Assembly: GCA_902626505.1 (NCBI GenBank)
Contig: CACOFQ010000001.1
Location: forward strand, 5,471-69,470
DNA from: an uncultured Marinoscillum sp.
GTDB lineage: Bacteria; Bacteroidota; Bacteroidia; Cytophagales; MED-G16
Reading direction: 5' to 3'
Length of the DNA: 64,000 bases
Shown here: piece after piece, positions 1-64,000 of the stretch
How positions within the stretch are numbered: the stretch's first letter is position 1
Layout of the letters: each line of letters starts with the position of its first letter
Program-made: the position numbers and the translations under genes
Notes under the pieces: generated by a model
Told to the model about the DNA's origin: nothing
Seen by the model: the letters and a program-made list of their open reading frames with translations, nothing else
The model's database searches: none

Positions 1-569
1 AGAGTAATTTCATCTGCATATTCAATTTCTCCACCGATTGGAATCCCTCTTGATATAGTTGTTATCTTTAAATTATATTTTGACAATTTTTTGGAAATAT
101 AAAAGGATGTAGTATCTCCATCTAAAGTAGGACTTAAAGCAAAAATTATTTCATTTATTTCACCTTCATCAACTCTTTTGACTAGACTTTCTATATTTAA
201 ATTTTCTGGCCCTATACCATCGATTGGAGATATTAGTCCTCCTATAACATGGAATAAGCCATTATAATGATTTGTATTTTGTATTGCAAGAGCATCTGGA
301 GTATCTTCTACAACACATAATATTTTTTTATTAATAAGAGAATTATCATCTTGACAGCTACAATTATCATCTTCACAAATCATATGGCAAACTTTACAAA
401 ACGTTGTCTTTTCTTTAAGATCTATTATAGCTTTTGAGATATTCTTAGAAAATTCCAAATCTTTTTTAAGAAGGAAAAGCGATAATCTTAATGCTGTTTT
501 TTTCCCAATACCTGGAAGTTTGGAAATTTCGTTTACTACGTTTTCTATAATTTTAGTTGGAAGCTTCAT
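1..569 (-). CDS. recR: Recombination protein RecR; the C-terminal end lies beyond the window edge
   Basis: Reverse translation from the ATG at 569 gives MKLPTKIIENVVNEISKLPGIGKKTALRLS (HhH motif), then a C4 zinc finger (CKVCHMIC...CSC) and a Toprim region (VVEDTPDALAIQ...GLFHVIGG). Confidence 0.9.
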   Translation of the reverse strand, partial: MKLPTKIIENVVNEISKLPGIGKKTALRLSLFLLKKDLEFSKNISKAIIDLKEKTTFCKVCHMICEDDNCSCQDDNSLINKKILCVVEDTPDALAIQNTNHYNGLFHVIGGLISPIDGIGPENLNIESLVKRVDEGEINEIIFALSPTLDGDTTSFYISKKLSKYNLKITTISRGIPIGGEIEYADEIT

Positions 570-662
570 TAAAAAATAACTTCTATATGAATTCTAATTT
601 TGATTTTAATTTAACTTTATTAAAACAAACTCTAACATAATTGTTTTTTTTCAAAAATAGAT

Positions 663-2090
663 ATGAATGCTAATATTATACTTCTGATTTTTATAATATA
701 TTTTTTGGTATTATTATTTATATCAAACCTTACTACTAAAAAATCAAGATTCACAGATTTTTTTAATGCAAATAGATCTTCTCCATGGTATTTAGTTGCT
801 TTTGGAATGATAGGGACTTCTTTATCTGGAGTTACTTTTATATCTGTACCTGGCGAAGTTGGAAGTACCAATTTTAGTTATTTTCAAGTAGTGTTAGGGT
901 ATCTAGTTGGATATTTTATTATTGCAAAAGTTTTATTGCCTTTATATTATAAACATAATCTTATTTCAATATATACTTATCTTGATGATAGATTTGGTTT
1001 TTATAGTTATAAAGCAGGAGCATTTTTCTTTTTACTTTCAAGAACCATAGGTGCGTCTTTTAGATTATTTCTTGTTGCTGGAGTATTACAAATAGCAATT
1101 TTTAACCAATTAGGTCTGCCTTATTTTTTCTCGGTACTTCTTACAATTTTACTGATATGGATATATACATTCAAAGGAGGGATAAAAACTATAGTTTGGA
1201 CGGATGCTCTTCAAACTCTTTTTATGTTATCTGCTGTAATTATAACAATTTTTATCATTACTAATAAAATGAATATTTCATTGTATGAATCATATATAAT
1301 GATTAAAGAAAGTTCCTATTCAAAAATATTTTATTTTGATTGGAAAGCAGGAAACGATTTTTTTAAACAATTTATTTCTGGAGCGTTTATTGCAATTGTA
1401 ATGACAGGACTTGATCAAGATATGATGCAAAAAAATTTAACATGTAAAAATCTTGGAGATGCTCAAAAAAATATTTTTTGGTTTTGTGTGATACTAGTAA
1501 TTGCAAATCTATTATTTCTTTCTCTTGGGGCTCTATTATATCTATATTCTGAATCAATTAATTTTCAGATTCCATCTAGTACTGATGATTTGTATCCATT
1601 ATTAGCATTAAATGAATTAGGGTTTTTAACTTCTGTTATTTTTATATTAGGAATAATTGCAGCTGCATATTCTAGTGCAGATTCAGCTTTAACTTCTTTG
1701 ACAACTTCTTTTTGTATTGATTTTCTAGATATAGATAAAAGAAAAAATAAAAGACAAATAAGATTATTAGTTCATATTGGTTTTTCTTTTTTACTATTTG
1801 TTGTCATCTTGATTTTTAATGAAATTAATGATGAAAGTGTAATTAACTCAATATTTAAAGCTGCTGGATATACTTATGGACCACTATTAGGTCTTTTTTC
1901 CTTTGGGATTTTTACAAAATATCAGATTAAAGACAAGTTTGTATTTTTAATTTGTATGGTTTCTCCGGTTATAAGTTATTTAGTGAATGTATATTCTGAG
2001 GAGTTGTTATTTGGATATAAATTCGGATTTGAAATTTTACTTTTAAATGGTTTTATAACATTTATGGGGTTATATCTTATTAAAAAGTAG
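663..2090 (+). CDS. Sodium:solute symporter (SSF) family transporter
   Basis: 475-aa polytopic membrane protein. Its N-terminal region (R..PWYLVAFGMIGTSLSGVTFISVPG) and multiple TM segments are typical of the SSF family. Substrate unknown. Confidence 0.75.
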   Translation: MNANIILLIFIIYFLVLLFISNLTTKKSRFTDFFNANRSSPWYLVAFGMIGTSLSGVTFISVPGEVGSTNFSYFQVVLGYLVGYFIIAKVLLPLYYKHNLISIYTYLDDRFGFYSYKAGAFFFLLSRTIGASFRLFLVAGVLQIAIFNQLGLPYFFSVLLTILLIWIYTFKGGIKTIVWTDALQTLFMLSAVIITIFIITNKMNISLYESYIMIKESSYSKIFYFDWKAGNDFFKQFISGAFIAIVMTGLDQDMMQKNLTCKNLGDAQKNIFWFCVILVIANLLFLSLGALLYLYSESINFQIPSSTDDLYPLLALNELGFLTSVIFILGIIAAAYSSADSALTSLTTSFCIDFLDIDKRKNKRQIRLLVHIGFSFLLFVVILIFNEINDESVINSIFKAAGYTYGPLLGLFSFGIFTKYQIKDKFVFLICMVSPVISYLVNVYSEELLFGYKFGFEILLLNGFITFMGLYLIKK

Positions 2091-2092
2091 AG

Positions 2093-3316
2093 TTATAATC
2101 TGCTATTAAGATAATTGTTAAATGCAGATCCAAAGGTATAACCTATTGCTATTCTAAATTCAGATCTAAAGTCAGTTGCAATTTCTTGTTGTTGTAATAG
2201 TAAATCCTCAATAGATGCATTGCCTTTTGGTAAACTTAATTGGTCTCTAATTAATTCAATTTCTCCTCCAAATTTTATAGAAAGTCCTTCAAATACCCTA
2301 ATTGAAAACCAACTATCTAAACGTAAACTATTTTTAGATGGATCCTGTAGAAATGCTTTGCCTCTTAGATTAGTATATATTTCACCCCAAGGTTGTCTAA
2401 ATCTTGTTTCAAAAGCTAATTGATGTAGATAAACATTTTCCTCCATCTTATTATAAATAGTTTCCTCTATATAATTTCTATATCCATATCCAATTCTATA
2501 GTTAATAACCATTTCTCTTCTTACAAATTCATAATAAGGGTAAAAACTATATTCTATTGCCGGCATAAAATAATATCTAAAATCAATATTTTGATAGGTA
2601 TCTCCACTTGCACCTGCATTAAAACCAGCTGACCACTTATTATTAATACTCCAAACACTTTTAGCATCAAATGATTTTCTATTTCTTTTACTTATAAATG
2701 TATTGTCTTGACTTTCATATTTATTATTAGATCTTTCAAAATCGATATCGAACTGTAATTTTATTTTATCTGTAACTTTATCTGCATCTAGCTCTATTCT
2801 AATATTTGATTCATTTCTGCTTGTTTCATTTTCAAAGTTAACTTCTCCAGAACTCTGAAAAACCCAATTTTTCCATTTATCAGAACTTGATTCGTATGAG
2901 TTTTTATTATTATTATTGATAGAGTCATAAGAAATATTTATTTTATTAGATATATCACTTTCAGCTAAGAAATATACTAAGCCAATATCAATTTTTCTTT
3001 TTAGTTCATTTCTTACTTCATCACTTGTTAGCCTAGGGTTTGTATCTAAAACTAATGATAGTTCTTTATCTGAAAAAATATTTTTTCCAATGAAATCTAG
3101 AGTATATCTATTCCCATTGTTTGCATTTCTATTTCTATAAATAAATAATTGAATATCAGCAAGACCTTGATCTCTTACATGGTTGACATAATTTATTTCA
3201 CTTTTTAAGAAGTTATTGTCACATCTATCACATTTAATAAATAGACTGTTTAAATTATTTTGAGCATATAGATCATTAGAGATAAATAAAATAAAGGATA
3301 TAAGTATTTTTTTCAT
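2093..3316 (-). CDS. Hypothetical outer-membrane beta-barrel protein
   Basis: Signal peptide (MKKILISFILFISNDLYAQ), a CxxC motif near the N-terminus (KCDRCD), and alternating aromatic/polar beta-strand pattern in the C-terminal half. I cannot name a family. Confidence 0.55.
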   Translation of the reverse strand: MKKILISFILFISNDLYAQNNLNSLFIKCDRCDNNFLKSEINYVNHVRDQGLADIQLFIYRNRNANNGNRYTLDFIGKNIFSDKELSLVLDTNPRLTSDEVRNELKRKIDIGLVYFLAESDISNKINISYDSINNNNKNSYESSSDKWKNWVFQSSGEVNFENETSRNESNIRIELDADKVTDKIKLQFDIDFERSNNKYESQDNTFISKRNRKSFDAKSVWSINNKWSAGFNAGASGDTYQNIDFRYYFMPAIEYSFYPYYEFVRREMVINYRIGYGYRNYIEETIYNKMEENVYLHQLAFETRFRQPWGEIYTNLRGKAFLQDPSKNSLRLDSWFSIRVFEGLSIKFGGEIELIRDQLSLPKGNASIEDLLLQQQEIATDFRSEFRIAIGYTFGSAFNNYLNSRL

Positions 3317-3318
3317 AT

Positions 3319-3648
3319 TTATAATTCAAGCTCTTTAACCGGATCCCAAAATACCTCTTCAAAATTTTCAATCCTATTTTTTTTTACTAAAATTCCTTCT
3401 TTCTCAAGTAATTCCTCCATTGTCTTTTTTCCATGAAAATGGTGTTTTCCTGTAAGAAGTCCATTTCTATTCACAACTCTATGGGCAGGAATAGTCTTAT
3501 CATGGTGTGAATTATTCATAGCCCAGCCTACCACTCTTGCACTTTTGGATGTACCTAGATATTTTGCAATAGCCCCATAAGATGTTACTTTTCCAAAGGG
3601 GATTAGTTTTACAACTTCATAGACATTCTTGAAAAAATCGGAATTCAC
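3319..3648 (-). CDS. MGMT-family / alkyltransferase-like (ATL) DNA-binding protein with the catalytic Cys replaced by Ala
   Basis: Carries YGAIAKYLG...ARVVGWAM...[15 protein letters not shown], i.e. the PCHRV motif reads PAHRV. I moved the start to the in-frame GTG at 3648, because the longer ORF in the track runs through the tRNA-Ser gene. Confidence 0.7.
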
Positions 3649-3665
3649 AATACGATGTAGATATG

Positions 3666-3750
3666 CAGAGGAGGAGGGATTCGAACCCCCGGTACCTTGC
3701 GGTACAACGGTTTTCAAGACCGCCGCATTCGACCACTCTGCCACTCCTCT
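3666..3750 (-). tRNA. tRNA-Ser (anticodon TGA)
   Basis: Manual fold gives acceptor AGAGGAG/CTCCTCT, anticodon loop CTTGAAA, a long variable arm (TGTACCGCAAGGTACC) and a GGTTCGAATCC T-loop. Length 85 nt. Confidence 0.9.
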
Positions 3751-3805
3751 AAAATAATCTTGGCAGCAAAAATATATTAATTACCACATTTGCCAAAAAT
3801 ACCTT

Positions 3806-4729
3806 TTAATTAAATTTTGATTTTAATTTATTTATTGCAATATCAATACTAGTATTCCATTCAAATCCTACTAGAATAATAGATGAAATTACATATACCC
3901 AACCCATGTATGCAATTAAAATTCCAATTGAACCATATAATTTATTGTAGGTTGGAAAATTAATTATATAGTAGGAAAATGCAAGAGAGATAATAACACA
4001 ACCTATCGTTGAAATAATAGACCCAGAAGAAATAAATGTCCACTTATTATGTTTAACTGGAGCAAAATAAAAGATAGAAGTAATTAGTAAGTAGAAAGAA
4101 ATAAATAATGAAATCAGCTTATAGATATTAATTGTATAGTATTCTACATCTTTAAACACGTTATATTCCAATATAATATTGATTATAAAATCACCTAGTG
4201 TTGATAATACAATAGCAACTATAGTTACTATAAAAAAGATAAAAGTAAGTAGCATAGCTATTAATCTTGTTTCATAAAAGCTTCTGTTTTCTCTTATTCT
4301 ATGACAGCTATTAAAAGTTTTTATTAATGTATTAAATCCATTTGAAGAGAGAAATATTGAGGAAATGACCCCAAAAGATAATAAGCCACCTCTTTTAGTT
4401 TCAACTAAATCTAGTATTGTATTTTTGGTAATACTAAACATATTCTCAGGCATAATGTTTCGTAAAAAAATTAATATTTTTTCAGAATCAATTTCAGGAA
4501 TCCAAGCATTAATATATGGTAATAACGTAAAAAGAAATATGATCAGAGGAAAAGAAGCTATTGTAAAACTAAATGCAACAGCTAATGACCTCTCAAAAAT
4601 TTCATCTTCTCTTAGTTTTGTTCTAAAAATTTTGAATACACTGTAATAAGTTACTGTATTACCAACTAGATAAAGTCTTTTAAATATTACTCTAAAAAAA
4701 ATAATGATATAATTAAAAATAGATTTCAT
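3806..4729 (-). CDS. YihY/BrkB (ribonuclease BN-like) family inner-membrane protein
   Basis: 307-aa polytopic protein with the typical N-terminal region (F..D....SLAVAFSFTIASFPLIIFLF) and the YG..G.L...W.Y motif near the C-terminus. Confidence 0.7.
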   Translation of the reverse strand: MKSIFNYIIIFFRVIFKRLYLVGNTVTYYSVFKIFRTKLREDEIFERSLAVAFSFTIASFPLIIFLFTLLPYINAWIPEIDSEKILIFLRNIMPENMFSITKNTILDLVETKRGGLLSFGVISSIFLSSNGFNTLIKTFNSCHRIRENRSFYETRLIAMLLTFIFFIVTIVAIVLSTLGDFIINIILEYNVFKDVEYYTINIYKLISLFISFYLLITSIFYFAPVKHNKWTFISSGSIISTIGCVIISLAFSYYIINFPTYNKLYGSIGILIAYMGWVYVISSIILVGFEWNTSIDIAINKLKSKFN

Positions 4730-5133
4730 TAAAACTTATTTTTAATTAGTTCTAATAATTCCTTTGGTATTCTTACTGGCTTTTTACTTGATAAATTAAT
4801 GAATGTTAATGTTGTTTTAGCAGAGTTTGCTAGATTATTTTCTTTATTAAAAATATCATAATAAAAAATAATTTTTGATGATGGTAATTCTTCAATTCTA
4901 GTTTTAATAATTATTTCCTCATCATATTTTATTGGCAATAAATATTTTGTGTCCATATCTATTACTGGCATTCCAATTCCTTCTTCTTCAAGGTTTTTAT
5001 AAGAGAAACCTAAACTTCTAAATAATTCTACTCTCGCAACCTCATAATAACTTGCATATCTCCCATAATAAACATAACCCATCTGATCAGTATCCGAATA
5101 CCTAACTCTTAATTTTATTTCTCCATTTATCAT
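4729..5133 (-). CDS. Acyl-CoA thioesterase, 4HBT/YbgC-like hotdog fold
   Basis: 134 aa. VRYSDTDQMGYVYYGRYASYYEVARVELFRSLG is the canonical YbgC/4HBT N-terminal motif. Confidence 0.8.
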   Translation of the reverse strand: MINGEIKLRVRYSDTDQMGYVYYGRYASYYEVARVELFRSLGFSYKNLEEEGIGMPVIDMDTKYLLPIKYDEEIIIKTRIEELPSSKIIFYYDIFNKENNLANSAKTTLTFINLSSKKPVRIPKELLELIKNKF

Positions 5134-6161
5134 TATTTGTATATTTTTCTATTATTTAAGGCAATTTGAAACTTTCTTGCATTTCTATTATGATCTGAAA
5201 GATTTGTTGCAAAAGCATGGTAACCAGAAAAATCCTCTTTAGCACACATATAGATGTAATTATGCTTTTCAAAATTTAATACAGCATCAATATATTTTTT
5301 AGATGCTATTCTTATAGGTCCAGGAGGTAAACCTCTATGTATGTAGGTGTTGTAAGGTGACTTAATTTTTTTATGTTTATTTAATACCCTTCTAATGGTA
5401 AAATCGTTTGCCGCAAAAACTAGAGTTGGGTCAGCTTGAAGTCGCATATTTCTGTTTAGTCTATTTATGTATAATCCTGCAATTCTATCCGCTTCGTCTA
5501 ACATTCTAGATTCCGATGCTACAATAGAAGCAAGAACTATTGCTTCTTTCTGGTTTAAATTAATTTTTTTAAGTTTTTCAAGCCTATCATTATTCCAGAA
5601 TTTCTTATATTCTGAATACATTTTATCAGTTAGTTTTTTTGGTGAAATATTCCAATAAACTTCATAGGTGTCTGGTAAGAAAATACTTATTATGTCTTCT
5701 TTTTTAAAGCTTTCATAGTTTTCAATATTTTCCAATAGATAATTTAATAGGTCCTCTTTTGAGATTTTTAACTTGCTTGTAATTTTCTCTGCTAAGTCAT
5801 CTATTTTTCTTGCGTAGCTAAAAGTAAGTTTAATAGGTGTTTGATTTCCAGATCTTAACATGGTTATCATATCATAGTTTGACATATTCATATTAACCTT
5901 ATATGCACCAATTTTAATATTTTCTTGATACTCCATAATTTTACTTAAAAAACTAAATGATAGAATATCATTTATTAATGTATCATCTTCTAATTTTTTT
6001 ATTAAACTATTAAAGTCTGTGCCTTCTTCAATTATTATGAACTTATCTTCAGAATTAATTAAAAAATTAGGAGAATATAACATTTGGTATGTGTATACGC
6101 TACAAGTAGTCAGTATTGTAGAGAAAATAATTAAAGGAATTAAAATTTTTTTCTTACTCAT
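5133..6161 (-). CDS. mltG: Endolytic murein transglycosylase MltG (YceG-like)
   Basis: N-terminal TM anchor, then ASIVASESRMLDEADRIAGLYINRLNRNMRLQADPT and YNTYIHRGLPPGPI motifs. Confidence 0.85.
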   Translation of the reverse strand: MSKKKILIPLIIFSTILTTCSVYTYQMLYSPNFLINSEDKFIIIEEGTDFNSLIKKLEDDTLINDILSFSFLSKIMEYQENIKIGAYKVNMNMSNYDMITMLRSGNQTPIKLTFSYARKIDDLAEKITSKLKISKEDLLNYLLENIENYESFKKEDIISIFLPDTYEVYWNISPKKLTDKMYSEYKKFWNNDRLEKLKKINLNQKEAIVLASIVASESRMLDEADRIAGLYINRLNRNMRLQADPTLVFAANDFTIRRVLNKHKKIKSPYNTYIHRGLPPGPIRIASKKYIDAVLNFEKHNYIYMCAKEDFSGYHAFATNLSDHNRNARKFQIALNNRKIYK

Positions 6162-6188
6162 TTTATATTTACTTGTAAAGGTAATAAT

Positions 6189-6794
6189 ATGATTTTAGTT
6201 CAACCACAATATTTTCCTACAGTAAATTTTTTTAAGAAATTTGAAAATAATAAAATATTTATTGATTATAACTCCGATTATTCACAGTATTTAAATATAA
6301 ATAAAACTAGAATTGTAAATCTTTCTAATACTTTTGAAATGGAAGTTCCTTTGGTCTTTAATTCTAAAGATATTAAAATAAAGGAGTTAAAAATAGACCA
6401 TAGCAGAAACTGGATTAACAGTCACATTCAATCTATTCAATCATCTTATGGTAAATTTCCATATTATATCTATTACATAGATGACATTATAGAAGTTTTA
6501 AAACTAAGACATAATTTCTTGATTGACTTAAACTATGACTTATTGACATTATTATATAAGTTTTTAAATTTTGAAAATAAAATTCAAAAATTTCAAAATA
6601 AATACAACTTAGGGGATATAATTAAAGTATATAATCATTACAATTCAAATATTGAAAAGGATAATATTGAAGAGCAGAGGAATAATTTATTTCTTGGCAA
6701 GAAATTTGATTATAGTTATAGTGTGATAGACTTAATTTTTTTAAAAGGACCTGAATCAGGTTATTTTATAAGAAATTTTAAAGAAAAAAATTAA
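6189..6794 (+). CDS. WbqC-like family protein (function unknown)
   Basis: N-terminus MILVQPQYFPTVNFF and internal W...H...I...YGKFPYY resemble WbqC-family proteins. Assignment is by motif memory only. Confidence 0.45.
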   Translation: MILVQPQYFPTVNFFKKFENNKIFIDYNSDYSQYLNINKTRIVNLSNTFEMEVPLVFNSKDIKIKELKIDHSRNWINSHIQSIQSSYGKFPYYIYYIDDIIEVLKLRHNFLIDLNYDLLTLLYKFLNFENKIQKFQNKYNLGDIIKVYNHYNSNIEKDNIEEQRNNLFLGKKFDYSYSVIDLIFLKGPESGYFIRNFKEKN

Positions 6795-6837
6795 TAGTTT
6801 TTTTTATCAAAATAAGTTATCCTTACGTTATAAAGTT

Positions 6838-9366
6838 ATGGAAGCAAAGTTTTCAAATAGAGTTAAAGAGGTAATATCATTGAGTAGAGAAGAGGCTCTC
6901 AGACTTGGTCATGATTACATAGGCACTGAACATTTATTGCTTGGTGTTATAAGAGAAGGGGAAGGAGTAGCTATCGGATTATTAAAAAAGCTGGGAATCA
7001 GTTTAGAAGATCTAAGAGCATCAGTTGAGCATAACACAAAGAATACAACATCCTCTAATTTAAAGAATGTTACTAATATACCATTAACTCGTCAGACTGA
7101 AAAAGTTCTTAAAATAACGTATTTAGAAGCAAAAATATTTAAAAGTAAACTCATTGGAACAGAACATTTATTATTATCAATACTTAGAGATGAGGATAAC
7201 ATTGCCACGCAGATTTTAGATAAATTTGATGTTACTTATGATGTTGTTAAAGAATTACTTGAATATCAAACAAGTAACCCACAAGCCACTACTTCATCTG
7301 AGCCAATGGAAGAAGATGACATGTCTGAATTTAAAGGTAGTTCTAAATCTAAGTCACAAAAAGTAAAAGAGAAATCAAAAACTCCAATTTTAGATAACTT
7401 TGGTAAAGATTTAACAAAACTTGCAGAGCAAAATAAACTTGACTCTGTGATTGGTAGAGAAAAAGAAATTGAGAGGGTAGCTCAAATATTGACTAGAAGG
7501 AAGAAGAATAATCCTATTTTAATAGGAGAACCTGGTGTCGGAAAAACAGCAATAGCTGAAGCTTTAGCGTTGAGAATTACTCAAAAAAAGGTATCTAGAA
7601 TACTTCATAATAAGAGAGTCGTTACCTTAGATCTAGCTTCTTTAGTTGCAGGAACAAAATATAGAGGTCAATTTGAAGAGAGAATGAAAGCCGTAATGAC
7701 AGAAATTGAAAAATCTGATAATATTATTTTATTTATTGATGAACTTCATACAATAGTAGGAGCAGGTGGAGCCTCTGGATCATTAGACGCATCAAATATG
7801 TTTAAACCTGCACTAGCAAGAGGAGAGTTACAATGTATAGGAGCAACGACATTAGATGAGTACAGACAATATGTTGAAAAAGATGGCGCTTTAGCAAGAA
7901 GATTTCAAAATGTGATAATTGACCCTACTACACCTGAAGAAACACAAAATATTTTAGATAATATTAAAGATAAATACGAAAGTCATCATAATGTTATTTA
8001 TTCTAAAGATGCGATTGAGGCTTGTGTAAAACTATCAGACAGGTACATAAGCGACAGATTTTTACCTGACAAGGCAATTGATTTAATGGATGAAGCTGGT
8101 TCAAGAGTTCATATGCATAATTTAGACGTACCTGAGGTCATAATTGATATTGAAAATAAGATTGAGGAGATCAAAAGTCAAAAAAATCAAGTAGTCCAAA
8201 ATCAAAAATATGAAGAGGCTGCTCAATTAAGAGATACTGAAAAAAAGCTTCTTACCGAATTAGATATTCAAAAGAAAAAGTGGATTGAGGAGTCTAAGAA
8301 AAAGAGACATAAAGTAGAAGAAAAAAATATTGCTGAAGTAATTTCAATGGTTACAGGCATTCCTCTAGAAAGAATTGAACAAAATGAAAGCTCAAGATTA
8401 TTGTCTATGTCAAAAACTTTATCAAAAAAAGTTGTAGGGCAAGATAGTGCGATTGATAAATTAGTAAGGGCAATAAAAAGAACCAGAGTTGGTTTAAAGG
8501 ACCCTAAGAAACCAATTGGATCTTTCATTTTTTTAGGACCGACTGGTGTTGGTAAAACAGAATTAGCCAAGGTTCTTGCAAATAATCTTTTCGATAAAGA
8601 TGATGCATTGATAAGAGTAGATATGTCAGAATATATGGAGAAATTTTCTATTTCTAGACTTGTTGGAGCTCCTCCAGGATATGTTGGATATGAAGAAGGA
8701 GGTCAACTAAGTGAAAAAGTAAGGAGAAAACCATACAGTGTTATATTACTCGATGAAATAGAAAAAGCACATCCTGATGTTTTTAATTTATTATTGCAAA
8801 TTCTCGATGAAGGTTTCTTAACTGACGGACTAGGACATAGAGTTGATTTTAGAAATACTATTTTGATTATGACTTCAAATGTTGGAGCAAGAGATGTTCA
8901 AGACTTTGGGGCAGGAATTGGGTTTGACACTAAATCAAGAGTAGAAAACATAAATGAAAATTTAAATTCAACAATTGACAAAGCTCTCCAAAGAACATTT
9001 AACCCTGAATTTATTAATAGACTAGATGATATTATTATATTTAATTCTCTTACAAAAGAGGACTTATATAAAATTATAGATATTAATCTCAAAAAGCTTT
9101 ATTCGAAAGCTGATGAAATTGGATATTCTATTGACTTGACAAATGAGGCAAAAGATTTCATCATTGAAAAAGGGTATAATCCTAAATATGGTGCTCGTCC
9201 ATTGGAAAGAGCTATTCAAAAATATGTTGAAGATGTTTTAGCTGAAGAAATATTATCTGGTAACGTCAAAAAAGGTGACTTAGTACTTGCTGATTACGAT
9301 AAAAAGTTAAAAGAAATTAAAATTACTAAACTCGACACCAAAAAAAATAAGACTAAGTCTAAGTAA
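6838..9366 (+). CDS. clpC: ATP-dependent Clp protease ATP-binding subunit ClpC (class I AAA+)
   Basis: Two Clp_N repeats, Walker A GEPGVGKT and GPTGVGKT, a UVR-like motif (KYEEAAQLRDTEKKL), and the ClpB_D2-small C-terminus. Confidence 0.9.
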   Translation: MEAKFSNRVKEVISLSREEALRLGHDYIGTEHLLLGVIREGEGVAIGLLKKLGISLEDLRASVEHNTKNTTSSNLKNVTNIPLTRQTEKVLKITYLEAKIFKSKLIGTEHLLLSILRDEDNIATQILDKFDVTYDVVKELLEYQTSNPQATTSSEPMEEDDMSEFKGSSKSKSQKVKEKSKTPILDNFGKDLTKLAEQNKLDSVIGREKEIERVAQILTRRKKNNPILIGEPGVGKTAIAEALALRITQKKVSRILHNKRVVTLDLASLVAGTKYRGQFEERMKAVMTEIEKSDNIILFIDELHTIVGAGGASGSLDASNMFKPALARGELQCIGATTLDEYRQYVEKDGALARRFQNVIIDPTTPEETQNILDNIKDKYESHHNVIYSKDAIEACVKLSDRYISDRFLPDKAIDLMDEAGSRVHMHNLDVPEVIIDIENKIEEIKSQKNQVVQNQKYEEAAQLRDTEKKLLTELDIQKKKWIEESKKKRHKVEEKNIAEVISMVTGIPLERIEQNESSRLLSMSKTLSKKVVGQDSAIDKLVRAIKRTRVGLKDPKKPIGSFIFLGPTGVGKTELAKVLANNLFDKDDALIRVDMSEYMEKFSISRLVGAPPGYVGYEEGGQLSEKVRRKPYSVILLDEIEKAHPDVFNLLLQILDEGFLTDGLGHRVDFRNTILIMTSNVGARDVQDFGAGIGFDTKSRVENINENLNSTIDKALQRTFNPEFINRLDDIIIFNSLTKEDLYKIIDINLKKLYSKADEIGYSIDLTNEAKDFIIEKGYNPKYGARPLERAIQKYVEDVLAEEILSGNVKKGDLVLADYDKKLKEIKITKLDTKKNKTKSK

Positions 9367-10105
9367 CTAGTCCTCCATCTACTTTTATTATTTGTCCAGT
9401 TATATATGAAGCCTTATCTGAGGCTAAATATGAACAAAGATTTGCTACATCGCTTACATTCCCCGCTCTTTTTAAAGGAATTGATTCTATCCAGTTTTCT
9501 AATAATTTTCCATCGCCCTTATTAGTCATGTCAGTCTCAATAAATCCTGGAGCAATGGCGTTACACCTTATATTTCTAGATCCTAACTCTAATGCAATTG
9601 ACTTAGTAAACCCATTTATTCCAGCTTTTGATGCTGAATAATTAGATTGACCAGCATTACCTTTAACTCCTACTATTGAGCTTATATTGATAATTACACC
9701 ATCTTTTTTTTTCATAAATTCTCTTACAGCACATTTTGTAAGATTGAAACATGAATTTAGATTTATATCAATAACCTTCTTCCATGAATCTTCATCCATT
9801 CTTAATAAGAGATTATCTCTAGTAATTCCAGCATTATTAATTAAAATATCATATGAACCAAAATCTTTGATTACATTTTCAATTAGTTCACTACTTTGAT
9901 CAAAGTTTGATGCATCAGATTTATATTTAATTACCTTGACTCCGTAAGACTTAGCATTTTTTTCAACCTCAATGGCTGATGATTCACTACTTAAATATGT
10001 GAAAGCAATGTTGCAACCTTCTTGAGCAAATTTTTCTACAATTCCTTTTCCTATACCTTTTGAACCACCAGTAATTATAGCTGTTTTATTTTCTAAATTT
10101 TTCAT
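9359..10105 (-). CDS. fabG: 3-oxoacyl-[ACP] reductase FabG (SDR family)
   Basis: TGGSKGIGKGI cofactor motif, NNAGI, and the catalytic S...YSASKAG. Confidence 0.85.
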   Translation of the reverse strand: MKNLENKTAIITGGSKGIGKGIVEKFAQEGCNIAFTYLSSESSAIEVEKNAKSYGVKVIKYKSDASNFDQSSELIENVIKDFGSYDILINNAGITRDNLLLRMDEDSWKKVIDINLNSCFNLTKCAVREFMKKKDGVIINISSIVGVKGNAGQSNYSASKAGINGFTKSIALELGSRNIRCNAIAPGFIETDMTNKGDGKLLENWIESIPLKRAGNVSDVANLCSYLASDKASYITGQIIKVDGGLVT

Positions 10106-10221
10106 TTTAATTAATTGAGTGAGCTTAAAATTATATAAACTTTCTTACAAATTTTAAGATAAAATTATCAATAGTTTTATAATAAACAATTAGAATATAA
10201 ATTTGTCAAAAAAATAAAATT

Positions 10222-11610
10222 ATGTCATACAATTTAATTGTTATTGGATCGGGTCCTGGAGGATATGTTGCAGCTATTAGAGCCTCTCAATTAGGATTGA
10301 AAGTTGCAGTAGTTGAAAAAGAATCACTAGGGGGAATATGTTTAAATTGGGGGTGTATTCCCACAAAAGCTCTTCTGAAAAGTGCTCAGGTTTTCGATTA
10401 CGTTAGTCATTCCAGTGATTATGGCATAAATATTAAGAGTTCTAGTGTAGATTTTAATTCAATTATTAATAGAAGTAGAGGAGTTGCTGATGGTATGAGT
10501 AAAGGTGTCAACTTCCTAATGAAGAAAAATAAAATTGATATTTTAACTGGTTTTGGTAAAGTTATTTCAAAAAATGAAGTAGAGGTTGAAGACAGTAAAA
10601 AAAATAAGGTTGTACATAAGGCTGATAATATTATTATTGCTACTGGTGGTAGATCAAGGGAACTGCCAAATATAAAAATTGATGGTGAGAAGGTAATAGA
10701 GTATAGAAAAGCAATGACATTAAAAAAACAACCAAAATCAATGGTTGTAATTGGTTCTGGTGCAATTGGTTCTGAATTTGCATATTTCTATAATAGTATT
10801 GGAACCAAAGTAACATTAGTTGAATATTTACCAAATATTCTTCCTCTTGAAGATATCGATGTTTCAAAGCAACTGGAAAAATCTTTCAAAAAGTCTGGAA
10901 TCGATATTTTAACTAATACTGAAGTTAAGTCTGTTACAACTACATCTAAAGATTGTAAAGTTACTTACTCAAATAATGACAAGGAATCTACAATTAATTG
11001 TGATATTGTATTATCAGCTGTTGGAGTTGAAACAAATATTCAAAATATTGGCCTTGAAGAACTCGGAATTATTACTGAAAAAGGAAAGATAAATGTTGAT
11101 GATTATTATAAAACAAATATTGATGGGGTATATGCTATAGGTGATATAATTAAAGGTCCTGCTCTAGCTCATGTTGCTTCTGCGGAAGGAATTATTTGTG
11201 TAGAAAAAATAGCAGGAAAAAATCCTGGTGTTTTAAATTATGATAATATTCCTTCATGTACTTATTGTAGCCCTGAGGTTGCATCAGTAGGTTTTACCGA
11301 AAAACAAGCCAAAGATTTAGGTTATGAAATCAATGTTGGTAAATTTCCTTTCTCAGCATCTGGAAAGGCAAATGCAGCGGGTCATTCAGATGGTTTTGTA
11401 AAAGTTATCTTTGACAAAAAGTACGGAGAATGGCTTGGGTGTCATATGGTTGGTTACAATGTCACTGAAATGATAGCTGAGGTTGTAGCTGCTAGGAAAT
11501 TAGAGACTACTGCTCATGAAATAATTAAATCAGTTCATCCTCATCCGACAATGTCAGAAGCAATTATGGAAGCTACAGCAGCTGCCTATAATGAGGTTAT
11601 TCACTTATAA
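10222..11610 (+). CDS. lpdA: Dihydrolipoyl dehydrogenase (E3)
   Basis: GSGPGGYVAAIRA FAD motif, redox-active GGICLNWGCIPTK disulfide, and C-terminal HPHPTMSE dimerisation motif. Confidence 0.9.
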   Translation: MSYNLIVIGSGPGGYVAAIRASQLGLKVAVVEKESLGGICLNWGCIPTKALLKSAQVFDYVSHSSDYGINIKSSSVDFNSIINRSRGVADGMSKGVNFLMKKNKIDILTGFGKVISKNEVEVEDSKKNKVVHKADNIIIATGGRSRELPNIKIDGEKVIEYRKAMTLKKQPKSMVVIGSGAIGSEFAYFYNSIGTKVTLVEYLPNILPLEDIDVSKQLEKSFKKSGIDILTNTEVKSVTTTSKDCKVTYSNNDKESTINCDIVLSAVGVETNIQNIGLEELGIITEKGKINVDDYYKTNIDGVYAIGDIIKGPALAHVASAEGIICVEKIAGKNPGVLNYDNIPSCTYCSPEVASVGFTEKQAKDLGYEINVGKFPFSASGKANAAGHSDGFVKVIFDKKYGEWLGCHMVGYNVTEMIAEVVAARKLETTAHEIIKSVHPHPTMSEAIMEATAAAYNEVIHL

Positions 11611-12474
11611 TACTTCTTTTAACATTAAACCGATATTTGCAGGGGATTCAGCAACAGTTAGTCCGCTTTCCCTCATTATTTTCATTTTAGCTTCAGCAGT
11701 ATCGTCTTTACCTCCGATTATTGCACCAGCATGACCCATTCTTTTTCCTTTTGGTGCTGTTTGACCCGCAATAAAACCAACTACTGGTTTTTGGTTACCA
11801 TTATCTTTAATCCATTTTGAAGCTTCAGCTTCATAGTTACCACCTATTTCTCCAATCATAACTATACCTGAAGTCTCACTATCATTTATGAATAATTTTA
11901 TAGCTTCCAAAGTGGAGGTACCAACAATTGGATCACCACCTATGCCAATTGCAGTTGATATTCCAAACCCTGCTTTTACAACTTGGTCTGCAGCTTCATA
12001 TGTCAAGGTTCCAGATTTTGAGACTATACCAACATTTCCTTTTTTGAAAACAAAACCAGGCATAATTCCAACTTTAGCTTCTTCGGGAGTTATAATTCCT
12101 GGACAATTTGGACCGATTAAAGTACTTTTTTTATTTTTTAAAGCTGCTTTAACTTTAATCATATCTTTAACTGGAATCCCCTCAGTTATTGCAACAATAA
12201 CTTCAATTTCAGAGTCTATAGATTCTAAAATTGCATCTGCAGCAAAAGCTGGAGGAACAAAAATTATTGAAACGTTAGCCCCTGTATTTTTTTTTGCGTC
12301 ATAAACAGTATTAAATACAGGTCTTTCTAAGTGTGATGAGCCACCTTTTCCAGGAGTAACTCCACCTACTACATTTGTGCCATATTCTAGCATTTGAGAA
12401 GCATGGAAACTTCCTTCAGATCCTGTAAATCCCTGAACTATTACTTTGGAGTTTTTATTAACTAGAACACTCAT
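11605..12474 (-). CDS. sucD: Succinate--CoA ligase subunit alpha
   Basis: VIVQGFTGSEGSFH, GPNCPGIITP, SKSGTLTYE and the phosphohistidine loop MGHAGAII. Confidence 0.95.
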   Translation of the reverse strand: MSVLVNKNSKVIVQGFTGSEGSFHASQMLEYGTNVVGGVTPGKGGSSHLERPVFNTVYDAKKNTGANVSIIFVPPAFAADAILESIDSEIEVIVAITEGIPVKDMIKVKAALKNKKSTLIGPNCPGIITPEEAKVGIMPGFVFKKGNVGIVSKSGTLTYEAADQVVKAGFGISTAIGIGGDPIVGTSTLEAIKLFINDSETSGIVMIGEIGGNYEAEASKWIKDNGNQKPVVGFIAGQTAPKGKRMGHAGAIIGGKDDTAEAKMKIMRESGLTVAESPANIGLMLKEVL

Positions 12475-12478
12475 TCTT

Positions 12479-12955
12479 TTAAATTTGGCTCAAATATAAA
12501 TCACTAAATTCCCTTACACAACCATATCCTCCCTTAGTATTTAGTACTAATGATACTTTTTCTTTTACAGGTTGAGAAGCATCACTAGGGCAAGCGCTAA
12601 AACCAACAATATCAATTATACTCATATCATTTATGTCATCTCCAATAAACGCAACTTCTTCTAATGTAATTTTATCTTCATTTATCCAATCAATTAAGAT
12701 TTTATCTTTTGGTGCATTTCCTACATAACAGCTTTTAATACCTAGATAAGATGCTCTTGATTTAATTCCATCACCTCTCTCTGAATGACTTATAATTCCA
12801 ATTTTCACACCTTTTTTAATAAGTTCATAAATACCTACTCCGTCTTTTGCATTATATCTTTTAGATTCAATGCCATTTTCATCAATATATATGCCATTAT
12901 CTGTCATGGTACCATCTACATCTAGAATAAGCATTTTTATTTTAGGTATTTTCAT
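12479..12955 (-). CDS. KdsC-family HAD-IIIA sugar-acid phosphate phosphatase
   Basis: LILDVDGTMTDNGIY...AKDGVGI...IGDDINDM...GGYGCVRE is colinear with 3-deoxy-ulosonate-phosphate phosphatases (KdsC / KDN-9-P phosphatase family). Confidence 0.8.
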   Translation of the reverse strand: MKIPKIKMLILDVDGTMTDNGIYIDENGIESKRYNAKDGVGIYELIKKGVKIGIISHSERGDGIKSRASYLGIKSCYVGNAPKDKILIDWINEDKITLEEVAFIGDDINDMSIIDIVGFSACPSDASQPVKEKVSLVLNTKGGYGCVREFSDLYLSQI

Positions 12956-13950
12956 ATCAAATTTCTATTTACAGCTTTACAAATTGGAACCAAACTTGAG
13001 AACATTTCTTCAAATTCTTTGAAGTTTAGTTGCTGAGATGCATCAGACTTTGCAACTTTTGGATTAGGATGACTCTCTATTAATAAACCATCTATTCCCA
13101 TTGCTACACAAGCTCTAGTCAAATCAGGAACTCCATAACTATATCCCATAGCATGACTAGTATCTAAGATGATGGGTAAATTGGTGTACTCCTTTAAAAA
13201 AGAAACTCCACATAAATCTAAAGTAAACCGGGTCTTTGTTTCAAAAGTTCTAATTCCTCTCTCACATAAAATTACATTTGGATTTCCTTCTGATAAAATA
13301 AATTCAGCAGCCTGGACAAACTCCTGTAGATTAGACCCAAAACCTCTTTTAAGGAGTACAGGTTTGTTTTGTTGACCTGTTTCTCTGAGAATACCATGAT
13401 CATACATTGCTTTGGCTCCAATTTGAATAATGTCAGTGTATTTTATGACATCATCAACGTGAGATGCGTCTTTAACCTCTGAAATTATATTAAATCCGAA
13501 CTCATCTCTTATATCCGATAACATTTTTAATCCTTCTACACCAAGTCCTTGGAAAGAATACGGTGATGTTCTAGGTTTAAAACAACCAGCTCTAAGTGTA
13601 GTAAGATTTAATTTCTTTAATAAATTAGCTGATTCTCTAATTTGTTCTTCACTTTCAATAGAACATGGACCAGTTATCATTAGTGTGTTATTTGTTTCCC
13701 CTCCGACTTCAATATTATTTATTTTTACCTTCCTAGTTTTTTTAATATAATCTTTACTTGATAATTGAATATCTGATTCTAAAACAAATTTTTCTGAGAT
13801 AAAGTCTTCATATTTTTTATCAATAGATTTTGTTTTAGAGGATGTTATTATCAATTTATTTTTGTTATTGAATATTAATTTTCCTTCTAGCTCTGATGAA
13901 ATTTTTCTTGCATTATCGGCAGATATATTTTCTTGTAAATGAATAATCAT
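12952..13950 (-). CDS. Type I-beta 3-deoxy-7-phosphoheptulonate (DAHP) synthase-like aldolase with an N-terminal ferredoxin/ACT-like domain
   Basis: GPCSIESEEQ, RAGCFKPRTSPYSFQGLG, LLKRGFG and ILCERGIRTFETKTRFTLD are near-colinear with Thermotoga-type DAHPS. The motif is KPRT (DAHPS-type), not KANRS (KdsA-type). The N-terminal extension is about 70 aa. Confidence 0.8.
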   Translation of the reverse strand: MIIHLQENISADNARKISSELEGKLIFNNKNKLIITSSKTKSIDKKYEDFISEKFVLESDIQLSSKDYIKKTRKVKINNIEVGGETNNTLMITGPCSIESEEQIRESANLLKKLNLTTLRAGCFKPRTSPYSFQGLGVEGLKMLSDIRDEFGFNIISEVKDASHVDDVIKYTDIIQIGAKAMYDHGILRETGQQNKPVLLKRGFGSNLQEFVQAAEFILSEGNPNVILCERGIRTFETKTRFTLDLCGVSFLKEYTNLPIILDTSHAMGYSYGVPDLTRACVAMGIDGLLIESHPNPKVAKSDASQQLNFKEFEEMFSSLVPICKAVNRNLI

Positions 13951-14960
13951 GATTCGCTTTTTATTAGATTAAAAAATGTAACCAACCCTACTAACCTCAT
14001 TACCTCATTAGTAACGGGAATAAAAGATATAAGAAAATTATGGTTTTGAATAGTCTTCAACATATTATTAATACTATCACCTTCTTTTATAATTATTGGA
14101 TTCTTATTTATTATGTCCTCAGCTTTAAAAGTGCTAAAAGCTTTTATGTTATTAATTAAACTTTTTCGTATATCTGCCATACTAATAATCCCAATTAATT
14201 CTTTTTTTCTATTTTCTACACAGGTAAAACCCAGATCATATTTTTCAATAGTAGATAAAATTTCATCTATTTTGCTATTTTCATTTACAATTGGTGACTC
14301 ATTTCTATTAAGCATAAACTCACTTACTTTAATTTGAGATGATGATACTGATGATTTTAGTTCCAATAAAGACTTTGCAATATCACCGTTAACAAGGTAA
14401 GATCCAGATACAACAGATTTAACGCCATGAATTCTAAGTATAAATGCAATTTCATCATTTACCCCTCCATCTATATGAACCTTTTTTGATGGATATGTAT
14501 TCTTGAAATCTCTTATTTTTTTAAAATTAATTTTATTGAATTTACCTCCACTTTCTCCCGGAGTAGTAGTCATAAGAAGAATAAAGTCACAATTGTTTTT
14601 ATAATTTTCAAATTTACTTACGTCTGTATCTGATGTTATTGCAATACCAAATTGAGTCTTAACTGAGTTCGGAAAATCTAATTCATCCTTAATATTTTCT
14701 AATTGGTATGTTACAAATTCAATCTCATTTTCAATAATGAAGTTCTCATATTTATTTGGGTTATCTGAAATAATGTGTAAGTCAATAGGCTTATTGCTAA
14801 TCTTTCTAATTTCTTTAATATCTTCTTCGATCTTTTTTAATTCTATTTTTTTATCATTAAAGTCAACATGAAACATATCAACATTATATTTATCAAGATC
14901 TTGAATAAGGATTTCTAAACTTCTGTCCTTGTTTGAGTATATTGATGCTGATATTTTCAT
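13947..14960 (-). CDS. Ribulose-phosphate 3-epimerase-like barrel fused to a C-terminal CBS pair
   Basis: The N-terminal ~215 aa carry RPE-like motifs (FHVDFND, DLHIIS, MTTTPGESGGKF, HIDGGV). The C-terminal ~120 aa has two CBS-like repeats (VSEFM...IGIISMADI; ...LVGLVTFFNL). Confidence 0.7.
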   Translation of the reverse strand: MKISASIYSNKDRSLEILIQDLDKYNVDMFHVDFNDKKIELKKIEEDIKEIRKISNKPIDLHIISDNPNKYENFIIENEIEFVTYQLENIKDELDFPNSVKTQFGIAITSDTDVSKFENYKNNCDFILLMTTTPGESGGKFNKINFKKIRDFKNTYPSKKVHIDGGVNDEIAFILRIHGVKSVVSGSYLVNGDIAKSLLELKSSVSSSQIKVSEFMLNRNESPIVNENSKIDEILSTIEKYDLGFTCVENRKKELIGIISMADIRKSLINNIKAFSTFKAEDIINKNPIIIKEGDSINNMLKTIQNHNFLISFIPVTNEVMRLVGLVTFFNLIKSES

Positions 14961-15025
14961 TTTGACTCAAATATAATTCACTTATTTTCATTGTGTAATA
15001 CATTAATAATCTAATTTTACATATT

Positions 15026-16585
15026 ATGAAAATGAAAAAATCTATTTCAGTTTTAGTTTATCTCTTTTGTGCAATTTTTATTTTAATTAATTGTACAAAT
15101 AAAGAATTAACATTTATTGAAGATGTTGATGGTCTTAAAGTTGACTCTATGGCCCCTTTTTATCATGGAGTAGCATCCGGTGATCCTTTAGAAAATAAAG
15201 TTATAATTTGGACTAGAGTTACACCTGAAAAAACTTTAAGTGAAATTTCTGTAAAATGGAAAATATCTGAATCAAAGGATTTTAATGAAATTTTAAATGA
15301 AGGTGTATTTATTACAAATTATGAGAGAGATTATACTGTCAAAGTTGACGTGGATAAATTAAGGCCTGGTAAAACATATTTTTATAAGTTTGAAGCTTTA
15401 GGAAAAGAATCAATGGTTGGCAGAACAAAAACAATTAGTGATTCTATAAATTCATTAAAGATAGCAGCAATTAGCTGTAGTGATTATCAAAGAGGTTTTT
15501 TTAATGCTTATGGATCACTTGCTGATGAGGATTTAGATGCAGTAATACATTTAGGGGATTATATTTATGAGTATAAGTCTCGTGATTATAGTAATGGGAT
15601 TTTCAAAAGATTACATTTACCTGATAAAGAAATTGTTTCCTTGTCAGACTATAGAACAAGGCATTCTCAATACAAATTAGATCCTGATTTGATAAGTGCT
15701 CATAGTAGTCATCCTTTCATTTTAATATGGGATGATCACGAAACTGCTAATAATACATACAAAGATGGAGCTGAAAATCATCAAGAGGAAAAAGAAGGAA
15801 ATTTTAATGAAAGAATTTCATCAGCACTTCAAGCTTATTACGAGTGGCAGCCAATAAGAGAAAATCAAATGCCATACAGAAAGTTTACTTTTGGTGGTTT
15901 AGCAGATCTCATAATTCTAGAAGAAAGGCTAGAAGGTAGAACTAAACAAGCTGCTAGTTTAGAAGATTCTTCTCTTTTTCAAATTGACAGGACAATGCTT
16001 GGAGAGATACAACTTAATTGGTTTTTAAATAATTTATCTGATAATTCAACCCAGTGGAAGATAATAGGTAATCAAGTTATATTTTCATACTTAAATTATG
16101 GAAGACCAGACTTTAATATAAATTTAGATTCATGGGATGGCTATCCTGTTGAGAGACAAAGAATTGCTGATCATATAGTTAGTAATAATATAAATGATGT
16201 TGTTTTTATTACGGGAGACACACATCAGTCTTGGGCTTTTGAGGTAAATCATATTCCATTAGAATCTGACTATCCTATAAAACCTTATGCATTGGAATTT
16301 GGTACCCCAAGTATAAATTCAGGAAATTCTGATGAAAGGTTTTCTAATGTTCCTTTACAAAATTTAATTGACCATGAAAATTACATTACGGATGAATCTA
16401 TCAACCCGCATCTTAAATATACAAATACAAGAGATCATGGTTACCTAATTTTAGAATTCAATAGAGAGAGAGTCCAGGCAACTTGGAAGTATGTAAAAAC
16501 TTTAATACGAAGAGATAAATCTATTAAAGAGACTATCCAAATTGAAAGTGATTCAAAAAGTAATAAACTAAATAAAATTATTTAG
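15026..16585 (+). CDS. phoD: PhoD-like alkaline phosphatase / phosphodiesterase, predicted lipoprotein
   Basis: FYHGVASGDP, IWTRV and HLGDYIYEY, then WDDHE, GDTHQSWA. The N-terminus has a lipobox-like LINC and no twin-arginine motif. Confidence 0.8.
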   Translation: MKMKKSISVLVYLFCAIFILINCTNKELTFIEDVDGLKVDSMAPFYHGVASGDPLENKVIIWTRVTPEKTLSEISVKWKISESKDFNEILNEGVFITNYERDYTVKVDVDKLRPGKTYFYKFEALGKESMVGRTKTISDSINSLKIAAISCSDYQRGFFNAYGSLADEDLDAVIHLGDYIYEYKSRDYSNGIFKRLHLPDKEIVSLSDYRTRHSQYKLDPDLISAHSSHPFILIWDDHETANNTYKDGAENHQEEKEGNFNERISSALQAYYEWQPIRENQMPYRKFTFGGLADLIILEERLEGRTKQAASLEDSSLFQIDRTMLGEIQLNWFLNNLSDNSTQWKIIGNQVIFSYLNYGRPDFNINLDSWDGYPVERQRIADHIVSNNINDVVFITGDTHQSWAFEVNHIPLESDYPIKPYALEFGTPSINSGNSDERFSNVPLQNLIDHENYITDESINPHLKYTNTRDHGYLILEFNRERVQATWKYVKTLIRRDKSIKETIQIESDSKSNKLNKII

Positions 16586-16589
16586 TTAT

Positions 16590-17423
16590 ATGAAATACAT
16601 TTATTATATAGTGTCAAGACTACCTATGAGTTTTCTGTACTTTCTGTCAGATATATTTTATATTTTTATTTCAAGGTTTTACAGAAAAAAAGTAGTAGAA
16701 ATGAATATAAAAAACTCATTTCCTAAACTATCTGAAAAAGAGCTAATTAAGATTAAAAAGCGATTTTATAATAATTTTTGTGATATATTTTTCGAGACTA
16801 TAAAATCTTATACAATTAGTAAAAATCAACTATTTAATAGTGTTAGGTTTAAAAATATTGATATAATAAATAATCATGTTTTGAATAATGAAAGGGTAGT
16901 TGTTCTAACAAGTCACCAATGTAACTGGGAATGGCTAGCTATCTCAGCAGAAATTAACTTAAAATCGACTCTACATTTTATTTATAAAAAATTAAGAAAT
17001 CGATCTTTTGATGAAATTATGTTTAAATCAAGATCAAAATTTGGATCGGTTCTTATAGAATCAAAAGATGCTATTTCTAAGCTTAAAAATAACTTAGATA
17101 CAGTAAAGGTATTAGGTATTGTTGCAGATCAGTCCCCAAATAAAAAAAACAGAATAGAATGGGCTAAAATGTTAAATCAGGATACTGCTTTTTTTGATTC
17201 AATAAGTTATATACCTGTAATTACAAATAGTCAAGTTTATTATGCCTCAATGGTTAGAGAATCAAGAGGAAAATATATTGTAGAATTTATTAAGATTTCT
17301 AGTCCTCCTCACACAAATAAAAAACCAATAATAAAAGAATATGCAGCTCGATTAGAAGATCAGATAATTCAAAACCCTGGGGATTGGCTTTGGTCTCATA
17401 AAAGATGGAAATTAACCAAATAA
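16590..17423 (+). CDS. Lipid A biosynthesis (LpxL/HtrB-like) lysophospholipid acyltransferase
   Basis: 277 aa with an N-terminal TM segment, the HQCNWEW (HX4E-like) catalytic motif and a C-terminal [11 protein letters not shown] signature typical of the HtrB/MsbB family. Confidence 0.7.
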
Positions 17424-17460
17424 AATAGATATTTATTGTCTAATTTTGGATATAATATAT

Positions 17461-19251
17461 ATGGAAAATATTCGAAATTTTTGTATTATAGCTCACATTG
17501 ATCATGGGAAGAGTACGTTAGCTGATAGACTTTTAGAGTTTACTCAGACTGTGGACTCAAGAGAGATGACAAATCAACTTTTAGATAATATGGATCTTGA
17601 GAGAGAAAGGGGAATAACAATTAAGTCTCATGCTATTCAAATGTCTCATAAATTTGAAAAAAAAGTTTATACCTTAAACTTAATTGATACACCAGGTCAT
17701 GTAGATTTTTCTTATGAGGTCTCTCGTTCAATAGCATCTTGTGAGGGAGCATTATTAGTAGTTGATGCATCCCAGGGTATTCAAGCTCAAACAATCTCTA
17801 ATTTGTATCTTGCTCTTGAACAAGGGTTAGAGATTATTCCCGTATTAAATAAAATTGATTTACCTGGAGCAATGATTGAGGAAGTCTCAGATCAGGTTAT
17901 TGATTTAATTGGTTGTGAAAAAGAAGAAATTTTACATGTTAGTGCTAAAGATGGTATTGGTATTGAAGAGTTAATAGCTGAAATTATTAATAAAATTCCA
18001 CCGCCTTTAGGTGATGATAATAAACCACTTCAAGCAATGATTTTTGATTCTGTATATAATTCTTTTAGAGGAATTGAGGTTTTATTTAGAGTATTTAATG
18101 GTAAAATAAATAAAGGAGATAAAGTCAAGTTTGTTAATACTGGAAAAGAATATAATGTTGATGAAATAGGTATTTTAAAATTAAAAAAAGAATCTAAAAA
18201 TGAGATAAGTTCAGGTAATGTAGGATATTTAATTTCAGGTATTAAAAATGCTAAAGAAGTTAAGGTTGGAGATACAATAACTCATAATGAAAATGATACG
18301 GTAGAGGCTATCAAGGGATTTGAAGATGTTAAACCTATGGTTTTTGCAGGTATTTATCCAGTAGATAGTTCTGATTATGAAGAGTTAAGAAATTCCTTAG
18401 AAAAGTTACAACTAAATGATGCTTCATTGGTATGGGAGCCTGAGACATCAGCTGCATTAGGTTTTGGATTTAGGTGTGGTTTTCTTGGAATGCTTCACAT
18501 GGATATAATACAGGAAAGGTTAGAAAGAGAATTTGATATGTCAGTAATTACAACAGTACCTTCTGTTGAATTTAATTGCTTTAAAACTAATGGAGAACTA
18601 GCTAGTATATATGCTCCATCTGAAATGCCAGAGCCAAATGAAATATCAAAAATTGAAGAACCTGTCATTTCTGCTCAAATTATTACAAAATCTGATTTTA
18701 TTGGAGGTATAATAAAATTATGTATAGATAGAAGAGGAACTCTCGTAAATCAAGTTTATTTATCAAAGGATAGAGTTGAGCTATCTTTCACTTTACCTCT
18801 TTCAGAAATTGTTTTTGACTTTTACGATAAACTTAAATCAATATCTAGAGGTTACGCCTCATTAGATTATGAGCTTTCTGGATTTTCTGAATCTAAAATG
18901 TCCAAATTAGATATTATGCTAAATGGTGACAGAGTTGATGCCCTATCAGCAATAGTTCATAGAGATAAGGCTTATACTTGGGGTAAAAAATTATGTGAAA
19001 AGTTAAAGGAATTACTACCAAGACAAATGTTTGAAATTGCTATTCAAGCATCTATTGGAAATAAAATTATTGCAAGAGAAACTGTAAGAGCATTAAGGAA
19101 AAACGTTACTGCTAAATGTTATGGTGGTGATATTACAAGAAAAAGAAAGCTTCTAGAGAAGCAGAAAAAAGGTAAAAAAAGAATGAGGCAGGTTGGTAAT
19201 GTAGAAATCCCTCAAAATGCATTTTTAGCAGTACTTAAAATAGATGAATAA
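17461..19251 (+). CDS. lepA: Translation elongation factor 4 (LepA)
   Basis: [35 protein letters not shown], and the LepA-specific C-terminus ([24 protein letters not shown]). I chose the ATG at 17461 rather than the upstream TTG used in the track. Confidence 0.95.
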
Positions 19252-20119
19252 TTTAATTGACGGTAAAAAAGTAGCTAGTGAAATAAAAGATGAAATAACT
19301 CAAAAAATTTCATATTCTATGTCTAAAGGTAATAGGGCACCATCTATAAAGATTATTTTAGTTGGAGATCATGGGCCAAGTAAAATTTATGTAAATGCAA
19401 AATTAAAAGCATGCGAAAGTGTGGGGATTGATGCCGATTTAATTAGTTTAAACGATAACATAAATCAAGATAAATTATCAGACATAATAAAAAAACTTAA
19501 TTCAGATCAAAACCTCGATGGTTTTATTGTCCAATTACCTTTACCAAATCAAATAAGTGTTCAAAAAATAATAGAATTAATTGATCCATCTAAAGATATT
19601 GATGGATTTACTAATGACAACATAGGCAGTATAACATCAAAAAAGAAAAAATTAATGCCAGCCACTGGTCTTGGAGTTATGACGTTAATTGAAAGATATA
19701 ATATTGATATTGACTCAAAAAAATGTGTTGTTCTTGGGGCGAGCAGAAATGTGGGGGGTGCGATTGCTCAAATGTTAGTAGAAAGAGAGGATGCAACAGT
19801 TATAGTTTGTAATAGTAAAACCAAAAATTTAAAATCTTTAACTATTGATGCTGATTTAATAGTATCTGCCGTTGGAATGCCTAATTTAGTGACATCAGAT
19901 ATGGTTAAAAATGGTGTTGCAATAATTGATGTAGGTATTTCTCGTGTTAAAGATTCATCAAAAAAATCTGGCTATAAAATAGTTGGTGATGTCGATTTTG
20001 ATAATGTGTCAAAAAAAGCTAGTTTAATAACTCCTGTTCCAGGAGGAGTTGGACCAATGACTATTGTTTCCTTACTACAAAATACTTTAAAGGTTTATTG
20101 TGACAAATTCAATGTCTGA
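19244..20119 (+). CDS. folD: Bifunctional methylenetetrahydrofolate dehydrogenase / methenyl-THF cyclohydrolase
   Basis: [30 protein letters not shown] and [11 protein letters not shown] motifs. Confidence 0.95.
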
Positions 20120-20717
20120 ATATAAAATTCCAGTAATGGAATCATTCTATAGTATTCAGGGTGAGGGGGCTCATTCTGGTCGTCCATCTTATTTTATAAG
20201 ACTTGCGGGTTGTGATGTTAATTGTAATTGGTGTGATGTGAAAGACTCTTGGGAAATTAATGAAAATCAATATAAATCTGTTACAGAAATTATAAATGAA
20301 ATAAACAAATATTCAGCAGAAATTGTAATAATTACAGGTGGTGAACCATTAATGCATAATTTAACTGATCTTACTTTAGCCATTAAAAAAATAAATAAAA
20401 GAATTCATATTGAAACATCAGGAACTCATCCAATTTCTGGATACTTTGATTGGATATGTTTTTCACCAAAAAAATTCAAAAAACCATTGAGTGAGTTTTT
20501 TAAAATATCTGATGAATTAAAAATTATTATATGTAATGATTCTGATTTTCGATGGGCAGAATTTATATTAAGAAAAATTAAAAATAAACCTGAACTTATA
20601 TTACAGCCAGAATGGTCAAAATCTGCAATGATTAATCCTAAAATATTAGATTATATTAAATCTAATCCAAAATGGAGAATATCTATACAAACACATAAAT
20701 ACTTGAATATTGATTAA
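20112..20717 (+). CDS. queE: 7-carboxy-7-deazaguanine synthase QueE (radical SAM)
   Basis: ESFYSIQGEGAHSGRPSYFIRLAGCDVNCNWCD cluster motif and ITGGEP. The ATG at 20112 overlaps the folD stop (ATGTCTGA). A GTG at 20100 is an alternative start. Confidence 0.85.
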   Translation: MSEYKIPVMESFYSIQGEGAHSGRPSYFIRLAGCDVNCNWCDVKDSWEINENQYKSVTEIINEINKYSAEIVIITGGEPLMHNLTDLTLAIKKINKRIHIETSGTHPISGYFDWICFSPKKFKKPLSEFFKISDELKIIICNDSDFRWAEFILRKIKNKPELILQPEWSKSAMINPKILDYIKSNPKWRISIQTHKYLNID

Positions 20718-22506
20718 GCTTCTATTTTTTTTATTTTTTATTAATATTTTTTTTATTGAAAGTTCTTTCTCTCAAAACACAAAGAAAGCAAACAAATTTT
20801 ATATAGAAGGCAATAGATTTTATTCAGTTGGAGATTTTGATTCAGCCATAAATTTATTTTTAAAATCATTAAAAGCTGATTCAAATTTTTGTCCCTCAAT
20901 TTATAAATTAGGGTTATCGTATAAAAAAAAGAATTTATTTGATGATTTTATTAGATGGTTTTTATTTTATGAAGATAAAATATGTAGCGAAAACAAAGAT
21001 GATGTTAATTATAAACTGGGAGAATCATTTTTTTTATTGGGAGAAATAAATAAAGCAAAAGGATATCTTATGTCTGTAAAGGATAGTATAAGGTTTATAG
21101 ATTATCCAAAATACTTATCCTATATTAATTATAATATTGATAATTCTAGTGTTAGTTTTTTTGAATTTGAACAAAAAGGATTAATTAATAATTCTTTTTT
21201 TCAGTACTCTCCTCAATTTCAAAAATCAAAAAATAAATTGTATTATACTGTTAGGAAAGGAAAAAGGCTTTTTGATGATGAAGATATATCTTCTTACTCT
21301 ATGGTTCAAAATAAAATTTTATTTAATAATGTTTTTTCATATCTGAACACTGATAATAACGAGGGAACACCTTCTATATCTGAAGATGGGAGTTTAATGG
21401 TTTATACTTCTTGTGAAATGAATTTCAAAAAAAATTCATGTGATATTTTTTATGTAGAAAAAAAAGAAAATTCTTGGTCATCCCCAGTAAAATTTTCTAA
21501 TACTATAAATTCTAAATATTGGGATTCTCAGCCATTTCTTTACAAGGATAAATTATTTTTTGTTTCCAATAGACCTGGGGGAAAGGGAGCTAGAGACATT
21601 TATTTTTCGCAAAAAAATGATAAATATGGTTGGTCTAAAGCGGAAAACCTTAGTTATGTAAATACATTACATGAGGAAGTATCTCCATTTGTTGAAAATG
21701 ATATTATCTATTTTTCGTCCAATAGATCTAATTCTTATGGTGGTTATGACATATTTTTATTAGACAATATATCTTCTAAAAATAAATCAGTTATTAATCT
21801 AGGTTCATCAATCAATTCTCATCAAGATGAGACATCAATATTTTTAACTGATAAAAATATATTTCTGACAGTTGAAGATAAGCTAAATCAAAATATTAGA
21901 TCTTCAATAGTCATTGGAGATATTCTGAAAAAATATAAATCAGAAAAAAAATTTAAAGTATTAAGAACGTTTGATTCGATTTCTAATCAAGAATTAAAAG
22001 GTGTTATTTCCATTAAAAGTGATTTATTAGAAACAACATTTAAAACAAATCAAAAGATAGATGAAGAATTTCTTGAAAATTCAATTATAGTTGCAGGAGC
22101 TGATGGATATTTTCCTTTAGTAACTGAAATAAATGATAGAGATACAATTAATATTTTTCTTAATAAGTTAACAAGCAAAATAATACTAGAAAATATATAT
22201 TTTGATTTTGATAGTTATCATCTTGATGATGATTCAAAAAAATATCTAAATGTAATAGCTGATTGGCTTAAAGAAAGTAACATAAAGTCATTAGAAATAT
22301 CTGGCCATACTGACAATATCGGTAATGAAAATTATAATTTAAAATTATCTGAAGAAAGAGCTTTATCTGTATATAATTACATTAATACTTTTGGTATTTC
22401 TAATATTAAAATTAATTATAAAGGATATGGAAGTTCGTTGCCTATATCTAAAACCTATGTCGGACCCAAAAACCGGAGAATTGAATTTACCATTATTAAT
22501 GAGTAA
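20710..22506 (+). CDS. OmpA-family protein with TPR, TolB-like beta-propeller repeats and a C-terminal OmpA peptidoglycan-binding domain
   Basis: Signal peptide, TPR-like N-terminus, repeated S.P..S.DG..L.F.S.R.GG.G..DI units, and C-terminal F.FDSY.L....LN.IA..L......LEISGHTDNIGNENYNLKLSEERA. It appears to start at a TTG; there is no nearby ATG. Confidence 0.8.
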   Translation: MIKLLFFLFFINIFFIESSFSQNTKKANKFYIEGNRFYSVGDFDSAINLFLKSLKADSNFCPSIYKLGLSYKKKNLFDDFIRWFLFYEDKICSENKDDVNYKLGESFFLLGEINKAKGYLMSVKDSIRFIDYPKYLSYINYNIDNSSVSFFEFEQKGLINNSFFQYSPQFQKSKNKLYYTVRKGKRLFDDEDISSYSMVQNKILFNNVFSYLNTDNNEGTPSISEDGSLMVYTSCEMNFKKNSCDIFYVEKKENSWSSPVKFSNTINSKYWDSQPFLYKDKLFFVSNRPGGKGARDIYFSQKNDKYGWSKAENLSYVNTLHEEVSPFVENDIIYFSSNRSNSYGGYDIFLLDNISSKNKSVINLGSSINSHQDETSIFLTDKNIFLTVEDKLNQNIRSSIVIGDILKKYKSEKKFKVLRTFDSISNQELKGVISIKSDLLETTFKTNQKIDEEFLENSIIVAGADGYFPLVTEINDRDTINIFLNKLTSKIILENIYFDFDSYHLDDDSKKYLNVIADWLKESNIKSLEISGHTDNIGNENYNLKLSEERALSVYNYINTFGISNIKINYKGYGSSLPISKTYVGPKNRRIEFTIINE

Positions 22507-22603
22507 AAATGTCATTTAAACATCAAGATTATGACAAATTACTATTTTAAAAAAAATAAGAAATATCATTGATTTTTCATTAGTAAGTATTAATATAGCC
22601 AAC

Positions 22604-22664
22604 GGGTTTTATGTTAAAAAACCCTAAAATATTCGTTTCCGTGCTCTAAATGAGGATTTAGGGT
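22604..22664 (+). promoter_or_regulatory. Candidate structured leader element upstream of susC-like gene, with two mutually exclusive hairpins
   Basis: GGGTTTT (22604-22610) pairs with AAAACCC (22618-22624). ACCCTAAA (22621-22628) pairs with TTTAGGGT (22657-22664). The two helices compete for ACCC at 22621-22624. Confidence 0.3.
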
Positions 22665-22783
22665 AAGGAGACTTGTCATTTTTTTATTCGTTTTTTGCAA
22701 TTTTTGTTAAAAATGATAAAAATGATGACAAATTATTGTTAAACAATTATTAATTAAATAATAACTAAATAAACAATTAAACT

Positions 22784-25700
22784 ATGTTTAGATTTATACT
22801 AGTTAGTTTCTTGTTCTTGGCTTCAAATTTATGGGCTCAAGACAGAACTATTTCGGGTACGGTATCATCAGATGAAGACGGAAGTGGTCTTCCAGGTGTT
22901 AACGTTATCCTTCAAGGTACGACTGTTGGTACTACTACAGATGTCAACGGTTCTTATTCACTGGGTGTACCTAGTGATGGAGGTACCTTAGTATTTTCAT
23001 TTATTGGTTTGGCATCGCAAGAAGTTGCAATTGGTGCTAGATCAGTGGTGGATGTAGTTATGAGCTCTGATGTTGAAGAACTTCAGGAAGTTGTTGTAAC
23101 TGCATTGGGTATCACCAAAGAAAAAGCTGCACTTGGTTATGCAGTAACTTCTGTTGGTGGTGAACAGCTTGAAGCTAGACCCGAAGCAGACATAGCTAGG
23201 TTGTTAAGAGGTAAAGTTCCTGGTGTAGATATCACTTCTCAAAGTGGTGTTTCTGGAACTGGTACTAATATTATTATTAGGGGATATACCTCAATTTCAG
23301 GTTCTAACCAACCTTTATTCGTATTAGATGGTGTGCCAATTGATGCATCAACTTATTCTGATAGAGGGTTTACTGGTGGTGGTGCTACTGCCTCTAGTAG
23401 ATTTTTAGATCTTGATCCTAACAACGTGGCAGAAATTAGTGTGCTTAAGGGATTAGCTGCAACCGTATTATATGGTGAAGCTGGTAGAAATGGTGTGATT
23501 CTTATTACGACGAAAACAGGTCAAGTTGGATCTACGTCTAATAAAGGATTAGAAGTATCATTCAGTCAATCTTATTTTGTGAATCAGGTAGCTAGTGTAC
23601 CAGATGATCAAGATCAGTATGGAAATGGGTGGCAAAATAGAGCTTCAGCTGCATTTAGTAACTGGGGTGCTCCTTTTGACCAACCTAATAGAAATAACTT
23701 GGTTGATGGAACGATTAAACACCCTTACGACAGATCAATATGGAATGGTGTATTCCCTCAGTACGTAGGTGCTAGATGGAAATACCAAGCATATGACAAC
23801 TTACAGAATTTCTTCGTAGACGGTTCTCAACAAAATACTTCTATTGGTATCAACGCTCAAGTTGGTTCTTCATCAATAAAAGCTAATTATGGTTGGACTA
23901 AGGACAATGGATACGTTCCATTTAACGACTACAGAAAACATAACTTTGCTTTAGGTGCTAATACTCAGCTAGCAAATGGTTTAAAAATTAGTGGATCATT
24001 CAATTATATTGAATCTCAAGCTAATAAGCCGCCTGTTAACCCGAGTAGAAACTCTAATGCTACCAATGTATCTTTATTTGGTAATGTTATGTATACTCCA
24101 AGAAGTTGGAATTTATTTGGTTTAGAATATGAAAGACCAGATACTCATGGTAGTGTATATTATAGAGGTAATAACGGGATGCAACATCCTTTATGGACTC
24201 TTAATCACACTAGAGATAGAGATGATGTTAACAGGTTTATTGGTAACTTAACTTTATCCTATGAGATTGCAGACTTCTTAAATCTGACATATAGAATAGG
24301 TCTCGATAGAACTAATTTACTTAACAACTACATGATTAATAAGAATGGAGTTCAAGGGTATGCGGTTCTAGGTGCTTATCAAACGTCAAATAGAAATAAT
24401 GTTAATTACGATCAAATTGTTAACTTAAACGGAGCAGTTGAATTATCTGAAGACTTAGACTTAGATTTCTTAGTAGGTGCAAACCTTAAGTCAAGAAATT
24501 ATGAATTATCTCAGATATTCAGTTCTGATATGTTTATTTTTAACTTCTTTGATCATAGCAACTTTACAGTAACTAACGCTAATACGTACGTATTAAGAGA
24601 AAATACTTATGGTGCTTTTGCAACAGTATCACTTGGTTATAAAGACTGGGGATTCTTAACTGCATCAGCAAGAAATGATTGGACTTCGACTCTAGAGCCT
24701 GAGAACAGATCATTCCTTTACCCATCAGTTTCTTTATCGGTATTACCGTTTGATGCATTATCTGTTAACAATCAAAATCTTAACTTCTTGAAAGTTAGAT
24801 TTGGATTTGGAACATCAGCTGGTTACCCTCCTCCATATTCAACAAGAGGATCGTTAAGCACTGGTACTAAAGTTTTCCAAACTGCAGGTGGTACATTGTT
24901 AAACTCTAATGCTGTTAGTAACTTTTATGCTAACCCAGACTTAACTCCAGAGATACATAAGGAATTAGAACTTGGTATTGAAGGTAAATTCTTTAAGAAT
25001 AAAGTTGGATTAGATGTATCGTTGTTCACAAAAGATTCAGAGGATTTAATTATCGATTTAGATCTTGATGCATCTACTGGATATACTTCTTCAACTGTAA
25101 ACTCAGCATCAATTAATAATAAAGGTGTGGAAGCAATTGTTACAGTAGTTCCTGTTCAGTCTAGAGACTTTACTTGGGAAATAGCTGGTCAGTTCTCATT
25201 ATTGAGAAGTGAAGTGCTTTCAATATCTGATGGTGTTGATCAAATTTATGTTGGTGGTTATGTTGGTAGAGGAAATATCGCTATTCCTGGTTTACCTTAT
25301 GGTATCATGGATGGTGAGGTTATCAAGAGAGATTACGGTAGCTTGGATGGTACAGACCATACTCAGGTACATTGGGATGATAGATTAGACTATATTCCAG
25401 TTGTAGATGGTAATGGTGGTTATCAGCAATTAGGTTACGGTGTAATTGGTGATCCTAATCCTGACTTTGTTTACGGTGTAACAAATACACTAACTTATAA
25501 GTGGGTAACTGCAAGAGTGCAGTTTGACGCTTCTGTAGGTGGAGATGTATTCTCTACTACTAGTTCTACTCTACTTGGTAGAGGTATTCTTGAGGAAACA
25601 GGTTTTGATAGGTTTATCCCAGTTGTTACAAGAGGTTTATCAAATGATGGAACTCCTAATACAACTCAAACTACAGCAAACCAACATTACTGGCCAAATA

Positions 25701-25993
25701 CTGGTGTATTCTATGATGAAAACTCAGTTTATGATGCTTCTGTAATGAGACTAAGAGAAATTTCTCTTTCGTTTGTTGCTCCAAAATCATTCCTTAATGG
25801 TACACCATTTGGAAGTGCTAGTTTAACTATGTCTGCTCAAAACATTTGGCATTATGCATGGAATTTCCCTGCAGGTTCAAACTTTGACCCTGAGGTTATT
25901 AGTTATGGTGCTGGTTCTAATGCTAGAGGTTGGGATGAGATGACTGGTCCTACTGCTAAGAAGTGGGGTGCAACTTTAAGTTTAACTTTCTAA
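22784..25993 (+). CDS. SusC/RagA-family TonB-dependent outer-membrane transporter
   Basis: Signal peptide, carboxypeptidase-regulatory-like domain (ISGTVSSDEDGSGLPGVNVILQGTTVGTTTDVNGSYSL), plug region (VVVTALGI.KEK..LGYAV; IIIRGYTSISGSNQPLFVLDGVPI), a long barrel and a terminal aromatic residue (LSLTF). Confidence 0.9.
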   Translation: MFRFILVSFLFLASNLWAQDRTISGTVSSDEDGSGLPGVNVILQGTTVGTTTDVNGSYSLGVPSDGGTLVFSFIGLASQEVAIGARSVVDVVMSSDVEELQEVVVTALGITKEKAALGYAVTSVGGEQLEARPEADIARLLRGKVPGVDITSQSGVSGTGTNIIIRGYTSISGSNQPLFVLDGVPIDASTYSDRGFTGGGATASSRFLDLDPNNVAEISVLKGLAATVLYGEAGRNGVILITTKTGQVGSTSNKGLEVSFSQSYFVNQVASVPDDQDQYGNGWQNRASAAFSNWGAPFDQPNRNNLVDGTIKHPYDRSIWNGVFPQYVGARWKYQAYDNLQNFFVDGSQQNTSIGINAQVGSSSIKANYGWTKDNGYVPFNDYRKHNFALGANTQLANGLKISGSFNYIESQANKPPVNPSRNSNATNVSLFGNVMYTPRSWNLFGLEYERPDTHGSVYYRGNNGMQHPLWTLNHTRDRDDVNRFIGNLTLSYEIADFLNLTYRIGLDRTNLLNNYMINKNGVQGYAVLGAYQTSNRNNVNYDQIVNLNGAVELSEDLDLDFLVGANLKSRNYELSQIFSSDMFIFNFFDHSNFTVTNANTYVLRENTYGAFATVSLGYKDWGFLTASARNDWTSTLEPENRSFLYPSVSLSVLPFDALSVNNQNLNFLKVRFGFGTSAGYPPPYSTRGSLSTGTKVFQTAGGTLLNSNAVSNFYANPDLTPEIHKELELGIEGKFFKNKVGLDVSLFTKDSEDLIIDLDLDASTGYTSSTVNSASINNKGVEAIVTVVPVQSRDFTWEIAGQFSLLRSEVLSISDGVDQIYVGGYVGRGNIAIPGLPYGIMDGEVIKRDYGSLDGTDHTQVHWDDRLDYIPVVDGNGGYQQLGYGVIGDPNPDFVYGVTNTLTYKWVTARVQFDASVGGDVFSTTSSTLLGRGILEETGFDRFIPVVTRGLSNDGTPNTTQTTANQHYWPNTGVFYDENSVYDASVMRLREISLSFVAPKSFLNGTPFGSASLTMSAQNIWHYAWNFPAGSNFDPEVISYGAGSNARGWDEMTGPTAKKWGATLSLTF

Positions 25994-26012
25994 TTATTAA
26001 ATATTATAAATT

Positions 26013-27764
26013 ATGAAAAAATTAAACAAATTATATTTTATCGTTGCATTCATGTTTATAGGTTACTCGTGTGAGTTAACTGACCTTGATCAGTTAAACA
26101 ACCCGAATGCCGTAACTGTAGAGAATGCAGGTCTTGATTTATATTGGAACCAAGTACAAACTAGCTTTGCTGGTTGGTGGTATGGTAACCAAACGCCTAT
26201 GTTACATCTTGGTAGACAATTATCAGGTACATGGGGTCAGACTTATGACAATGCTTATTTACCAAATAACTTCAATGGATCATGGAGTGGTGTCTACTCT
26301 GGATTAGTTCCAGATATTGATGCTATGATTGCTTCTGGTACAGAGGCTGAATCATGGATTCATGTTGGAGCTGGTAAAATTTTAAAGGGGTATGCTATCC
26401 AAATGCTTGTTGACAAGCACGGTGATATTCCTTTTAGTGAAGCATGGCAAGGAACTGCAAATCTTAGTCCTAAGGTTGATGATGCTGCATCTATTTACAC
26501 TGCTATTGATGCAATGTATACTGAAGCAATTGCTGACCTTAACAAAACTGCTATTGGAGCTCCAGCTGTGGATATCTTCTATGGTGGTGATAAAGCTAAG
26601 TGGATCACTCTTGCAAATACTCTTAAATTCAGACTTGCTCTGAATAAAGGAGACGCTGCTGGAGTTGCTGCTGCATTAGGTGCAGGTGTAATTGATTCAA
26701 AAAGCGAAGATTGGGTATTCCAGTATGGAAGTAACAGACAAAACCCTGATTCTAGACACCCATGGTACGGTGGCGCATATGAGTCCTATGCTGGACCATA
26801 TCAGTCAAATTACTTTATGTGGGAGTTAATGGAAGAAAAAGGTTTTCCTGATCCAAGACTAAGGTATTATTACAAGAGACAAGATCTTGATATGAGTGAT
26901 GAAGATTTATTCACCCTTGATTGCGTTGTTGCAGACACTAGACCAGCATGGTATGATAATCCTTATACTAATGCTTATGGTGACGTTGTAACATGGCCTT
27001 TCTGTGGTGGTAGTAGCTTCACACATACTGATGCACTTGCTGCAAAAGGTTATTGGGGTAGAGATCACATGAATAATGATGGTACTCCTCCAGATGGACA
27101 GAAAAGAACTCATAGAGGTTCTTACCCTGCTGCTGGTGAGTATGATGACGGAGACGCTTCTACTGGTGTAGACGGAGCTGTTGCTGCTGGTATTAAAACT
27201 GTTATGCACACACAAAATGGTGGTGTTGACGGTGGTGGAGGAGACGGTCACGCTCCTTTCTTAATGGCAGCAAACGTTTACTTCATGAGAGCTGAGGCTG
27301 CACTTGACGGTTTTTCTTCTGAAAATGCTGCTGATATGTTAAAATTAGCTATTGAAACTTCCATTTCTTCTGTAATGAGTTACTCTGCTGGTTGGGGACC
27401 TGTCGGTGATGTTAACGGAGATGGTGTAGGTGCTGTACCTGTCGCATTACAAACTGAGAGATATGTTAATTTTGTGATGGATAACTTCAATGCTGCTGCT
27501 GATAATGAGGCTAAAATGGCTATCATCGTCAAGGAGCATAGACTAGCTTCATTCTCTAATGGGATTGAGGTTTATAACGCAATGAGAAGAACTGGACACC
27601 CTCAAGATATGCAGGGTCCAATGAAGACTGCTGATGCTGGTACTTTCCCAAGATTGTTCCCGTATCCTGCTGATTTTTCTAACTTAAATGCAAACGCACC
27701 TGTTAGAACTGATTTAGGAGAGACAGTATTCTGGGATAGAGCTGGTTCAGGTACTTTAAATTAA
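26013..27764 (+). CDS. SusD/RagB-family nutrient-binding lipoprotein
   Basis: Lipoprotein signal (FIGYSC), located directly downstream of the SusC-type gene, with a helical TPR-like N-terminal half and C-terminal FPYPADFSNLN. Confidence 0.85.
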   Translation: MKKLNKLYFIVAFMFIGYSCELTDLDQLNNPNAVTVENAGLDLYWNQVQTSFAGWWYGNQTPMLHLGRQLSGTWGQTYDNAYLPNNFNGSWSGVYSGLVPDIDAMIASGTEAESWIHVGAGKILKGYAIQMLVDKHGDIPFSEAWQGTANLSPKVDDAASIYTAIDAMYTEAIADLNKTAIGAPAVDIFYGGDKAKWITLANTLKFRLALNKGDAAGVAAALGAGVIDSKSEDWVFQYGSNRQNPDSRHPWYGGAYESYAGPYQSNYFMWELMEEKGFPDPRLRYYYKRQDLDMSDEDLFTLDCVVADTRPAWYDNPYTNAYGDVVTWPFCGGSSFTHTDALAAKGYWGRDHMNNDGTPPDGQKRTHRGSYPAAGEYDDGDASTGVDGAVAAGIKTVMHTQNGGVDGGGGDGHAPFLMAANVYFMRAEAALDGFSSENAADMLKLAIETSISSVMSYSAGWGPVGDVNGDGVGAVPVALQTERYVNFVMDNFNAAADNEAKMAIIVKEHRLASFSNGIEVYNAMRRTGHPQDMQGPMKTADAGTFPRLFPYPADFSNLNANAPVRTDLGETVFWDRAGSGTLN

Positions 27765-27782
27765 TTTTAAATTATATATATT

Positions 27783-28730
27783 ATGAAAAATTTAAAACAA
27801 TTATTTATTGGATTCGTGGCGATGCTAACTGCAGTATCCTGTGGAGATCCTGTTTTACCTGTAGAGCTTCAGCCTGAAATGCAATATGGTGCATACGCTA
27901 GGAAGATGTCTCAAACTGGTAAATTTGATTTCTTTGCTATCTCTACTTCACAGATTGATATTCATGTTGAATATTATGACGAGAATGGAGGTAAAAATAT
28001 CTCAACGTATGATATAGAAGTTGAATATATAGACATTACTGGTGGTGGTGCAAATAGTATAGGTAAAAAACCTTTTAGGACTATCAATTCTTCGGAGTTT
28101 GTAGTTAATTCTGATGGTTATTTAAGTTCAGATATTAGTTTAGGATTTGATGCTGCTTTAACAGCACTCGGAGTAACTTCTGCTGATATAACTGGAGGTA
28201 ATACTGTCAGATTCTGGTTTACTATTACTAAAACAGATGGTACAAAATATGACTATAATAATACAGGACCAAACTTAATGTCTTCTAATGCATTCGGTGC
28301 ATTATTTAGATTGAATGTTGGTATTGTATGTCCGTCAGATTGGAAGTTAGGTTCATTATCTGGTACAAATAGTAATGATGGTACTCTCGGTACGTTAGGT
28401 GCTGGTGAAACTACGGCATCAGTTGAACTTACTAGAAAATCTGGTAAGGATAATCAATATCAATTAAGTGATTGGACTCTTGGTTATAGAACACTTAAAT
28501 ACACTGGTACATACTATACTACTGGACCAGTATTTATTGACAACTGTAATGTGGTTTCAATAACTGGTGTTGGTGATTATGGTTATGGTTTCTCTATGTT
28601 ACCTGGTACTGCGTCTGTAAGTTCTGATAGAACAGCATTTACTTATTCGTGGGAAAGTGACTTAGGTGAAGGTGGTGTAGCCACATTAACTTATGACGAT
28701 GGATCACTTTGGCCAGAACTGTACAACTAA
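27783..28730 (+). CDS. Hypothetical surface lipoprotein, positional SusE/F analogue
   Basis: Lipobox (LTAVSCG), 18 nt after susD-like, and the same elevated-GC, Gly/Thr-rich composition as the two upstream genes. I recognise no family motif. Confidence 0.55.
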   Translation: MKNLKQLFIGFVAMLTAVSCGDPVLPVELQPEMQYGAYARKMSQTGKFDFFAISTSQIDIHVEYYDENGGKNISTYDIEVEYIDITGGGANSIGKKPFRTINSSEFVVNSDGYLSSDISLGFDAALTALGVTSADITGGNTVRFWFTITKTDGTKYDYNNTGPNLMSSNAFGALFRLNVGIVCPSDWKLGSLSGTNSNDGTLGTLGAGETTASVELTRKSGKDNQYQLSDWTLGYRTLKYTGTYYTTGPVFIDNCNVVSITGVGDYGYGFSMLPGTASVSSDRTAFTYSWESDLGEGGVATLTYDDGSLWPELYN

Positions 28731-28740
28731 CTAGTCTATC

Positions 28741-28764
28741 GTTTATGTATTTTATTACATAAAC
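28741..28764 (+). terminator. AT-rich 9-bp hairpin after the susCD-lipoprotein unit
   Basis: GTTTATGTA (28741-28749) pairs with TACATAAAC (28756-28764), with a 6-nt loop. Confidence 0.35.
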
Positions 28765-28770
28765 AATATT

Positions 28771-28804
28771 AAAGGGGGATAATTAATTATCCCCCTTTTT
28801 TTTA
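28771..28804. terminator. Bidirectional rho-independent terminator between convergent genes
   Basis: Perfect palindrome AAAGGGGGATAATT/AATTATCCCCCTTT (28771-28798) followed by a T-run. The complementary strand also gives a stem plus TTT. Confidence 0.75.
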
Positions 28805-29179
28805 TTCAATCCTTTTCCATTTACTGTAAAGTGGAATCAAATATGTAGAATCATTCAGATTATTAGTAACTTGTCTTTTATAATAGAATGTAAAATTATT
28901 TTCATCAGTAATCTCAATTTTCATTCTGAATATCTCATTTTTATTTTCTGTCGCTTGAGAAAATATTATGGAGTCACCCTCTATCTTATAACTCATCAAT
29001 TTCTCAAAATAAATAACTAAATTATCCTTTTTGAAATATGTTATTGGAAAGTTTGGAAGTTCGTTTTGAATTTCATTATCTCTCATAAACTCTACTAATT
29101 TCCAATCGCCAATTAATTCTTCTTTTTCTTTACAAGAATTTGAAAAAAATATTAAAAAAATAAATAGTAGTTTTTTCAT
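28802..29179 (-). CDS. Small hypothetical lipoprotein (lipocalin-like)
   Basis: Lipobox (FFSNSC), 125 aa, with a GDWKLVEF motif as in lipocalin-like small lipoproteins. Confidence 0.5.
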   Translation of the reverse strand: MKKLLFIFLIFFSNSCKEKEELIGDWKLVEFMRDNEIQNELPNFPITYFKKDNLVIYFEKLMSYKIEGDSIIFSQATENKNEIFRMKIEITDENNFTFYYKRQVTNNLNDSTYLIPLYSKWKRIE

Positions 29180-29206
29180 ATTTTATTTTTACTTTTCCCT
29201 CAATAT

Positions 29207-30385
29207 ATGAAAAAAAAAATATCATACTTTAGTCTATTCCTATCTTTTTTAAAAACGGGTACAATATCATTTGGTGGATACATGATGTTAATTTCTATGA
29301 TTCAAAGAGAATTTTCTAAAAACAGAAAGTTAATTAAGAATAAAAAAATTCTTGATGCTATTACCATGGCTAGTTTTCTTCCTGGACCTATGGCAATAAA
29401 TGTTGCATCATATATTGGTTTTTTATTAAAAGGTTGGAAAGGAGCAATTGTTTCATTTATTGGAGTTCTACTTCCTTCTTTTCTATTGATGATATTATTC
29501 TCACACCTTTACATTAATTCAAAAAATATTCCTGGATTTTCTTCATTTTTTAATGGTGTAATGCCAGTTGTAGCTGCTGTTATTTTTTCAGTTGCCTTTG
29601 GTTTTTATAAAGAAACAAAAGATAAAAAGTTTGCTTTTTTATTATTTATATTAAGCTTAACCATAACATCATTAATTAAAGGTTATATTTCAATCATTCT
29701 CCCTTTAATTGTATGTGGAATTTTAAATCTTTTATATAATGGAGATAAGATTAAAAAAATTTCAAATCCTAAAAAAGCATTTATCAGAGTTAAGGGGATA
29801 ATTATTGCTTTCATTATTCTTACTTTATTACTTGTTTTTTTAAATGTAGCACCAATTACTTCCTTAAATTTTATATTATCTAAAGTTTTTGCAAATATTT
29901 CTCTTTCGCTATTTGGTGGTGGTTATGTTTTTATTCCATACTTGGATAAGATAATTGTTGAGCAGTTGGGTTGGCTAACTAAAAGAGAATTTGTAGATTC
30001 AATAGCTATGGGCCAGATTACACCGGGACCAATTTTAATAACGGCTACTTTTATAGGATATAAGTTAAATGGTTTTATTGGTGCTTTTTTATCAACTTTA
30101 TCAATATTTCTTCCTTCTTCAGTTGTAATAATTTTCTTTTCAAGAATTTATTATTTTATTAAAAAAAATAATACTGTCAAGCTTATTATTCAAGGATTTA
30201 AAATTGGAATTATAGGTTTAATATTTTATTCTGGTTGTATTATAATGTTAAAGCAAGTTGAGGAATTTAATTTAATAACATTATTTATTTGCTTATTATC
30301 TTTTATCTTATTTACAAGAACCAAGGTTCATCCAATATTTATAATTTTAATTTCTGGAGTAATTGGTTTTTATTTTAAATTTTAA
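29207..30385 (+). CDS. chrA: Chromate ion transporter (CHR) family protein, two-domain form
   Basis: FGGYMMLISMIQREF and a second half with FGGGYVFIPYL...GQITPGPI, the duplicated CHR-domain signature. Confidence 0.8.
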   Translation: MKKKISYFSLFLSFLKTGTISFGGYMMLISMIQREFSKNRKLIKNKKILDAITMASFLPGPMAINVASYIGFLLKGWKGAIVSFIGVLLPSFLLMILFSHLYINSKNIPGFSSFFNGVMPVVAAVIFSVAFGFYKETKDKKFAFLLFILSLTITSLIKGYISIILPLIVCGILNLLYNGDKIKKISNPKKAFIRVKGIIIAFIILTLLLVFLNVAPITSLNFILSKVFANISLSLFGGGYVFIPYLDKIIVEQLGWLTKREFVDSIAMGQITPGPILITATFIGYKLNGFIGAFLSTLSIFLPSSVVIIFFSRIYYFIKKNNTVKLIIQGFKIGIIGLIFYSGCIIMLKQVEEFNLITLFICLLSFILFTRTKVHPIFIILISGVIGFYFKF

Positions 30386-31146
30386 TAATCTATTAATTTA
30401 AATTTTGATGAGTCATATTCAAGGTATGATGACCCATTTATCCATTCACCACAATTGAAATAAGTACTTTCTTTTGATATTTTATATTCATTTTTAAAAT
30501 GACTATGACCAAAGATAAAAAAATTTACTTCCTCATTTTTTAAATATTCCCTACAATAATTTATTATTCTATCATCATTTTTTTTTGCATTTTCAGAAAT
30601 ATTAATTTTTGTTTTTGAGCCAGAAAAATATCTACCTAAAGGTATACCTATATCAGGATGAATCCATTTAAATAAAAACTGAAAAATTTTATTTTTAAAA
30701 AAAACCTTTTTTAAAAATTTATAACCCAAGTCACCATCTCCAAGCCCATCCCCATGACCAATAAGAATTATTTTATTATCAATTTCAAATTCTTGTGGTT
30801 CTTTGTATATTTTAATACCTAGGTCCTTAAAATAACTTCTTATCCATAAATCATGGTTTCCAAGGAAATAATGAAAATTTATACCTTCTTCAATCATATT
30901 AGATATAGTAGATAAAAATCTCAAATTATCCTTTGGTATTACATTATCATATTCAAACCAAAAATCAAAAATATCTCCAAGAAGGAATACATCCTGGGCA
31001 TTATTATTAATTGAGTTTAACCAAGAAATTATTTTTTTTTCTCTTTTTAATGAGGAGTTTCTATCTGGTCTACCAAGATGGAAGTCACCAGTAAAATAAA
31101 TTTTTTTATTCTTTTTTCTCTGAAGTTGTATCCTCTGTACTGTCAT
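30382..31146 (-). CDS. lpxH: UDP-2,3-diacylglucosamine diphosphatase (LpxH-type metallophosphoesterase)
   Basis: [28 protein letters not shown] and GHGDG, then FGHSH. The only ATG lies 41 nt inside the ftsH 3' end. Confidence 0.8.
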
Positions 31147-33091
31147 CTATTTTTTTGCTTTCATTATCTGTAGATTTAACTAATTTAAATGGTCTTTTAC
31201 CTATAAGTGTTTCTAAATCATTTTGAAATAAAATTTCTTTCTCTAAAAGTTTTTTTGCAATTTTTTCAAGTTGCTCTCTTTTCTCAATTAGCAGTCTTTT
31301 AGTTCTATCATATGCATTATCAACAATCCTCTTAACTTCAGAATCAATCTTTTCTGCTGTGGAGTCAGAGTATGGTTTAGTAAAATTATAGTCAGACTGT
31401 TTAGAATCATGAAAAGATATATTACCAATATTTTTATTCATTCCATATACTGAAACAATACTATAAGCCATTTTAGTTATTCTTTCTAAATCACTAAGTG
31501 CTCCAGTTGAAATTTTTCCAAATATTATTTCTTCAGCAGCTCTCCCTCCAAGAGCCATACACATCTCATCTAATAATTGATCAGTTTGGTATAGATACTG
31601 TTCTTTTGGAAGATATTGAGCATAACCTAAAGCTGCAATACCTCTTGGAACAATACTTACTTTTACAAGTGGATCTGCATGTTCTAGATACCACCCTGCA
31701 ACTGCATGACCAGCTTCGTGATATGCAACAATCTTTTTCTCTTCCGGCGAAATAATTTTGTTTTTCTTTTCTAAACCTCCAATCACCCTATCAATTGCGT
31801 CTTGGAAATCTGACATTTCTATAGATTCCTTATTTTTTCTAGCTGCAATAAGAGCAGATTCATTACATACATTTGCAATTTCAGCACCTGCAAATCCAGG
31901 AGTTTGAGCCGATAAATTTTTTATATTTACATCCTTATTTAATTTTAGATTTCTTACATGGACTTTGAAAATTTCTTCTCTTCCTTTTAAATCAGGTTTA
32001 TCTATTGAAATTTGTCTATCAAATCTTCCAGGTCTTAATAATGCAGAATCTAGAACATCAGGTCGATTTGTTGCTGCTAAAATAATAACTCCTGAATCAG
32101 TTGAAAAACCATCCATTTCAACAAGAAGAGAATTTAATGTGTTTTCTCTCTCATCATTAGATCCAGGCATTTGACCTCTACCTCTACTTCTTCCAATTGC
32201 ATCTATTTCATCAATAAAAACTATACATGGAGCTTTTTCTTTAGCTTTTTTAAATAAATCTCTAACTCGTGCAGCTCCAACTCCAACAAACATTTCAACA
32301 AAATCCGATCCTGAAAGAGAATAAAATGGAACATTAGCTTCTCCTGCTACAGCTTTTGCTAATAATGTTTTACCTGTTCCTGGAGAGCCAACAAGTAAAG
32401 CACCTTTAGGTATTTTACCACCTAATTTTGTGAATTTTTTTGGGTTTTTAAGAAATTCAACAATTTCTTTTACCTCCTCTTTTGCTTCTTCTAAACCAGC
32501 TACATCTTTAAAAGATAATTTAATCTTACTTTCTTTATCAAATAAAGAGGCTTTAGACTTTCCAATATTAAATATTTGTCCACCAGGTCCACCACCCGTA
32601 GACATTCTTCTTAATAGGAACCAGAAGCCAATAAGAATTAAGATAGTAAATCCCCAAGTTTGTAAAAATGAATATATATCTGTCCTACTTTCAGTTAAAT
32701 ATTCTATTTCATTCGAATTCTCTCTTCCTAGGGTACTTATTAAATCATCATATCTTTTTTCAAAAGATTCAATTGAAGATACTTCAAGTTTATAATGAGG
32801 TCCATAAGTATTACTTAATAAATTAGAGGATTCTAATTCATCTTTGTACGTTGAATTTAATAAAGCTTCTTCTTTTAAAGTAATTTCAATTATTTCTTGA
32901 TTTTTAATTACAATAATTCTTGATATGTCATGGCTTTTAATCATTTTTTGGAAACGGTTGTAATCTATATTTATTGGTTTAGTTGAGAAAAAACCAAATG
33001 ATAGGTAAATGAATATTGAGATAAGAAAAACAATCCAAATTTGATTGTTAAAGTTATTATTCATAATATTCTTATTAGATTTTTTTTTCAT
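31106..33091 (-). CDS. ftsH: ATP-dependent zinc metalloprotease FtsH
   Basis: [18 protein letters not shown] Walker [10 protein letters not shown] Walker B, second region of homology (SRH) motif [19 protein letters not shown], and the HEAGHA zinc site. Confidence 0.95.
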
Positions 33092-33462
33092 TTTTTAGTA
33101 TTAAATTCTTTTATTATCCCATCCCCCCATAAATTTTCTAAATTATATAAATCTCTTTTATTCTCATCAAATATGTGTGCAACTACATTTACAAAATCAA
33201 TTAAAATCCATTCACTGTTTTCTAAGCCCTCTTTTTTCCATGGCCTTTCTTTATATTTTTTATAAACATCAACTTGAACTCCATCTGCAATTGCGTCAAT
33301 GTGAACATTTGAGTTTCCAGTTGCTAAAACGAAATAATCTGTGATTGAGTTTTTTATATTTTTTAAATTTATAATTCTAATATCAATTGCTTTCTTATCG
33401 TCCATACAATTGGCTATAAATGAGCTAAGTTTATCAGAATTTATTTTTTGTTTTATTTTCAA
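33088..33462 (-). CDS. rsfS: Ribosome silencing factor RsfS
   Basis: 124 aa. [15 protein letters not shown] and W.L.DF..VV.HIF motifs. Confidence 0.9.
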
Positions 33463-33488
33463 TATATATTGCTACTAATTATTCTATT

Positions 33489-34238
33489 ATGAGCAAAAAA
33501 GCTGCCAAAACATTATTTAAAGACAAAATTAATATTTATGTGTCAGAATGTCTCTCAACTAATGATTTTTTGATTCAATTTATTAAAAAAAATAATAATG
33601 ATGAGGGTATTACTGTAATTTCAGATTATCAAATTAAGGGTAAAGGACAAAGAAATAATACTTGGCTTTCAGAGAAAGGTAAAAACCTCCTTTTTTCTTT
33701 TCTTATTAAACCAAATTTACCTGTAAAGGATCAATTTAAACTTCATATAATAACTTCATTATCATTAGTAAAAACTTTACAAAAAATTGGTTTAAAAAAT
33801 ATTAAAGTTAAATGGCCTAATGATATATATATACTGAAAAAAAAAATTTCTGGAATATTAATAGAAAGTCAAGTAACAAATAAGAAAATATCTCAGTCAA
33901 TAATTGGTATTGGATTAAACGTTAATCAAAAACAATTTGATCAGTTGAATGCTACATCTATTATTAATGAGTTGAATTATGAGTATGATTTAAATAAAGT
34001 TTTAAAAATTTTTTATTCGTTTTTTGAGGAAGAGTATATAAATCTTTCAAAAAACATTAAAAGTTTAAAAGAAAAATATAAAAGCAATTTATATGGTTTA
34101 AATAAACCCATAGAGTTTTATAATAGTGGCAAAAAGAATGAAGGTGTAATAATTGATATAAGTTCTGATGGAGGAATTATCATTCAGGTTAAAAATAAGC
34201 AGCAAAAATATTATTTTGGCTCCATATCATTCTCTTAA
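33489..34238 (+). CDS. birA: Biotin--[acetyl-CoA-carboxylase] ligase without the HTH domain
   Basis: Q.KGKGQRNNTW.S..G.NL.FS and KWPNDIY...KKISGILIE motifs. Confidence 0.8.
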   Translation: MSKKAAKTLFKDKINIYVSECLSTNDFLIQFIKKNNNDEGITVISDYQIKGKGQRNNTWLSEKGKNLLFSFLIKPNLPVKDQFKLHIITSLSLVKTLQKIGLKNIKVKWPNDIYILKKKISGILIESQVTNKKISQSIIGIGLNVNQKQFDQLNATSIINELNYEYDLNKVLKIFYSFFEEEYINLSKNIKSLKEKYKSNLYGLNKPIEFYNSGKKNEGVIIDISSDGGIIIQVKNKQQKYYFGSISFS

Positions 34239-34274
34239 AGTTTTTGAAGTAATTAAAATCACCTAATTTTATAT

Positions 34275-34838
34275 ATGTCAAAATTTATTATACTTTCTGC
34301 GCCTTCTGGATCAGGTAAGTCAACTTTAGCCTCTCATTTACTTTCAGAAATTGAATCATTATCTTTTTCAATTTCATCTACCACCCGAAATATTAGAAAA
34401 AACGAAAAAAACGGAGTTGATTATTATTTTATATCTCAAAAAGAATTTAAGCAAAATATAAATAATAATAATTTTATTGAATGGGAACAGGTATATAATA
34501 ATGATTATAAGGGTACTTTAAAAAGTGAGATTATAAGATTAATCGAAGAAGGTAGAAATATAATATTTGATGTTGATGTAGTTGGAGGGTTAAATTTAAA
34601 AAAATATTTCGGAAAAGATTCTCTATCAATTTTTGTTGATGTTCCATCTTTAGAAGATTTAAAAATTAGACTATTGAAAAGAGGTACTGATTTGAAAGGA
34701 AATATTGAAGAGAGATTGAGTAAAGCAAAGAAGGAAATTTCTTTAAAAAATAATTTTGACATTATTATTATGAATGATAATATTGGTAAATCAAAAAATG
34801 AAATTTTAAAACTTGTATCTAAATTTCTTTCTGAATGA
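34275..34838 (+). CDS. gmk: Guanylate kinase
   Basis: ILSAPSGSGKSTL P-loop, TTR..R..E..GVDYYF and EWEQVYNNDYKGT. Confidence 0.9.
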   Translation: MSKFIILSAPSGSGKSTLASHLLSEIESLSFSISSTTRNIRKNEKNGVDYYFISQKEFKQNINNNNFIEWEQVYNNDYKGTLKSEIIRLIEEGRNIIFDVDVVGGLNLKKYFGKDSLSIFVDVPSLEDLKIRLLKRGTDLKGNIEERLSKAKKEISLKNNFDIIIMNDNIGKSKNEILKLVSKFLSE

Positions 34839-35380
34839 TTATAGGATTATTTTTCGGATCATTTAACCCAATTCATAATGCACATATAAATATTGCAAAT
34901 GAGGTTATTGATAAATCTGATGTAGAGAAAGTATGGATGGTTTTGTCTCCACAAAGTCCAGACAAAAAAAATATAATAGATAAAAATATTAGGTATGGTC
35001 TTATGGAGATCGCTTTATCTAAATTTAAAAACATCTTAATCTCAACCATTGAGTTTGATATGCCTTTGCCAAATTATACTCATAATACTTTACAGAAAAT
35101 TTCTAAAGAATTTCCTTCTTTTGAATTTAGAATTATTATGGGTGAAGACAATTACAATAAAATTCAAAAATGGAAAGATTATAAGTATATTTTAAAAAAG
35201 TATAAAATTATTGTATACCCAAGAAGTAAAGTATCTCCTAAAAGTATTTTTTCAGAAAAAATTTACAATGTTTCATCCACAAAAATTAGAAGTAATATCA
35301 AAAATAAAAAAAGTATAAGTGATTATGTACCTATCGAGGTTGAAAAAAAAATAATAGAGGATAAATTGTACCTTATATAG
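34835..35380 (+). CDS. nadD: Nicotinate-nucleotide adenylyltransferase
   Basis: GLFFGSFNPIHNAH (HxGH-type motif) and SSTKIR near the C-terminus. Overlaps gmk by 4 nt. Confidence 0.85.
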   Translation: MIIGLFFGSFNPIHNAHINIANEVIDKSDVEKVWMVLSPQSPDKKNIIDKNIRYGLMEIALSKFKNILISTIEFDMPLPNYTHNTLQKISKEFPSFEFRIIMGEDNYNKIQKWKDYKYILKKYKIIVYPRSKVSPKSIFSEKIYNVSSTKIRSNIKNKKSISDYVPIEVEKKIIEDKLYLI

Positions 35381-35933
35381 TGGTAATTTCAGTTTCTTTT
35401 GATCTAATTATTTCTTCAATTTTATTAATTTTTGAATCAGTAATTTTTTGAATTTCATTTTCACCATCTTTAATTGAATCTTCAGAAATACCTTCATTAG
35501 AAAGTTTTTTTATCATTTCATTTGATTCTTTCCTTACTGATCTAATACTGATTTTTCCTTTTTCACCTTCTCCTTTTATTTGCTTAACAAGAATAAGTCT
35601 TCTTTCCTCGGTAAGTGGTGGAATATTTATAATTACATTTTCGCCATCATTTTGAGGGTTAAGTCCTAAATCACTACTTACAATAGCTTTTTCTATGTCT
35701 TGTATAATTGTTTTTTCCCATGGTTTAACAAATAAAGTCCTGGAGTCAGGTGTTGTTATTGAGGCTACTTGTAAAATTGGAGTTGGGGATCCATAATAAT
35801 CAACCATTACACTATCAAGCATACTAGGCGTGGCTTTCCCAGCTCTAATTTTTTTAAGTTCAGACATTAAAAATTGAATAGATTTTTCCATTCTTTCTTT
35901 TGTATCCTCAAGTATTAAATCTATTTCTTCCAT
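35373..35933 (-). CDS. frr: Ribosome recycling factor
   Basis: RAGKATPSMLD.V.VDYYGS.TP..QVA, IPPLTEERR and SIR..R motifs. Confidence 0.95.
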   Translation of the reverse strand: MEEIDLILEDTKERMEKSIQFLMSELKKIRAGKATPSMLDSVMVDYYGSPTPILQVASITTPDSRTLFVKPWEKTIIQDIEKAIVSSDLGLNPQNDGENVIINIPPLTEERRLILVKQIKGEGEKGKISIRSVRKESNEMIKKLSNEGISEDSIKDGENEIQKITDSKINKIEEIIRSKETEITTI

Positions 35934-35934
35934 A

Positions 35935-36639
35935 TTAATAAATTAGTGTTCCAACTTTTTCTCCTTCAATTAACTTCATTAAGTTACCTGGTTTGTTCAT
36001 ATCAAATACTATAATTGGCAGATTATTTTCTTTGCATAATGTGAAAGCAGTCATATCCATTATACTAAGATTTTTTTCATAAGCTTCGTTGAAAGTTAAT
36101 TCATTATATTTTTTTGCATTTTTAACTTTTTCTGGATCATTATCATAAACCCCATCTACTCGAGTTCCTTTTAAAACTATATTAGCTTCAATTTCAATAG
36201 CTCTGAGACTTGCTGTAGAATCTGTTGTAAAGTATGGTTTTCCTAATCCAGCACCGAAGATTACGATTCTACCCTTTTCTAGATGTCTAATAGCTTTTCT
36301 TCTAATAAAGGGCTCACATACTTGGTGAACATTAAAGCCCGACATTAATCTTGTATAACAATTTAACTTTTCTAAATGACTTTGAAGTGCCATGCTATTA
36401 ATAAGAGTAGCCATCATACCCATATAGTCTCCTTGTACTCTATTGATTCCTGATTTTTCCGCTTCAATCCCTCTATAAATATTTCCACCTCCTATAACAA
36501 TTGCGACTTCAATACCTTTTTCATGAATATTTTTAATTTGTTGAGAATATTTTTCTAGTAATGAGGGATCAATACCATATTTTTTTTCTCCCATAAGAGC
36601 TTCGCCACTTAACTTTAATAATATTCTTTTGTATTTCAT
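35935..36639 (-). CDS. pyrH: UMP kinase
   Basis: YKRILLKLSGEALMG, VIGGGNIYRG and TTDSTASLRA.E..A, then KGT.VDGVYD.DP. Confidence 0.95.
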   Translation of the reverse strand: MKYKRILLKLSGEALMGEKKYGIDPSLLEKYSQQIKNIHEKGIEVAIVIGGGNIYRGIEAEKSGINRVQGDYMGMMATLINSMALQSHLEKLNCYTRLMSGFNVHQVCEPFIRRKAIRHLEKGRIVIFGAGLGKPYFTTDSTASLRAIEIEANIVLKGTRVDGVYDNDPEKVKNAKKYNELTFNEAYEKNLSIMDMTAFTLCKENNLPIIVFDMNKPGNLMKLIEGEKVGTLIY

Positions 36640-36728
36640 GTTGTGTTTTATAAATCTAAATATTTAATAATGATTTTTTCTCCTGTTTTAAGAGTAATTT
36701 TTTTAAAAATTTAATTTGTATTTAAAAA

Positions 36729-36759
36729 TTTGTTATAAATAAAAAAGAATATAATTTTG
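36729..36759 (+). promoter_or_regulatory. Bacteroidota sigma-A type promoter for the tRNA-Tyr/Gly/Thr (and tuf) unit
   Basis: TTTG (36729-36732), 19-nt spacer, TAATTTTG (36752-36759). Matches the TTTG-N19-21-TAnnTTTG consensus. It lies about 47 nt upstream of tRNA-Tyr. Confidence 0.55.
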
Positions 36760-36805
36760 CTGACCTTTGAGCTGTAGAGGCGATATGTTGTAAATTTTGA
36801 TTTTT

Positions 36806-36888
36806 GGGGGGATACCAAAGCGGTCAAATGGGGCAGACTGTAAATCTGTTGACTTATGTCTTCGCAGGTTCGAATCCTGCTCCCCCCA
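36806..36888 (+). tRNA. tRNA-Tyr (anticodon GTA)
   Basis: Acceptor GGGGGGA/TCCCCCC, anticodon loop ACTGTAAAT context, a long variable arm and GGTTCGAATCC. Length 83 nt. Confidence 0.9.
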
Positions 36889-36907
36889 CATAATTTATGA
36901 TAAATAA

Positions 36908-36980
36908 GCGGGCGTAGCTCAGTTGGTAGAGCGACAGCCTTCCAAGCTGTAGGTCGAGGGTTCGAATCTCTTCGCCCGCT
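36908..36980 (+). tRNA. tRNA-Gly (anticodon TCC)
   Basis: Acceptor GCGGGCG/CGCCCGC, anticodon stem ACAGC/GCTGT with loop CTTCCAA, and GGTTCGAATC T-loop. Confidence 0.9.
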
Positions 36981-36985
36981 CACAT

Positions 36986-37057
<72 letters not shown>

Positions 37058-37076
37058 CGATAAAAAAAATAAATAA

Positions 37077-37106
37077 TTGAAATATTATTTAATTAAGTTA
37101 AATTTG
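37077..37106 (+). promoter_or_regulatory. Candidate internal promoter upstream of tuf
   Basis: aTTG (37077-37079), 19-nt spacer, TAAATTTG (37099-37106). It lies 18 nt upstream of the tuf ATG. Confidence 0.4.
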
Positions 37107-37123
37107 AGTTAAATTTTAAAATT

Positions 37124-38311
37124 ATGGCAAAAGAAACCTTTGATAGATCGAAGCCCCATGTAAATATTGGGACTGTTGGTCACGTTGATCATGGTAAAAC
37201 TACTCTTACTGCTGCTATCACTAAAGTATTAGCTGATAAAGGATTAGCAGAAAAAAGAGATTTTGAACAAATTGATAATGCTCCTGAAGAAAAAGAAAGG
37301 GGTATTACCATTAATACTGCACATGTTGAATATCAAACTGATAATAGACATTATGCTCATGTAGATTGTCCAGGTCACGCTGATTATGTAAAAAATATGG
37401 TAACTGGTGCTGCACAAATGGATGGAGCTATTCTAGTTGTTGCTGGTACTGATGGCCCTATGCCTCAGACTAGAGAACATATACTTTTAGCAAGACAAGT
37501 TGGTGTACCCGCATTAGTTGTTTTTATAAATAAAGTTGATTTAGTAGATGACTCTGAATTATTAGAATTAGTTGAAATGGAAATAAGAGAACTTCTAAGT
37601 TTTTATAAGTTTCCAGGTGATGATATTCCTGTAGTTCAGGGATCAGCATTAGGAGCTTTAGAAGGAAAAGCTGAGTGGGTAGAAAAAATTATGGAACTTA
37701 TGAGTCAAGTTGATTCTTATATCCCTGAACCTACAAGAGAAACAGATAAAGACTTTTTAATGCCAGTTGAAGATGTATTCTCTATAACAGGAAGAGGTAC
37801 TGTTGCTACAGGTAGAATTGAAAGAGGTGTCGTTAATACATCTGATGCTGTAGATATTATTGGTATGGGTGCAGAAGATTTAAAATCTACTATAACAGGA
37901 GTAGAAATGTTTAGAAAGATTTTAGATAAAGGTCAAGCTGGTGATAATGCAGGTCTTCTTTTGAGAGGTATAGAAAAAACTGATATCAAAAGAGGAATGA
38001 TTATTTGTAAGCCTGGATCAGTAACTCCTCATGCTCATTTTAAGGCGGAAGTTTATGTTTTATCTAAAGAAGAAGGTGGTAGACATACTCCTTTTTTCAA
38101 TAAATATAGACCTCAGTTTTATATGAGAACAACTGACGTTACTGGCGAAATTATGTTGCCAGATAAAGTTGAGATGGTCATGCCAGGAGATAACCTAACA
38201 ATTGAGGTAAAATTAATTAATGCTGTTGCTCTTGAGCAAGGATTAAGATTCGCAATTAGAGAAGGAGGAAGAACTGTTGGAGCGGGTCAAGTAACAGAAA
38301 TTTTAGACTAA
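37124..38311 (+). CDS. tuf: Elongation factor Tu
   Basis: [30 protein letters not shown] and NKVDLV, across 395 aa. Confidence 0.98.
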
Positions 38312-38381
38312 AATTTTTAAATTTTTTTTAACAAATTATTTAACTTATTTATTTGTTAAATAATAACAATTATTCTAAATT

Positions 38382-38404
38382 TGCAGGCCGTTGGCCTGCA
38401 TTTT
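38382..38404 (+). terminator. Rho-independent terminator after tuf
   Basis: TGCAGGCC-GTT-GGCCTGCA 8-bp GC-rich stem followed by TTTT. Confidence 0.7.
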
Positions 38405-38410
38405 AGTTAT

Positions 38411-38483
38411 ACGGGTGTAGCTCAATTGGTAGAGTAGCGGTCTCCAAAACCGTTGGTTGGGTGTTCGAGTCACTCCACCCGTG
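38411..38483 (+). tRNA. tRNA-Trp (anticodon CCA)
   Basis: Acceptor ACGGGTG/CACCCGT, anticodon stem GCGGT/ACCGT with loop CTCCAAA, and GTTCGAGTC T-loop. Confidence 0.9.
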
Positions 38484-38506
38484 CTAGGGCCGTTTAATTT
38501 TTTGAT

Positions 38507-38698
38507 ATGAATAAATTAGTAGTTTTAATTTCTGAATCCTATCAAGAAATGGTAAATAAAGTTACCTGGCCAAGTCTAAACAGTTTACAGAGCAGCTCTG
38601 TTTTAGTACTTATTGCTTCCTTAATTTTTGCTCTTTTTATTGGCCTAATAGATTTAGGATTTGAAAATGTAATGTCTCTATTTTACGAGACCTTTTAA
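38507..38698 (+). CDS. secE: Preprotein translocase subunit SecE
   Basis: 63 aa with a single C-terminal TM segment and a KV.WPS motif, in the conserved position between tRNA-Trp and nusG. Confidence 0.9.
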   Translation: MNKLVVLISESYQEMVNKVTWPSLNSLQSSSVLVLIASLIFALFIGLIDLGFENVMSLFYETF

Positions 38699-38707
38699 TT
38701 AAAAAAG

Positions 38708-39259
38708 ATGAGTTTGAATTGGTATGTTTTAAGGGCTATTAGTGGTAAAGAAAATAAGATAAAAACTTATTTAGAAAAGGAAATTAATAGAAATAAACTT
38801 GAAAAATTTATTCCTGAAATCATGATTCCACATGAAAAAGTTTATGTGATGAGAAATGGAAAGAAAAAATTGAAAGAAAGAAACTTCCTTCCTGGTTATG
38901 TCCTTATTTCAGCAGACTTCTCACACGGTGAAGTTCAACATGTTATAAAAAATGTTCCTGGTGTTATTGGATTTTTAGGTTCTGGTACTGGTGCATCTAA
39001 AGTTCCTATACCTTTAAGAGAAGCAGAGATTAATAGAATTTTTGGAAAATTTGATGAAGAAAATAGTGGAGATGAGTCATTGATTTCACCTTTTGTAGTC
39101 GGTGAAGACGTAAAAGTTATGGATGGCCCATTTAGTGGTTTTACAGGATCCATATCTCAGGTATTTGAAGATAGAAAAAAAGTAAATGTAACAGTTAAAA
39201 TTTTTGGTAGAAATACTCCTGTAGAATTAAATTATTATCAGGTTGAAAAATCAAATTAA
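38708..39259 (+). CDS. nusG: Transcription termination/antitermination factor NusG
   Basis: [16 protein letters not shown] domain, and a KOW motif ([18 protein letters not shown]). Confidence 0.95.
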
Positions 39260-39264
39260 ATTAT

Positions 39265-39711
39265 ATGTCTAAACAGATAGATGGTTATTTAAAATTACAA
39301 GTAAGAGGTGGCCAAGCTAATCCTGCACCGCCTGTTGGTCCTGCTCTTGGTAGTAAGGGTATCAATATTATGGAATTTTGTAATCAATTTAATGCGAGAA
39401 CAGATGATAGAAAAGGTCAGGTACTCCCAGTAGTAATAACTATTTACAAAGACAAGTCATTTGATTTTGTTATTAAAACACCGCCAGCTTCAGTTCTTAT
39501 CTTACAAGCAGCAAATAAGAAAAAAGGATCAGATCAACCAAATCTAAACAAAGTTGCATCTATTACTTGGGATCAAGTGAAAGATATTGCTGAAACTAAA
39601 ATGAAAGATCTTAACTCATTTAAAATTACTTCTGCTATGAAAATGATAGCTGGAACAGCTAGAAGTATGGGAGTTAGAGTAAAAGGATCATTTCCTGAAA
39701 ATTTAAATTAG
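39265..39711 (+). CDS. rplK: 50S ribosomal protein L11
   Basis: [30 protein letters not shown]. Confidence 0.97.
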
Positions 39712-40407
39712 ATGGCTAGAATAACTAAAAATAAAAAATTGTTAGAAGGTAAATATGATATTAATCATTTTTATACATTAGAGGAGGCTTCAAAAATAGT
39801 TAAGGATATAACTACAACAAAATTTGATGCTTCAGTAGATTTAGATATTCGGCTTGGTGTTGACCCGAAAAAAGCAGATCAAATGGTTAGAGGTAATGTA
39901 TCTCTCCCACATGGTACTGGTAAGGTTGTTAGAGTATTAGCATTATGTTCTCCTGATAAGGAAGATGAAGCAAAAAAAGCAGGTGCAGAACATATAGGTT
40001 TAGATGAATACATCAAAAAAATAGAATCTGGATGGACAGATATAGATGTTATTATTACTATGCCATCCTTAATGGCTAAATTAGGAAAACTGGGTAAGGT
40101 TTTAGGCCCTAGAGGTTTAATGCCTAATCCTAAGTCTGGAACTGTTACAAATGATATTGGTAAGGCTATAGAAGATGTTAAAAAAGGAAAGATTGATTTT
40201 AAGGTTGATAAATCCGGTATTATTCATGCATCAGTAGCGAAAGTTTCTTTTGATTCTAAAAAAATAGAAGAGAATGCTAATGAATTATTGAATACGGTTC
40301 AAAAATTAAAACCTTCCTCTTCAAAAGGAGTTTATTTTAAAAGCATTAATCTTTCAAGTACAATGAGTAGTTCAATTAAAATTGATAGTTCAACTTTAAT
40401 GAGTTAA
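39712..40407 (+). CDS. rplA: 50S ribosomal protein L1
   Basis: [24 protein letters not shown]...LPHGTGK and [14 protein letters not shown]. Confidence 0.97.
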
Positions 40408-40408
40408 T

Positions 40409-40945
40409 ATGAGAAAAGAGGATAAAATAGAATTAGTAAAAGATCTAACACAAAAGTTTAAGGAAAATAATATTTTTTATTTACTTGATGCTTCTGGATT
40501 ATCTGTTGCTGAAGTTAATTCATTTAGGGAAAGCTGCTTCAAAAAAGATGTTGAGTATAAAGTAATTAAAAATACATTCATTAAAAAAGCTTTAGAAAAT
40601 CAAGAAGAAGATTATTCTGAAATTATTAATGGAGACTCTTTAAAAGGATTTTCAGGTCTATTATTTGCTAATCAAAGTCCAAGTGGTCCTGCCAAGGTTC
40701 TCAAAGAATTTAGAAAGACGTTAGATTCTGATCATCCATCATTAAAGGTTGCTTCAATTGAATCAGATATATTTATTGGAGATAACCATCTAGATTCATT
40801 ATCAAAATTAAAAGGGAAAGAAGAAATTATTGGTGATATAATTTTATTATTACAGTCACCAGCAAAAAATATTATTTCATTACTTAAAAGTTCTGAAAAT
40901 AAAATTTCTGGTGTTGTAAAAGCATTGGAAAACAAACAAGAATAG
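40409..40945 (+). CDS. rplJ: 50S ribosomal protein L10
   Basis: 178 aa between rplA and rplL, with R......V.YKV.KNT motifs. Confidence 0.9.
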   Translation: MRKEDKIELVKDLTQKFKENNIFYLLDASGLSVAEVNSFRESCFKKDVEYKVIKNTFIKKALENQEEDYSEIINGDSLKGFSGLLFANQSPSGPAKVLKEFRKTLDSDHPSLKVASIESDIFIGDNHLDSLSKLKGKEEIIGDIILLLQSPAKNIISLLKSSENKISGVVKALENKQE

Positions 40946-40969
40946 TGTATAAACTTTAAATTAATTAAA

Positions 40970-41353
40970 ATGGCAGATATAAAGAAGATAGCTGAGGAAC
41001 TAGTTAACTTATCAGTTAAAGATGTTAGTGAATTAGCAAATATTTTAAAAGATGAATATGGTATTGAACCAGCAGCAGCGGCTACAGTCGTGGCAGCTGG
41101 AGGAGGAGCTGGAGGAGACTCAGCGGGTGATGCTGAAGAGAAAACAAGTTTCAACATTACGCTTAAATCAGCTGGTGCATCAAAATTAGCTGTAGTTAAG
41201 TTAGTAAAAGAAATTACAGGTTTAGGTTTAAAAGATGCAAAAGATATGGTGGATGGTGCTCCTAAAGCGATAAAAGAAGGTGTACCTAAAGAGGAGGCTG
41301 AGTCAGCTAAAAAGCAACTTGAAGAAGCTGGTGCTGAAGTAGAATTAAGCTAA
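40970..41353 (+). CDS. rplL: 50S ribosomal protein L7/L12
   Basis: Ala/Gly hinge, then [48 protein letters not shown]. Confidence 0.97.
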
Positions 41354-41363
41354 TTTTTCATTT

Positions 41364-41393
41364 TCCACATTTAAAATATTGTGGATATTTTTT
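41364..41393 (+). terminator. Weak hairpin plus T-run (candidate rplL-rpoB attenuator)
   Basis: TCCACA (41364-41369) pairs with TGTGGA (41380-41385) with a 10-nt loop, followed by TATTTTTT. Confidence 0.35.
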
Positions 41394-41414
41394 AAACCTA
41401 TAAAATATAACCAA

Positions 41415-44400
41415 TTGAGTACATCATTAAATAGAATAGATTTTTCGAAATTAAAAAATGTAGTTGAATATCCTGATTTTCTTGATGTTCAATTACAATC
41501 ATATAAAGACTTTTTTCAGTTGGAAACACCTCCTGAAAAAAGAGATAATGAAGGCCTTTTCAAAGTTTTTAAAGAGAATTTTCCAATTTCTGATTCTCGT
41601 GAAAATTTTGTTTTAGAATTTATTGATTATACAGTAGATCCACCCAAATATTCAGTTGGGGAATGTATTGATAGAGGTCTTACATATTCACTACCACTTA
41701 AAGCAAAATTAAGACTCATTTGTAATGATGAGGATAATGATGACTTTGAAACAATCGAGCAAGAAGTATTTCTTGGAAACATTCCATATATGACAAACAA
41801 AGGTTCTTTTGTTATTAATGGAGCTGAGAGGGTAATAGTATCTCAACTACATAGATCTCCAGGAGTATTTTTTGCACAAAGTAAACACACAAATGGAACC
41901 CCACTTTATTCTGCCAGAATTATACCTTTTAGAGGTTCTTGGATTGAGTTTGCAACTGATGTAAATAATGTTATGTATGCATACATTGATAGGAAGAAAA
42001 AATTCCCTATTACAACTCTTTTAAGAGCTATTGGTTATGGTTCTGACAAGGATATATTAGATATATTTAAATTATCTGAAGAATTTGAAGCTACTAAGAC
42101 TAATTTGAAAAAAGCCTTAGGTAGAAAATTAGCTGCTAGAGTTCTTAAAACATGGGTTGAAGATTTTGTTGATGAAGATACGGGTGAAGTTATATCTGTT
42201 GATAGAAATGAATTAATATTAGACAGAGATCACATTTTAGTTGAAGAAGATATTGATGTTATTATTGAATCTGAGGCTCCATTTGTAACGGTTCACAGAG
42301 AAGATATAAATGTTGGTGAATTTACAATAATCTATAATACTTTGAAGAAAGATGTTTCTAATTCTGAAAAAGAAGCATTAGAAGAAATTTATAGACAACT
42401 TAGAAATACTGAGGCTCCTGATGAACAAACCGCAAGAGATATTATTCAAAATCTTTTTTTTAGTGATAAAAGATATGATTTAGGAGAAGTTGGTAGATAT
42501 AGAATTAACAGAAAGTTAAATATAAACACCGATTATAATGTTAGAGTTTTAACTAATGAAGACATCATATTAATAGTTAAATATCTTATTACATTGATCA
42601 ATGCAAAGACTGTTGTTGATGATATTGATCATTTGAGTAACAGAAGAGTTAGAACAGTTGGTGAACAGCTTTATTCTCAATTTGGGGTTGGATTAGCAAG
42701 AATGTCTAGAACTATTAGAGAGAGAATGAATGTTAGAGATAATGAAGATTTTAAGCCTGTTGATCTAATTAATGCTAGAACATTAACATCAGTAATTAAT
42801 TCATTCTTTGGAACTAATCAGCTATCTCAGTTTATGGATCAAACTAATCCATTAGCTGAAATTACTCATAAAAGAAGGATGTCAGCCTTAGGGCCAGGTG
42901 GATTATCTAGAGAAAGAGCTGGTTTTGAAGTTAGAGATGTACATTACACACATTATGGAAGACTATGTACAATTGAGACACCAGAAGGCCCTAATATAGG
43001 ACTTATTTCATCACTTTGTGTTCACGCCAAAGTTAATAATATGGGATTTATAGAGACTCCTTATAGACAAGTAAATGATGGTAAAGTTGATTTAAAAGGA
43101 AAGATAAGCTATTTAACTGCTGAAGAAGAAGATAATTCATACATAGCTCAGGCTAATGTTCCATTAAAAACTAGTGGAAAATTTGTAGAAAGTACAGTAA
43201 AGGCTAGATATGAAGGTGACTTCCCTCTTGCAAAGGATAAGGAATTAAAATATATGGATGTCGCACCTAACCAAATCGTTTCGGTTGCCGCATCTTTGAT
43301 TCCATTTCTTGAACATGATGATGCTAATAGAGCACTAATGGGTTCAAATATGATGAGACAAGCAGTACCTCTAATGAGACCAGAATCTCCTATTGTAGGA
43401 ACAGGAATGGAGTATAGAGTAGCTAAAGATTCAAGATCAACAATTGTTGCTGAAGGAAAAGGAACTGTGATTTATGTTGATGCAAATAAAATTGAAATAA
43501 AATATGATTTAGATAAAAATGAAAAATTAGTTTCATTTGATGAAGAATCTAAAACTTATGATTTAATTAAATTTAGAAGGACTAATCAAGATACTTGTAT
43601 TAATTTAACTCCTACTGTTAAAGTTGGGGAGAAAGTAAATAAAGGTCAAGTTATATGTGAGGGTTTTGCAACTCAAGATGGTGAGCTTGCTTTGGGAAGA
43701 AATTTAAAAGTAGCTTTTATGCCATGGATGGGTTATAATTTTGAGGATGCTATTGTTATTTCTGAAAAAGTTGTAAAAGAAGATGTTTTTACTTCTCTTC
43801 ATATTGAAGAATTTAAATTAGAAGTTAGAGATACAAAAAGAGGTGAGGAGGAATTCACTAATGAAATACCTAATGTTAGTGATGAAGCAATTAAAAATCT
43901 AGATGAAAATGGGTTAATTAGAGTTGGTGCTAAAGTTAAAGAGGGGGATATTTTAATTGGAAAAATTACTCCTAAAGGTGAAAGTGATCCCACTCCTGAA
44001 GAAAGATTATTACGTGCTATATTTGGAGATAAAGCTGGGGATGTAAAGGATGCATCTTTGAAAGCTCCACCTTCTTTAAATGGAGTTGTTGTAGACACAA
44101 AACTTTTTACTAGACAGAAAAAAGATAAAGACTCTAAAAAGCTCGCTAAACAACAGACTGAGCTATTAAAATCAGATTATAGTAAATCATTGGTTGAACT
44201 TAAAGGTAGGCTTATTGATAAATTTGAGAAACTTCTTAAAAATAAAAAGTGTAATGGAGTAAATCATAAATATGGTGATGAGCTTATTAAGGGAGGTGTG
44301 AAATTTACTAGAAAATTAATTGAAGATAAATTATTTCCTAAGAAAAATATTTATTATGACTTAAATAGTTTAAATGTACCTGAAGAATCTAGCTTAATAC

Positions 44401-45281
44401 AAGATGTTGTTTTAGAGGATTGGACTGATGATAAAAAAATTAATATTTCAGTTTCACAAGCAGTTAAGAATTATGTTATTAAAAGAAACGATTTAGCTTC
44501 AAGCTTTAAAAAAGAAAAATTTTCACTTGAAGTTGGTGATGAACTAGCTCCTGGTATTGTTCAAATGGCAAAAGTCTATGTTGCTAAGAAGAGAAAACTA
44601 AAAGTTGGTGATAAAATGGCCGGAAGGCATGGAAATAAGGGTGTAGTAGCAAGAATTGTTAAAGAGGAAGATATGCCTTTTCTAGAGGATGGCTCTACAG
44701 TTGATATTGTTTTAAACCCCCTTGGTGTTCCATCTCGAATGAATATTGGTCAGCTGTACGAGACTGCATTGGGCTGGGCCGGACTTAAGCTTAATAAGAA
44801 ATATAGAACTCCAATATTTGATGGAGCTACAGCCGATGAAGTTAGTAAAGAATTAAACCTTGCTAAATTACCTTCTTTTGGAAGAACACATTTATTTGAC
44901 GGTTCAACTGGTAAAAGATTTGATCAGAAAGTGACAGTTGGTGTAATTTATATGCTTAAACTAGGACACTTAATTGATGATAAAATGCATTCAAGATCAA
45001 TTGGTCCTTATTCATTGATTACTCAGCAGCCACTAGGTGGTAAGGCTCAATTTGGTGGTCAAAGATTTGGAGAAATGGAAGTTTGGGCATTAGAGGCATT
45101 TGGAGCTTCTCATGTCCTTCAAGAAATTCTTACTATTAAATCCGATGATATAGTTGGAAGAGCAAAAGCTTATGAAGCAATAGTTAAGGGTGAAAACATG
45201 CAAACCCCTGGTATTCCTGAGTCTTTTAATGTTTTGATTCATGAACTAAGAGGTTTAGCTCTAGAAATAACAATGAAATAA
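41415..45281 (+). CDS. rpoB: DNA-directed RNA polymerase subunit beta
   Basis: Full-length RpoB motifs ([33 protein letters not shown] and GRHGNKGV). There is no ATG near the 5' end. I prefer the TTG at 41415 ([10 protein letters not shown]...), because the track start at TTG 41379 lies inside the attenuator hairpin. Confidence 0.9.
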
Positions 45282-45299
45282 TTTTATAATATACAATAT

Positions 45300-48200
45300 A
45301 TGATATCTAACAAAACAAATAAATCAAGTGACTTTTCTAAAATTATTGTAAGTTTAGCTTCTCCAGAATCTATTCTTGAAAAATCTTTTGGTGAAGTTAC
45401 TGCTCCTGAAACAATTAATTACAGAACATTTAAACCTGAAATGGGGGGTCTTTTCTGTGAAAGAACTTTTGGTCCGGTTAAGGATTGGGAGTGTCATTGT
45501 GGAAAATATAAAAGGATTAGGTATAAGGGTATAATTTGTGATAGATGTGGTGTTGAGGTAACAGAAAAAAAGGTAAGAAGGGAGAGAATGGGACATATAG
45601 AATTAGTCGTTCCTGTTGCTCACATTTGGTATTTTAGAACATTACCTAATAAAATTGGATATATGTTAGGTATTCCTGCTAAGAAGCTTAACCAAATAGT
45701 ATATTATGAAAGATATGTAGTTATAAATCCTGGTGTTAAAGAAGAAGATGGTTGTCAAAAAATGGATTTATTGACAGAGGAAGAATATTTAAATATAGTT
45801 GATTCCTTACCAAAAGATAATTATCTACTTCCAAATGATGATCCAAATAAATTTATTGCTAAGATGGGGGCTGAGGCAATAAGTGAGCTTCTATCTCAAA
45901 TAGATTTAGATTCATTATCTGTTGATCTAAGATATAAGGCTGCTAATGAAACATCACAGCAAAGAAAGGCAGAAGCTTTAAAAAGATTAAGAGTAATTGA
46001 ATCATTTAGAGATTCTAGAGAAAATATTGAAAATAGACCTGAATGGATGGTAGTAAAAATGATACCTGTCATTCCTCCAGAACTTAGGCCATTAGTTCCA
46101 CTTGATGGAGGAAGATTTGCTACTTCAGATCTCAATGATTTATATAGAAGAGTAATTATTAGAAATAATAGATTAAAGAGATTACTAGAGATCAGAGCTC
46201 CGGAAGTTATCCTTAGAAATGAGAAAAGGATGCTTCAGGAATCAGTTGATTCACTTTTTGATAATTCAAGAAGGATTAATGCTGTAAGATCCGATGGTAA
46301 TAGATCCTTGAAATCTCTAACTGATATGTTAAAAGGTAAACAAGGAAGATTTAGACAAAATTTACTTGGAAAGAGAGTTGATTATTCTGGTAGATCTGTA
46401 ATAGTTGTTGGCCCTAAATTAAAGATGCATGAATGTGGTCTCCCAAAAGATATGGCTGCTGAGCTTTTCAAACCTTTTATTATTAGAAAACTTATTGAAA
46501 GGGGAATTGTTAAAACAGTAAAATCAGCAAAAAAACTTGTTGATAAGAAAGAACCAGTGATTTGGGACATATTAGAAAATGTTTTGGTTGGTCATCCAGT
46601 ATTATTAAACAGAGCACCAACTCTCCATAGACTTGGAATTCAAGCTTTTCAACCTAAACTAATTGAAGGAAAGGCAATTGAATTACATCCTCTATCATGT
46701 ACAGCATTTAATGCTGATTTTGATGGAGACCAGATGGCTGTTCATGTTCCTTTAGGCCATGAAGCTATTGTTGAAGCCTCATTATTAATGTTAGGTTCTA
46801 ATAATATATTAAATCCTGCCAATGGTGCTCCAATAACAGTACCATCTCAGGATATGGTACTTGGTCTTTATTACGTTTCTAAAGGCAGAAAATCGACAAA
46901 AGAACATCCTTTAAAAGGTGAAGGTTTAATATTTTCATCTCAAAGAGAAGTTGTTATTGCATTAAATGAAGAAAAACTTGACAAGAATTCTTTAATTAAA
47001 CTCAGAACTAATGTTAGAACCTCTGAGGGAATACTTGAAAATAAAGTTATAGATACTGTTGCTGGTAGAGTTTTATTTAATAATCTAATTCCAAAAGAAG
47101 TTGGATATATCGATGAACTTTTAACAAAGAAAAAATTACAACAAATTATTTCAATTGTATATAAAGTCTGTGGAATTGCAAGAACAGCAAATTTCCTTGA
47201 TGATATTAAAGAATTAGGTTTTAATATGGCATATGAGGGAGGATTATCTATGGGACTTGGTGATATTCAAATACCAGAAGCTAAAGAATCACTTGTAAAT
47301 TCTGCTAAAAAAGAGGTAAAGTCTGTATGGGATAATTATTATATGGGTTTGATTACAGATAATGAGAGATATAATCAAGTTATTGATATTTGGACAAGAG
47401 CAAATACAAGATTAACTACAACATTAATGAATCAACTTGAGGATAATGAACAAGGTTTCAATCCTATTTATATGATGATGGACTCAGGTGCAAGAGGTTC
47501 AAGGGAACAGATAAGACAATTAGGTGGGATGAGAGGATTAATGGCAAAACCTCAAAAAAACCTTTCAGGTTCAGTTGGAGAAATAATTGAAAATCCAATA
47601 CTTTCTAATTTTAAAGAGGGTCTTGATGTTATTGAGTATTTTATTTCAACTCATGGTGCTAGAAAAGGATTAGCAGATACTGCATTAAAAACTGCTGATG
47701 CTGGTTATCTGACAAGAAGATTAGTTGATGTTGCACAAGATGTGATTATTAACGAAGAAGATTGTGGAACTCTTAGAGGTGTAACAGTTAGTGCTCTCAA
47801 GGATAATGAAGATATTGTTGAACCATTATCAGAAAGAATATTAGGTAGAGTTACAGTTCATGATGTATATGATCCAATAACTAATGAATTAATTATAGAG
47901 TCTGGAGAAGAAATTAATGAGGAAATTGCAAATATAATTGATCAAACAAGTATTGAAGAGATTGAAATTAGATCAGTTCTAACATGCGAAACAACAAGAG
48001 GAGCTTGTGCAAAATGTTATGGTAGAAATCTTGCTAATGGTAAGATGGTTAATGTTGGGGAAGCTGTGGGTGTTATTGCCGCCCAATCAATTGGTGAGCC
48101 TGGCACTCAGTTAACATTAAGAACTTTTCACGTTGGCGGTACTGCATCAAATATTGCAATTGATGCAAATATTAAAGCAAAATTTGATGGAAAATTAGTT

Positions 48201-49634
48201 TTTGATGGTATTAGATCAGTTTCTTCGAAGGATAGTGAAGGAAATAAGGTTGAGGTTGTCATGGCTAGAAGTGGAGAAATAAGAATTATAGATGGAAAAA
48301 GTACCACTCTTATATCTAATAATGTTCCTTATGGATCTTATCTACAAGTTAAAGATGGTCAGAAAGTTTCCAAAGGTGATATTTTATGTAATTGGGATCC
48401 TTATAATGCAGTAATTTTATCTGAATTAAAAGGTAATATTGATTTTGAGTCAATAGAGGAAGGTATAACATTTAAAGAGGAATTTGATGAACAAACTGGT
48501 CATAAAGAGAAGGTAATTGTAGAGTGTAGAGATAAAACAAAAAATCCTGCGATTATTGTTAAATCAAAAGATGGTGATAAGTCTTACAACATTCCTGTGG
48601 GGGCTCATTTATCTGTAGAAAAAGGAGATTCTGTAAAACCGGGAACAATACTTTCAAAGATACCTCGTATGATAGGACAATCTAGAGATATTACTGGGGG
48701 TCTACCAAGGGTAACTGAGTTATTTGAGGCAAGAAATCCTTCCAATCCTGCCGTTGTAAGTGAGATTGATGGTGTAGTAACTTATGGTGGAATTAAAAGA
48801 GGTAATAGAGAAATTTTCATTGAATCTAAAGATGGAACAAAGAAAAAATATTTAGTTTCTTTATCTAAACACATTTTAGTTCAAGATAATGATTATGTTA
48901 AAGCAGGATCTCCGTTATCTGATGGAGCTATTACTCCAGCTGATATATTATCAATTAAGGGACCAACAAAAGTCCAGGATTATCTTGTTAATGAGATTCA
49001 AGAGGTTTATAGGCTTCAAGGTGTTAAGATTAATGATAAGCATATTGAAGTAATTGTAAGACAAATGATGCAAAAAGTTATCATTGTAGATCCTGGAGAC
49101 ACTAATTTCTTACAAGATGAGAAAGTTGATAAACTCGTTTTCAAAAATATTAATGACTCTATTTTTGAGAAAAAGGTTATTATAAATTCAGGTGATTCAG
49201 ATAAATTTAAGGATGGACAAATCATTACTTCTAGGGAATTGCGCGATGAGAATTCTGCTTTAAGAAGAAAAGATAAAACAATTATTGAAGTTAGAAATGC
49301 TGATGCTGCTGTATCTAGACCTTCTTTACAAGGTATAACTAGAGCATCATTAGGTACTGAAAGTTTCATTTCTGCTGCTTCATTCCAAGAAACAACAAAA
49401 GTTCTAAGTGAGGCTTCAATTAGAGGTAAAGTTGATGATTTAAGAGGTCTTAAAGAAAATGTTATTGTTGGACATTTGATTCCAGCTGGAACAGGATTAA
49501 GAGAATACGGTGAAATGATTGTTGGTTCTGAGAAAGAATATGATGAATTAATGATGAAATCAGATGATGTTATTTTAGATGATACACCAGTAAATGAAGA
49601 TATTCTAGAAGAGAAAAATCAAGAACAAAAATGA
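45300..49634 (+). CDS. rpoC: DNA-directed RNA polymerase subunit beta'
   Basis: Zinc-binding CHCGKY...CDRCGVEV, catalytic [12 protein letters not shown], across 1444 aa. Confidence 0.98.
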
Positions 49635-49936
49635 GTCAAAAACAAAATCAAATAAATATTGAATTATCTGATGAAGTATCTAAAGGTAAATATGCAAACC
49701 TTGCAATGATAGCTCATTCTAGTAGTGAATTTGTAATTGATTTCATACAACTTATGCCTGGAGTTCCTAAGGCAAAAGTAAACTCAAGAATTATAATTAC
49801 TCCTGAGCATGCTAAGAAGTTCTCCATAGCTCTAAGTGATAATATATCAAAGTATGAAAAAAAATATGATAAAATCAAAGACTTTAATGAGCTCCCAAAA
49901 TTTCCATTAGATATTAATAATGATTCTAACAAATAA
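49631..49936 (+). CDS. DUF3467-family protein (unknown function), coupled to rpoC
   Basis: 101 aa. [18 protein letters not shown]....PG...[15 protein letters not shown] resembles the small protein conserved after rpoC in Bacteroidota. Its start overlaps the rpoC stop (ATGA). Confidence 0.75.
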
Positions 49937-49965
49937 ATTTAGAATGTTATAAAGGTCTAAAAAAT

Positions 49966-49996
49966 TTTGTTAAAGACGTATGAATTTCTATTTTTG
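49966..49996 (+). promoter_or_regulatory. Bacteroidota sigma-A type promoter for rpsL-rpsG-fusA-rpsJ
   Basis: TTTG (49966-49969), 19-nt spacer, TATTTTTG (49989-49996). It lies 20 nt upstream of the rpsL ATG. Confidence 0.6.
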
Positions 49997-50016
49997 CGTC
50001 GCATTAAAATAATATT

Positions 50017-50397
50017 ATGCCAACGATACAACAATTAGTAAGAAAAGGAAGAAAAAAACTTAAGTCAAAGTCTAAATCACCTGCTTTGGATTCCTGTCCT
50101 CAAAAAAGGGGTGTCTGCACAAGAGTTTACACTACAACTCCTAAAAAGCCAAATTCAGCTATGAGAAAAGTTGCAAGAGTTAGATTATCTCATGGTAAAG
50201 AGGTAAATGCATATATTCCTGGTGAAGGGCATAATTTACAGGAACACTCTATAGTTTTGATCCGTGGTGGTAGGGTAAAGGACTTACCCGGAGTAAGGTA
50301 TCACGTCATTAGAGGTACACTTGATACGGGAGGTGTTGATGATAGAACCCAAAGGAGATCAAAATATGGTGCTAAAAGGCCAAAGGTTAAAAAATAA
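50017..50397 (+). CDS. rpsL: 30S ribosomal protein S12
   Basis: [12 protein letters not shown]...[16 protein letters not shown]...[13 protein letters not shown]. Confidence 0.98.
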
Positions 50398-50400
50398 TAA

Positions 50401-50868
50401 ATGAGAAAATCAAAACCTAAAAAAAGATATTTCTTGCCAGATCCAATTTTCAAGGATACACTTGTGACTCAATTTGTTAATAATCTAATGCATGATGGTA
50501 AAAAGAGTATATCTTATTCTATCTTTTATGATTCTCTTAAAATTGTTGAAGAGAAAACTAAAGAAAAGGGGTTAGATGTATGGAAAAAAGCATTAAATAA
50601 CGTTATGCCTTCTGTTGAGGTTAAAAGTAGAAGAATTGGTGGTGCTAATTTTCAAGTTCCAATAGAAGTTAGGCCTTCAAGAAAAATTACTTTAAGTCAA
50701 AAATGGTTAATTCAGTTTGCAAGAAATAGAAATGAAAAATCAATGGTTGACAGACTTGCAAATGAAATTATTGCTGCATCAAAAGGTGAAGGCGGTGCTG
50801 TAAAAAAGAAGGATGACACTCACAGAATGGCAGAAGCTAACAAAGCATTTTCACATTTTAGATTTTAA
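50401..50868 (+). CDS. rpsG: 30S ribosomal protein S7
   Basis: DGKKS....I.Y........[18 protein letters not shown] motifs. Confidence 0.97.
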
Positions 50869-50878
50869 TTAATAAGTA

Positions 50879-53017
50879 ATGGCAGAAATAAAAGACTTAA
50901 GCTTTCTAAGAAATATAGGTATCATGGCTCATATTGATGCTGGAAAAACAACAACTACAGAAAGAATTTTATATTATACTGGTTTAAGTCATAAAATTGG
51001 TGAAGTTCATGATGGAGCTGCTACTATGGATTGGATGGAACAGGAGCAGGAAAGAGGTATTACAATTACTTCAGCTGCTACAACTACATTTTGGAAATAT
51101 CCTACTCAGCAAGGTAAAATAGTTGATACCACTAACGATTATAGGGTAAATATTATAGATACTCCTGGTCACGTAGACTTTACAGTAGAGGTTGAAAGAT
51201 CATTAAGAGTATTAGATGGTGCAGTTGCATTATTTTGTGCAGTGTCAGGTGTTGAACCGCAATCAGAAACAGTATGGAGACAAGCAGATAAATATAAAGT
51301 TCCTAGAATTTGTTTTGTGAATAAAATGGATAGAGCTGGTGCGGATTTTCTTAATGTCGTAAATGAAATTAAGGATAAACTAAATGCAAAACCAGTACCT
51401 CTACAAATTCCTATTGGTGCCGAAGAAAACTTTAAGGGTGTTGTTGATCTTATAACTAAAGAAGCAATAGTTTGGAATGAAACTGATATGGGTATGACTT
51501 ATGAAGTTGTAGATATTCCAGATAATTTGAAAGATACTGTAGATGAGTGGAGACAAAATCTTGTTGAGAATGTAGCTGAGTATGATGATAATCTACTTGA
51601 AAAGTTTTTTGAAGATCCAGATTCAATTACAAAAGAGGAAATGATGAGTGCAATTCGTAAAGCTGTAATTGATATGTCTTTTTCTCCAGTTATGTGTGGT
51701 TCTGCATTTAAAAATAAAGGAGTTCAAGCACTTCTTGATGCTGTTTGTTCTTATTTACCATCACCATTAGATCTACCTCCAGTAAGTGGTACTAACCCAG
51801 ATAATGATGAGGAAGTAACTAGAAAACCTAATAACGAAGAGCCTTTTGCCGCTCTTGCTTTCAAGATAGCAACTGACCCCTTTGTTGGAAGATTATGTTT
51901 CTTTAGAGTATATTCAGGTACTTTAGATGCTGGATCTTATATCTTTAATAACAGAAATGGTAAAAAAGAGAGGATATCAAGATTAATGCAAATGCATTCA
52001 AATAAACAGAATCCAATCGATAAAGTAGTTGCTGGAGATATTTGTGCTGGTGTTGGATTTAAAGATATAAAAACTGGTGACACACTCTCGGATGAAAAAT
52101 CTAAGATAGTATTAGAATCAATGTCATTCCCTGATCCAGTTATTGGTTATGCTATAGAACCTAAACAGCAAGCTGATGTTGATAAACTTGGTATGGCTGT
52201 TAGTAAATTAATAGAGGAAGATCCAACTCTTAGAGTAAATACTGATGAGGAAACAGGCCAGACTGTCCTTAGAGGTATGGGGGAGCTTCATCTTGAAATT
52301 ATAATTGATAGATTAAAAAGAGAGTTCAAGGTAGAAATAAATCAGGGTGCACCTCAAGTTGCTTACAAAGAATCTATTCAGTCATCAACTACTCATCAAG
52401 AAGTTTATAAGAAACAGTCTGGAGGTAGAGGTAAGTTTGCAGATATAGTATTTGAAATTGGACCTAGAGATGAGGATGCAGAGGGAGATGGTCTTCAATT
52501 TGTAAATCAGATAGTTGGTGGTAAAATTCCTAGAGAATTCATTCCAGCTGTTGAAAAAGGCTTTAAAAATGCAATGGAAAATGGTCCTCTAGCTGGTTTT
52601 CCTGTAGAATCTATGAAAGTTAGATTATATGATGGTTCTTTCCATGATGTTGATTCTGATTCATTATCATTTGAATTAGCAGCTGGAATTGCATTTAAAG
52701 AAGCTGCTAAAAAAGCTAGTCCAGTATTAATGGAACCTATTATGTCTGTTGAGGTTACAACTCCAGATGAATTTACTGGTGGTGTTACTGGTGATTTAAA
52801 TAAGAGAAGAGGTATTATGAAAGGTATGGACATGAAAGGAAATTCTCAAATTATAAAAGCAGACGTTCCTTTATCTGAGTTATTTGGTTATGTTACTGAC
52901 CTCAGAACCTTAAGTTCAGGTAGAGCTTCAGCATCATTAACATTTTCACACTATACTGGTGTTCCAAAAAATATTGCTGAAGGAATTATTTCTAAAGCAA
53001 ATGGAGAATTAAATTAA
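50879..53017 (+). CDS. fusA: Elongation factor G
   Basis: [30 protein letters not shown] and NKMDR, across 712 aa. Confidence 0.98.
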
Positions 53018-53021
53018 TAAA

Positions 53022-53327
53022 ATGGCTCAGAAAATAAGAATTAAGCTTAAATCCTTTGACTACAATTTAGTAGATAAAAGTTCTGATAAAATTGTCAAGG
53101 CAGTAAAGACTACCGGTGCAATAGTAAGTGGACCAATTCCTTTGCCTACTAGAAAAGAAATTTTTACTGTTTTAAGATCACCACATGTAAATAAGACTTC
53201 TAGAGAACAGTTCAAGTTGTGTACTTATAAAAGGTTATTAGATATATATTCTAATAGTAGTCAAACAGTTGATGCACTAATGAAACTTGAATTACCAAGT
53301 GGAGTTGATGTTGAAATAAAAGTATAA
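53022..53327 (+). CDS. rpsJ: 30S ribosomal protein S10
   Basis: IRIKLKSFD...GPIPLPT....[15 protein letters not shown]. Confidence 0.97.
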
Positions 53328-53350
53328 TTTTCTTTTTGAATTTTCTTTTT
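53326..53350 (+). repeat. Tandem 12-mer AATTTTCTTTTT x2 (one G between copies) at the rpsJ / glycanase junction
   Basis: Copies at 53326-53337 and 53339-53350 are identical. The first copy overlaps the rpsJ stop codon. Confidence 0.8.
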
Positions 53351-53367
53351 AATGCATTTACTTCGTG

Positions 53368-56300
53368 ATGCTTATGGCTAAACTTATTATTGCCTTTCAT
53401 ATATTTTTTTTATTAAGTTTTTCATCTTTTTCTCAAAACTCATTAAGTACTTCCGGAAAAGCTATTATAAATGAGATAGGAGATACAATTATTTTAAGAG
53501 GTATGGGACTTGGTGGTTGGATGGTACAAGAAGGATATATGATGGCTCCTGGTGGATTTTCATCTACACAATATCAAATTAGAGATAGACTTATTGAACT
53601 AATTGGACTTCAAGAAACAAATATATTTTATGATAATTGGCTCTCAAATCATGTGAGGAAAATTGATATTGATTCAATGAAACAATGGGGTTTTAACCTT
53701 GTAAGAGCTCCTATTCACTATAATTTATTTACTCAACCTATTGAAAATGAATCATATCCTTTTGCGTATACTGAAAAGGAAAAAGGGTTTCAGTTACTTG
53801 ATTCTCTTTTAAGTTGGTGTAAAGAAAATGAGATATATCTTATGATTGATTTGCACGCTGCACCTGGAGGACAAGGTTATAATGCTGATATTTCAGATTA
53901 TGATCCATCCAAACCCTCACTTTGGGAAAGTGAATATAATCAGCATAAGACAGTTGAATTATGGAAAAGAATTGCAAATAGATACAAAGATGAGGAATGG
54001 ATCGCTGGATATGATCTAATTAATGAACCTAATTGGGATATTCCGGAGGGAGCTCTTTTAAGAGATCTTTATGGGCAAATAACAGATGCAATAAGAGAAG
54101 AGGGAGATAATCATATTTTATTTATTGAGGGAAATTGGTTTGCAAATGATTTTACTGGACTTACTCCACCTTGGGATGATAATTTTGTTTATAGCCCTCA
54201 TAAGTATTGGTCACCTGTAGATCAAGGTTATTTAGATTGGATGTTGCCATTAAGAGATTCGCTAAATGTTCCTCTTTTTGTTGGTGAAACTGGTGAAAAT
54301 TCAAATTTTTGGTACAGAGATGCAGTGAAAGTTTTTGAAGAAAATGGTATTGGCTGGGCTTGGTGGCCATTAAAACGTATAGGTGCTATCCAGCCTCCAT
54401 TGTCAATTAGTTATAATGAAAAATTTAAAGCTATTGTAGATTATTGGAATACTGGTGATATAAAACCATCAAAAGAAGATGCTATTGAGGGATTGAGGCA
54501 ATTAACGGAAGATATAAAACTAGAAAATTGCTTTTATCACAAGGATATTATTGATGCCTTATTTAGGCAACCCTTTTCTTCTGAGACTAAAAAATTTAAT
54601 GATAATGAAATTCCTGGAAAAATTTATGCAACCGATTTTGATATGGGTATAATGGGTGAAGCTTATTATGATGCAGGATCTGAGGCAAACTATGGTGGAG
54701 AGTTTTCTCCTTGGAATAATGGATGGGCCTATAGAAATGATAATATTGATATTCAAGACAATAAGGACCCTCTTTCTAATGGGTACAATGTTGGATGGAT
54801 AGAAAGAGATGAATGGATGAAGTATTCTTTTTCTTTAAACAATGATGGACTATATAATGTAAAGATTAGAGTAGCTACAATCGATGATGATGGGAGGTTT
54901 TACTTTAAGATAAATGAAAATCAAGTAACTGATATGATAGATGTTCCAATAACAGGATCATGGAAGGAATGGGATTATATTCAAATTGATTCACTTGTTT
55001 TAAATAGTACTGATGAAAATTTTATTTTTCACGCAGATCAAGGAACATTTAACCTTAGTTTTTTTGAATTTATTCGTATTGGTGATATATCATTAGTTGA
55101 GACTAAATATGTTTCTTCTTATACCTTGAATGAAAGAACACTTATAATCAATACAAATAAAGATCTTGATTCATCATCAAATTTGAATTTTGCTGATTTT
55201 AGTGTTTTTATTAATGAAGAGGATATTTCTATAAATAATATTTATTTCAATAATTCTCCAAGGTCTATAGAAGTTGAGTTGAATCATGCTATTCAGCCTA
55301 CAGATTCAATTAGAATAACTTATTTAGGTAATTCAGTCAAATCTGTTGATAATATGTCGTTAAAGAAATTTACAGATGTGCTTGTGAAAAATAGAATTCC
55401 ATTTATTCATGATATACCTGGTAAAATTGAGGCAGAGCATTTTTTTTCTCAAAAAGGAATGGAGTTAGAAAACACTACAGATGAGGGTGGTGGATTTAAT
55501 ATTGGTAGCCTTAATAATGGAGATTTTGCTGATTATTATGTCGACATAAAAACATCCGGTACTTATAATGTTACTTATAGGGCTGCTGCTGACTCATCTT
55601 ACTCTGAAGGAGGCCAGGTTGAACTTAGTATTTATGATACAAATACAAACGTATTTAACTTCTTACAAAATTTAATTATTCCACCTACAACTGGTTGGCA
55701 AGATTGGGAAAATACAAGTAAGGCATTAAATTTAGACTCTGGTGAATATCAAATTAGACTTAAAGTCCTTTCAGGTCCTTTTAATTTAAATTGGTTTTCT
55801 TTCGATAATTCAGTCTCCGTTGGAATACCAATACCTGGATATGTTCAAGCCGAAGATTTTGTTTTCCAAGAAGGAATCTCTTTAGAAATGTCAGAAGATG
55901 AGGGTGGTGGTCAGAATATTGGATATTTAGATTCGGCAGATTATGCGGACTATATCGTAGATGTAACAAAACCTGGTTTGTATGATTTAAGTTATAGGGT
56001 AGCTTCTGATGGTAGTCAAGATTATGCTAATGGTGGGACAATCCAATTGCAATTATTGGAGGATTCAACAGTTAAAGAGTTACATACCATATCATTTCCA
56101 CCTACAACTGGTTGGCAAGATTGGGTAACTTTTAAAAACTTCCCTAAAATTAATTTAGAATCTGGAGATAAAAAGATTAGATTATTATTTACTAAAACCC
56201 CATTTAATTTAAATTGGATCCTATTTGAGGATTTTGAAGGTACTGTTCTTGGACTGGAGAAAGATGATCTTAGGATAGATGTTTTCCCTAATCCAACGGA

Positions 56301-56520
56301 TAAGTTTATAAATGTTATTTCAGATTATGTTCCAAAAAATAATATTAATTATAAATTAGTCGATCTAAATGGGAAAATTATTTACGAAAGAAATAAACTT
56401 TATAGATCAAAGATTTCAGAGAAAATAGATATAAATTCATTAAAATCAGGCCTAATATTTCTTGTGATAAGTGAGGAGGATCAACTATTAGAAATTAAGA
56501 AAATTCTTATTAAAAATTAG
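53368..56520 (+). CDS. Secreted glycoside hydrolase family 5 (beta-glucanase-like) with three CBM6-like modules and a T9SS C-terminal sorting domain
   Basis: Signal peptide, then a GH5 core (GLGGWMVQEGYM, acid/base in DLINEPN, nucleophile in FVGETGEN). Three modules start IPGK/IPGY and end FNL(N/S)(W/F)F; the last two carry PPTTGWQDW. C-terminal DVFPNPTDKFINV...LKSGLIFLVI is a T9SS type-A CTD. The start could be GTG 53365, ATG 53368 or ATG 53377. Confidence 0.85.
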   Translation: MLMAKLIIAFHIFFLLSFSSFSQNSLSTSGKAIINEIGDTIILRGMGLGGWMVQEGYMMAPGGFSSTQYQIRDRLIELIGLQETNIFYDNWLSNHVRKIDIDSMKQWGFNLVRAPIHYNLFTQPIENESYPFAYTEKEKGFQLLDSLLSWCKENEIYLMIDLHAAPGGQGYNADISDYDPSKPSLWESEYNQHKTVELWKRIANRYKDEEWIAGYDLINEPNWDIPEGALLRDLYGQITDAIREEGDNHILFIEGNWFANDFTGLTPPWDDNFVYSPHKYWSPVDQGYLDWMLPLRDSLNVPLFVGETGENSNFWYRDAVKVFEENGIGWAWWPLKRIGAIQPPLSISYNEKFKAIVDYWNTGDIKPSKEDAIEGLRQLTEDIKLENCFYHKDIIDALFRQPFSSETKKFNDNEIPGKIYATDFDMGIMGEAYYDAGSEANYGGEFSPWNNGWAYRNDNIDIQDNKDPLSNGYNVGWIERDEWMKYSFSLNNDGLYNVKIRVATIDDDGRFYFKINENQVTDMIDVPITGSWKEWDYIQIDSLVLNSTDENFIFHADQGTFNLSFFEFIRIGDISLVETKYVSSYTLNERTLIINTNKDLDSSSNLNFADFSVFINEEDISINNIYFNNSPRSIEVELNHAIQPTDSIRITYLGNSVKSVDNMSLKKFTDVLVKNRIPFIHDIPGKIEAEHFFSQKGMELENTTDEGGGFNIGSLNNGDFADYYVDIKTSGTYNVTYRAAADSSYSEGGQVELSIYDTNTNVFNFLQNLIIPPTTGWQDWENTSKALNLDSGEYQIRLKVLSGPFNLNWFSFDNSVSVGIPIPGYVQAEDFVFQEGISLEMSEDEGGGQNIGYLDSADYADYIVDVTKPGLYDLSYRVASDGSQDYANGGTIQLQLLEDSTVKELHTISFPPTTGWQDWVTFKNFPKINLESGDKKIRLLFTKTPFNLNWILFEDFEGTVLGLEKDDLRIDVFPNPTDKFINVISDYVPKNNINYKLVDLNGKIIYERNKLYRSKISEKIDINSLKSGLIFLVISEEDQLLEIKKILIKN
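55414..56229 (+). repeat. Tandem duplication of CBM6-like modules inside the GH5 gene (period about 417 nt)
   Basis: Modules at about 55414-55806 and 55831-56229. A 30-nt block TTCCACCTACAACTGGTTGGCAAGATTGGG is identical at 55679-55708 and 56096-56125. Confidence 0.8.
56269..56517 (+). other. T9SS (Por) C-terminal secretion-signal domain of the GH5 protein
   Basis: LRIDVFPNPTDKFINV...YKLVDLNGKIIYE...INSLKSGLIFLVI...KKILIKN follows the TIGR04183-type pattern. Confidence 0.7.
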
Positions 56521-56565
56521 GGTGTTATTTCCATTTTTTTTTAAATAAAAATAAGTTTTCTATTA

Positions 56566-56596
56566 TTTGATGAGATAGCTTAAATTGTTATCTTTG
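56566..56596 (+). promoter_or_regulatory. Bacteroidota sigma-A type promoter in front of rplC
   Basis: TTTG (56566-56569), 19-nt spacer, TATCTTTG (56589-56596). It lies 40 nt upstream of the rplC ATG. Confidence 0.55.
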
Positions 56597-56636
56597 CACA
56601 CATTTTGTATAAAGATTATAACCGAATTATATAGCA

Positions 56637-57269
56637 ATGTCTGGAATAATTGGAAAAAAGTTGGGGATGACAAGTATATTCGACTCAAGAGGTAAGAGTA
56701 TAGGGTGTACCGTAATCCAAGCTGGTCCTTGTTTTGTTACTCAAATAAAAGATAGAGATAAAGACGGTTATAGAGCAATTCAGTTATCATTTGATGATCT
56801 CAAAGCTAAGAAAATATCAAAATCAATAAAAGGCCACTTTTCCTTATCAAATGTTCCTCCAAAAAAGAAAGTTGTTGAATTCCGTAATTTTAGAAAAGAG
56901 TTTGATTCCAAGGTTAAATTAGGAATGGAAATTAATATAGACGATGTTTTTAATGAAAATGAGTTTTTAGATGTAACATCAATTTCTAAGGGTAAAGGGT
57001 TTCAGGGTGTTGTAAAAAGACATAATTTTGGTGGAGTTGGTCAAAACACGCATGGTCAACATAATAGAAATAGAGCTCCTGGATCAATTGGTGCTGGATC
57101 TACGCCGTCTAGAGTATTTAAAGGAATGAGAATGGCTGGAAGAACCGGAGGTGAAAAAGTAACAATGCAAAACTTAAAAATTTTAAAAATTGATCAAAAA
57201 GACAATTTAATATATGTTGGTGGGTCTGTACCTGGATCTAAAGATTCTTACGTTGTTTTATCAAATTAA
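56637..57269 (+). CDS. rplC: 50S ribosomal protein L3
   Basis: [12 protein letters not shown]...G....[11 protein letters not shown] and [14 protein letters not shown]. Confidence 0.97.
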
Positions 57270-57274
57270 AAATA

Positions 57275-57901
57275 ATGAAATTAGATATTAATAAAATTTC
57301 TGGAAAAGCAAGTGGTAAAAAAATTACCCTATCTGATAAAATTTTCTCAATTGAGCCAAATGATCATGCAATTTATCTTGATGTCAAGAGTTATCTAGCT
57401 AATCAAAGACAAGGTAATAGTAAAGTTAAAGGAAGATCTGAAATTACAGGCTCTACAAGAAAAATTAAAAAACAAAAAGGAACTGGTACAGCAAGAGCTG
57501 GTAGTATTAAATCTCCCTTATTTAAAGGAGGTGGTCAGATTTTTGGTCCTGAACCTAGAGAATACAAAAATAAGATTAATAAAAAAGTAAAAGATTTAGC
57601 AAGAAAATCTGCTCTCACACATAAAGCTAAGGAAAAATCAGTTTTTATAGTTGATAATTTAGAAATGAAAAAACCAAAAACTAAAGATTTTGTTACTTTC
57701 TTGTCAAACTTTGCGGTTGATAGTAAAAAGACTCTTTTATTTATGTCTGAAAAAAATGAAAATGTTGTGCTATCTTCAAATAATCTAGAAAATGCTCTTG
57801 TTAAAGAAGTTAAAGATATAAATACATATGATATAATAAATGCTGATAGCATCTTCTTTGATGAAGAGTCAGTAAAAAAACTAAATGAAATTTTTAAATA
57901 A
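57275..57901 (+). CDS. rplD: 50S ribosomal protein L4
   Basis: RQGN...K.RSE..GS.RK..KQKGTG.AR.GS..SP.F.GGG..FGP. Confidence 0.95.
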   Translation: MKLDINKISGKASGKKITLSDKIFSIEPNDHAIYLDVKSYLANQRQGNSKVKGRSEITGSTRKIKKQKGTGTARAGSIKSPLFKGGGQIFGPEPREYKNKINKKVKDLARKSALTHKAKEKSVFIVDNLEMKKPKTKDFVTFLSNFAVDSKKTLLFMSEKNENVVLSSNNLENALVKEVKDINTYDIINADSIFFDEESVKKLNEIFK

Positions 57902-57902
57902 A

Positions 57903-58190
57903 ATGGCTGTACTTATAAAACCTATATTAACAGAAAAGGCTACTACTTATAATGATAAGGGTAAGTTTTCATTTATTGTTGATAAAAAAGCTAATAAAGT
58001 ACAGGTAAAAAAGGCAGTTGAAAAAACTTACGACGTTAATGTTGTAAGTGTAAATACAATAAATGTTTTAGGAAAGTCAGTATCTAAATATACAAAAACA
58101 GGTATTGTTACTGGAAGAAAGCCATCATATAAAAAAGCAATTGTTCAATTAAAAGAAGGTGAGTTTATAGATTTTTACTCTCAGATTTAA
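57903..58190 (+). CDS. rplW: 50S ribosomal protein L23
   Basis: MAVLIKPILTEKAT...F.V...ANK..VK.AVEK.Y.V.V..VNT. I used the ATG at 57903, right after the rplD stop, instead of the upstream in-frame ATG at 57885 given in the track. Confidence 0.93.
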   Translation: MAVLIKPILTEKATTYNDKGKFSFIVDKKANKVQVKKAVEKTYDVNVVSVNTINVLGKSVSKYTKTGIVTGRKPSYKKAIVQLKEGEFIDFYSQI

Positions 58191-58200
58191 ATTTTAAATT

Positions 58201-59019
58201 ATGTCCAAGAAAATTAAACCAGTAACTCCAGGTCTTAGATTCAGAATCGCTCCATCTTTTGATGATATTACTACTTCTTCTCCTGAAAAATCTCTATTAA
58301 AGACACTCAAGAAATCTGGAGGAAGAAATAGTAGTGGGAAGATGACTGTTAGAAATGTAGGTGGTGGTCATAAAAGAAAAATTAGAATGATAGATTTTAA
58401 AAGAGTAAAGGATGATATCCAAGCAACAGTAAAATCTATAGAATATGATCCGAATAGATCTGCTAATATTGCATTAATTTCATACATAGATGGTCATAAA
58501 AGCTATATTATTGCACCAAATGGTCTAGAAGTTGGACAAACTGTAATTTCTGGTAATAATTCACCAATTGAGGTAGGTAATTGCCTGAATTTAGAAAGTA
58601 TTCCTCTTGGAACAATTATTCATAATGTTGAATTATTTCCTAAAAAAGGTGCTGCTCTTGCTCGAAGCGCTGGTTCATATGTACAATTAGTTGCAAAAGA
58701 AGGTAAATATGCTACATTGAAGCTTCCTTCTGGTGAAATGAGACTTGTTCTTTTAACCTGTAGAGCTTCAATTGGTGCTGTATCTAATTCTAATCATATG
58801 AATACAAGGCTAGGAAAGGCTGGAAGAAATAGGTGGCTTGGCAGAAGACCAAGGGTCAGAGCAGTTGCAATGAATCCAGTTGATCATCCTATGGGTGGTG
58901 GAGAAGGAAAAGCATCTGGAGGTCATCCTAGATCTAGAAATGGATTATATAGTAAAGGCTTAAAAACTAGAAAAAAGAATAAGTATTCAGATAAATTAAT
59001 AATTAAAAAACGTAAATAA
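58201..59019 (+). CDS. rplB: 50S ribosomal protein L2
   Basis: GGRN..G..T.R..GGGHKR..R.IDF.R, and the C-terminal [21 protein letters not shown]. Confidence 0.98.
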
Positions 59020-59024
59020 ATAAA

Positions 59025-59294
59025 ATGGCAAGATCATTAAAAAAAGGACCATATATCGATTTCAGATTAAAGAAAAAAATTGATGCCACCAATGAAAGTG
59101 GTAAAAAAAGTGTAATCAAAACTTGGTCTAGAAGATCTATGATTTCTCCTGATTTTGTTGGACATACCTTTGGCGTACATAATGGAAATAAATTCATACC
59201 AGTTTTTGTAACTGAAAATATGGTGGGTCATAAATTAGGTGAATTTTCTCCTACAAGAAATTTTAGGGGTCATGTTAATAAAAAAAATAACTAA
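59025..59294 (+). CDS. rpsS: 30S ribosomal protein S19
   Basis: [14 protein letters not shown].......KTWSRRS.I.P.FVGHT..VHNG.KF.PV. Confidence 0.97.
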
Positions 59295-59668
59295 TGGAAG
59301 CAATTGCAAAACTAAATAATGTACCTACTTCTCCAAGAAAAATGAGATTAATTGCAGATCTTATTAGAGGTATGGGTGTTGATTTGGCTTTAAATACTTT
59401 AAAGTTTGACTCCAAGATTGGTTCTAAAAGAATGGAAAAACTACTTCTTTCTGCTATTTCAAATTGGCAAGAAAAAAATAAAGATCAGAAAATTGAAGAT
59501 GCAGATTTATTTATAAAAGAAATTTTTGTTAACGGTGGTAAAATGATAAAAAGATTGAGACCTGCTCCACAAGGTAGGGCTCATAGAATTAGAAAAAGAT
59601 CAAATCATGTTACTATGGTTTTAGATAGTTTAATTAAGGAAAATAAAAAAGATGGGACAAAAAATTAA
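59294..59668 (+). CDS. rplV: 50S ribosomal protein L22
   Basis: [14 protein letters not shown]...A...L.F and [17 protein letters not shown]. Confidence 0.96.
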
Positions 59669-60326
59669 TCCAACAGGTCTTAGATTAGGTATCATTAAAG
59701 GGTGGGAATCCAGTTGGTACGGTGGTAAAGATTTTTCTCAAAAAATTGTTGAGGATCACAAGATAAGAAATTATATAAGTTTAAGGATTCCTAGAGGTGG
59801 TATATCTAAAGTTGTGATTGAAAGAACAATGAAGCTTCTTGAAATAACTATTCATACGGCAAGACCAGGTATTATTATTGGAAAAGGAGGAGCTGAAGTA
59901 GATAAACTTAAGAATGAGTTGAAAAAAATTACTGGAAAAGATATTCAGATTAATATTTTTGAGATAAAAAGACCTGAAATTGACGCAAAACTAATTGGTG
60001 ATTCAATTGCTCAACAGCTTAGAGCTAGAATTTCACACAGAAGAGCAATGAAACAAGCTATTGCTTCAGCCATGAGGGTAGGAGCTCAAGGTATCAAAGT
60101 TAAAGTTTCAGGTAGAATAGGTGGAGCAGAAATGGCAAGATCCGAACAATATAAAGAAGGAAGAACACCACTTCATACAATAAGAGCAGATATTGACTAT
60201 GCTATATGTGAGTCAAATACAATTTATGGTAAGATAGGAGTCAAAGTATGGGTTTACAAAGGTGAAGTTGTTGGAAAAAGAAGTTTATCATTGAATGTTG
60301 GAAGTAAAAACAGTTTTAAGGCTTAA
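59652..60326 (+). CDS. rpsC: 30S ribosomal protein S3
   Basis: [14 protein letters not shown]...W.S.WY, a KH domain and [26 protein letters not shown]. Confidence 0.97.
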
Positions 60327-60335
60327 TTAGAAATT

Positions 60336-60755
60336 ATGTTACAACCAAAGAGAACAAAATTTAGAAAAAAACAAAAAGGAAGAGTTAAAGGTATAGCCCA
60401 AAGAGGACATACTATTAATTTTGGATCCTTTGGTATTAAATCTTTAGAGGCAGGTTGGATTACTTCTCGTCAAATTGAAGCTGCAAGAATTGCCGTAACT
60501 AGAAAAATGAAACGTGAAGGACAGGTATGGATTAGAATATTTCCTGATAAGCCAGTCACAAAAAAGCCTGCTGAAGTGAGAATGGGTAAAGGAAAAGGTG
60601 CTCCAGAGTACTGGGTTGCAGTTGTAAAACCTGGCACAATCATGTTTGAAGCAGGTGGAGTTACCTCAGATGTAGCCAAAGAAGCGCTTAGACTTGCTGC
60701 ACAAAAATTACCTGTTAGAACAAAATTTGTTACAAGAAGAGATTACGTAGAATAA
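60336..60755 (+). CDS. rplP: 50S ribosomal protein L16
   Basis: [17 protein letters not shown]...RG....FG.FG.K, and [17 protein letters not shown]. Confidence 0.97.
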
Positions 60756-60757
60756 TT

Positions 60758-60955
60758 ATGAAAAATTCTGAAATTAGAGCTTTATCACTTGAAGAACTTC
60801 AAAAGAAGTTAGTTGTTGAGAAGGAAAATCTTGAGAAACTGATATTCTCTCACGCAGCAACTCCTATTGAAAACCCAATGAGAATTAAGGTTGCAAGAAG
60901 GTTCGTGGCAAGAATTAAAACTGAAATAAATAATAAAGCGTTAAAAGCTAAATAA
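60758..60955 (+). CDS. rpmC: 50S ribosomal protein L29
   Basis: 65 aa with the [14 protein letters not shown] motif, in the conserved position after rplP. Confidence 0.93.
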
Positions 60956-60957
60956 AT

Positions 60958-61212
60958 ATGGAAAGAAACTTAAGAAAACAAAGAGAAGGAATTGTTACAA
61001 GTAATAAGATGGATAAGACTATTACAGTTGAAGTGCTGAGAAGAGTAAAACATCCTATTTATGGAAAGTTTGTAAAGAAAACATCTAAGTTAACAGCTCA
61101 TGATGAAGAAAATCAGTGTGATATTGGTGATTTAGTTAGGGTAATGGAGACTAGGCCAATTAGTAAAAATAAGAGATGGAGATTAACTAAAATAGTAGAA
61201 AAAGTAAAATAA
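60958..61212 (+). CDS. rpsQ: 30S ribosomal protein S17
   Basis: R....G.V.S.KMDKTI.V.V.R..KHP.YGK..K...K..AHDE.N....GD.V...E.RP.SK.K.W.L. Confidence 0.96.
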
Positions 61213-61213
61213 A

Positions 61214-61582
61214 ATGATACAACAAGAAAGTAGACTTAATATTGCTGATAACAGCGGAGCAAAAGAGGTGCTATGTATTAGAGTACTTGGTGGTACTAAG
61301 AAAAGATATGCGTCTGTTGGAGATAAGATTGTTGTAACTGTTAAACATGCAATTCCATCTAGTTCAGTTAAAAAAGGATCTGTCTCAAGAGCTGTAGTGG
61401 TAAGAACAAAAAAAGAAGTTAGAAGAAAAGATGGCTCTTACATTAGATTTGAGGATAATGCAGCTATTTTATTAAGTGAGAATGATGAATTAAAGGGAAC
61501 TAGGGTTTTTGGTCCTGTTGCCAGAGAATTAAGAGAGAAAAACTTTATGAAAATTGTTTCACTAGCCCCTGAAGTTTTATAA
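61214..61582 (+). CDS. rplN: 50S ribosomal protein L14
   Basis: [27 protein letters not shown]...YA.VGD.IVV.VK. Confidence 0.98.
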
Positions 61583-61590
61583 TTAGAATT

Positions 61591-61905
61591 ATGAAAATAC
61601 ATATCAAAAAAGGAGATACAGTCTATGTTTTATCAGGAAATGATAAGGGTAAATCTGCAAAAGTACTTACTGTACTCCCATCAAAATATCGAGCTATAGT
61701 CGAAGGCCTAAACCTTGTTACAAAACATATTAAACCTACAGCTGAGAATCCAAAGGGAGGAATTGAAAAACAAGAATCTTCTATACATATAAGTAATCTT
61801 ATGTTAGTAGATCCTGCAGATGGAAAACCTACTAAAATTTATAGAAAAAGAAATAAGGATGGTAAAATTGAAAGATATTCAAAGAAAACAAATAAAGTAA
61901 TTTAA
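61591..61905 (+). CDS. rplX: 50S ribosomal protein L24
   Basis: [22 protein letters not shown] motif, across 104 aa. Confidence 0.95.
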
Positions 61906-61907
61906 CT

Positions 61908-62459
61908 ATGGCAACTTCTAGACTTAAGAAAATTTATATTGATGAAATTATTCCTGCCTTAATGGAAAAGCTTCAGTATAAATCAATTATGCAAGTTCCT
62001 AAGATTCAAAAGATATCAATCAATCAGGGGTTAGGTGCTGCAGTAAATGATAAAAAACTTGTACCTTCTGGTGTTGAAGAGTTAACTCTAATTACTGGTC
62101 AAAAGGCAATAGCTACAAAAGCAAAAAAATCTATATCAAATTTTAAGCTCAGAGAAGATATGCCAATCGGTGCTAAGGTAACTTTGAGAGGTGAAATAAT
62201 GTATGAATTTTTAGATAGACTTATATCTGTTGCACTTCCTCGTGTCAGGGACTTTAGAGGTTTAAATAGTAAAGGATTTGATGGAAATGGAAATTATACA
62301 TTAGGAATTAAAGAACAAATCATATTTCCAGAGATAAGTATTGATAAGATTAATAAAGTTACAGGAATGAATATAACTATTGTTATTGATTCAAATACTG
62401 ATGAAGAAAGTTATGAGTTATTAAAGGCATTTGGTATGCCTTTTATCTCAAAAAATTAA
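61908..62459 (+). CDS. rplE: 50S ribosomal protein L5
   Basis: RLKK.Y...I.PAL.......S.MQVPKI.KI.IN.G.G and RDFRGL....[19 protein letters not shown]. Confidence 0.97.
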
Positions 62460-62468
62460 ATATTAATT

Positions 62469-62738
62469 ATGGCAAAGAATGCAGTAAAAGTTAGAGATTT
62501 AAAAAGGAGAAAATTAGTAGAAAGGTATGCGGCTAAAAGAGAGGAATTAAAAGCTAAAGGAGATTGGGAAGGTTTAGACAAATTACCTAGAAATTCGTCT
62601 TCTGTTAGATTACATAATAGATGTAATTTATCTGGTAGACCAAAAGGTTATATGAGAAAGTTTGGAATATCTAGACTTGAATTTAGAAAAATGGCTTCTG
62701 AAGGAAAAATTCCAGGTATAACTAAAGCTAGTTGGTAA
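62469..62738 (+). CDS. rpsN: 30S ribosomal protein S14 (long form)
   Basis: NRC...GRP.GYMRKFG.SR..FR.MA..G.IPG..KASW, across 89 aa. Confidence 0.96.
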
Positions 62739-62784
62739 CTTTTACTATTAATGATTAAATTTGCAAGCTTTTTAAAAAAAAGAT

Positions 62785-63183
62785 ATGAATACTGATACTA
62801 TAGCAGACTTTTTAACAAGAATTAGAAATGCAATTCAAGCAAATAGTAGAATTGTTGAGATTCCCTCTTCTAATATTAAAAAAGAAATAACGAAGGTTCT
62901 TCATGATAAAGGTTTTATCACAAACTATAAATTTGAAGATAATGGGCCACAGGGAACTATTAAAATAGCTCTTAAATATAATCCAAGAACTAATTTATCT
63001 GCTATTGAAAAAATTACTAGAGTCAGCAAGCCTGGTTTAAGAAAATATGTTGATTTTGATAATTTACCTAGAGTTATTAACGGCCTAGGTATTGCCATTT
63101 TATCTACATCTCAAGGTGTTATTACTGATAAAGAAGCTAGAAAATTAAAAATTGGTGGAGAAGTTTTATGTTATGTTTATTAA
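62785..63183 (+). CDS. rpsH: 30S ribosomal protein S8
   Basis: DTIADFLTRIRNA.....R.VEIPSS..K..I..VL...GFI and the C-terminal GGEVLCYVY. Confidence 0.97.
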   Translation: MNTDTIADFLTRIRNAIQANSRIVEIPSSNIKKEITKVLHDKGFITNYKFEDNGPQGTIKIALKYNPRTNLSAIEKITRVSKPGLRKYVDFDNLPRVINGLGIAILSTSQGVITDKEARKLKIGGEVLCYVY

Positions 63184-63192
63184 ATAAGAATT

Positions 63193-63747
63193 ATGTCTAG
63201 AGTAGGTTTAAATCCAGTTTCAATTCCAGAGGGTGTAACAGTTAATGTTAGTGGATCAAATATTAACATAAAAGGGCCAAAAGGAGAATTAAATCAAAGT
63301 ATTGATTCTGATTTTAAAATCAAAATCGATAATAATATTTTAACTATAGCTAGGCCATCAGAACAAAAGAGACACAAATCCCTTCATGGTCTCTACAGAG
63401 CATTAATTTTTAATTGTGTTCACGGCGTTTCTGAAGGATATGAACTTAAATTAGAACTTGTAGGGGTTGGTTACAAAGCAACAAACCAAGGAAATTTATT
63501 AAACCTAACTCTAGGGTATTCTCATAATATTTACTTTCAGGTTCCTGAAGAAATCAAAGTTTCTACTGAGACGGAGAAGGGAAAACCACCTGTTATAACT
63601 TTAAATGGTATTGATAAGCAGTTAATTGGTCAAATTGCTGCTAAACTTAAATCACTGAGACCTGTTGAACCATATAAAGGAAAAGGAATAAAATTTGTCG
63701 GTGAATATGTAAGAAGAAAAGTTGGTAAAACAGCAGCTGCCGCTTAA
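63193..63747 (+). CDS. rplF: 50S ribosomal protein L6
   Basis: MSRVG..PV.IPEGV.V.......I.IKGPKGEL and PEPYKGKGI.F.GE.VRRK.GKT. Confidence 0.97.
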   Translation: MSRVGLNPVSIPEGVTVNVSGSNINIKGPKGELNQSIDSDFKIKIDNNILTIARPSEQKRHKSLHGLYRALIFNCVHGVSEGYELKLELVGVGYKATNQGNLLNLTLGYSHNIYFQVPEEIKVSTETEKGKPPVITLNGIDKQLIGQIAAKLKSLRPVEPYKGKGIKFVGEYVRRKVGKTAAAA

Positions 63748-63761
63748 TTTATAATATAATT

Positions 63762-64000
63762 ATGAGTATAAATAAAGAAAAAAGAAGACTTAAAATTAGA
63801 AAAAATATCAGATCAAAAATTTTTGGAACTGGTGAAAGACCAAGAGTGTCTATATTCAAAAGTAATAAAGCTATATACTCTCAGATAATTGATGATTTAA
63901 GTGGAAATACTATAGTATCATGTTCATCAGTTGAAATTAAAAAATTTGGTAAAAATAATATTGAATCTTCCAAAGAAGTAGGATTGAAACTAGCAGAAAA
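63762..64000 (+). CDS. rplR: 50S ribosomal protein L18 (partial, continues beyond the window)
   Basis: The ATG at 63762 gives MSINKEKRRLKIRKNIRSKIFGTGERPRVSIFKSNKAIYSQIIDD, a typical L18 N-terminus located after rplF. Confidence 0.93.
   Translation, partial: MSINKEKRRLKIRKNIRSKIFGTGERPRVSIFKSNKAIYSQIIDDLSGNTIVSCSSVEIKKFGKNNIESSKEVGLKLAE

Follow-up and report, generated by a model that had tools for sequence, protein, structure and literature searches.

A conserved three-gene cassette proposed to supply a free 3-deoxy-2-ulosonic acid for surface glycans

What is produced by three tightly coupled genes that are usually annotated as one aromatic-amino-acid enzyme and two generic proteins? In hundreds of genomes, annotation pipelines label gene 2 of this trio as DAHPS, i.e. 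the shikimate entry, while gene 1 is entered as no more than a 'CBS domain-containing protein'. The trio has been analyzed in a 64-kb stretch of DNA (the window) and in related loci of other genomes. The reading favored here, with a probability of about 0.62, is that the trio is a self-contained pathway to a free Kdo-type 3-deoxy-2-ulosonic acid, most probably a C7 compound, for a surface glycan. That the trio is some dedicated route to an ulosonic acid is considered probable; taken separately, a heptulosonate product is possible at somewhat less than even odds, and Kdo itself is an unlikely product. The features of the locus are the following:

13947..14960, minus strand: gene 1 (337 aa), RPE-like (beta/alpha)8 barrel (aa 1-205) with a CBS pair (aa ~210-333)
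12952..13950, minus strand: gene 2 (332 aa), type Ibeta DAHPS-like PEP-condensing synthase, its N-terminal domain ferredoxin-like and divergent (aa 1-~72), followed by the catalytic barrel (aa ~78-332)
12479..12955, minus strand: gene 3 (158 aa), KdsC/YrbI-family C0 HAD phosphatase of a cluster-specific subtype
13947..13950, minus strand: ATGA stop/start overlap of genes 1 and 2, translational coupling
12952..12955, minus strand: ATGA stop/start overlap of genes 2 and 3
11605..12474, minus strand: sucD (succinyl-CoA synthetase alpha), co-oriented, 4 nt downstream of the gene 3 stop
14968..14975, minus strand: candidate -7 promoter TATATTTG, 7 nt upstream of the gene 1 ATG

The first-pass annotation of this DNA had described three minus-strand ORFs joined by 4-nt overlaps, with sucD located 4 nt past the third gene, and both descriptions hold, with the ATGA overlaps in place and the stop of gene 3 at 12479. 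The motifs listed there were all recovered: HVDFND, DLH, TTPGESGGKF and HIDGG in protein 1, FKPRTSPYSFQG and LCERGIRTFE in protein 2, and DVDGT, GDDIND and GGYGCVRE in protein 3. The neighbors of the cassette in the window are housekeeping genes (sucD, lpd, fabG, lepA), and nothing related to the cassette was found in the remainder of the 64 kb.

Co-occurrence of the three genes across Bacteroidota, a check put forward with the first-pass annotation, was found and extends beyond this phylum. The synthase gene lies directly 3' of the RPE-CBS gene in 129 of 133 loci and the phosphatase gene comes next after the synthase in 112 of 121 loci, both counts being taken from two independent collections. 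Of 77 genome loci, 70 retain the 4-nt overlap of genes 1 and 2, and the spacing between genes 2 and 3 is -4 to +6 nt in most loci. Such retention of overlap and gene order is far more than chance would produce. Hundreds of species, from several Bacteroidota orders, a gammaproteobacterial clade and Myxococcota, carry the conserved set, whose order and coupling persist across these three phyla, also after horizontal transfer. No further conserved neighbor was found around the trio in the loci compared; sucD, which adjoins it in only 29 of 80 genome loci, is a neighbor outside the conserved cassette. In Bacteroidota the cassette is set among housekeeping genes, and neither a cytidylyltransferase nor a glycosyltransferase gene was found close to it in the loci of this phylum.

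A scan with E. coli KdsD, KdsA, KdsC and Rpe did not find canonical kdsD, kdsA or rpe in the 1.93 Mb of loci collected, a result that covers these loci only and says nothing on the remaining parts of those genomes. Matches to KANRS, SIS and canonical RPE motifs in the loci were false leads, and a KdsA candidate in locus L025 (8457-9353) was rejected as an unrelated protein lacking KdsA features. No aro gene was found near the trio synthase in the 176 loci scanned.

The RPE-like barrel with a C-terminal CBS pair that had been claimed for protein 1 was recovered as a match to PF00834 (6e-25) plus two CBS domains. Structure modeling, another of the checks suggested earlier, gave an AF2 model (pLDDT 83.9) with the barrel fold, and its top Foldseek matches in the PDB were all RPEs (target TM-score 0.71-0.79). 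Residues H31, D33, H62 and D164 align to the RPE catalytic/metal tetrad and are conserved at 99.7% or more in 311 distinct family members. The barrel fold, this His/Asp/His/Asp tetrad for metal binding and acid-base catalysis and the G-rich loops that bind phosphate are shared with RPE; protein 1 differs in its low identity (~20%), the added CBS pair and the substrate loops. In the alignment with E. coli Rpe and rice RPE, the HxDxMDGxFVPN, FHxE and NPxTP loops do not appear in protein 1, the MDGxFVPN loop being missing, with Asn35 in place of Met, YQ86 in place of FH and TS in place of NP. The protein passed only the generic Pfam RPE threshold and fell far below the RPE equivalog cutoffs of TIGR01163 or NF004076 (78 bits versus 212.6, 99.5 versus 165), in line with its earlier description as RPE-like. 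A SIS domain is absent, and E. coli KdsD matches protein 1 through the CBS pair only, with at most 37 bits. A specific derivation of the CBS pair from KdsD was rejected: KpsF was the top NCBIfam CBS match by a slim margin only, and KdsD CBS-pair structures ranked 47-50 in the fold search.

Protein 2 matches PF00793 (1e-67) and, over its full length, NCBIfam NF006421 (355.5 bits, cutoff 335), in agreement with the type I-beta DAHPS assignment already made. The regulatory-type N-terminal domain of ~70 aa described at the same time is, by hhalign (probability 95.8%), a divergent homolog of the ferredoxin-like regulatory domain of DAHPS, with no match to Pfam PF18152. The metal ligands C96, H266, E292 and D303 and the K125-S129 segment (KPRTS) are conserved in trio and non-trio sets, and the core of protein 2 is ~55% identical to archaeal DAHPS cores. 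Fold, metal ligands and KPRTS, together with an N-terminal domain of distant homology, are common to the trio synthase and type Ibeta DAHPS (Thermotoga maritima type, NF006421), but the trio synthase differs in a set of fixed substitutions. All 76 trio synthases have Lys in place of the PEP-binding Arg of G(A/S)R, which is described as completely conserved (PMC6362186); among 106 other Ibeta representatives, 96% have the Arg. This change (R180K) is accompanied by G121A, Q183Y, N184D and L187I, all at positions whose conservation in the 106 other Ibeta DAHPSs is 75-98%. The subfamily signature is QIGAKAMYD (K180/Y183/D184). On sequence grounds, the trio synthase is a fixed, diverged DAHPS subtype.

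The alignment with E. coli KdsA confirmed that protein 2 carries the KPRT rather than the KdsA KANRS signature, as had been stated: KP--RTS takes the place of KANRS, the 11-residue beta7-alpha7 insertion is missing and the loops are of DAHPS length. Convergence of the synthase on KdsA was rejected for these features. The score against the KDO8PS model was 133 bits, with a cutoff of 242.

Protein 3 was confirmed as a KdsC-family HAD protein by TIGR01670 (KdsC/YrbI; 115 bits, cutoff 106.95) and by the presence of DVDGT and GDDIND. It fell below the cutoffs of the Kdo8P phosphatase (KdsC) equivalog (116 bits, cutoff 208) and of the KDN-9-P phosphatase model NF058599 (123.9 bits, cutoff 180), yet the latter was its best NCBIfam match. 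Its subtype marks are IISHSERG..., SACPSDA and GGYGCVRE. Of five aligned KdsC-family proteins with solved structures, four have an I-(T/S)-G-R segment after motif 2; protein 3 has IISHSERG there, with a one-residue insertion and no Arg, and so lacks the T-G-R of Kdo8P phosphatases. E. coli KdsC scored 50-118 bits with the cluster subtype versus 159-176 bits with canonical copies, and both types coexist in nine gammaproteobacterial loci. Judged by these motifs and scores, the trio phosphatase is a distinct KdsC subtype. About a third of the loci encode a phosphatase with an N-terminal Cro/C1 HTH, and every version, HTH-fused or not, retains the HAD motifs needed for catalysis.

The best-scoring solved structure for protein 3 was BT1713, from the Bacteroides thetaiotaomicron KDN-9-phosphate pathway, in which a phospho-ulosonate synthase is likewise followed by a KdsC-family phosphatase that yields the free sugar acid. 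The KDN synthase is of the NeuB type, whereas that of the trio belongs to the DAHPS family, and with 124 bits the trio phosphatase does not reach the KDN9PP equivalog cutoff of 180. The KDN pathway is not known to include an RPE-like enzyme.

The link between the synthase and the phosphatase is provided by a natural fusion, P0242, of a trio-type synthase and a cluster-type phosphatase, encoded on a contig that is truncated 71 nt upstream of the fusion gene. The KdsC-like phosphatase is the sole fusion partner of the trio synthase, whereas the partners seen in ordinary Ibeta DAHPSs are prephenate dehydratase, chorismate mutase, EPSP synthase or a GATase domain. The P0242 fusion ties the phosphatase to the synthase product and argues for a free dephosphorylated ulosonic acid, not DAHP for the shikimate pathway.

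The gammaproteobacterial loci of the cassette, and the loci of its divergent relatives, point to LPS or another glycan. In gammaproteobacteria the cassette fills the kdsD slot, which is flanked by yrbG and kdsC/lptCAB, and mostly adjoins kdsB, as deduced from the reference order yrbG/kdsD/kdsC/lptCAB checked against E. coli. Eleven gammaproteobacterial contigs have the cassette in this slot with no SIS-domain gene present, and canonical kdsC has been lost in loci L081 and L082. The first-pass annotation had compared the trio to KpsF-KdsA-KdsC with different parts, an analogy that this position strengthens. In common with the Kdo pathway (KdsD/KpsF-KdsA-KdsC-KdsB), the trio has an interconversion enzyme with a CBS pair, a PEP condensation by a DAHPS/KDO8PS-superfamily enzyme, a KdsC-family HAD protein and the yrbG-kdsC position, which is a functional analogy and not family membership. 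It differs in that the first enzyme is an RPE-fold barrel and KdsD/KpsF is a SIS isomerase, the synthase has KPRTS and short loops instead of KANRS and an extended beta7-alpha7 loop, and the phosphatase is a separate subtype found alongside canonical KdsC. Genes for deeply diverged relatives of RPE-CBS (34% identity) are co-transcribed with those for PseF/KdsB-like cytidylyltransferases; they adjoin a 'KFD' synthase in L092 and L098, and in L096 and L097 they are part of a nonulosonic-acid cluster that contains NeuB. These divergent RPE-CBS/synthase relatives are neighbors of CMP-sugar synthetases in glycan loci. The suggestion that the trio could yield a free ulosonic acid rather than feed the shikimate pathway is favored by the synthase-phosphatase fusion, the relatives in glycan loci and the diverged subtypes. 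Each part of the earlier interpretation that was put to the test was borne out, and none of the outcomes named in advance as refuting it was observed.

In the proposed route, the RPE-like barrel would epimerize a sugar phosphate by a metal/two-Asp machinery, yielding an aldose phosphate, and the CBS pair may confer nucleotide-type regulation, as in KdsD. The synthase, whose class is established by its family matches, would condense this putative aldose phosphate substrate with PEP; KPRTS and the short beta7-alpha7 loop would suit a tetrose-4-phosphate better than arabinose-5-phosphate. The KdsC-type phosphatase, connected to this step by the gene fusion, would strip the terminal phosphate, and the free acid would then be CMP-activated and used in LPS or another surface glycan, not in aromatic amino acids. 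A more specific version, tentative and on balance doubtful, is that the RPE-like enzyme is an erythrose-4-phosphate 2-epimerase and the synthase product is 3-deoxy-D-lyxo-heptulosonate 7-phosphate (a 'nor-Kdo' pathway). E4P corresponds to Ru5P minus the C1 hydroxymethyl, and D-threose-4-P is the counterpart of Xu5P. D-threose-4-P and PEP would give 3-deoxy-D-lyxo-heptulosonate 7-phosphate, from which the phosphatase would free the acid. The C4-C6 configuration of 3-deoxy-D-lyxo-heptulosonate is exactly that of Kdo, whereas DAH from E4P differs. The obligate coupling of an epimerase to a DAHPS-type synthase would thereby be explained. In the literature searched, no earlier description of an RPE-CBS/DAHPS/KdsC cassette was found, in keeping with the earlier statement that no characterized pathway has this composition.

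Among the other explanations, an unlikely one is that the trio is an alternative route to Kdo itself and replaces KdsD, KdsA and KdsC, with the RPE-CBS protein producing arabinose-5-phosphate (by 2-epimerization of ribose-5-phosphate or as a new Ru5P isomerase), the synthase Kdo8P and the phosphatase Kdo. The eleven contigs in which the kdsD slot beside kdsB/kdsC/lptCAB is filled by the cassette without a SIS gene, the loss of canonical kdsC in two loci, the KdsD-like combination of a catalytic domain with a CBS pair and the remodeled substrate loop of the synthase agree with it, and the housekeeping-like distribution and context in Bacteroidota would suit an essential sugar. The absence of kdsD from the gammaproteobacterial slot counts against the favored reading, as it is not accounted for if the product differs from Kdo. 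However, the synthase has KPRTS, lacks KANRS and the beta7-alpha7 insertion and stays below the KDO8PS cutoff, the phosphatase lacks the T-G-R found in four of the five solved proteins, and canonical KdsC, retained in most gammaproteobacterial loci, would be redundant if both enzymes acted on Kdo8P.

Less probable still is that three unrelated housekeeping genes are adjacent, namely a regulated shikimate DAHPS, a Kdo8P phosphatase and a variant epimerase supplying E4P. The pipeline name of gene 2, the TIGR01670 score of the phosphatase and the neighborhood of sucD, lpd, fabG and lepA fit this explanation, as do the metal ligands, KPRTS and ferredoxin-like domain of the synthase. The NF006421 cutoff passed and the ~55% identity to archaeal DAHPS leave room for ordinary DAHP synthesis; the homology of the N-terminal domain to feedback-regulated DAHPS, and the housekeeping surroundings of the Bacteroidota cassette, which lack cytidylyltransferase and glycosyltransferase genes, count against an ulosonic-acid pathway. 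On the other side, coupling and order are retained in three phyla, also after horizontal transfer, and the synthase-phosphatase fusion would destroy the DAHP on which the shikimate pathway depends. Lys replaces the conserved PEP-binding Arg, the relatives adjoin cytidylyltransferases and NeuB, and aromatic-pathway genes are never neighbors or fusion partners of the cassette, in contrast to other Ibeta DAHPSs. Production or sensing of a non-glycan small-molecule signal or intermediate, such as regulated DAHP overflow or salvage, with the HTH-fused phosphatase acting mainly as a ligand-responsive regulator, is very improbable: the HTH in about a third of the loci, the regulatory domains in two of the three proteins (CBS pair and ferredoxin-like domain) and the lack of a nearby glycosyltransferase in Bacteroidota would be compatible with it, but the HAD catalytic motifs are intact in all versions and the gammaproteobacterial and L092/L096 contexts indicate LPS or glycan use.

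If the ulosonic-acid reading is correct, a new pathway would have arisen from recruited RPE and DAHPS scaffolds, with a new activity of the RPE fold, and reconstructions of both aromatic amino-acid and LPS synthesis in Bacteroidota would be wrong at this point. The cassette offers a possible origin of heptulosonate-type Kdo analogs in LPS cores; in the 3-deoxy-D-lyxo-heptulosonate version, it would be a previously unrecognized pathway, widespread in Bacteroidota, and a source for the Dha-type (3-deoxy-lyxo-heptulosaric) residues that certain LPS cores are reported to contain. In gammaproteobacteria, the replacement in the kdsD slot amounts to a clean experiment of nature, and the three enzymes, small and soluble, lend themselves to direct assay.

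The candidate promoter TATATTTG is located in a 65-bp divergent intergenic region and fits TAnnTTTG, the Bacteroidota -7 promoter consensus.

The cassette is formed by three tightly coupled minus-strand genes, with ATGA stop/start overlaps connecting ORFs 1/2 and 2/3 and with sucD beginning 4 nt past the end of gene 3. The overlapping ORFs and all the motifs quoted in the first-pass annotation are present in the window sequence. The features of this region are the following:

13947-14960, minus strand, gene 1, RPE-CBS (ORF, 337 aa)
12952-13950, minus strand, gene 2, DAHPS-like synthase (ORF, 332 aa)
12479-12955, minus strand, gene 3, KdsC-like phosphatase (ORF, 158 aa)
7 nt upstream of the gene 1 ATG, TATATTTG box, matching the Bacteroidota -7 promoter consensus

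All three proteins depart from the standard members of their families. Protein 1 matched the Pfam model Ribul_P_3_epim over the whole model length (6e-25), followed by a CBS pair, and its predicted structure (pLDDT 83.9) showed an RPE-type barrel and then the CBS pair, with RPE structures as best matches (about 20% identity). The metal and acid-base tetrad H31/D33/H62/D164 is kept at ≥99.7% among 311 distinct RPE-CBS members. The RPE loop 'MDGxFVPN' is missing from protein 1, other substrate-loop motifs are replaced, and the score was far under the RPE equivalog cutoffs (78 vs 212.6 bits).

Protein 2 matched DAHP_synth_1 (1e-67) and passed the NCBIfam NF006421 DAHPS cutoff at full length (355 vs 335 bits), and cassette synthases are annotated as DAHPS everywhere. 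A search of 1.84 billion representatives placed them in a few clusters that merge into the type I-beta DAHPS continuum at about 45% identity. When 76 cassette synthases were compared with 106 other I-beta representatives, all metal ligands, KPRTS and most PEP ligands were common to both groups, and the cassette enzymes showed fixed substitutions at positions 75-98% conserved elsewhere. The stretch 'QIGARNMQN' becomes 'QIGAKAMYD' (R180K, Q183Y, N184D, L187I), together with G121A, Y217F and H257N. The Arg of this G(A/S)R motif is described as the PEP-binding site, completely conserved in DAHPS of all types (PMC6362186); some residue roles assume an equivalence with AroG R165. About 70 aa at the N-terminus are remotely homologous to the ferredoxin-like regulatory domain (hhalign 95.8%, 15% identity), with no match to Pfam PF18152. 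Unlike E. coli KdsA, cassette synthases lack both KANRS and the 11-residue beta7-alpha7 insertion in the alignment, so that the substrate pocket is predicted to be DAHPS-like and tetrose-phosphate-sized, not KdsA-like.

Protein 3 scored above the KdsC/YrbI TIGR01670 cutoff (115 vs 107 bits). Its top solved structure and top NCBIfam model both corresponded to the Bacteroides thetaiotaomicron KDN-9-P phosphatase, with a score under the model cutoff. Cluster-linked phosphatases carry 'I-S-(H/S/N)-(S/G)' with a one-residue insertion, 'ACPxDA' and 'GCVRE', and 'I-(T/S)-(G/A)-R' occupies the same point in canonical KdsC copies and in four of the five solved KdsC-family proteins aligned. With E. coli KdsC as query, the cluster subtype scored 50-118 bits and canonical copies 159-176.

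The RPE-CBS family is encoded by at least 572 species genomes, the closest match to the window being a marine Flammeovirgaceae/Marinoscillaceae MAG (98% identity). Gene neighbourhoods were compared across 80 loci from genomes and another 76 from metagenomes. The synthase lies immediately 3' of RPE-CBS in 129 of the 133 loci that extend far enough, the KdsC-like gene is third in 112/121 loci of the combined set, and genes 1 and 2 retain their 4-nt overlap in 70 of 77. Clustering of all neighbouring ORFs revealed no further gene conserved alongside the three, and sucD adjoins them in only 29/80 loci. Carriers are labelled Cytophagales, Flavobacteriales, Bacteroidales, Chitinophagales and Saprospiraceae, and the cassette was also found in a populous gammaproteobacterial clade and in one Myxococcota MAG. 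Since order and overlap are conserved, no other neighbour is, and the spread reaches beyond Bacteroidota, the trio is a mobile three-gene cassette under selective maintenance and not a chance adjacency; the co-occurrence check suggested in the first-pass annotation comes out positive.

Eleven gammaproteobacterial contigs carry the cassette between yrbG/mlaA and (kdsB)-(kdsC)-lptC-lptA-lptB-rpoN-hpf-ptsN, the position held by kdsD in the E. coli reference gene order, and a scan of these eleven loci found no SIS-domain gene. Canonical kdsC is kept in nine of them and absent from two (L081 and L082), and kdsB adjoins the cassette in most, L085 having none at the site (compare L081 9072-9830 with L077 4544-5838 and L085 4761-5288). 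These cassette genes are most closely related to versions from Bacteroidota that have T9SS-type neighbours, and this implies that they were transferred from that phylum and inserted at the gammaproteobacterial Kdo/LPS locus. This placement near kdsB, kdsC and lptCAB supports the likeness to KpsF-KdsA-KdsC suggested earlier.

In a deeply divergent sister clade (34% identity, tetrad intact, contigs of 23-30% GC), RPE-CBS shares a transcription unit with a PseF/KdsB-like cytidylyltransferase and an RraA-like protein. In two loci (L092, L098) it is followed by a 'KFD'-signature synthase, and the locus also includes a second KdsB-like gene, a nucleotide-sugar dehydrogenase and genes resembling methyl-, acetyl- and sulfotransferases; in two others (L096, L097) it lies inside an apparent legionaminic-acid-type cluster with NeuB. 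It follows that, across the wider family, RPE-CBS proteins occur together with PEP-condensing ulosonic-acid synthases and with CMP-sugar synthetases.

The synthase and phosphatase are joined in a natural 521-aa protein (P0242) from an organism of 67.5% GC, which combines a synthase bearing the cassette signature with a cluster-type phosphatase. Ordinary I-beta DAHPS representatives have other fusion partners: prephenate dehydratase/ACT, chorismate mutase, EPSP synthase or a GATase domain. Because dehydroquinate synthase cannot use dephosphorylated DAHP, the fusion is understandable only if the cell needs the acid without its phosphate, and it favours the first-pass view that the phosphatase would act with the synthase toward a free acid rather than toward the shikimate pathway.

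The cassette is probably a 'make, condense, dephosphorylate' pathway of the Kdo/KDN type that is assembled on other scaffolds; full-text literature searches turned up no description of the trio and none that places an RPE-CBS enzyme in the synthesis of ulosonic acids. The sequence data establish the enzyme classes with their catalytic residues intact, the coupling of the genes, the tie between synthase and phosphatase, and an association with Kdo/LPS and nonulosonic-acid genes; the reaction steps are inferred. RPE-CBS would convert a sugar phosphate of the pentose phosphate pathway into an aldose phosphate, the synthase would condense it with PEP and the phosphatase would dephosphorylate the product, yielding a free 3-deoxy-2-ulosonic acid that would then be activated with CMP. 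The main alternative has the cassette making Kdo itself, RPE-CBS supplying A5P: replacement at the kdsD slot fits it, but the way the synthase is built and the presence of canonical KdsC alongside the cassette oppose it. The genes could also be ordinary housekeeping ones with a plain DAHPS, in agreement with the family threshold and annotation of the synthase; this is improbable, since synthase and phosphatase are fused in P0242, a PEP ligand carries a fixed substitution, the coupling survived transfer between phyla and aromatic-pathway partners are completely absent.

Within the proposed ulosonic-acid pathway, a tetrose-phosphate substrate and a heptulosonate product are favoured, as the synthase retains KPRTS and short loops. 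E4P corresponds exactly to Ru5P as its aldehyde analogue, and threose-4-P corresponds to Xu5P. The most economical role of an RPE-type epimerase would be to convert E4P into D-threose-4-P, whose condensation with PEP, when the stereochemistry is worked through, would give 3-deoxy-D-lyxo-heptulosonate, with the C4-C6 configuration of Kdo and the skeleton of Dha. This particular route is a hypothesis of fairly low probability. A 3-deoxy-lyxo-heptulosaric acid has been reported from LPS cores of Rhizobiaceae (Russa et al. 1991, as cited in PMC5713287, reference 105).

Several loci differ in gene content. The third gene encodes an N-terminal Cro/C1 (XRE)-type HTH fused to the KdsC-like phosphatase (about 230 aa) in L057 (8000-8710), L064 (7990-8682) and about 25 other non-Cytophagales loci, and this protein may double as transcription factor and enzyme; the window phosphatase has no HTH domain. 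Reichenbachiella-type loci have no KdsC-like gene, and a 301-aa NTP_transferase-family protein (LAAGRGSRFGG) follows the synthase (L013 8050-8955, L038 8083-8988, L043 8068-8973). A Chitinophagales-type contig (L091 7083-12173) shows an MsbA-like ABC exporter gene directly before RPE-CBS and an AIR-synthase-related (AIRS) gene after the synthase, in the phosphatase's place. The RraA-like gene (class II aldolase/decarboxylase family) is repeatedly co-transcribed with divergent RPE-CBS (L092 4750-8137, L096 4907-7235, L097, L098, L099), and in a single case it follows the trio (L152 3267-3824). The 24% GC contig L096 (1093-14812) contains a seemingly complete legionaminic-acid-type cluster (HisF/HisH-like genes, dehydratase, DegT aminotransferase, PglD-like acetyltransferase, NeuB, 2-epimerase and CBS-nucleotidyltransferase) in which the cytidylyltransferase, RraA-like and RPE-CBS genes are embedded, with no DAHPS-like synthase at the locus. 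On a Firmicute-like contig (L094 8001-11254) NeuB and a KdsC-like HAD come after a DAHPS-like gene with a partial cassette signature (K-Y-L), without RPE-CBS and with BofA, Gin, RecR and DnaX as neighbours.

The window has a low GC content (30%) and densely packed genes. One further feature lies near the cassette:

16590-17423, opposite strand to the cassette, two genes upstream, lipid A lauroyl-acyltransferase (LpxL/HtrB-like) gene

Its proximity is probably coincidental, because co-occurrence is limited to close relatives (16/80 loci). It is preceded by a 519-aa ORF (15026-16585) with a PhoD-type phosphodiesterase look, judged by eye. Judging from the translation, a 462-aa ORF (10222-11610) is apparently a dihydrolipoyl dehydrogenase gene, convergent with sucD and overlapping its 3' end by 6 nt (11605-11610), and a Clp ATPase-like ORF of 842 aa (6838-9366) converges on a FabG-like ORF of 248 aa (9359-10105) with an 8-nt 3' overlap (9359-9366). 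The ORFs at 2093-3316, 6189-6794 and 27783-28730 (407, 201 and 315 aa) had no NCBIfam match at E≤1e-5. Between 36806 and 38484, an ordinary tRNA-Tyr/Gly/Thr cluster and a tRNA-Trp stand on the two sides of a 395-aa ORF (37124-38311), and two very large ORFs come next (41379-49634); their size and placement suggest tuf and rpoB/rpoC.

Follow-up and report, generated by a model that had tools for sequence, protein, structure and literature searches.

The window analysed here, a 64-kb stretch of bacterial DNA, has a gene for a secreted polysaccharide hydrolase between rpsJ and rplC, inside the most conserved gene cluster of bacteria. How did such a gene come to lie there, and how are it and the ribosomal-protein genes behind it transcribed?

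Layout of the junction and the encoded glycanase

The genes rpsL (50017-50397), rpsG (50401-50868), fusA (50879-53017) and rpsJ (53022-53327) were identified on the plus strand as ORFs and by Pfam, and orthologous loci of this block were annotated with Pfam as well. The four genes lie close together, only 3-10 nt apart. A motif scan found a Bacteroidota-type promoter motif, TTTG-N19-TATTTTTG, at 49966-49996 of the same strand, where the preliminary description had placed the rpsL promoter. The motif ends 20 nt 5' of the rpsL ATG at 50017, and the rpsL-rpsG-fusA-rpsJ unit is predicted to start from it. The next ribosomal-protein gene, rplC (56637-57269, plus strand; ORF and Pfam), is the first of the rplC-rplD-rplW-rplB-rpsS... 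unit. Between rpsJ and rplC, and on the same strand as both, lies one ORF of 1051 codons (53365-56520, from a GTG at 53365), in agreement with the earlier coordinates; the gap behind rpsJ, previously put at about 40 nt, measured 37 nt, and is 37-49 nt in most lineages. The true start is probably the ATG at 53368 or 53374 and not the GTG.

The ORF product has an N-terminal signal peptide, read from the translation (53365-53433, MMLMAKLIIAFHIFFLLSFSSFS / QN cleavage), followed by a GH5 catalytic domain at amino acids 88-336 (53626-54372; PF00150, Cellulase/GH5, 106.8 bits against a cutoff of 23.5, E 1.8e-30). PF03422 (CBM_6) matched three stretches well above its threshold (194.1 bits against a cutoff of 28.9, E 1.1e-57). 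Module 1 is CBM6/CBM35-like and was delimited with Pfam and the orthologue alignment at amino acids ~473-569 (54781-55071; Pfam CBM_35_2 at 457-567). Module 2, at amino acids 689-814 (55429-55806), is the best CBM_6 stretch and has PDB matches, and module 3, at amino acids 828-955 (55846-56229), shares 46% identity with module 2, the pair appearing as direct repeats D1 and D2. The T9SS type A C-terminal sorting domain (CTD) covers amino acids 973-1049 of 1051 (56281-56511) and was detected by PF18962 (Por_Secre_tail, 36.7 bits against a cutoff of 27) and by NCBIfam TIGR04183 (26.5 against 23). Thus all three parts of the architecture proposed earlier, GH5, three CBM6-like modules and a T9SS CTD, were recovered by the profile searches. 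The position of the CTD at the extreme C-terminus, together with the Sec signal read from the N-terminal sequence, marks the protein as a type A T9SS cargo.

Both catalytic motifs of the preliminary description were found. DLINEPN (amino acid 217) is invariant in 66 orthologues, and VGETGEN (amino acid 306) varies among the same 66 only by V or I at its first position. Glu221 in the former is the predicted acid/base and Glu308 in the latter the predicted nucleophile, both roles being given by analogy. With its profile match and the two catalytic Glu motifs (NEP and GE-x-G), the enzyme belongs to GH5 of clan GH-A. GH5 chains in the PDB matched the catalytic domain with E-values down to 2e-36, the closest being 9ku5 (E 2.2e-36). 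This entry (GE32), a putative endoglucanase from Geobacillus that was deposited under the name of a putative beta-xylosidase, does not decide the substrate of the glycanase. PDB CBM6 modules matched those of the glycanase with E-values of 2e-16 to 2e-6, and the most similar were the beta-glucan/laminarin-binding CBM6s 1uxz, 5fui and 1w9s. CBM6-bearing GH5_46 enzymes are found in putative laminarin polysaccharide utilization loci (PULs) (PMC6794258). The glycanase is probably a beta-glucan (laminarin-type) enzyme like the CBM6-bearing GH5 enzymes of marine PULs, and the link to GH5_46 is a lead taken from architecture and literature. An exact look-up of the window's own glycanase protein returned no record.

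The gene does not lie in a PUL: its neighbours are ribosomal genes, and SusC/SusD, GH16, GH3 and regulator genes were not found adjacent to it. The window has a SusC/SusD pair at 22784-27764, 25 kb upstream of the glycanase. Distant homologues of the glycanase (44-50% identity) were found in loci with SusC/SusD and GH3, one of them, at locus L006, in a SusC/SusD + GH3 PUL. We considered the window's pair as the original PUL partner of the gene and rejected it, as it resembles neither the SusD nor the lipoprotein beside the homologue at L006.

Age, inheritance and loss of the insert

Synteny was compared across relatives. A glycanase orthologue occupies the same slot between rpsJ and rplC in over 25 marine assemblies, made independently in different projects; identity is 60-99% over the full length and 47-58% on fragments at contig ends. 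The layout was seen in loci L001-L004 and L008 and in most of 36 marine metagenome loci. The latter were collected as sequences identical over 28 nt of a conserved block upstream of rplC, a retrieval that would miss clade members with a mutated promoter. The identity of the GH5 protein tracks that of rplC (Spearman 0.87, n=18), glycanase dN/dS was 0.09 at a dS of 0.77, and synonymous sites are saturated between lineages. The GC content of the gene (0.31) and its GC3 (0.19) are similar to those of the neighbours and the host, which bears out the earlier remark that the insert is as AT-rich as its flanks. By these sequence comparisons, the insert is old and vertically inherited under purifying selection; it is not an artefact, nor was it transferred recently. 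The preliminary description did not foresee an ancient, vertical and repeatedly lost insert. Its assignment of the DNA to Flavobacteriia did not hold, the nearest genome records being labelled Marinoscillum and Cytophagales.

A recent horizontal insertion, the cargo of a mobile element or an assembly chimera would each account for a non-ribosomal gene in a normally contiguous cluster, and an imperfect 35-nt inverted pair does bracket the gene (53313-53347 / 56497-56531, 74%). This pair was rejected, being no better than other chance pairs in AT-rich DNA; no recombinase gene was found either, and the absence of both features had been reported before. The recurrence of one layout in so many assemblies, the fall of GH5 identity to 60% alongside rplC, the saturated synonymous sites and the host-like composition refute all three, to which we assign almost no probability.

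Several sublineages have dispensed with the glycanase. Locus L114 has an 838-nt glycanase pseudogene that has lost an internal segment and contains a stop codon and a frameshift. In L009, L095, L112 and L117 the CTD is reduced to its last 21 codons, directly after the rpsJ stop. An HMM of orthologue C-termini gave these stubs 22-33.6 bits, while none of 3000 shuffled sequences reached 22 bits (maximum 10.9). Insert-less loci occur at no fewer than three places on the rplC tree, the number of independent losses being uncertain because this tree was built by NJ from one gene and has no support values.

The comparison with 76 other Bacteroidota genomes shows where the cluster is open to insertion. 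The median spacer is 12 nt between fusA and rpsJ and 140 nt between rpsJ and rplC, and the latter spacer is the longer in 65 of 68 genomes. In Bacteroidota, with rpsJ packed so closely against fusA, the cluster has its loose joint between rpsJ and rplC. One Polaribacter MAG carries at this place a 3.1-kb insert other than the glycanase gene, and in six Sphingobacteriaceae-labelled genomes, where no rplC was found within 6 kb, the junction is fully broken. In the preliminary description, both a glycanase tied to ribosomal transcription and a split, re-promoted S10 operon were called unusual, and unrelated genes routinely present at this junction in relatives were to count against that view. The loose joint, the Polaribacter insert and the Sphingobacteriaceae breaks weaken the claim and go part of the way towards that outcome, while the layout itself stands. 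An old inherited insert at a loose junction, with the downstream ribosomal genes under a predicted strong promoter of their own, is thus an explainable rearrangement. We found nothing specific in the literature on this arrangement in Bacteroidota; for the conserved translation cluster, it is documented that small insertions occur between its operons (PMC8046335). The case suggests that the functional operon boundary in Bacteroidota lies after rpsJ, not before it.

Transcription signals at the two junctions

Bacteroidota sigma-A promoters were scored as -33 TTTG and -7 TAnnTTTG boxes, 19-21 nt apart and 5' of a gene start. The motif at 56566-56596 (plus strand) matches this pattern perfectly in both boxes, spacing and position, with TTTG at 56566-56569, N19 and TATCTTTG at 56589-56596, 40 nt upstream of rplC. 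It lies in a conserved 60-nt block (56547-56606, plus strand) that also takes in A/T-rich sequence on its upstream side and the first part of the leader. The block is near-invariant in all seven protein-retrieved loci, the insert-less L009 included. Its invariance in the 36 metagenome loci is circular, because these were retrieved by 28 nt of that same block; the 5' part, which lay outside the search pattern, hardly varies among 37 distinct sequences. Over the whole window (64 kb), the full motif matched seven times against 4.4 expected, and five of the seven matches are directly upstream of tRNA genes or translation operons. One full motif lies antisense within the GH5 gene (53618-53648, minus strand); L001-L004 do not conserve it, and it was set aside as chance. 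A scan for sigma-70-type promoters gave counts not above those of shuffled sequences and no site at either junction. A perfect and deeply conserved promoter motif before rplC, which would be active by its sequence, supports the reading, offered as an alternative in the preliminary description, that the S10 operon was split and re-promoted. The promoter may or may not predate the insertion.

The 37-nt spacer between rpsJ and the GH5 gene has a conserved bipartite element, TTG-N19-TTACTTCG (53336-53365, plus strand), with Bacteroidota promoter geometry and a poor -7 box (four of six specified positions). It is kept in 17 of 19 orthologous junctions, where the remaining spacer diverges, and is absent from the L114 pseudogene locus. 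Across lineages it reads TTG-N18-21-TTAyTTCG and, where a downstream ATG is identifiable, lies 7-10 nt before that conserved ATG. TTAYTTCG is not enriched in the window; with this and the poor -7 box, the element is perhaps no promoter. We regard it as a candidate for a weak promoter of the glycanase gene or for a translation-start signal.

The preliminary description had seen no hairpin after rpsJ. In the window, a terminator scan and folding likewise found no terminator-like hairpin after rpsJ or after the GH5 stop; the scan counts were not above those of shuffles, with no site at either junction, and folding gave no significant structure at either (z = -1.17 after rpsJ). T-rich runs do follow rpsJ. 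A related locus, L004, has a 17-bp A/U hairpin over the GH5 stop codon (z = -1.9). Rfam detected neither a leader nor a riboswitch nor any other RNA family at 49500-58000, and tRNAs only in the whole window. Codon adaptation was rejected as a proxy for expression: with 30% GC and about 15% GC3 in all genes of the window, it does not set the ribosomal genes apart and places the GH5 gene in the middle of the range.

We consider the following history probable. An ancestor of an uncultured marine Bacteroidota clade would have gained, in the rpsJ-rplC spacer, a gene for an endo-beta-glycanase of GH5 with three CBM6 modules, exported by Sec and T9SS. The gene would then have descended vertically under purifying selection, with decay in some sublineages to a pseudogene and later to the 21-codon stub. 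From rplC onward, transcription would be driven by the perfect sigma-A-type promoter of that unit, kept with or without the glycanase. Because no terminator is visible, read-through from rpsL-rpsG-fusA-rpsJ would be the default for the glycanase itself, and the weak promoter-like element before its start may add to or replace it.

Two other accounts differ in how the units are connected. If the region were a single superoperon, the glycanase would lack a working promoter of its own and be transcribed only by read-through from the rpsL promoter, transcription would continue into rplC, where the promoter merely supplements it, and glycanase expression would be coupled to ribosomal-protein synthesis and growth rate. 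The short spacer, the arrangement of every gene on one strand, the lack of terminator-like structures after rpsJ and the GH5 stop in the window and the poor -7 box of the upstream element are all in its favour. However, the element has promoter geometry and is conserved in 17 of 19 lineages while its surroundings diverge, a 1051-residue secreted protein made at ribosomal-protein transcript levels would be costly, and if rplC needed a new, perfect promoter, too little transcription probably reaches it through the insert; we hold the account to be rather unlikely. Somewhat less likely still is an insulated gene, transcribed only from its own weak and possibly regulated promoter, with rpsJ transcripts ending in the T-rich spacer at a terminator of a type that the scans do not recognise. 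The location would then have no regulatory meaning. The conserved element 7-10 nt before the ATG, its loss in the L114 pseudogene, the T-rich runs after rpsJ and the dispensability of the glycanase argue for this account, but the window's spacer has no hairpin (those of other lineages were read by sequence), 37 nt leave little room for a terminator plus a promoter, and the -7 box is non-consensus and unused elsewhere in the window.

Read-through could also be the point of the location. We think it doubtful that the glycanase is made mainly by read-through from rpsL-rpsG-fusA-rpsJ and that its place is a selected regulatory device, giving a constitutive, growth-rate-proportional "sentinel" beta-glucan enzyme. 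Selection for the ribosomal location would explain why the slot was retained through saturation of synonymous sites. Such an enzyme would be secreted without a PUL-type regulator in a streamlined AT-rich marine lineage. Read-through, if real, would mean unusual constitutive expression of an extracellular polysaccharide hydrolase in an oligotrophic marine bacterium and would bear on the sensing and turnover of laminarin-type glycans in the ocean.

Comparison with known systems

The locus is a natural and clear-cut case in which the most conserved gene cluster of bacteria was opened, by a single gene at its loosest joint. It further illustrates downstream ribosomal genes that would run from a strong promoter of their own, and the later stepwise decay of an insert in some lineages. 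In E. coli, the S10 operon has its promoter and an L4-controlled leader upstream of rpsJ. Like that operon, the unit described here has a strong (here predicted) promoter and a short leader before a long operon with rplC-rplD-rplW-rplB. In contrast to E. coli, the promoter follows rpsJ and directly precedes rplC, it is of the Bacteroidota TTTG/TAnnTTTG type, and the Rfam scan and folding found no structured leader or Rfam family.

The present case agrees with the cluster insertions described in PMC8046335 in that an operon joint of the translation cluster took up one or a few unrelated genes and the new order was inherited. There, some lineages proceed to full disconnection, a state that the Sphingobacteriaceae show at the rpsJ|rplC joint. 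The two cases differ in phylum and in the joint, which is str|rpsJ there and rpsJ|rplC, one gene further downstream, here, because rpsJ of Bacteroidota is packed against fusA. They also differ in cargo, a cytoplasmic housekeeping function there and a secreted polysaccharide hydrolase here.

The enzyme itself resembles two groups. Like the GH5_46 "variant C" PULs of marine Bacteroidota (Krueger 2019, PMC6794258), the locus combines GH5 with CBM6; those enzymes belong to putative laminarin/beta-glucan PULs, whereas the window's glycanase lies inside a ribosomal-protein cluster. The T9SS-exported multimodular GH5 cellulases known, for example, from 'Ca. Paraporphyromonas polyenzymogenes' (PMC5831590) likewise join GH5 to binding modules and a type A T9SS CTD, and differ from the present enzyme in habitat, CBM set and genomic context.

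Architecture and predicted function of the glycanase

The glycanase gene (53365-56520, + strand) encodes 1051 amino acids and is located between rpsJ (53022-53327, +), which is preceded by rpsL, rpsG and fusA, and rplC (56637-57269, +), after which the remaining S10/spc genes follow. All genes from rpsL through the S10/spc genes, including the glycanase, are on the plus strand in the ORF map. Using Pfam, we found a GH5 'Cellulase' domain at residues 88-336 (E 1.8e-30), three CBM6 stretches (E 1.1e-57 overall) and a T9SS Por_Secre_tail at residues 973-1049 (36.7 bits, cutoff 27), the last also matched by TIGR04183 of NCBIfam. The flanking genes carried the expected S10 and L3 domains. The lone same-strand ORF of the preliminary description was confirmed by the ORF map, and the HMM check proposed there supported all three domain types. 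Comparison of the glycanase with itself placed the CBM6 copies at residues ~473-569, 689-814 and 828-955. The stretch between copies 1 and 2 (55095-55428, residues ~578-688) gave weak sub-threshold matches to SWM_repeat (20 bits) and swm_rep_I (21 bits), and may form an Ig-like spacer whose family is unknown.

This domain layout implies that the protein is exported by Sec, secreted by the T9SS and bound to glycans by its three CBM6 modules. Hydrolysis would follow the retaining GH5 mechanism, the motifs pointing to Glu221 and Glu308. Among 66 full-length orthologues compared, DLINEPN was invariant and VGETGEN varied only between V and I at position 1. Of the solved structures, 9ku5 comes closest to the catalytic domain (E 2e-36); it is a putative endoglucanase from Geobacillus that was deposited under the name of a putative beta-xylosidase. 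Because the CBM6 modules resemble the beta-glucan- or laminarin-binding modules 1uxz, 5fui and 1w9s, and CBM6-bearing GH5_46 enzymes belong to putative laminarin PULs of marine Bacteroidetes (PMC6794258), beta-glucan is our best guess for the putative substrate. The window also contains a SusC-like (1069 aa) and a SusD-like (583 aa) gene followed by a 315-aa lipoprotein-like ORF without Pfam match (22784-28730; GC 0.35-0.41 versus a window mean of 0.30). This pair is unrelated to the SusC/SusD pair beside a distant GH5 homologue (locus L006).

The glycanase has the GC (0.31) and GC3 (0.19) of the adjoining genes, with no compositional step, and we found no convincing terminal repeats around it and saw no recombinase gene, in agreement with the earlier reading of the insert as host-like and free of such marks. 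An imperfect 35-nt inverted pair (53313-53347 and 56497-56531, 74% complementary) flanks the gene and is probably due to chance, since this AT-rich DNA has many similar pairs.

Promoter motifs and transcription of the insert

Two readings had been proposed, namely that the glycanase is tied transcriptionally to the ribosomal genes, or that the S10 operon was split and re-promoted. The second is supported by a conserved perfect motif in front of rplC. We counted seven occurrences of TTTG-N18-22-TAnnTTTG in the window, where chance would give 4.4, and five of the seven are directly upstream of translation-apparatus units: a tRNA (3767-3797, −), the tRNA cluster preceding tuf (36729-36759, +), the tRNA preceding secE-nusG-rplKAJL-rpoBC (38352-38383, +), rpsL (49966-49996, +) and rplC (56566-56596, +), the last ending 40 nt from the ATG. 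Ordinary genes of the window showed only three to five of six motif matches. This suggests that a perfect TTTG-N19/20-TAnnTTTG marks the strongest promoters in the genome.

A 60-nt block at the rplC motif hardly varied among the seven loci retrieved by protein (the window, five loci with the same rpsJ-GH5-rplC order, L001-L004 and L008, and the insert-less relative L009), while the remaining spacer diverged. The 36 metagenome loci are not independent for the 28 nt searched, since they were selected by that block; AAAAATAAGTTTTCTATTATTTGA, the upstream part of the block outside the search pattern, was near-invariant in them too. Among 70 genomes outside the clade, only 3 have the full motif between rpsJ and rplC, and 8 more have just the -7 box. 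The rplC leader matched no Rfam family and had no significant structure. We infer promoter activity from the conserved motif, which supports an own promoter for rplC. Another full motif lies antisense within the 5' part of the glycanase (53618-53648, −), directed at rpsJ; it is probably a chance match, since it is not kept in L001-L004.

In the window, 37 nt separate rpsJ from the GH5 gene; the distance is 37-49 nt in most lineages. No terminator-like hairpin was found in the window's spacer, as had been noted before. By default, then, one would expect read-through from the rpsL promoter. A bipartite element, TTG-N18-21-T(T/A)A(C/T/A)T(T/A)CG, is common to 17 of 19 orthologous rpsJ-GH5 junctions, where the other spacer sequence diverges; in lineages with an identifiable downstream ATG it lies 7-10 nt before this conserved codon (53374 in the window). 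Only 0.45% of shuffled spacers matched the pattern, which was derived after seeing the data. The element has the geometry of a consensus promoter, yet its -7 box matches at four of six specified positions. TTAYTTCG is not used elsewhere in the window, and the element is missing from a glycanase pseudogene (locus L114). It may act as a weak promoter of the glycanase gene itself, in which case the mRNA would be almost leaderless, or else as a signal for translation initiation. Codon usage was of no help on expression, because any such signal is swamped by mutational bias. After the GH5 stop no terminator is evident in the window; L004 has a long A/U hairpin there. Expression of a secreted glycanase within a ribosomal-protein transcript could raise the interest of the locus.

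Inheritance and loss of the insert

In the protein search, full-length relatives of the glycanase graded from 99% to 60% identity and then dropped to 40-51%. Contigs with the 87, 76, 64 and 60% relatives have the order rpoC, DUF3467, rpsL, rpsG, fusA, rpsJ, GH5, rplC, rplD onward, and L008, a species-representative genome retrieved via rpsJ, has the glycanase in identical gene order. Homologues of 46-49% identity are located elsewhere, one within a SusC/SusD and GH3 locus. The DUF3467 gene (49631-49936) overlaps the rpoC stop by 4 nt and lies between rpoC and the rpsL promoter, an arrangement kept in every related locus examined. When metagenomes were scanned with 28 nt of the rplC promoter block, 36 marine contigs were found, most with a GH5 gene in the rpsJ-rplC slot (60-99% identity at full length, 47-58% for fragments cut by contig ends). 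All contigs related to the window are marine.

GH5 identity followed rplC identity (Spearman 0.87, n=18; a purely descriptive value, since the loci are related by phylogeny). Between the window and L001, dN/dS was 0.09 at a dS of 0.77, and synonymous sites were saturated in deeper comparisons. These data point to vertical inheritance under selection, and the conserved slot, the tracking of rplC and the low dN/dS exclude an assembly artefact or recent transfer. The earlier label 'Flavobacteriia' is doubtful, since the two nearest genome records are deposited as MAGs labelled 'uncultured Marinoscillum sp.' and 'Cytophagales bacterium', and Marinoscillum belongs to Cytophagales according to NCBI.

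The closest insert-less genome, L009, is 97% identical in rpsJ and 88% in fusA. Its 189-nt rpsJ-rplC spacer, at L009:6304-6495, encodes, right after the rpsJ stop, IFLIILEVDRSLEVRKIIIDK and a stop codon. This 21-codon stub matched the final 21 residues of the GH5 sorting domain at 22.0 bits, using an HMM built from 21 distinct orthologue C-termini; none of 3000 dinucleotide shuffles reached this score (maximum 10.9). Three metagenome loci (L095, L112, L117) carry the same stub at 26-34 bits. L114 retains an 838-nt pseudogene (L114:1039-1876, minus strand of the locus) with an internal deletion joining the N-terminal ~65 codons to the final ~160, a stop codon and a frameshift. No glycanase trace was detectable in L092, L105 and L123, with spacers of 98-138 nt. 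In a single-gene rplC NJ tree, insert-less loci are scattered over at least three positions amid insert-bearing ones; the tree has no support values, which leaves the count of losses uncertain. The simplest reading is a single insertion in an ancestor and several subsequent losses. The insertion is real and well conserved, and its history is coherent.

The rpsJ-rplC junction in Bacteroidota

The synteny comparison covered 76 assessable Bacteroidota genomes outside the clade. The adjacency of rpsJ and rplC held in 69, and is less strict than had been assumed: one genome has a different insert, six lack rplC within 6 kb of rpsJ, and the median spacer is 140 nt. The different insert is 3.1 kb long, in a Polaribacter MAG (CALJHU010000002.1, L029:6307-9423), and comprises three small ORFs, of 205, 195 and 247 aa, whose N-termini resemble signal peptides and none of which matches Pfam; rplC has a full promoter motif 264 nt upstream. 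The six breaks (L021, L032, L045, L062, L065, L085) are labelled Sphingobacteriaceae (Sphingobacterium, Mucilaginibacter, Pararcticibacter, Pseudosphingobacterium), in which the two genes appear fully disconnected. In Sphingobacterium yanglingense (L032), rpsJ is followed by an SDR gene, the only one confirmed by Pfam, and then by porin-like, MFS-like and transporter-like ORFs.

The median fusA-rpsJ spacer is 12 nt, and the rpsJ-rplC spacer was the larger in 65 of 68 genomes. At loci L010-L087 the latter reaches 521 nt, mostly without a canonical TTTG-N19-TAnnTTTG. With a tight fusA-rpsJ and a long rpsJ-rplC spacer, rpsJ of Bacteroidota belongs with the str genes, and the flexible joint lies 3' of rpsJ.

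The glycanase gene is another member of known enzyme families, and its insertion adds one new case, with an unusual cargo, to a known kind of rearrangement. For Gammaproteobacteria and Bacilli, Brandis (2021) reconstructed 163 alterations of the cluster and found that disconnection typically starts with a few genes inserted between operons; bfd-bfr or ilv-leu, for instance, entered between str and S10 (PMC8046335). Like these insertions, the glycanase case fits the pattern, but the joint is shifted by one gene.
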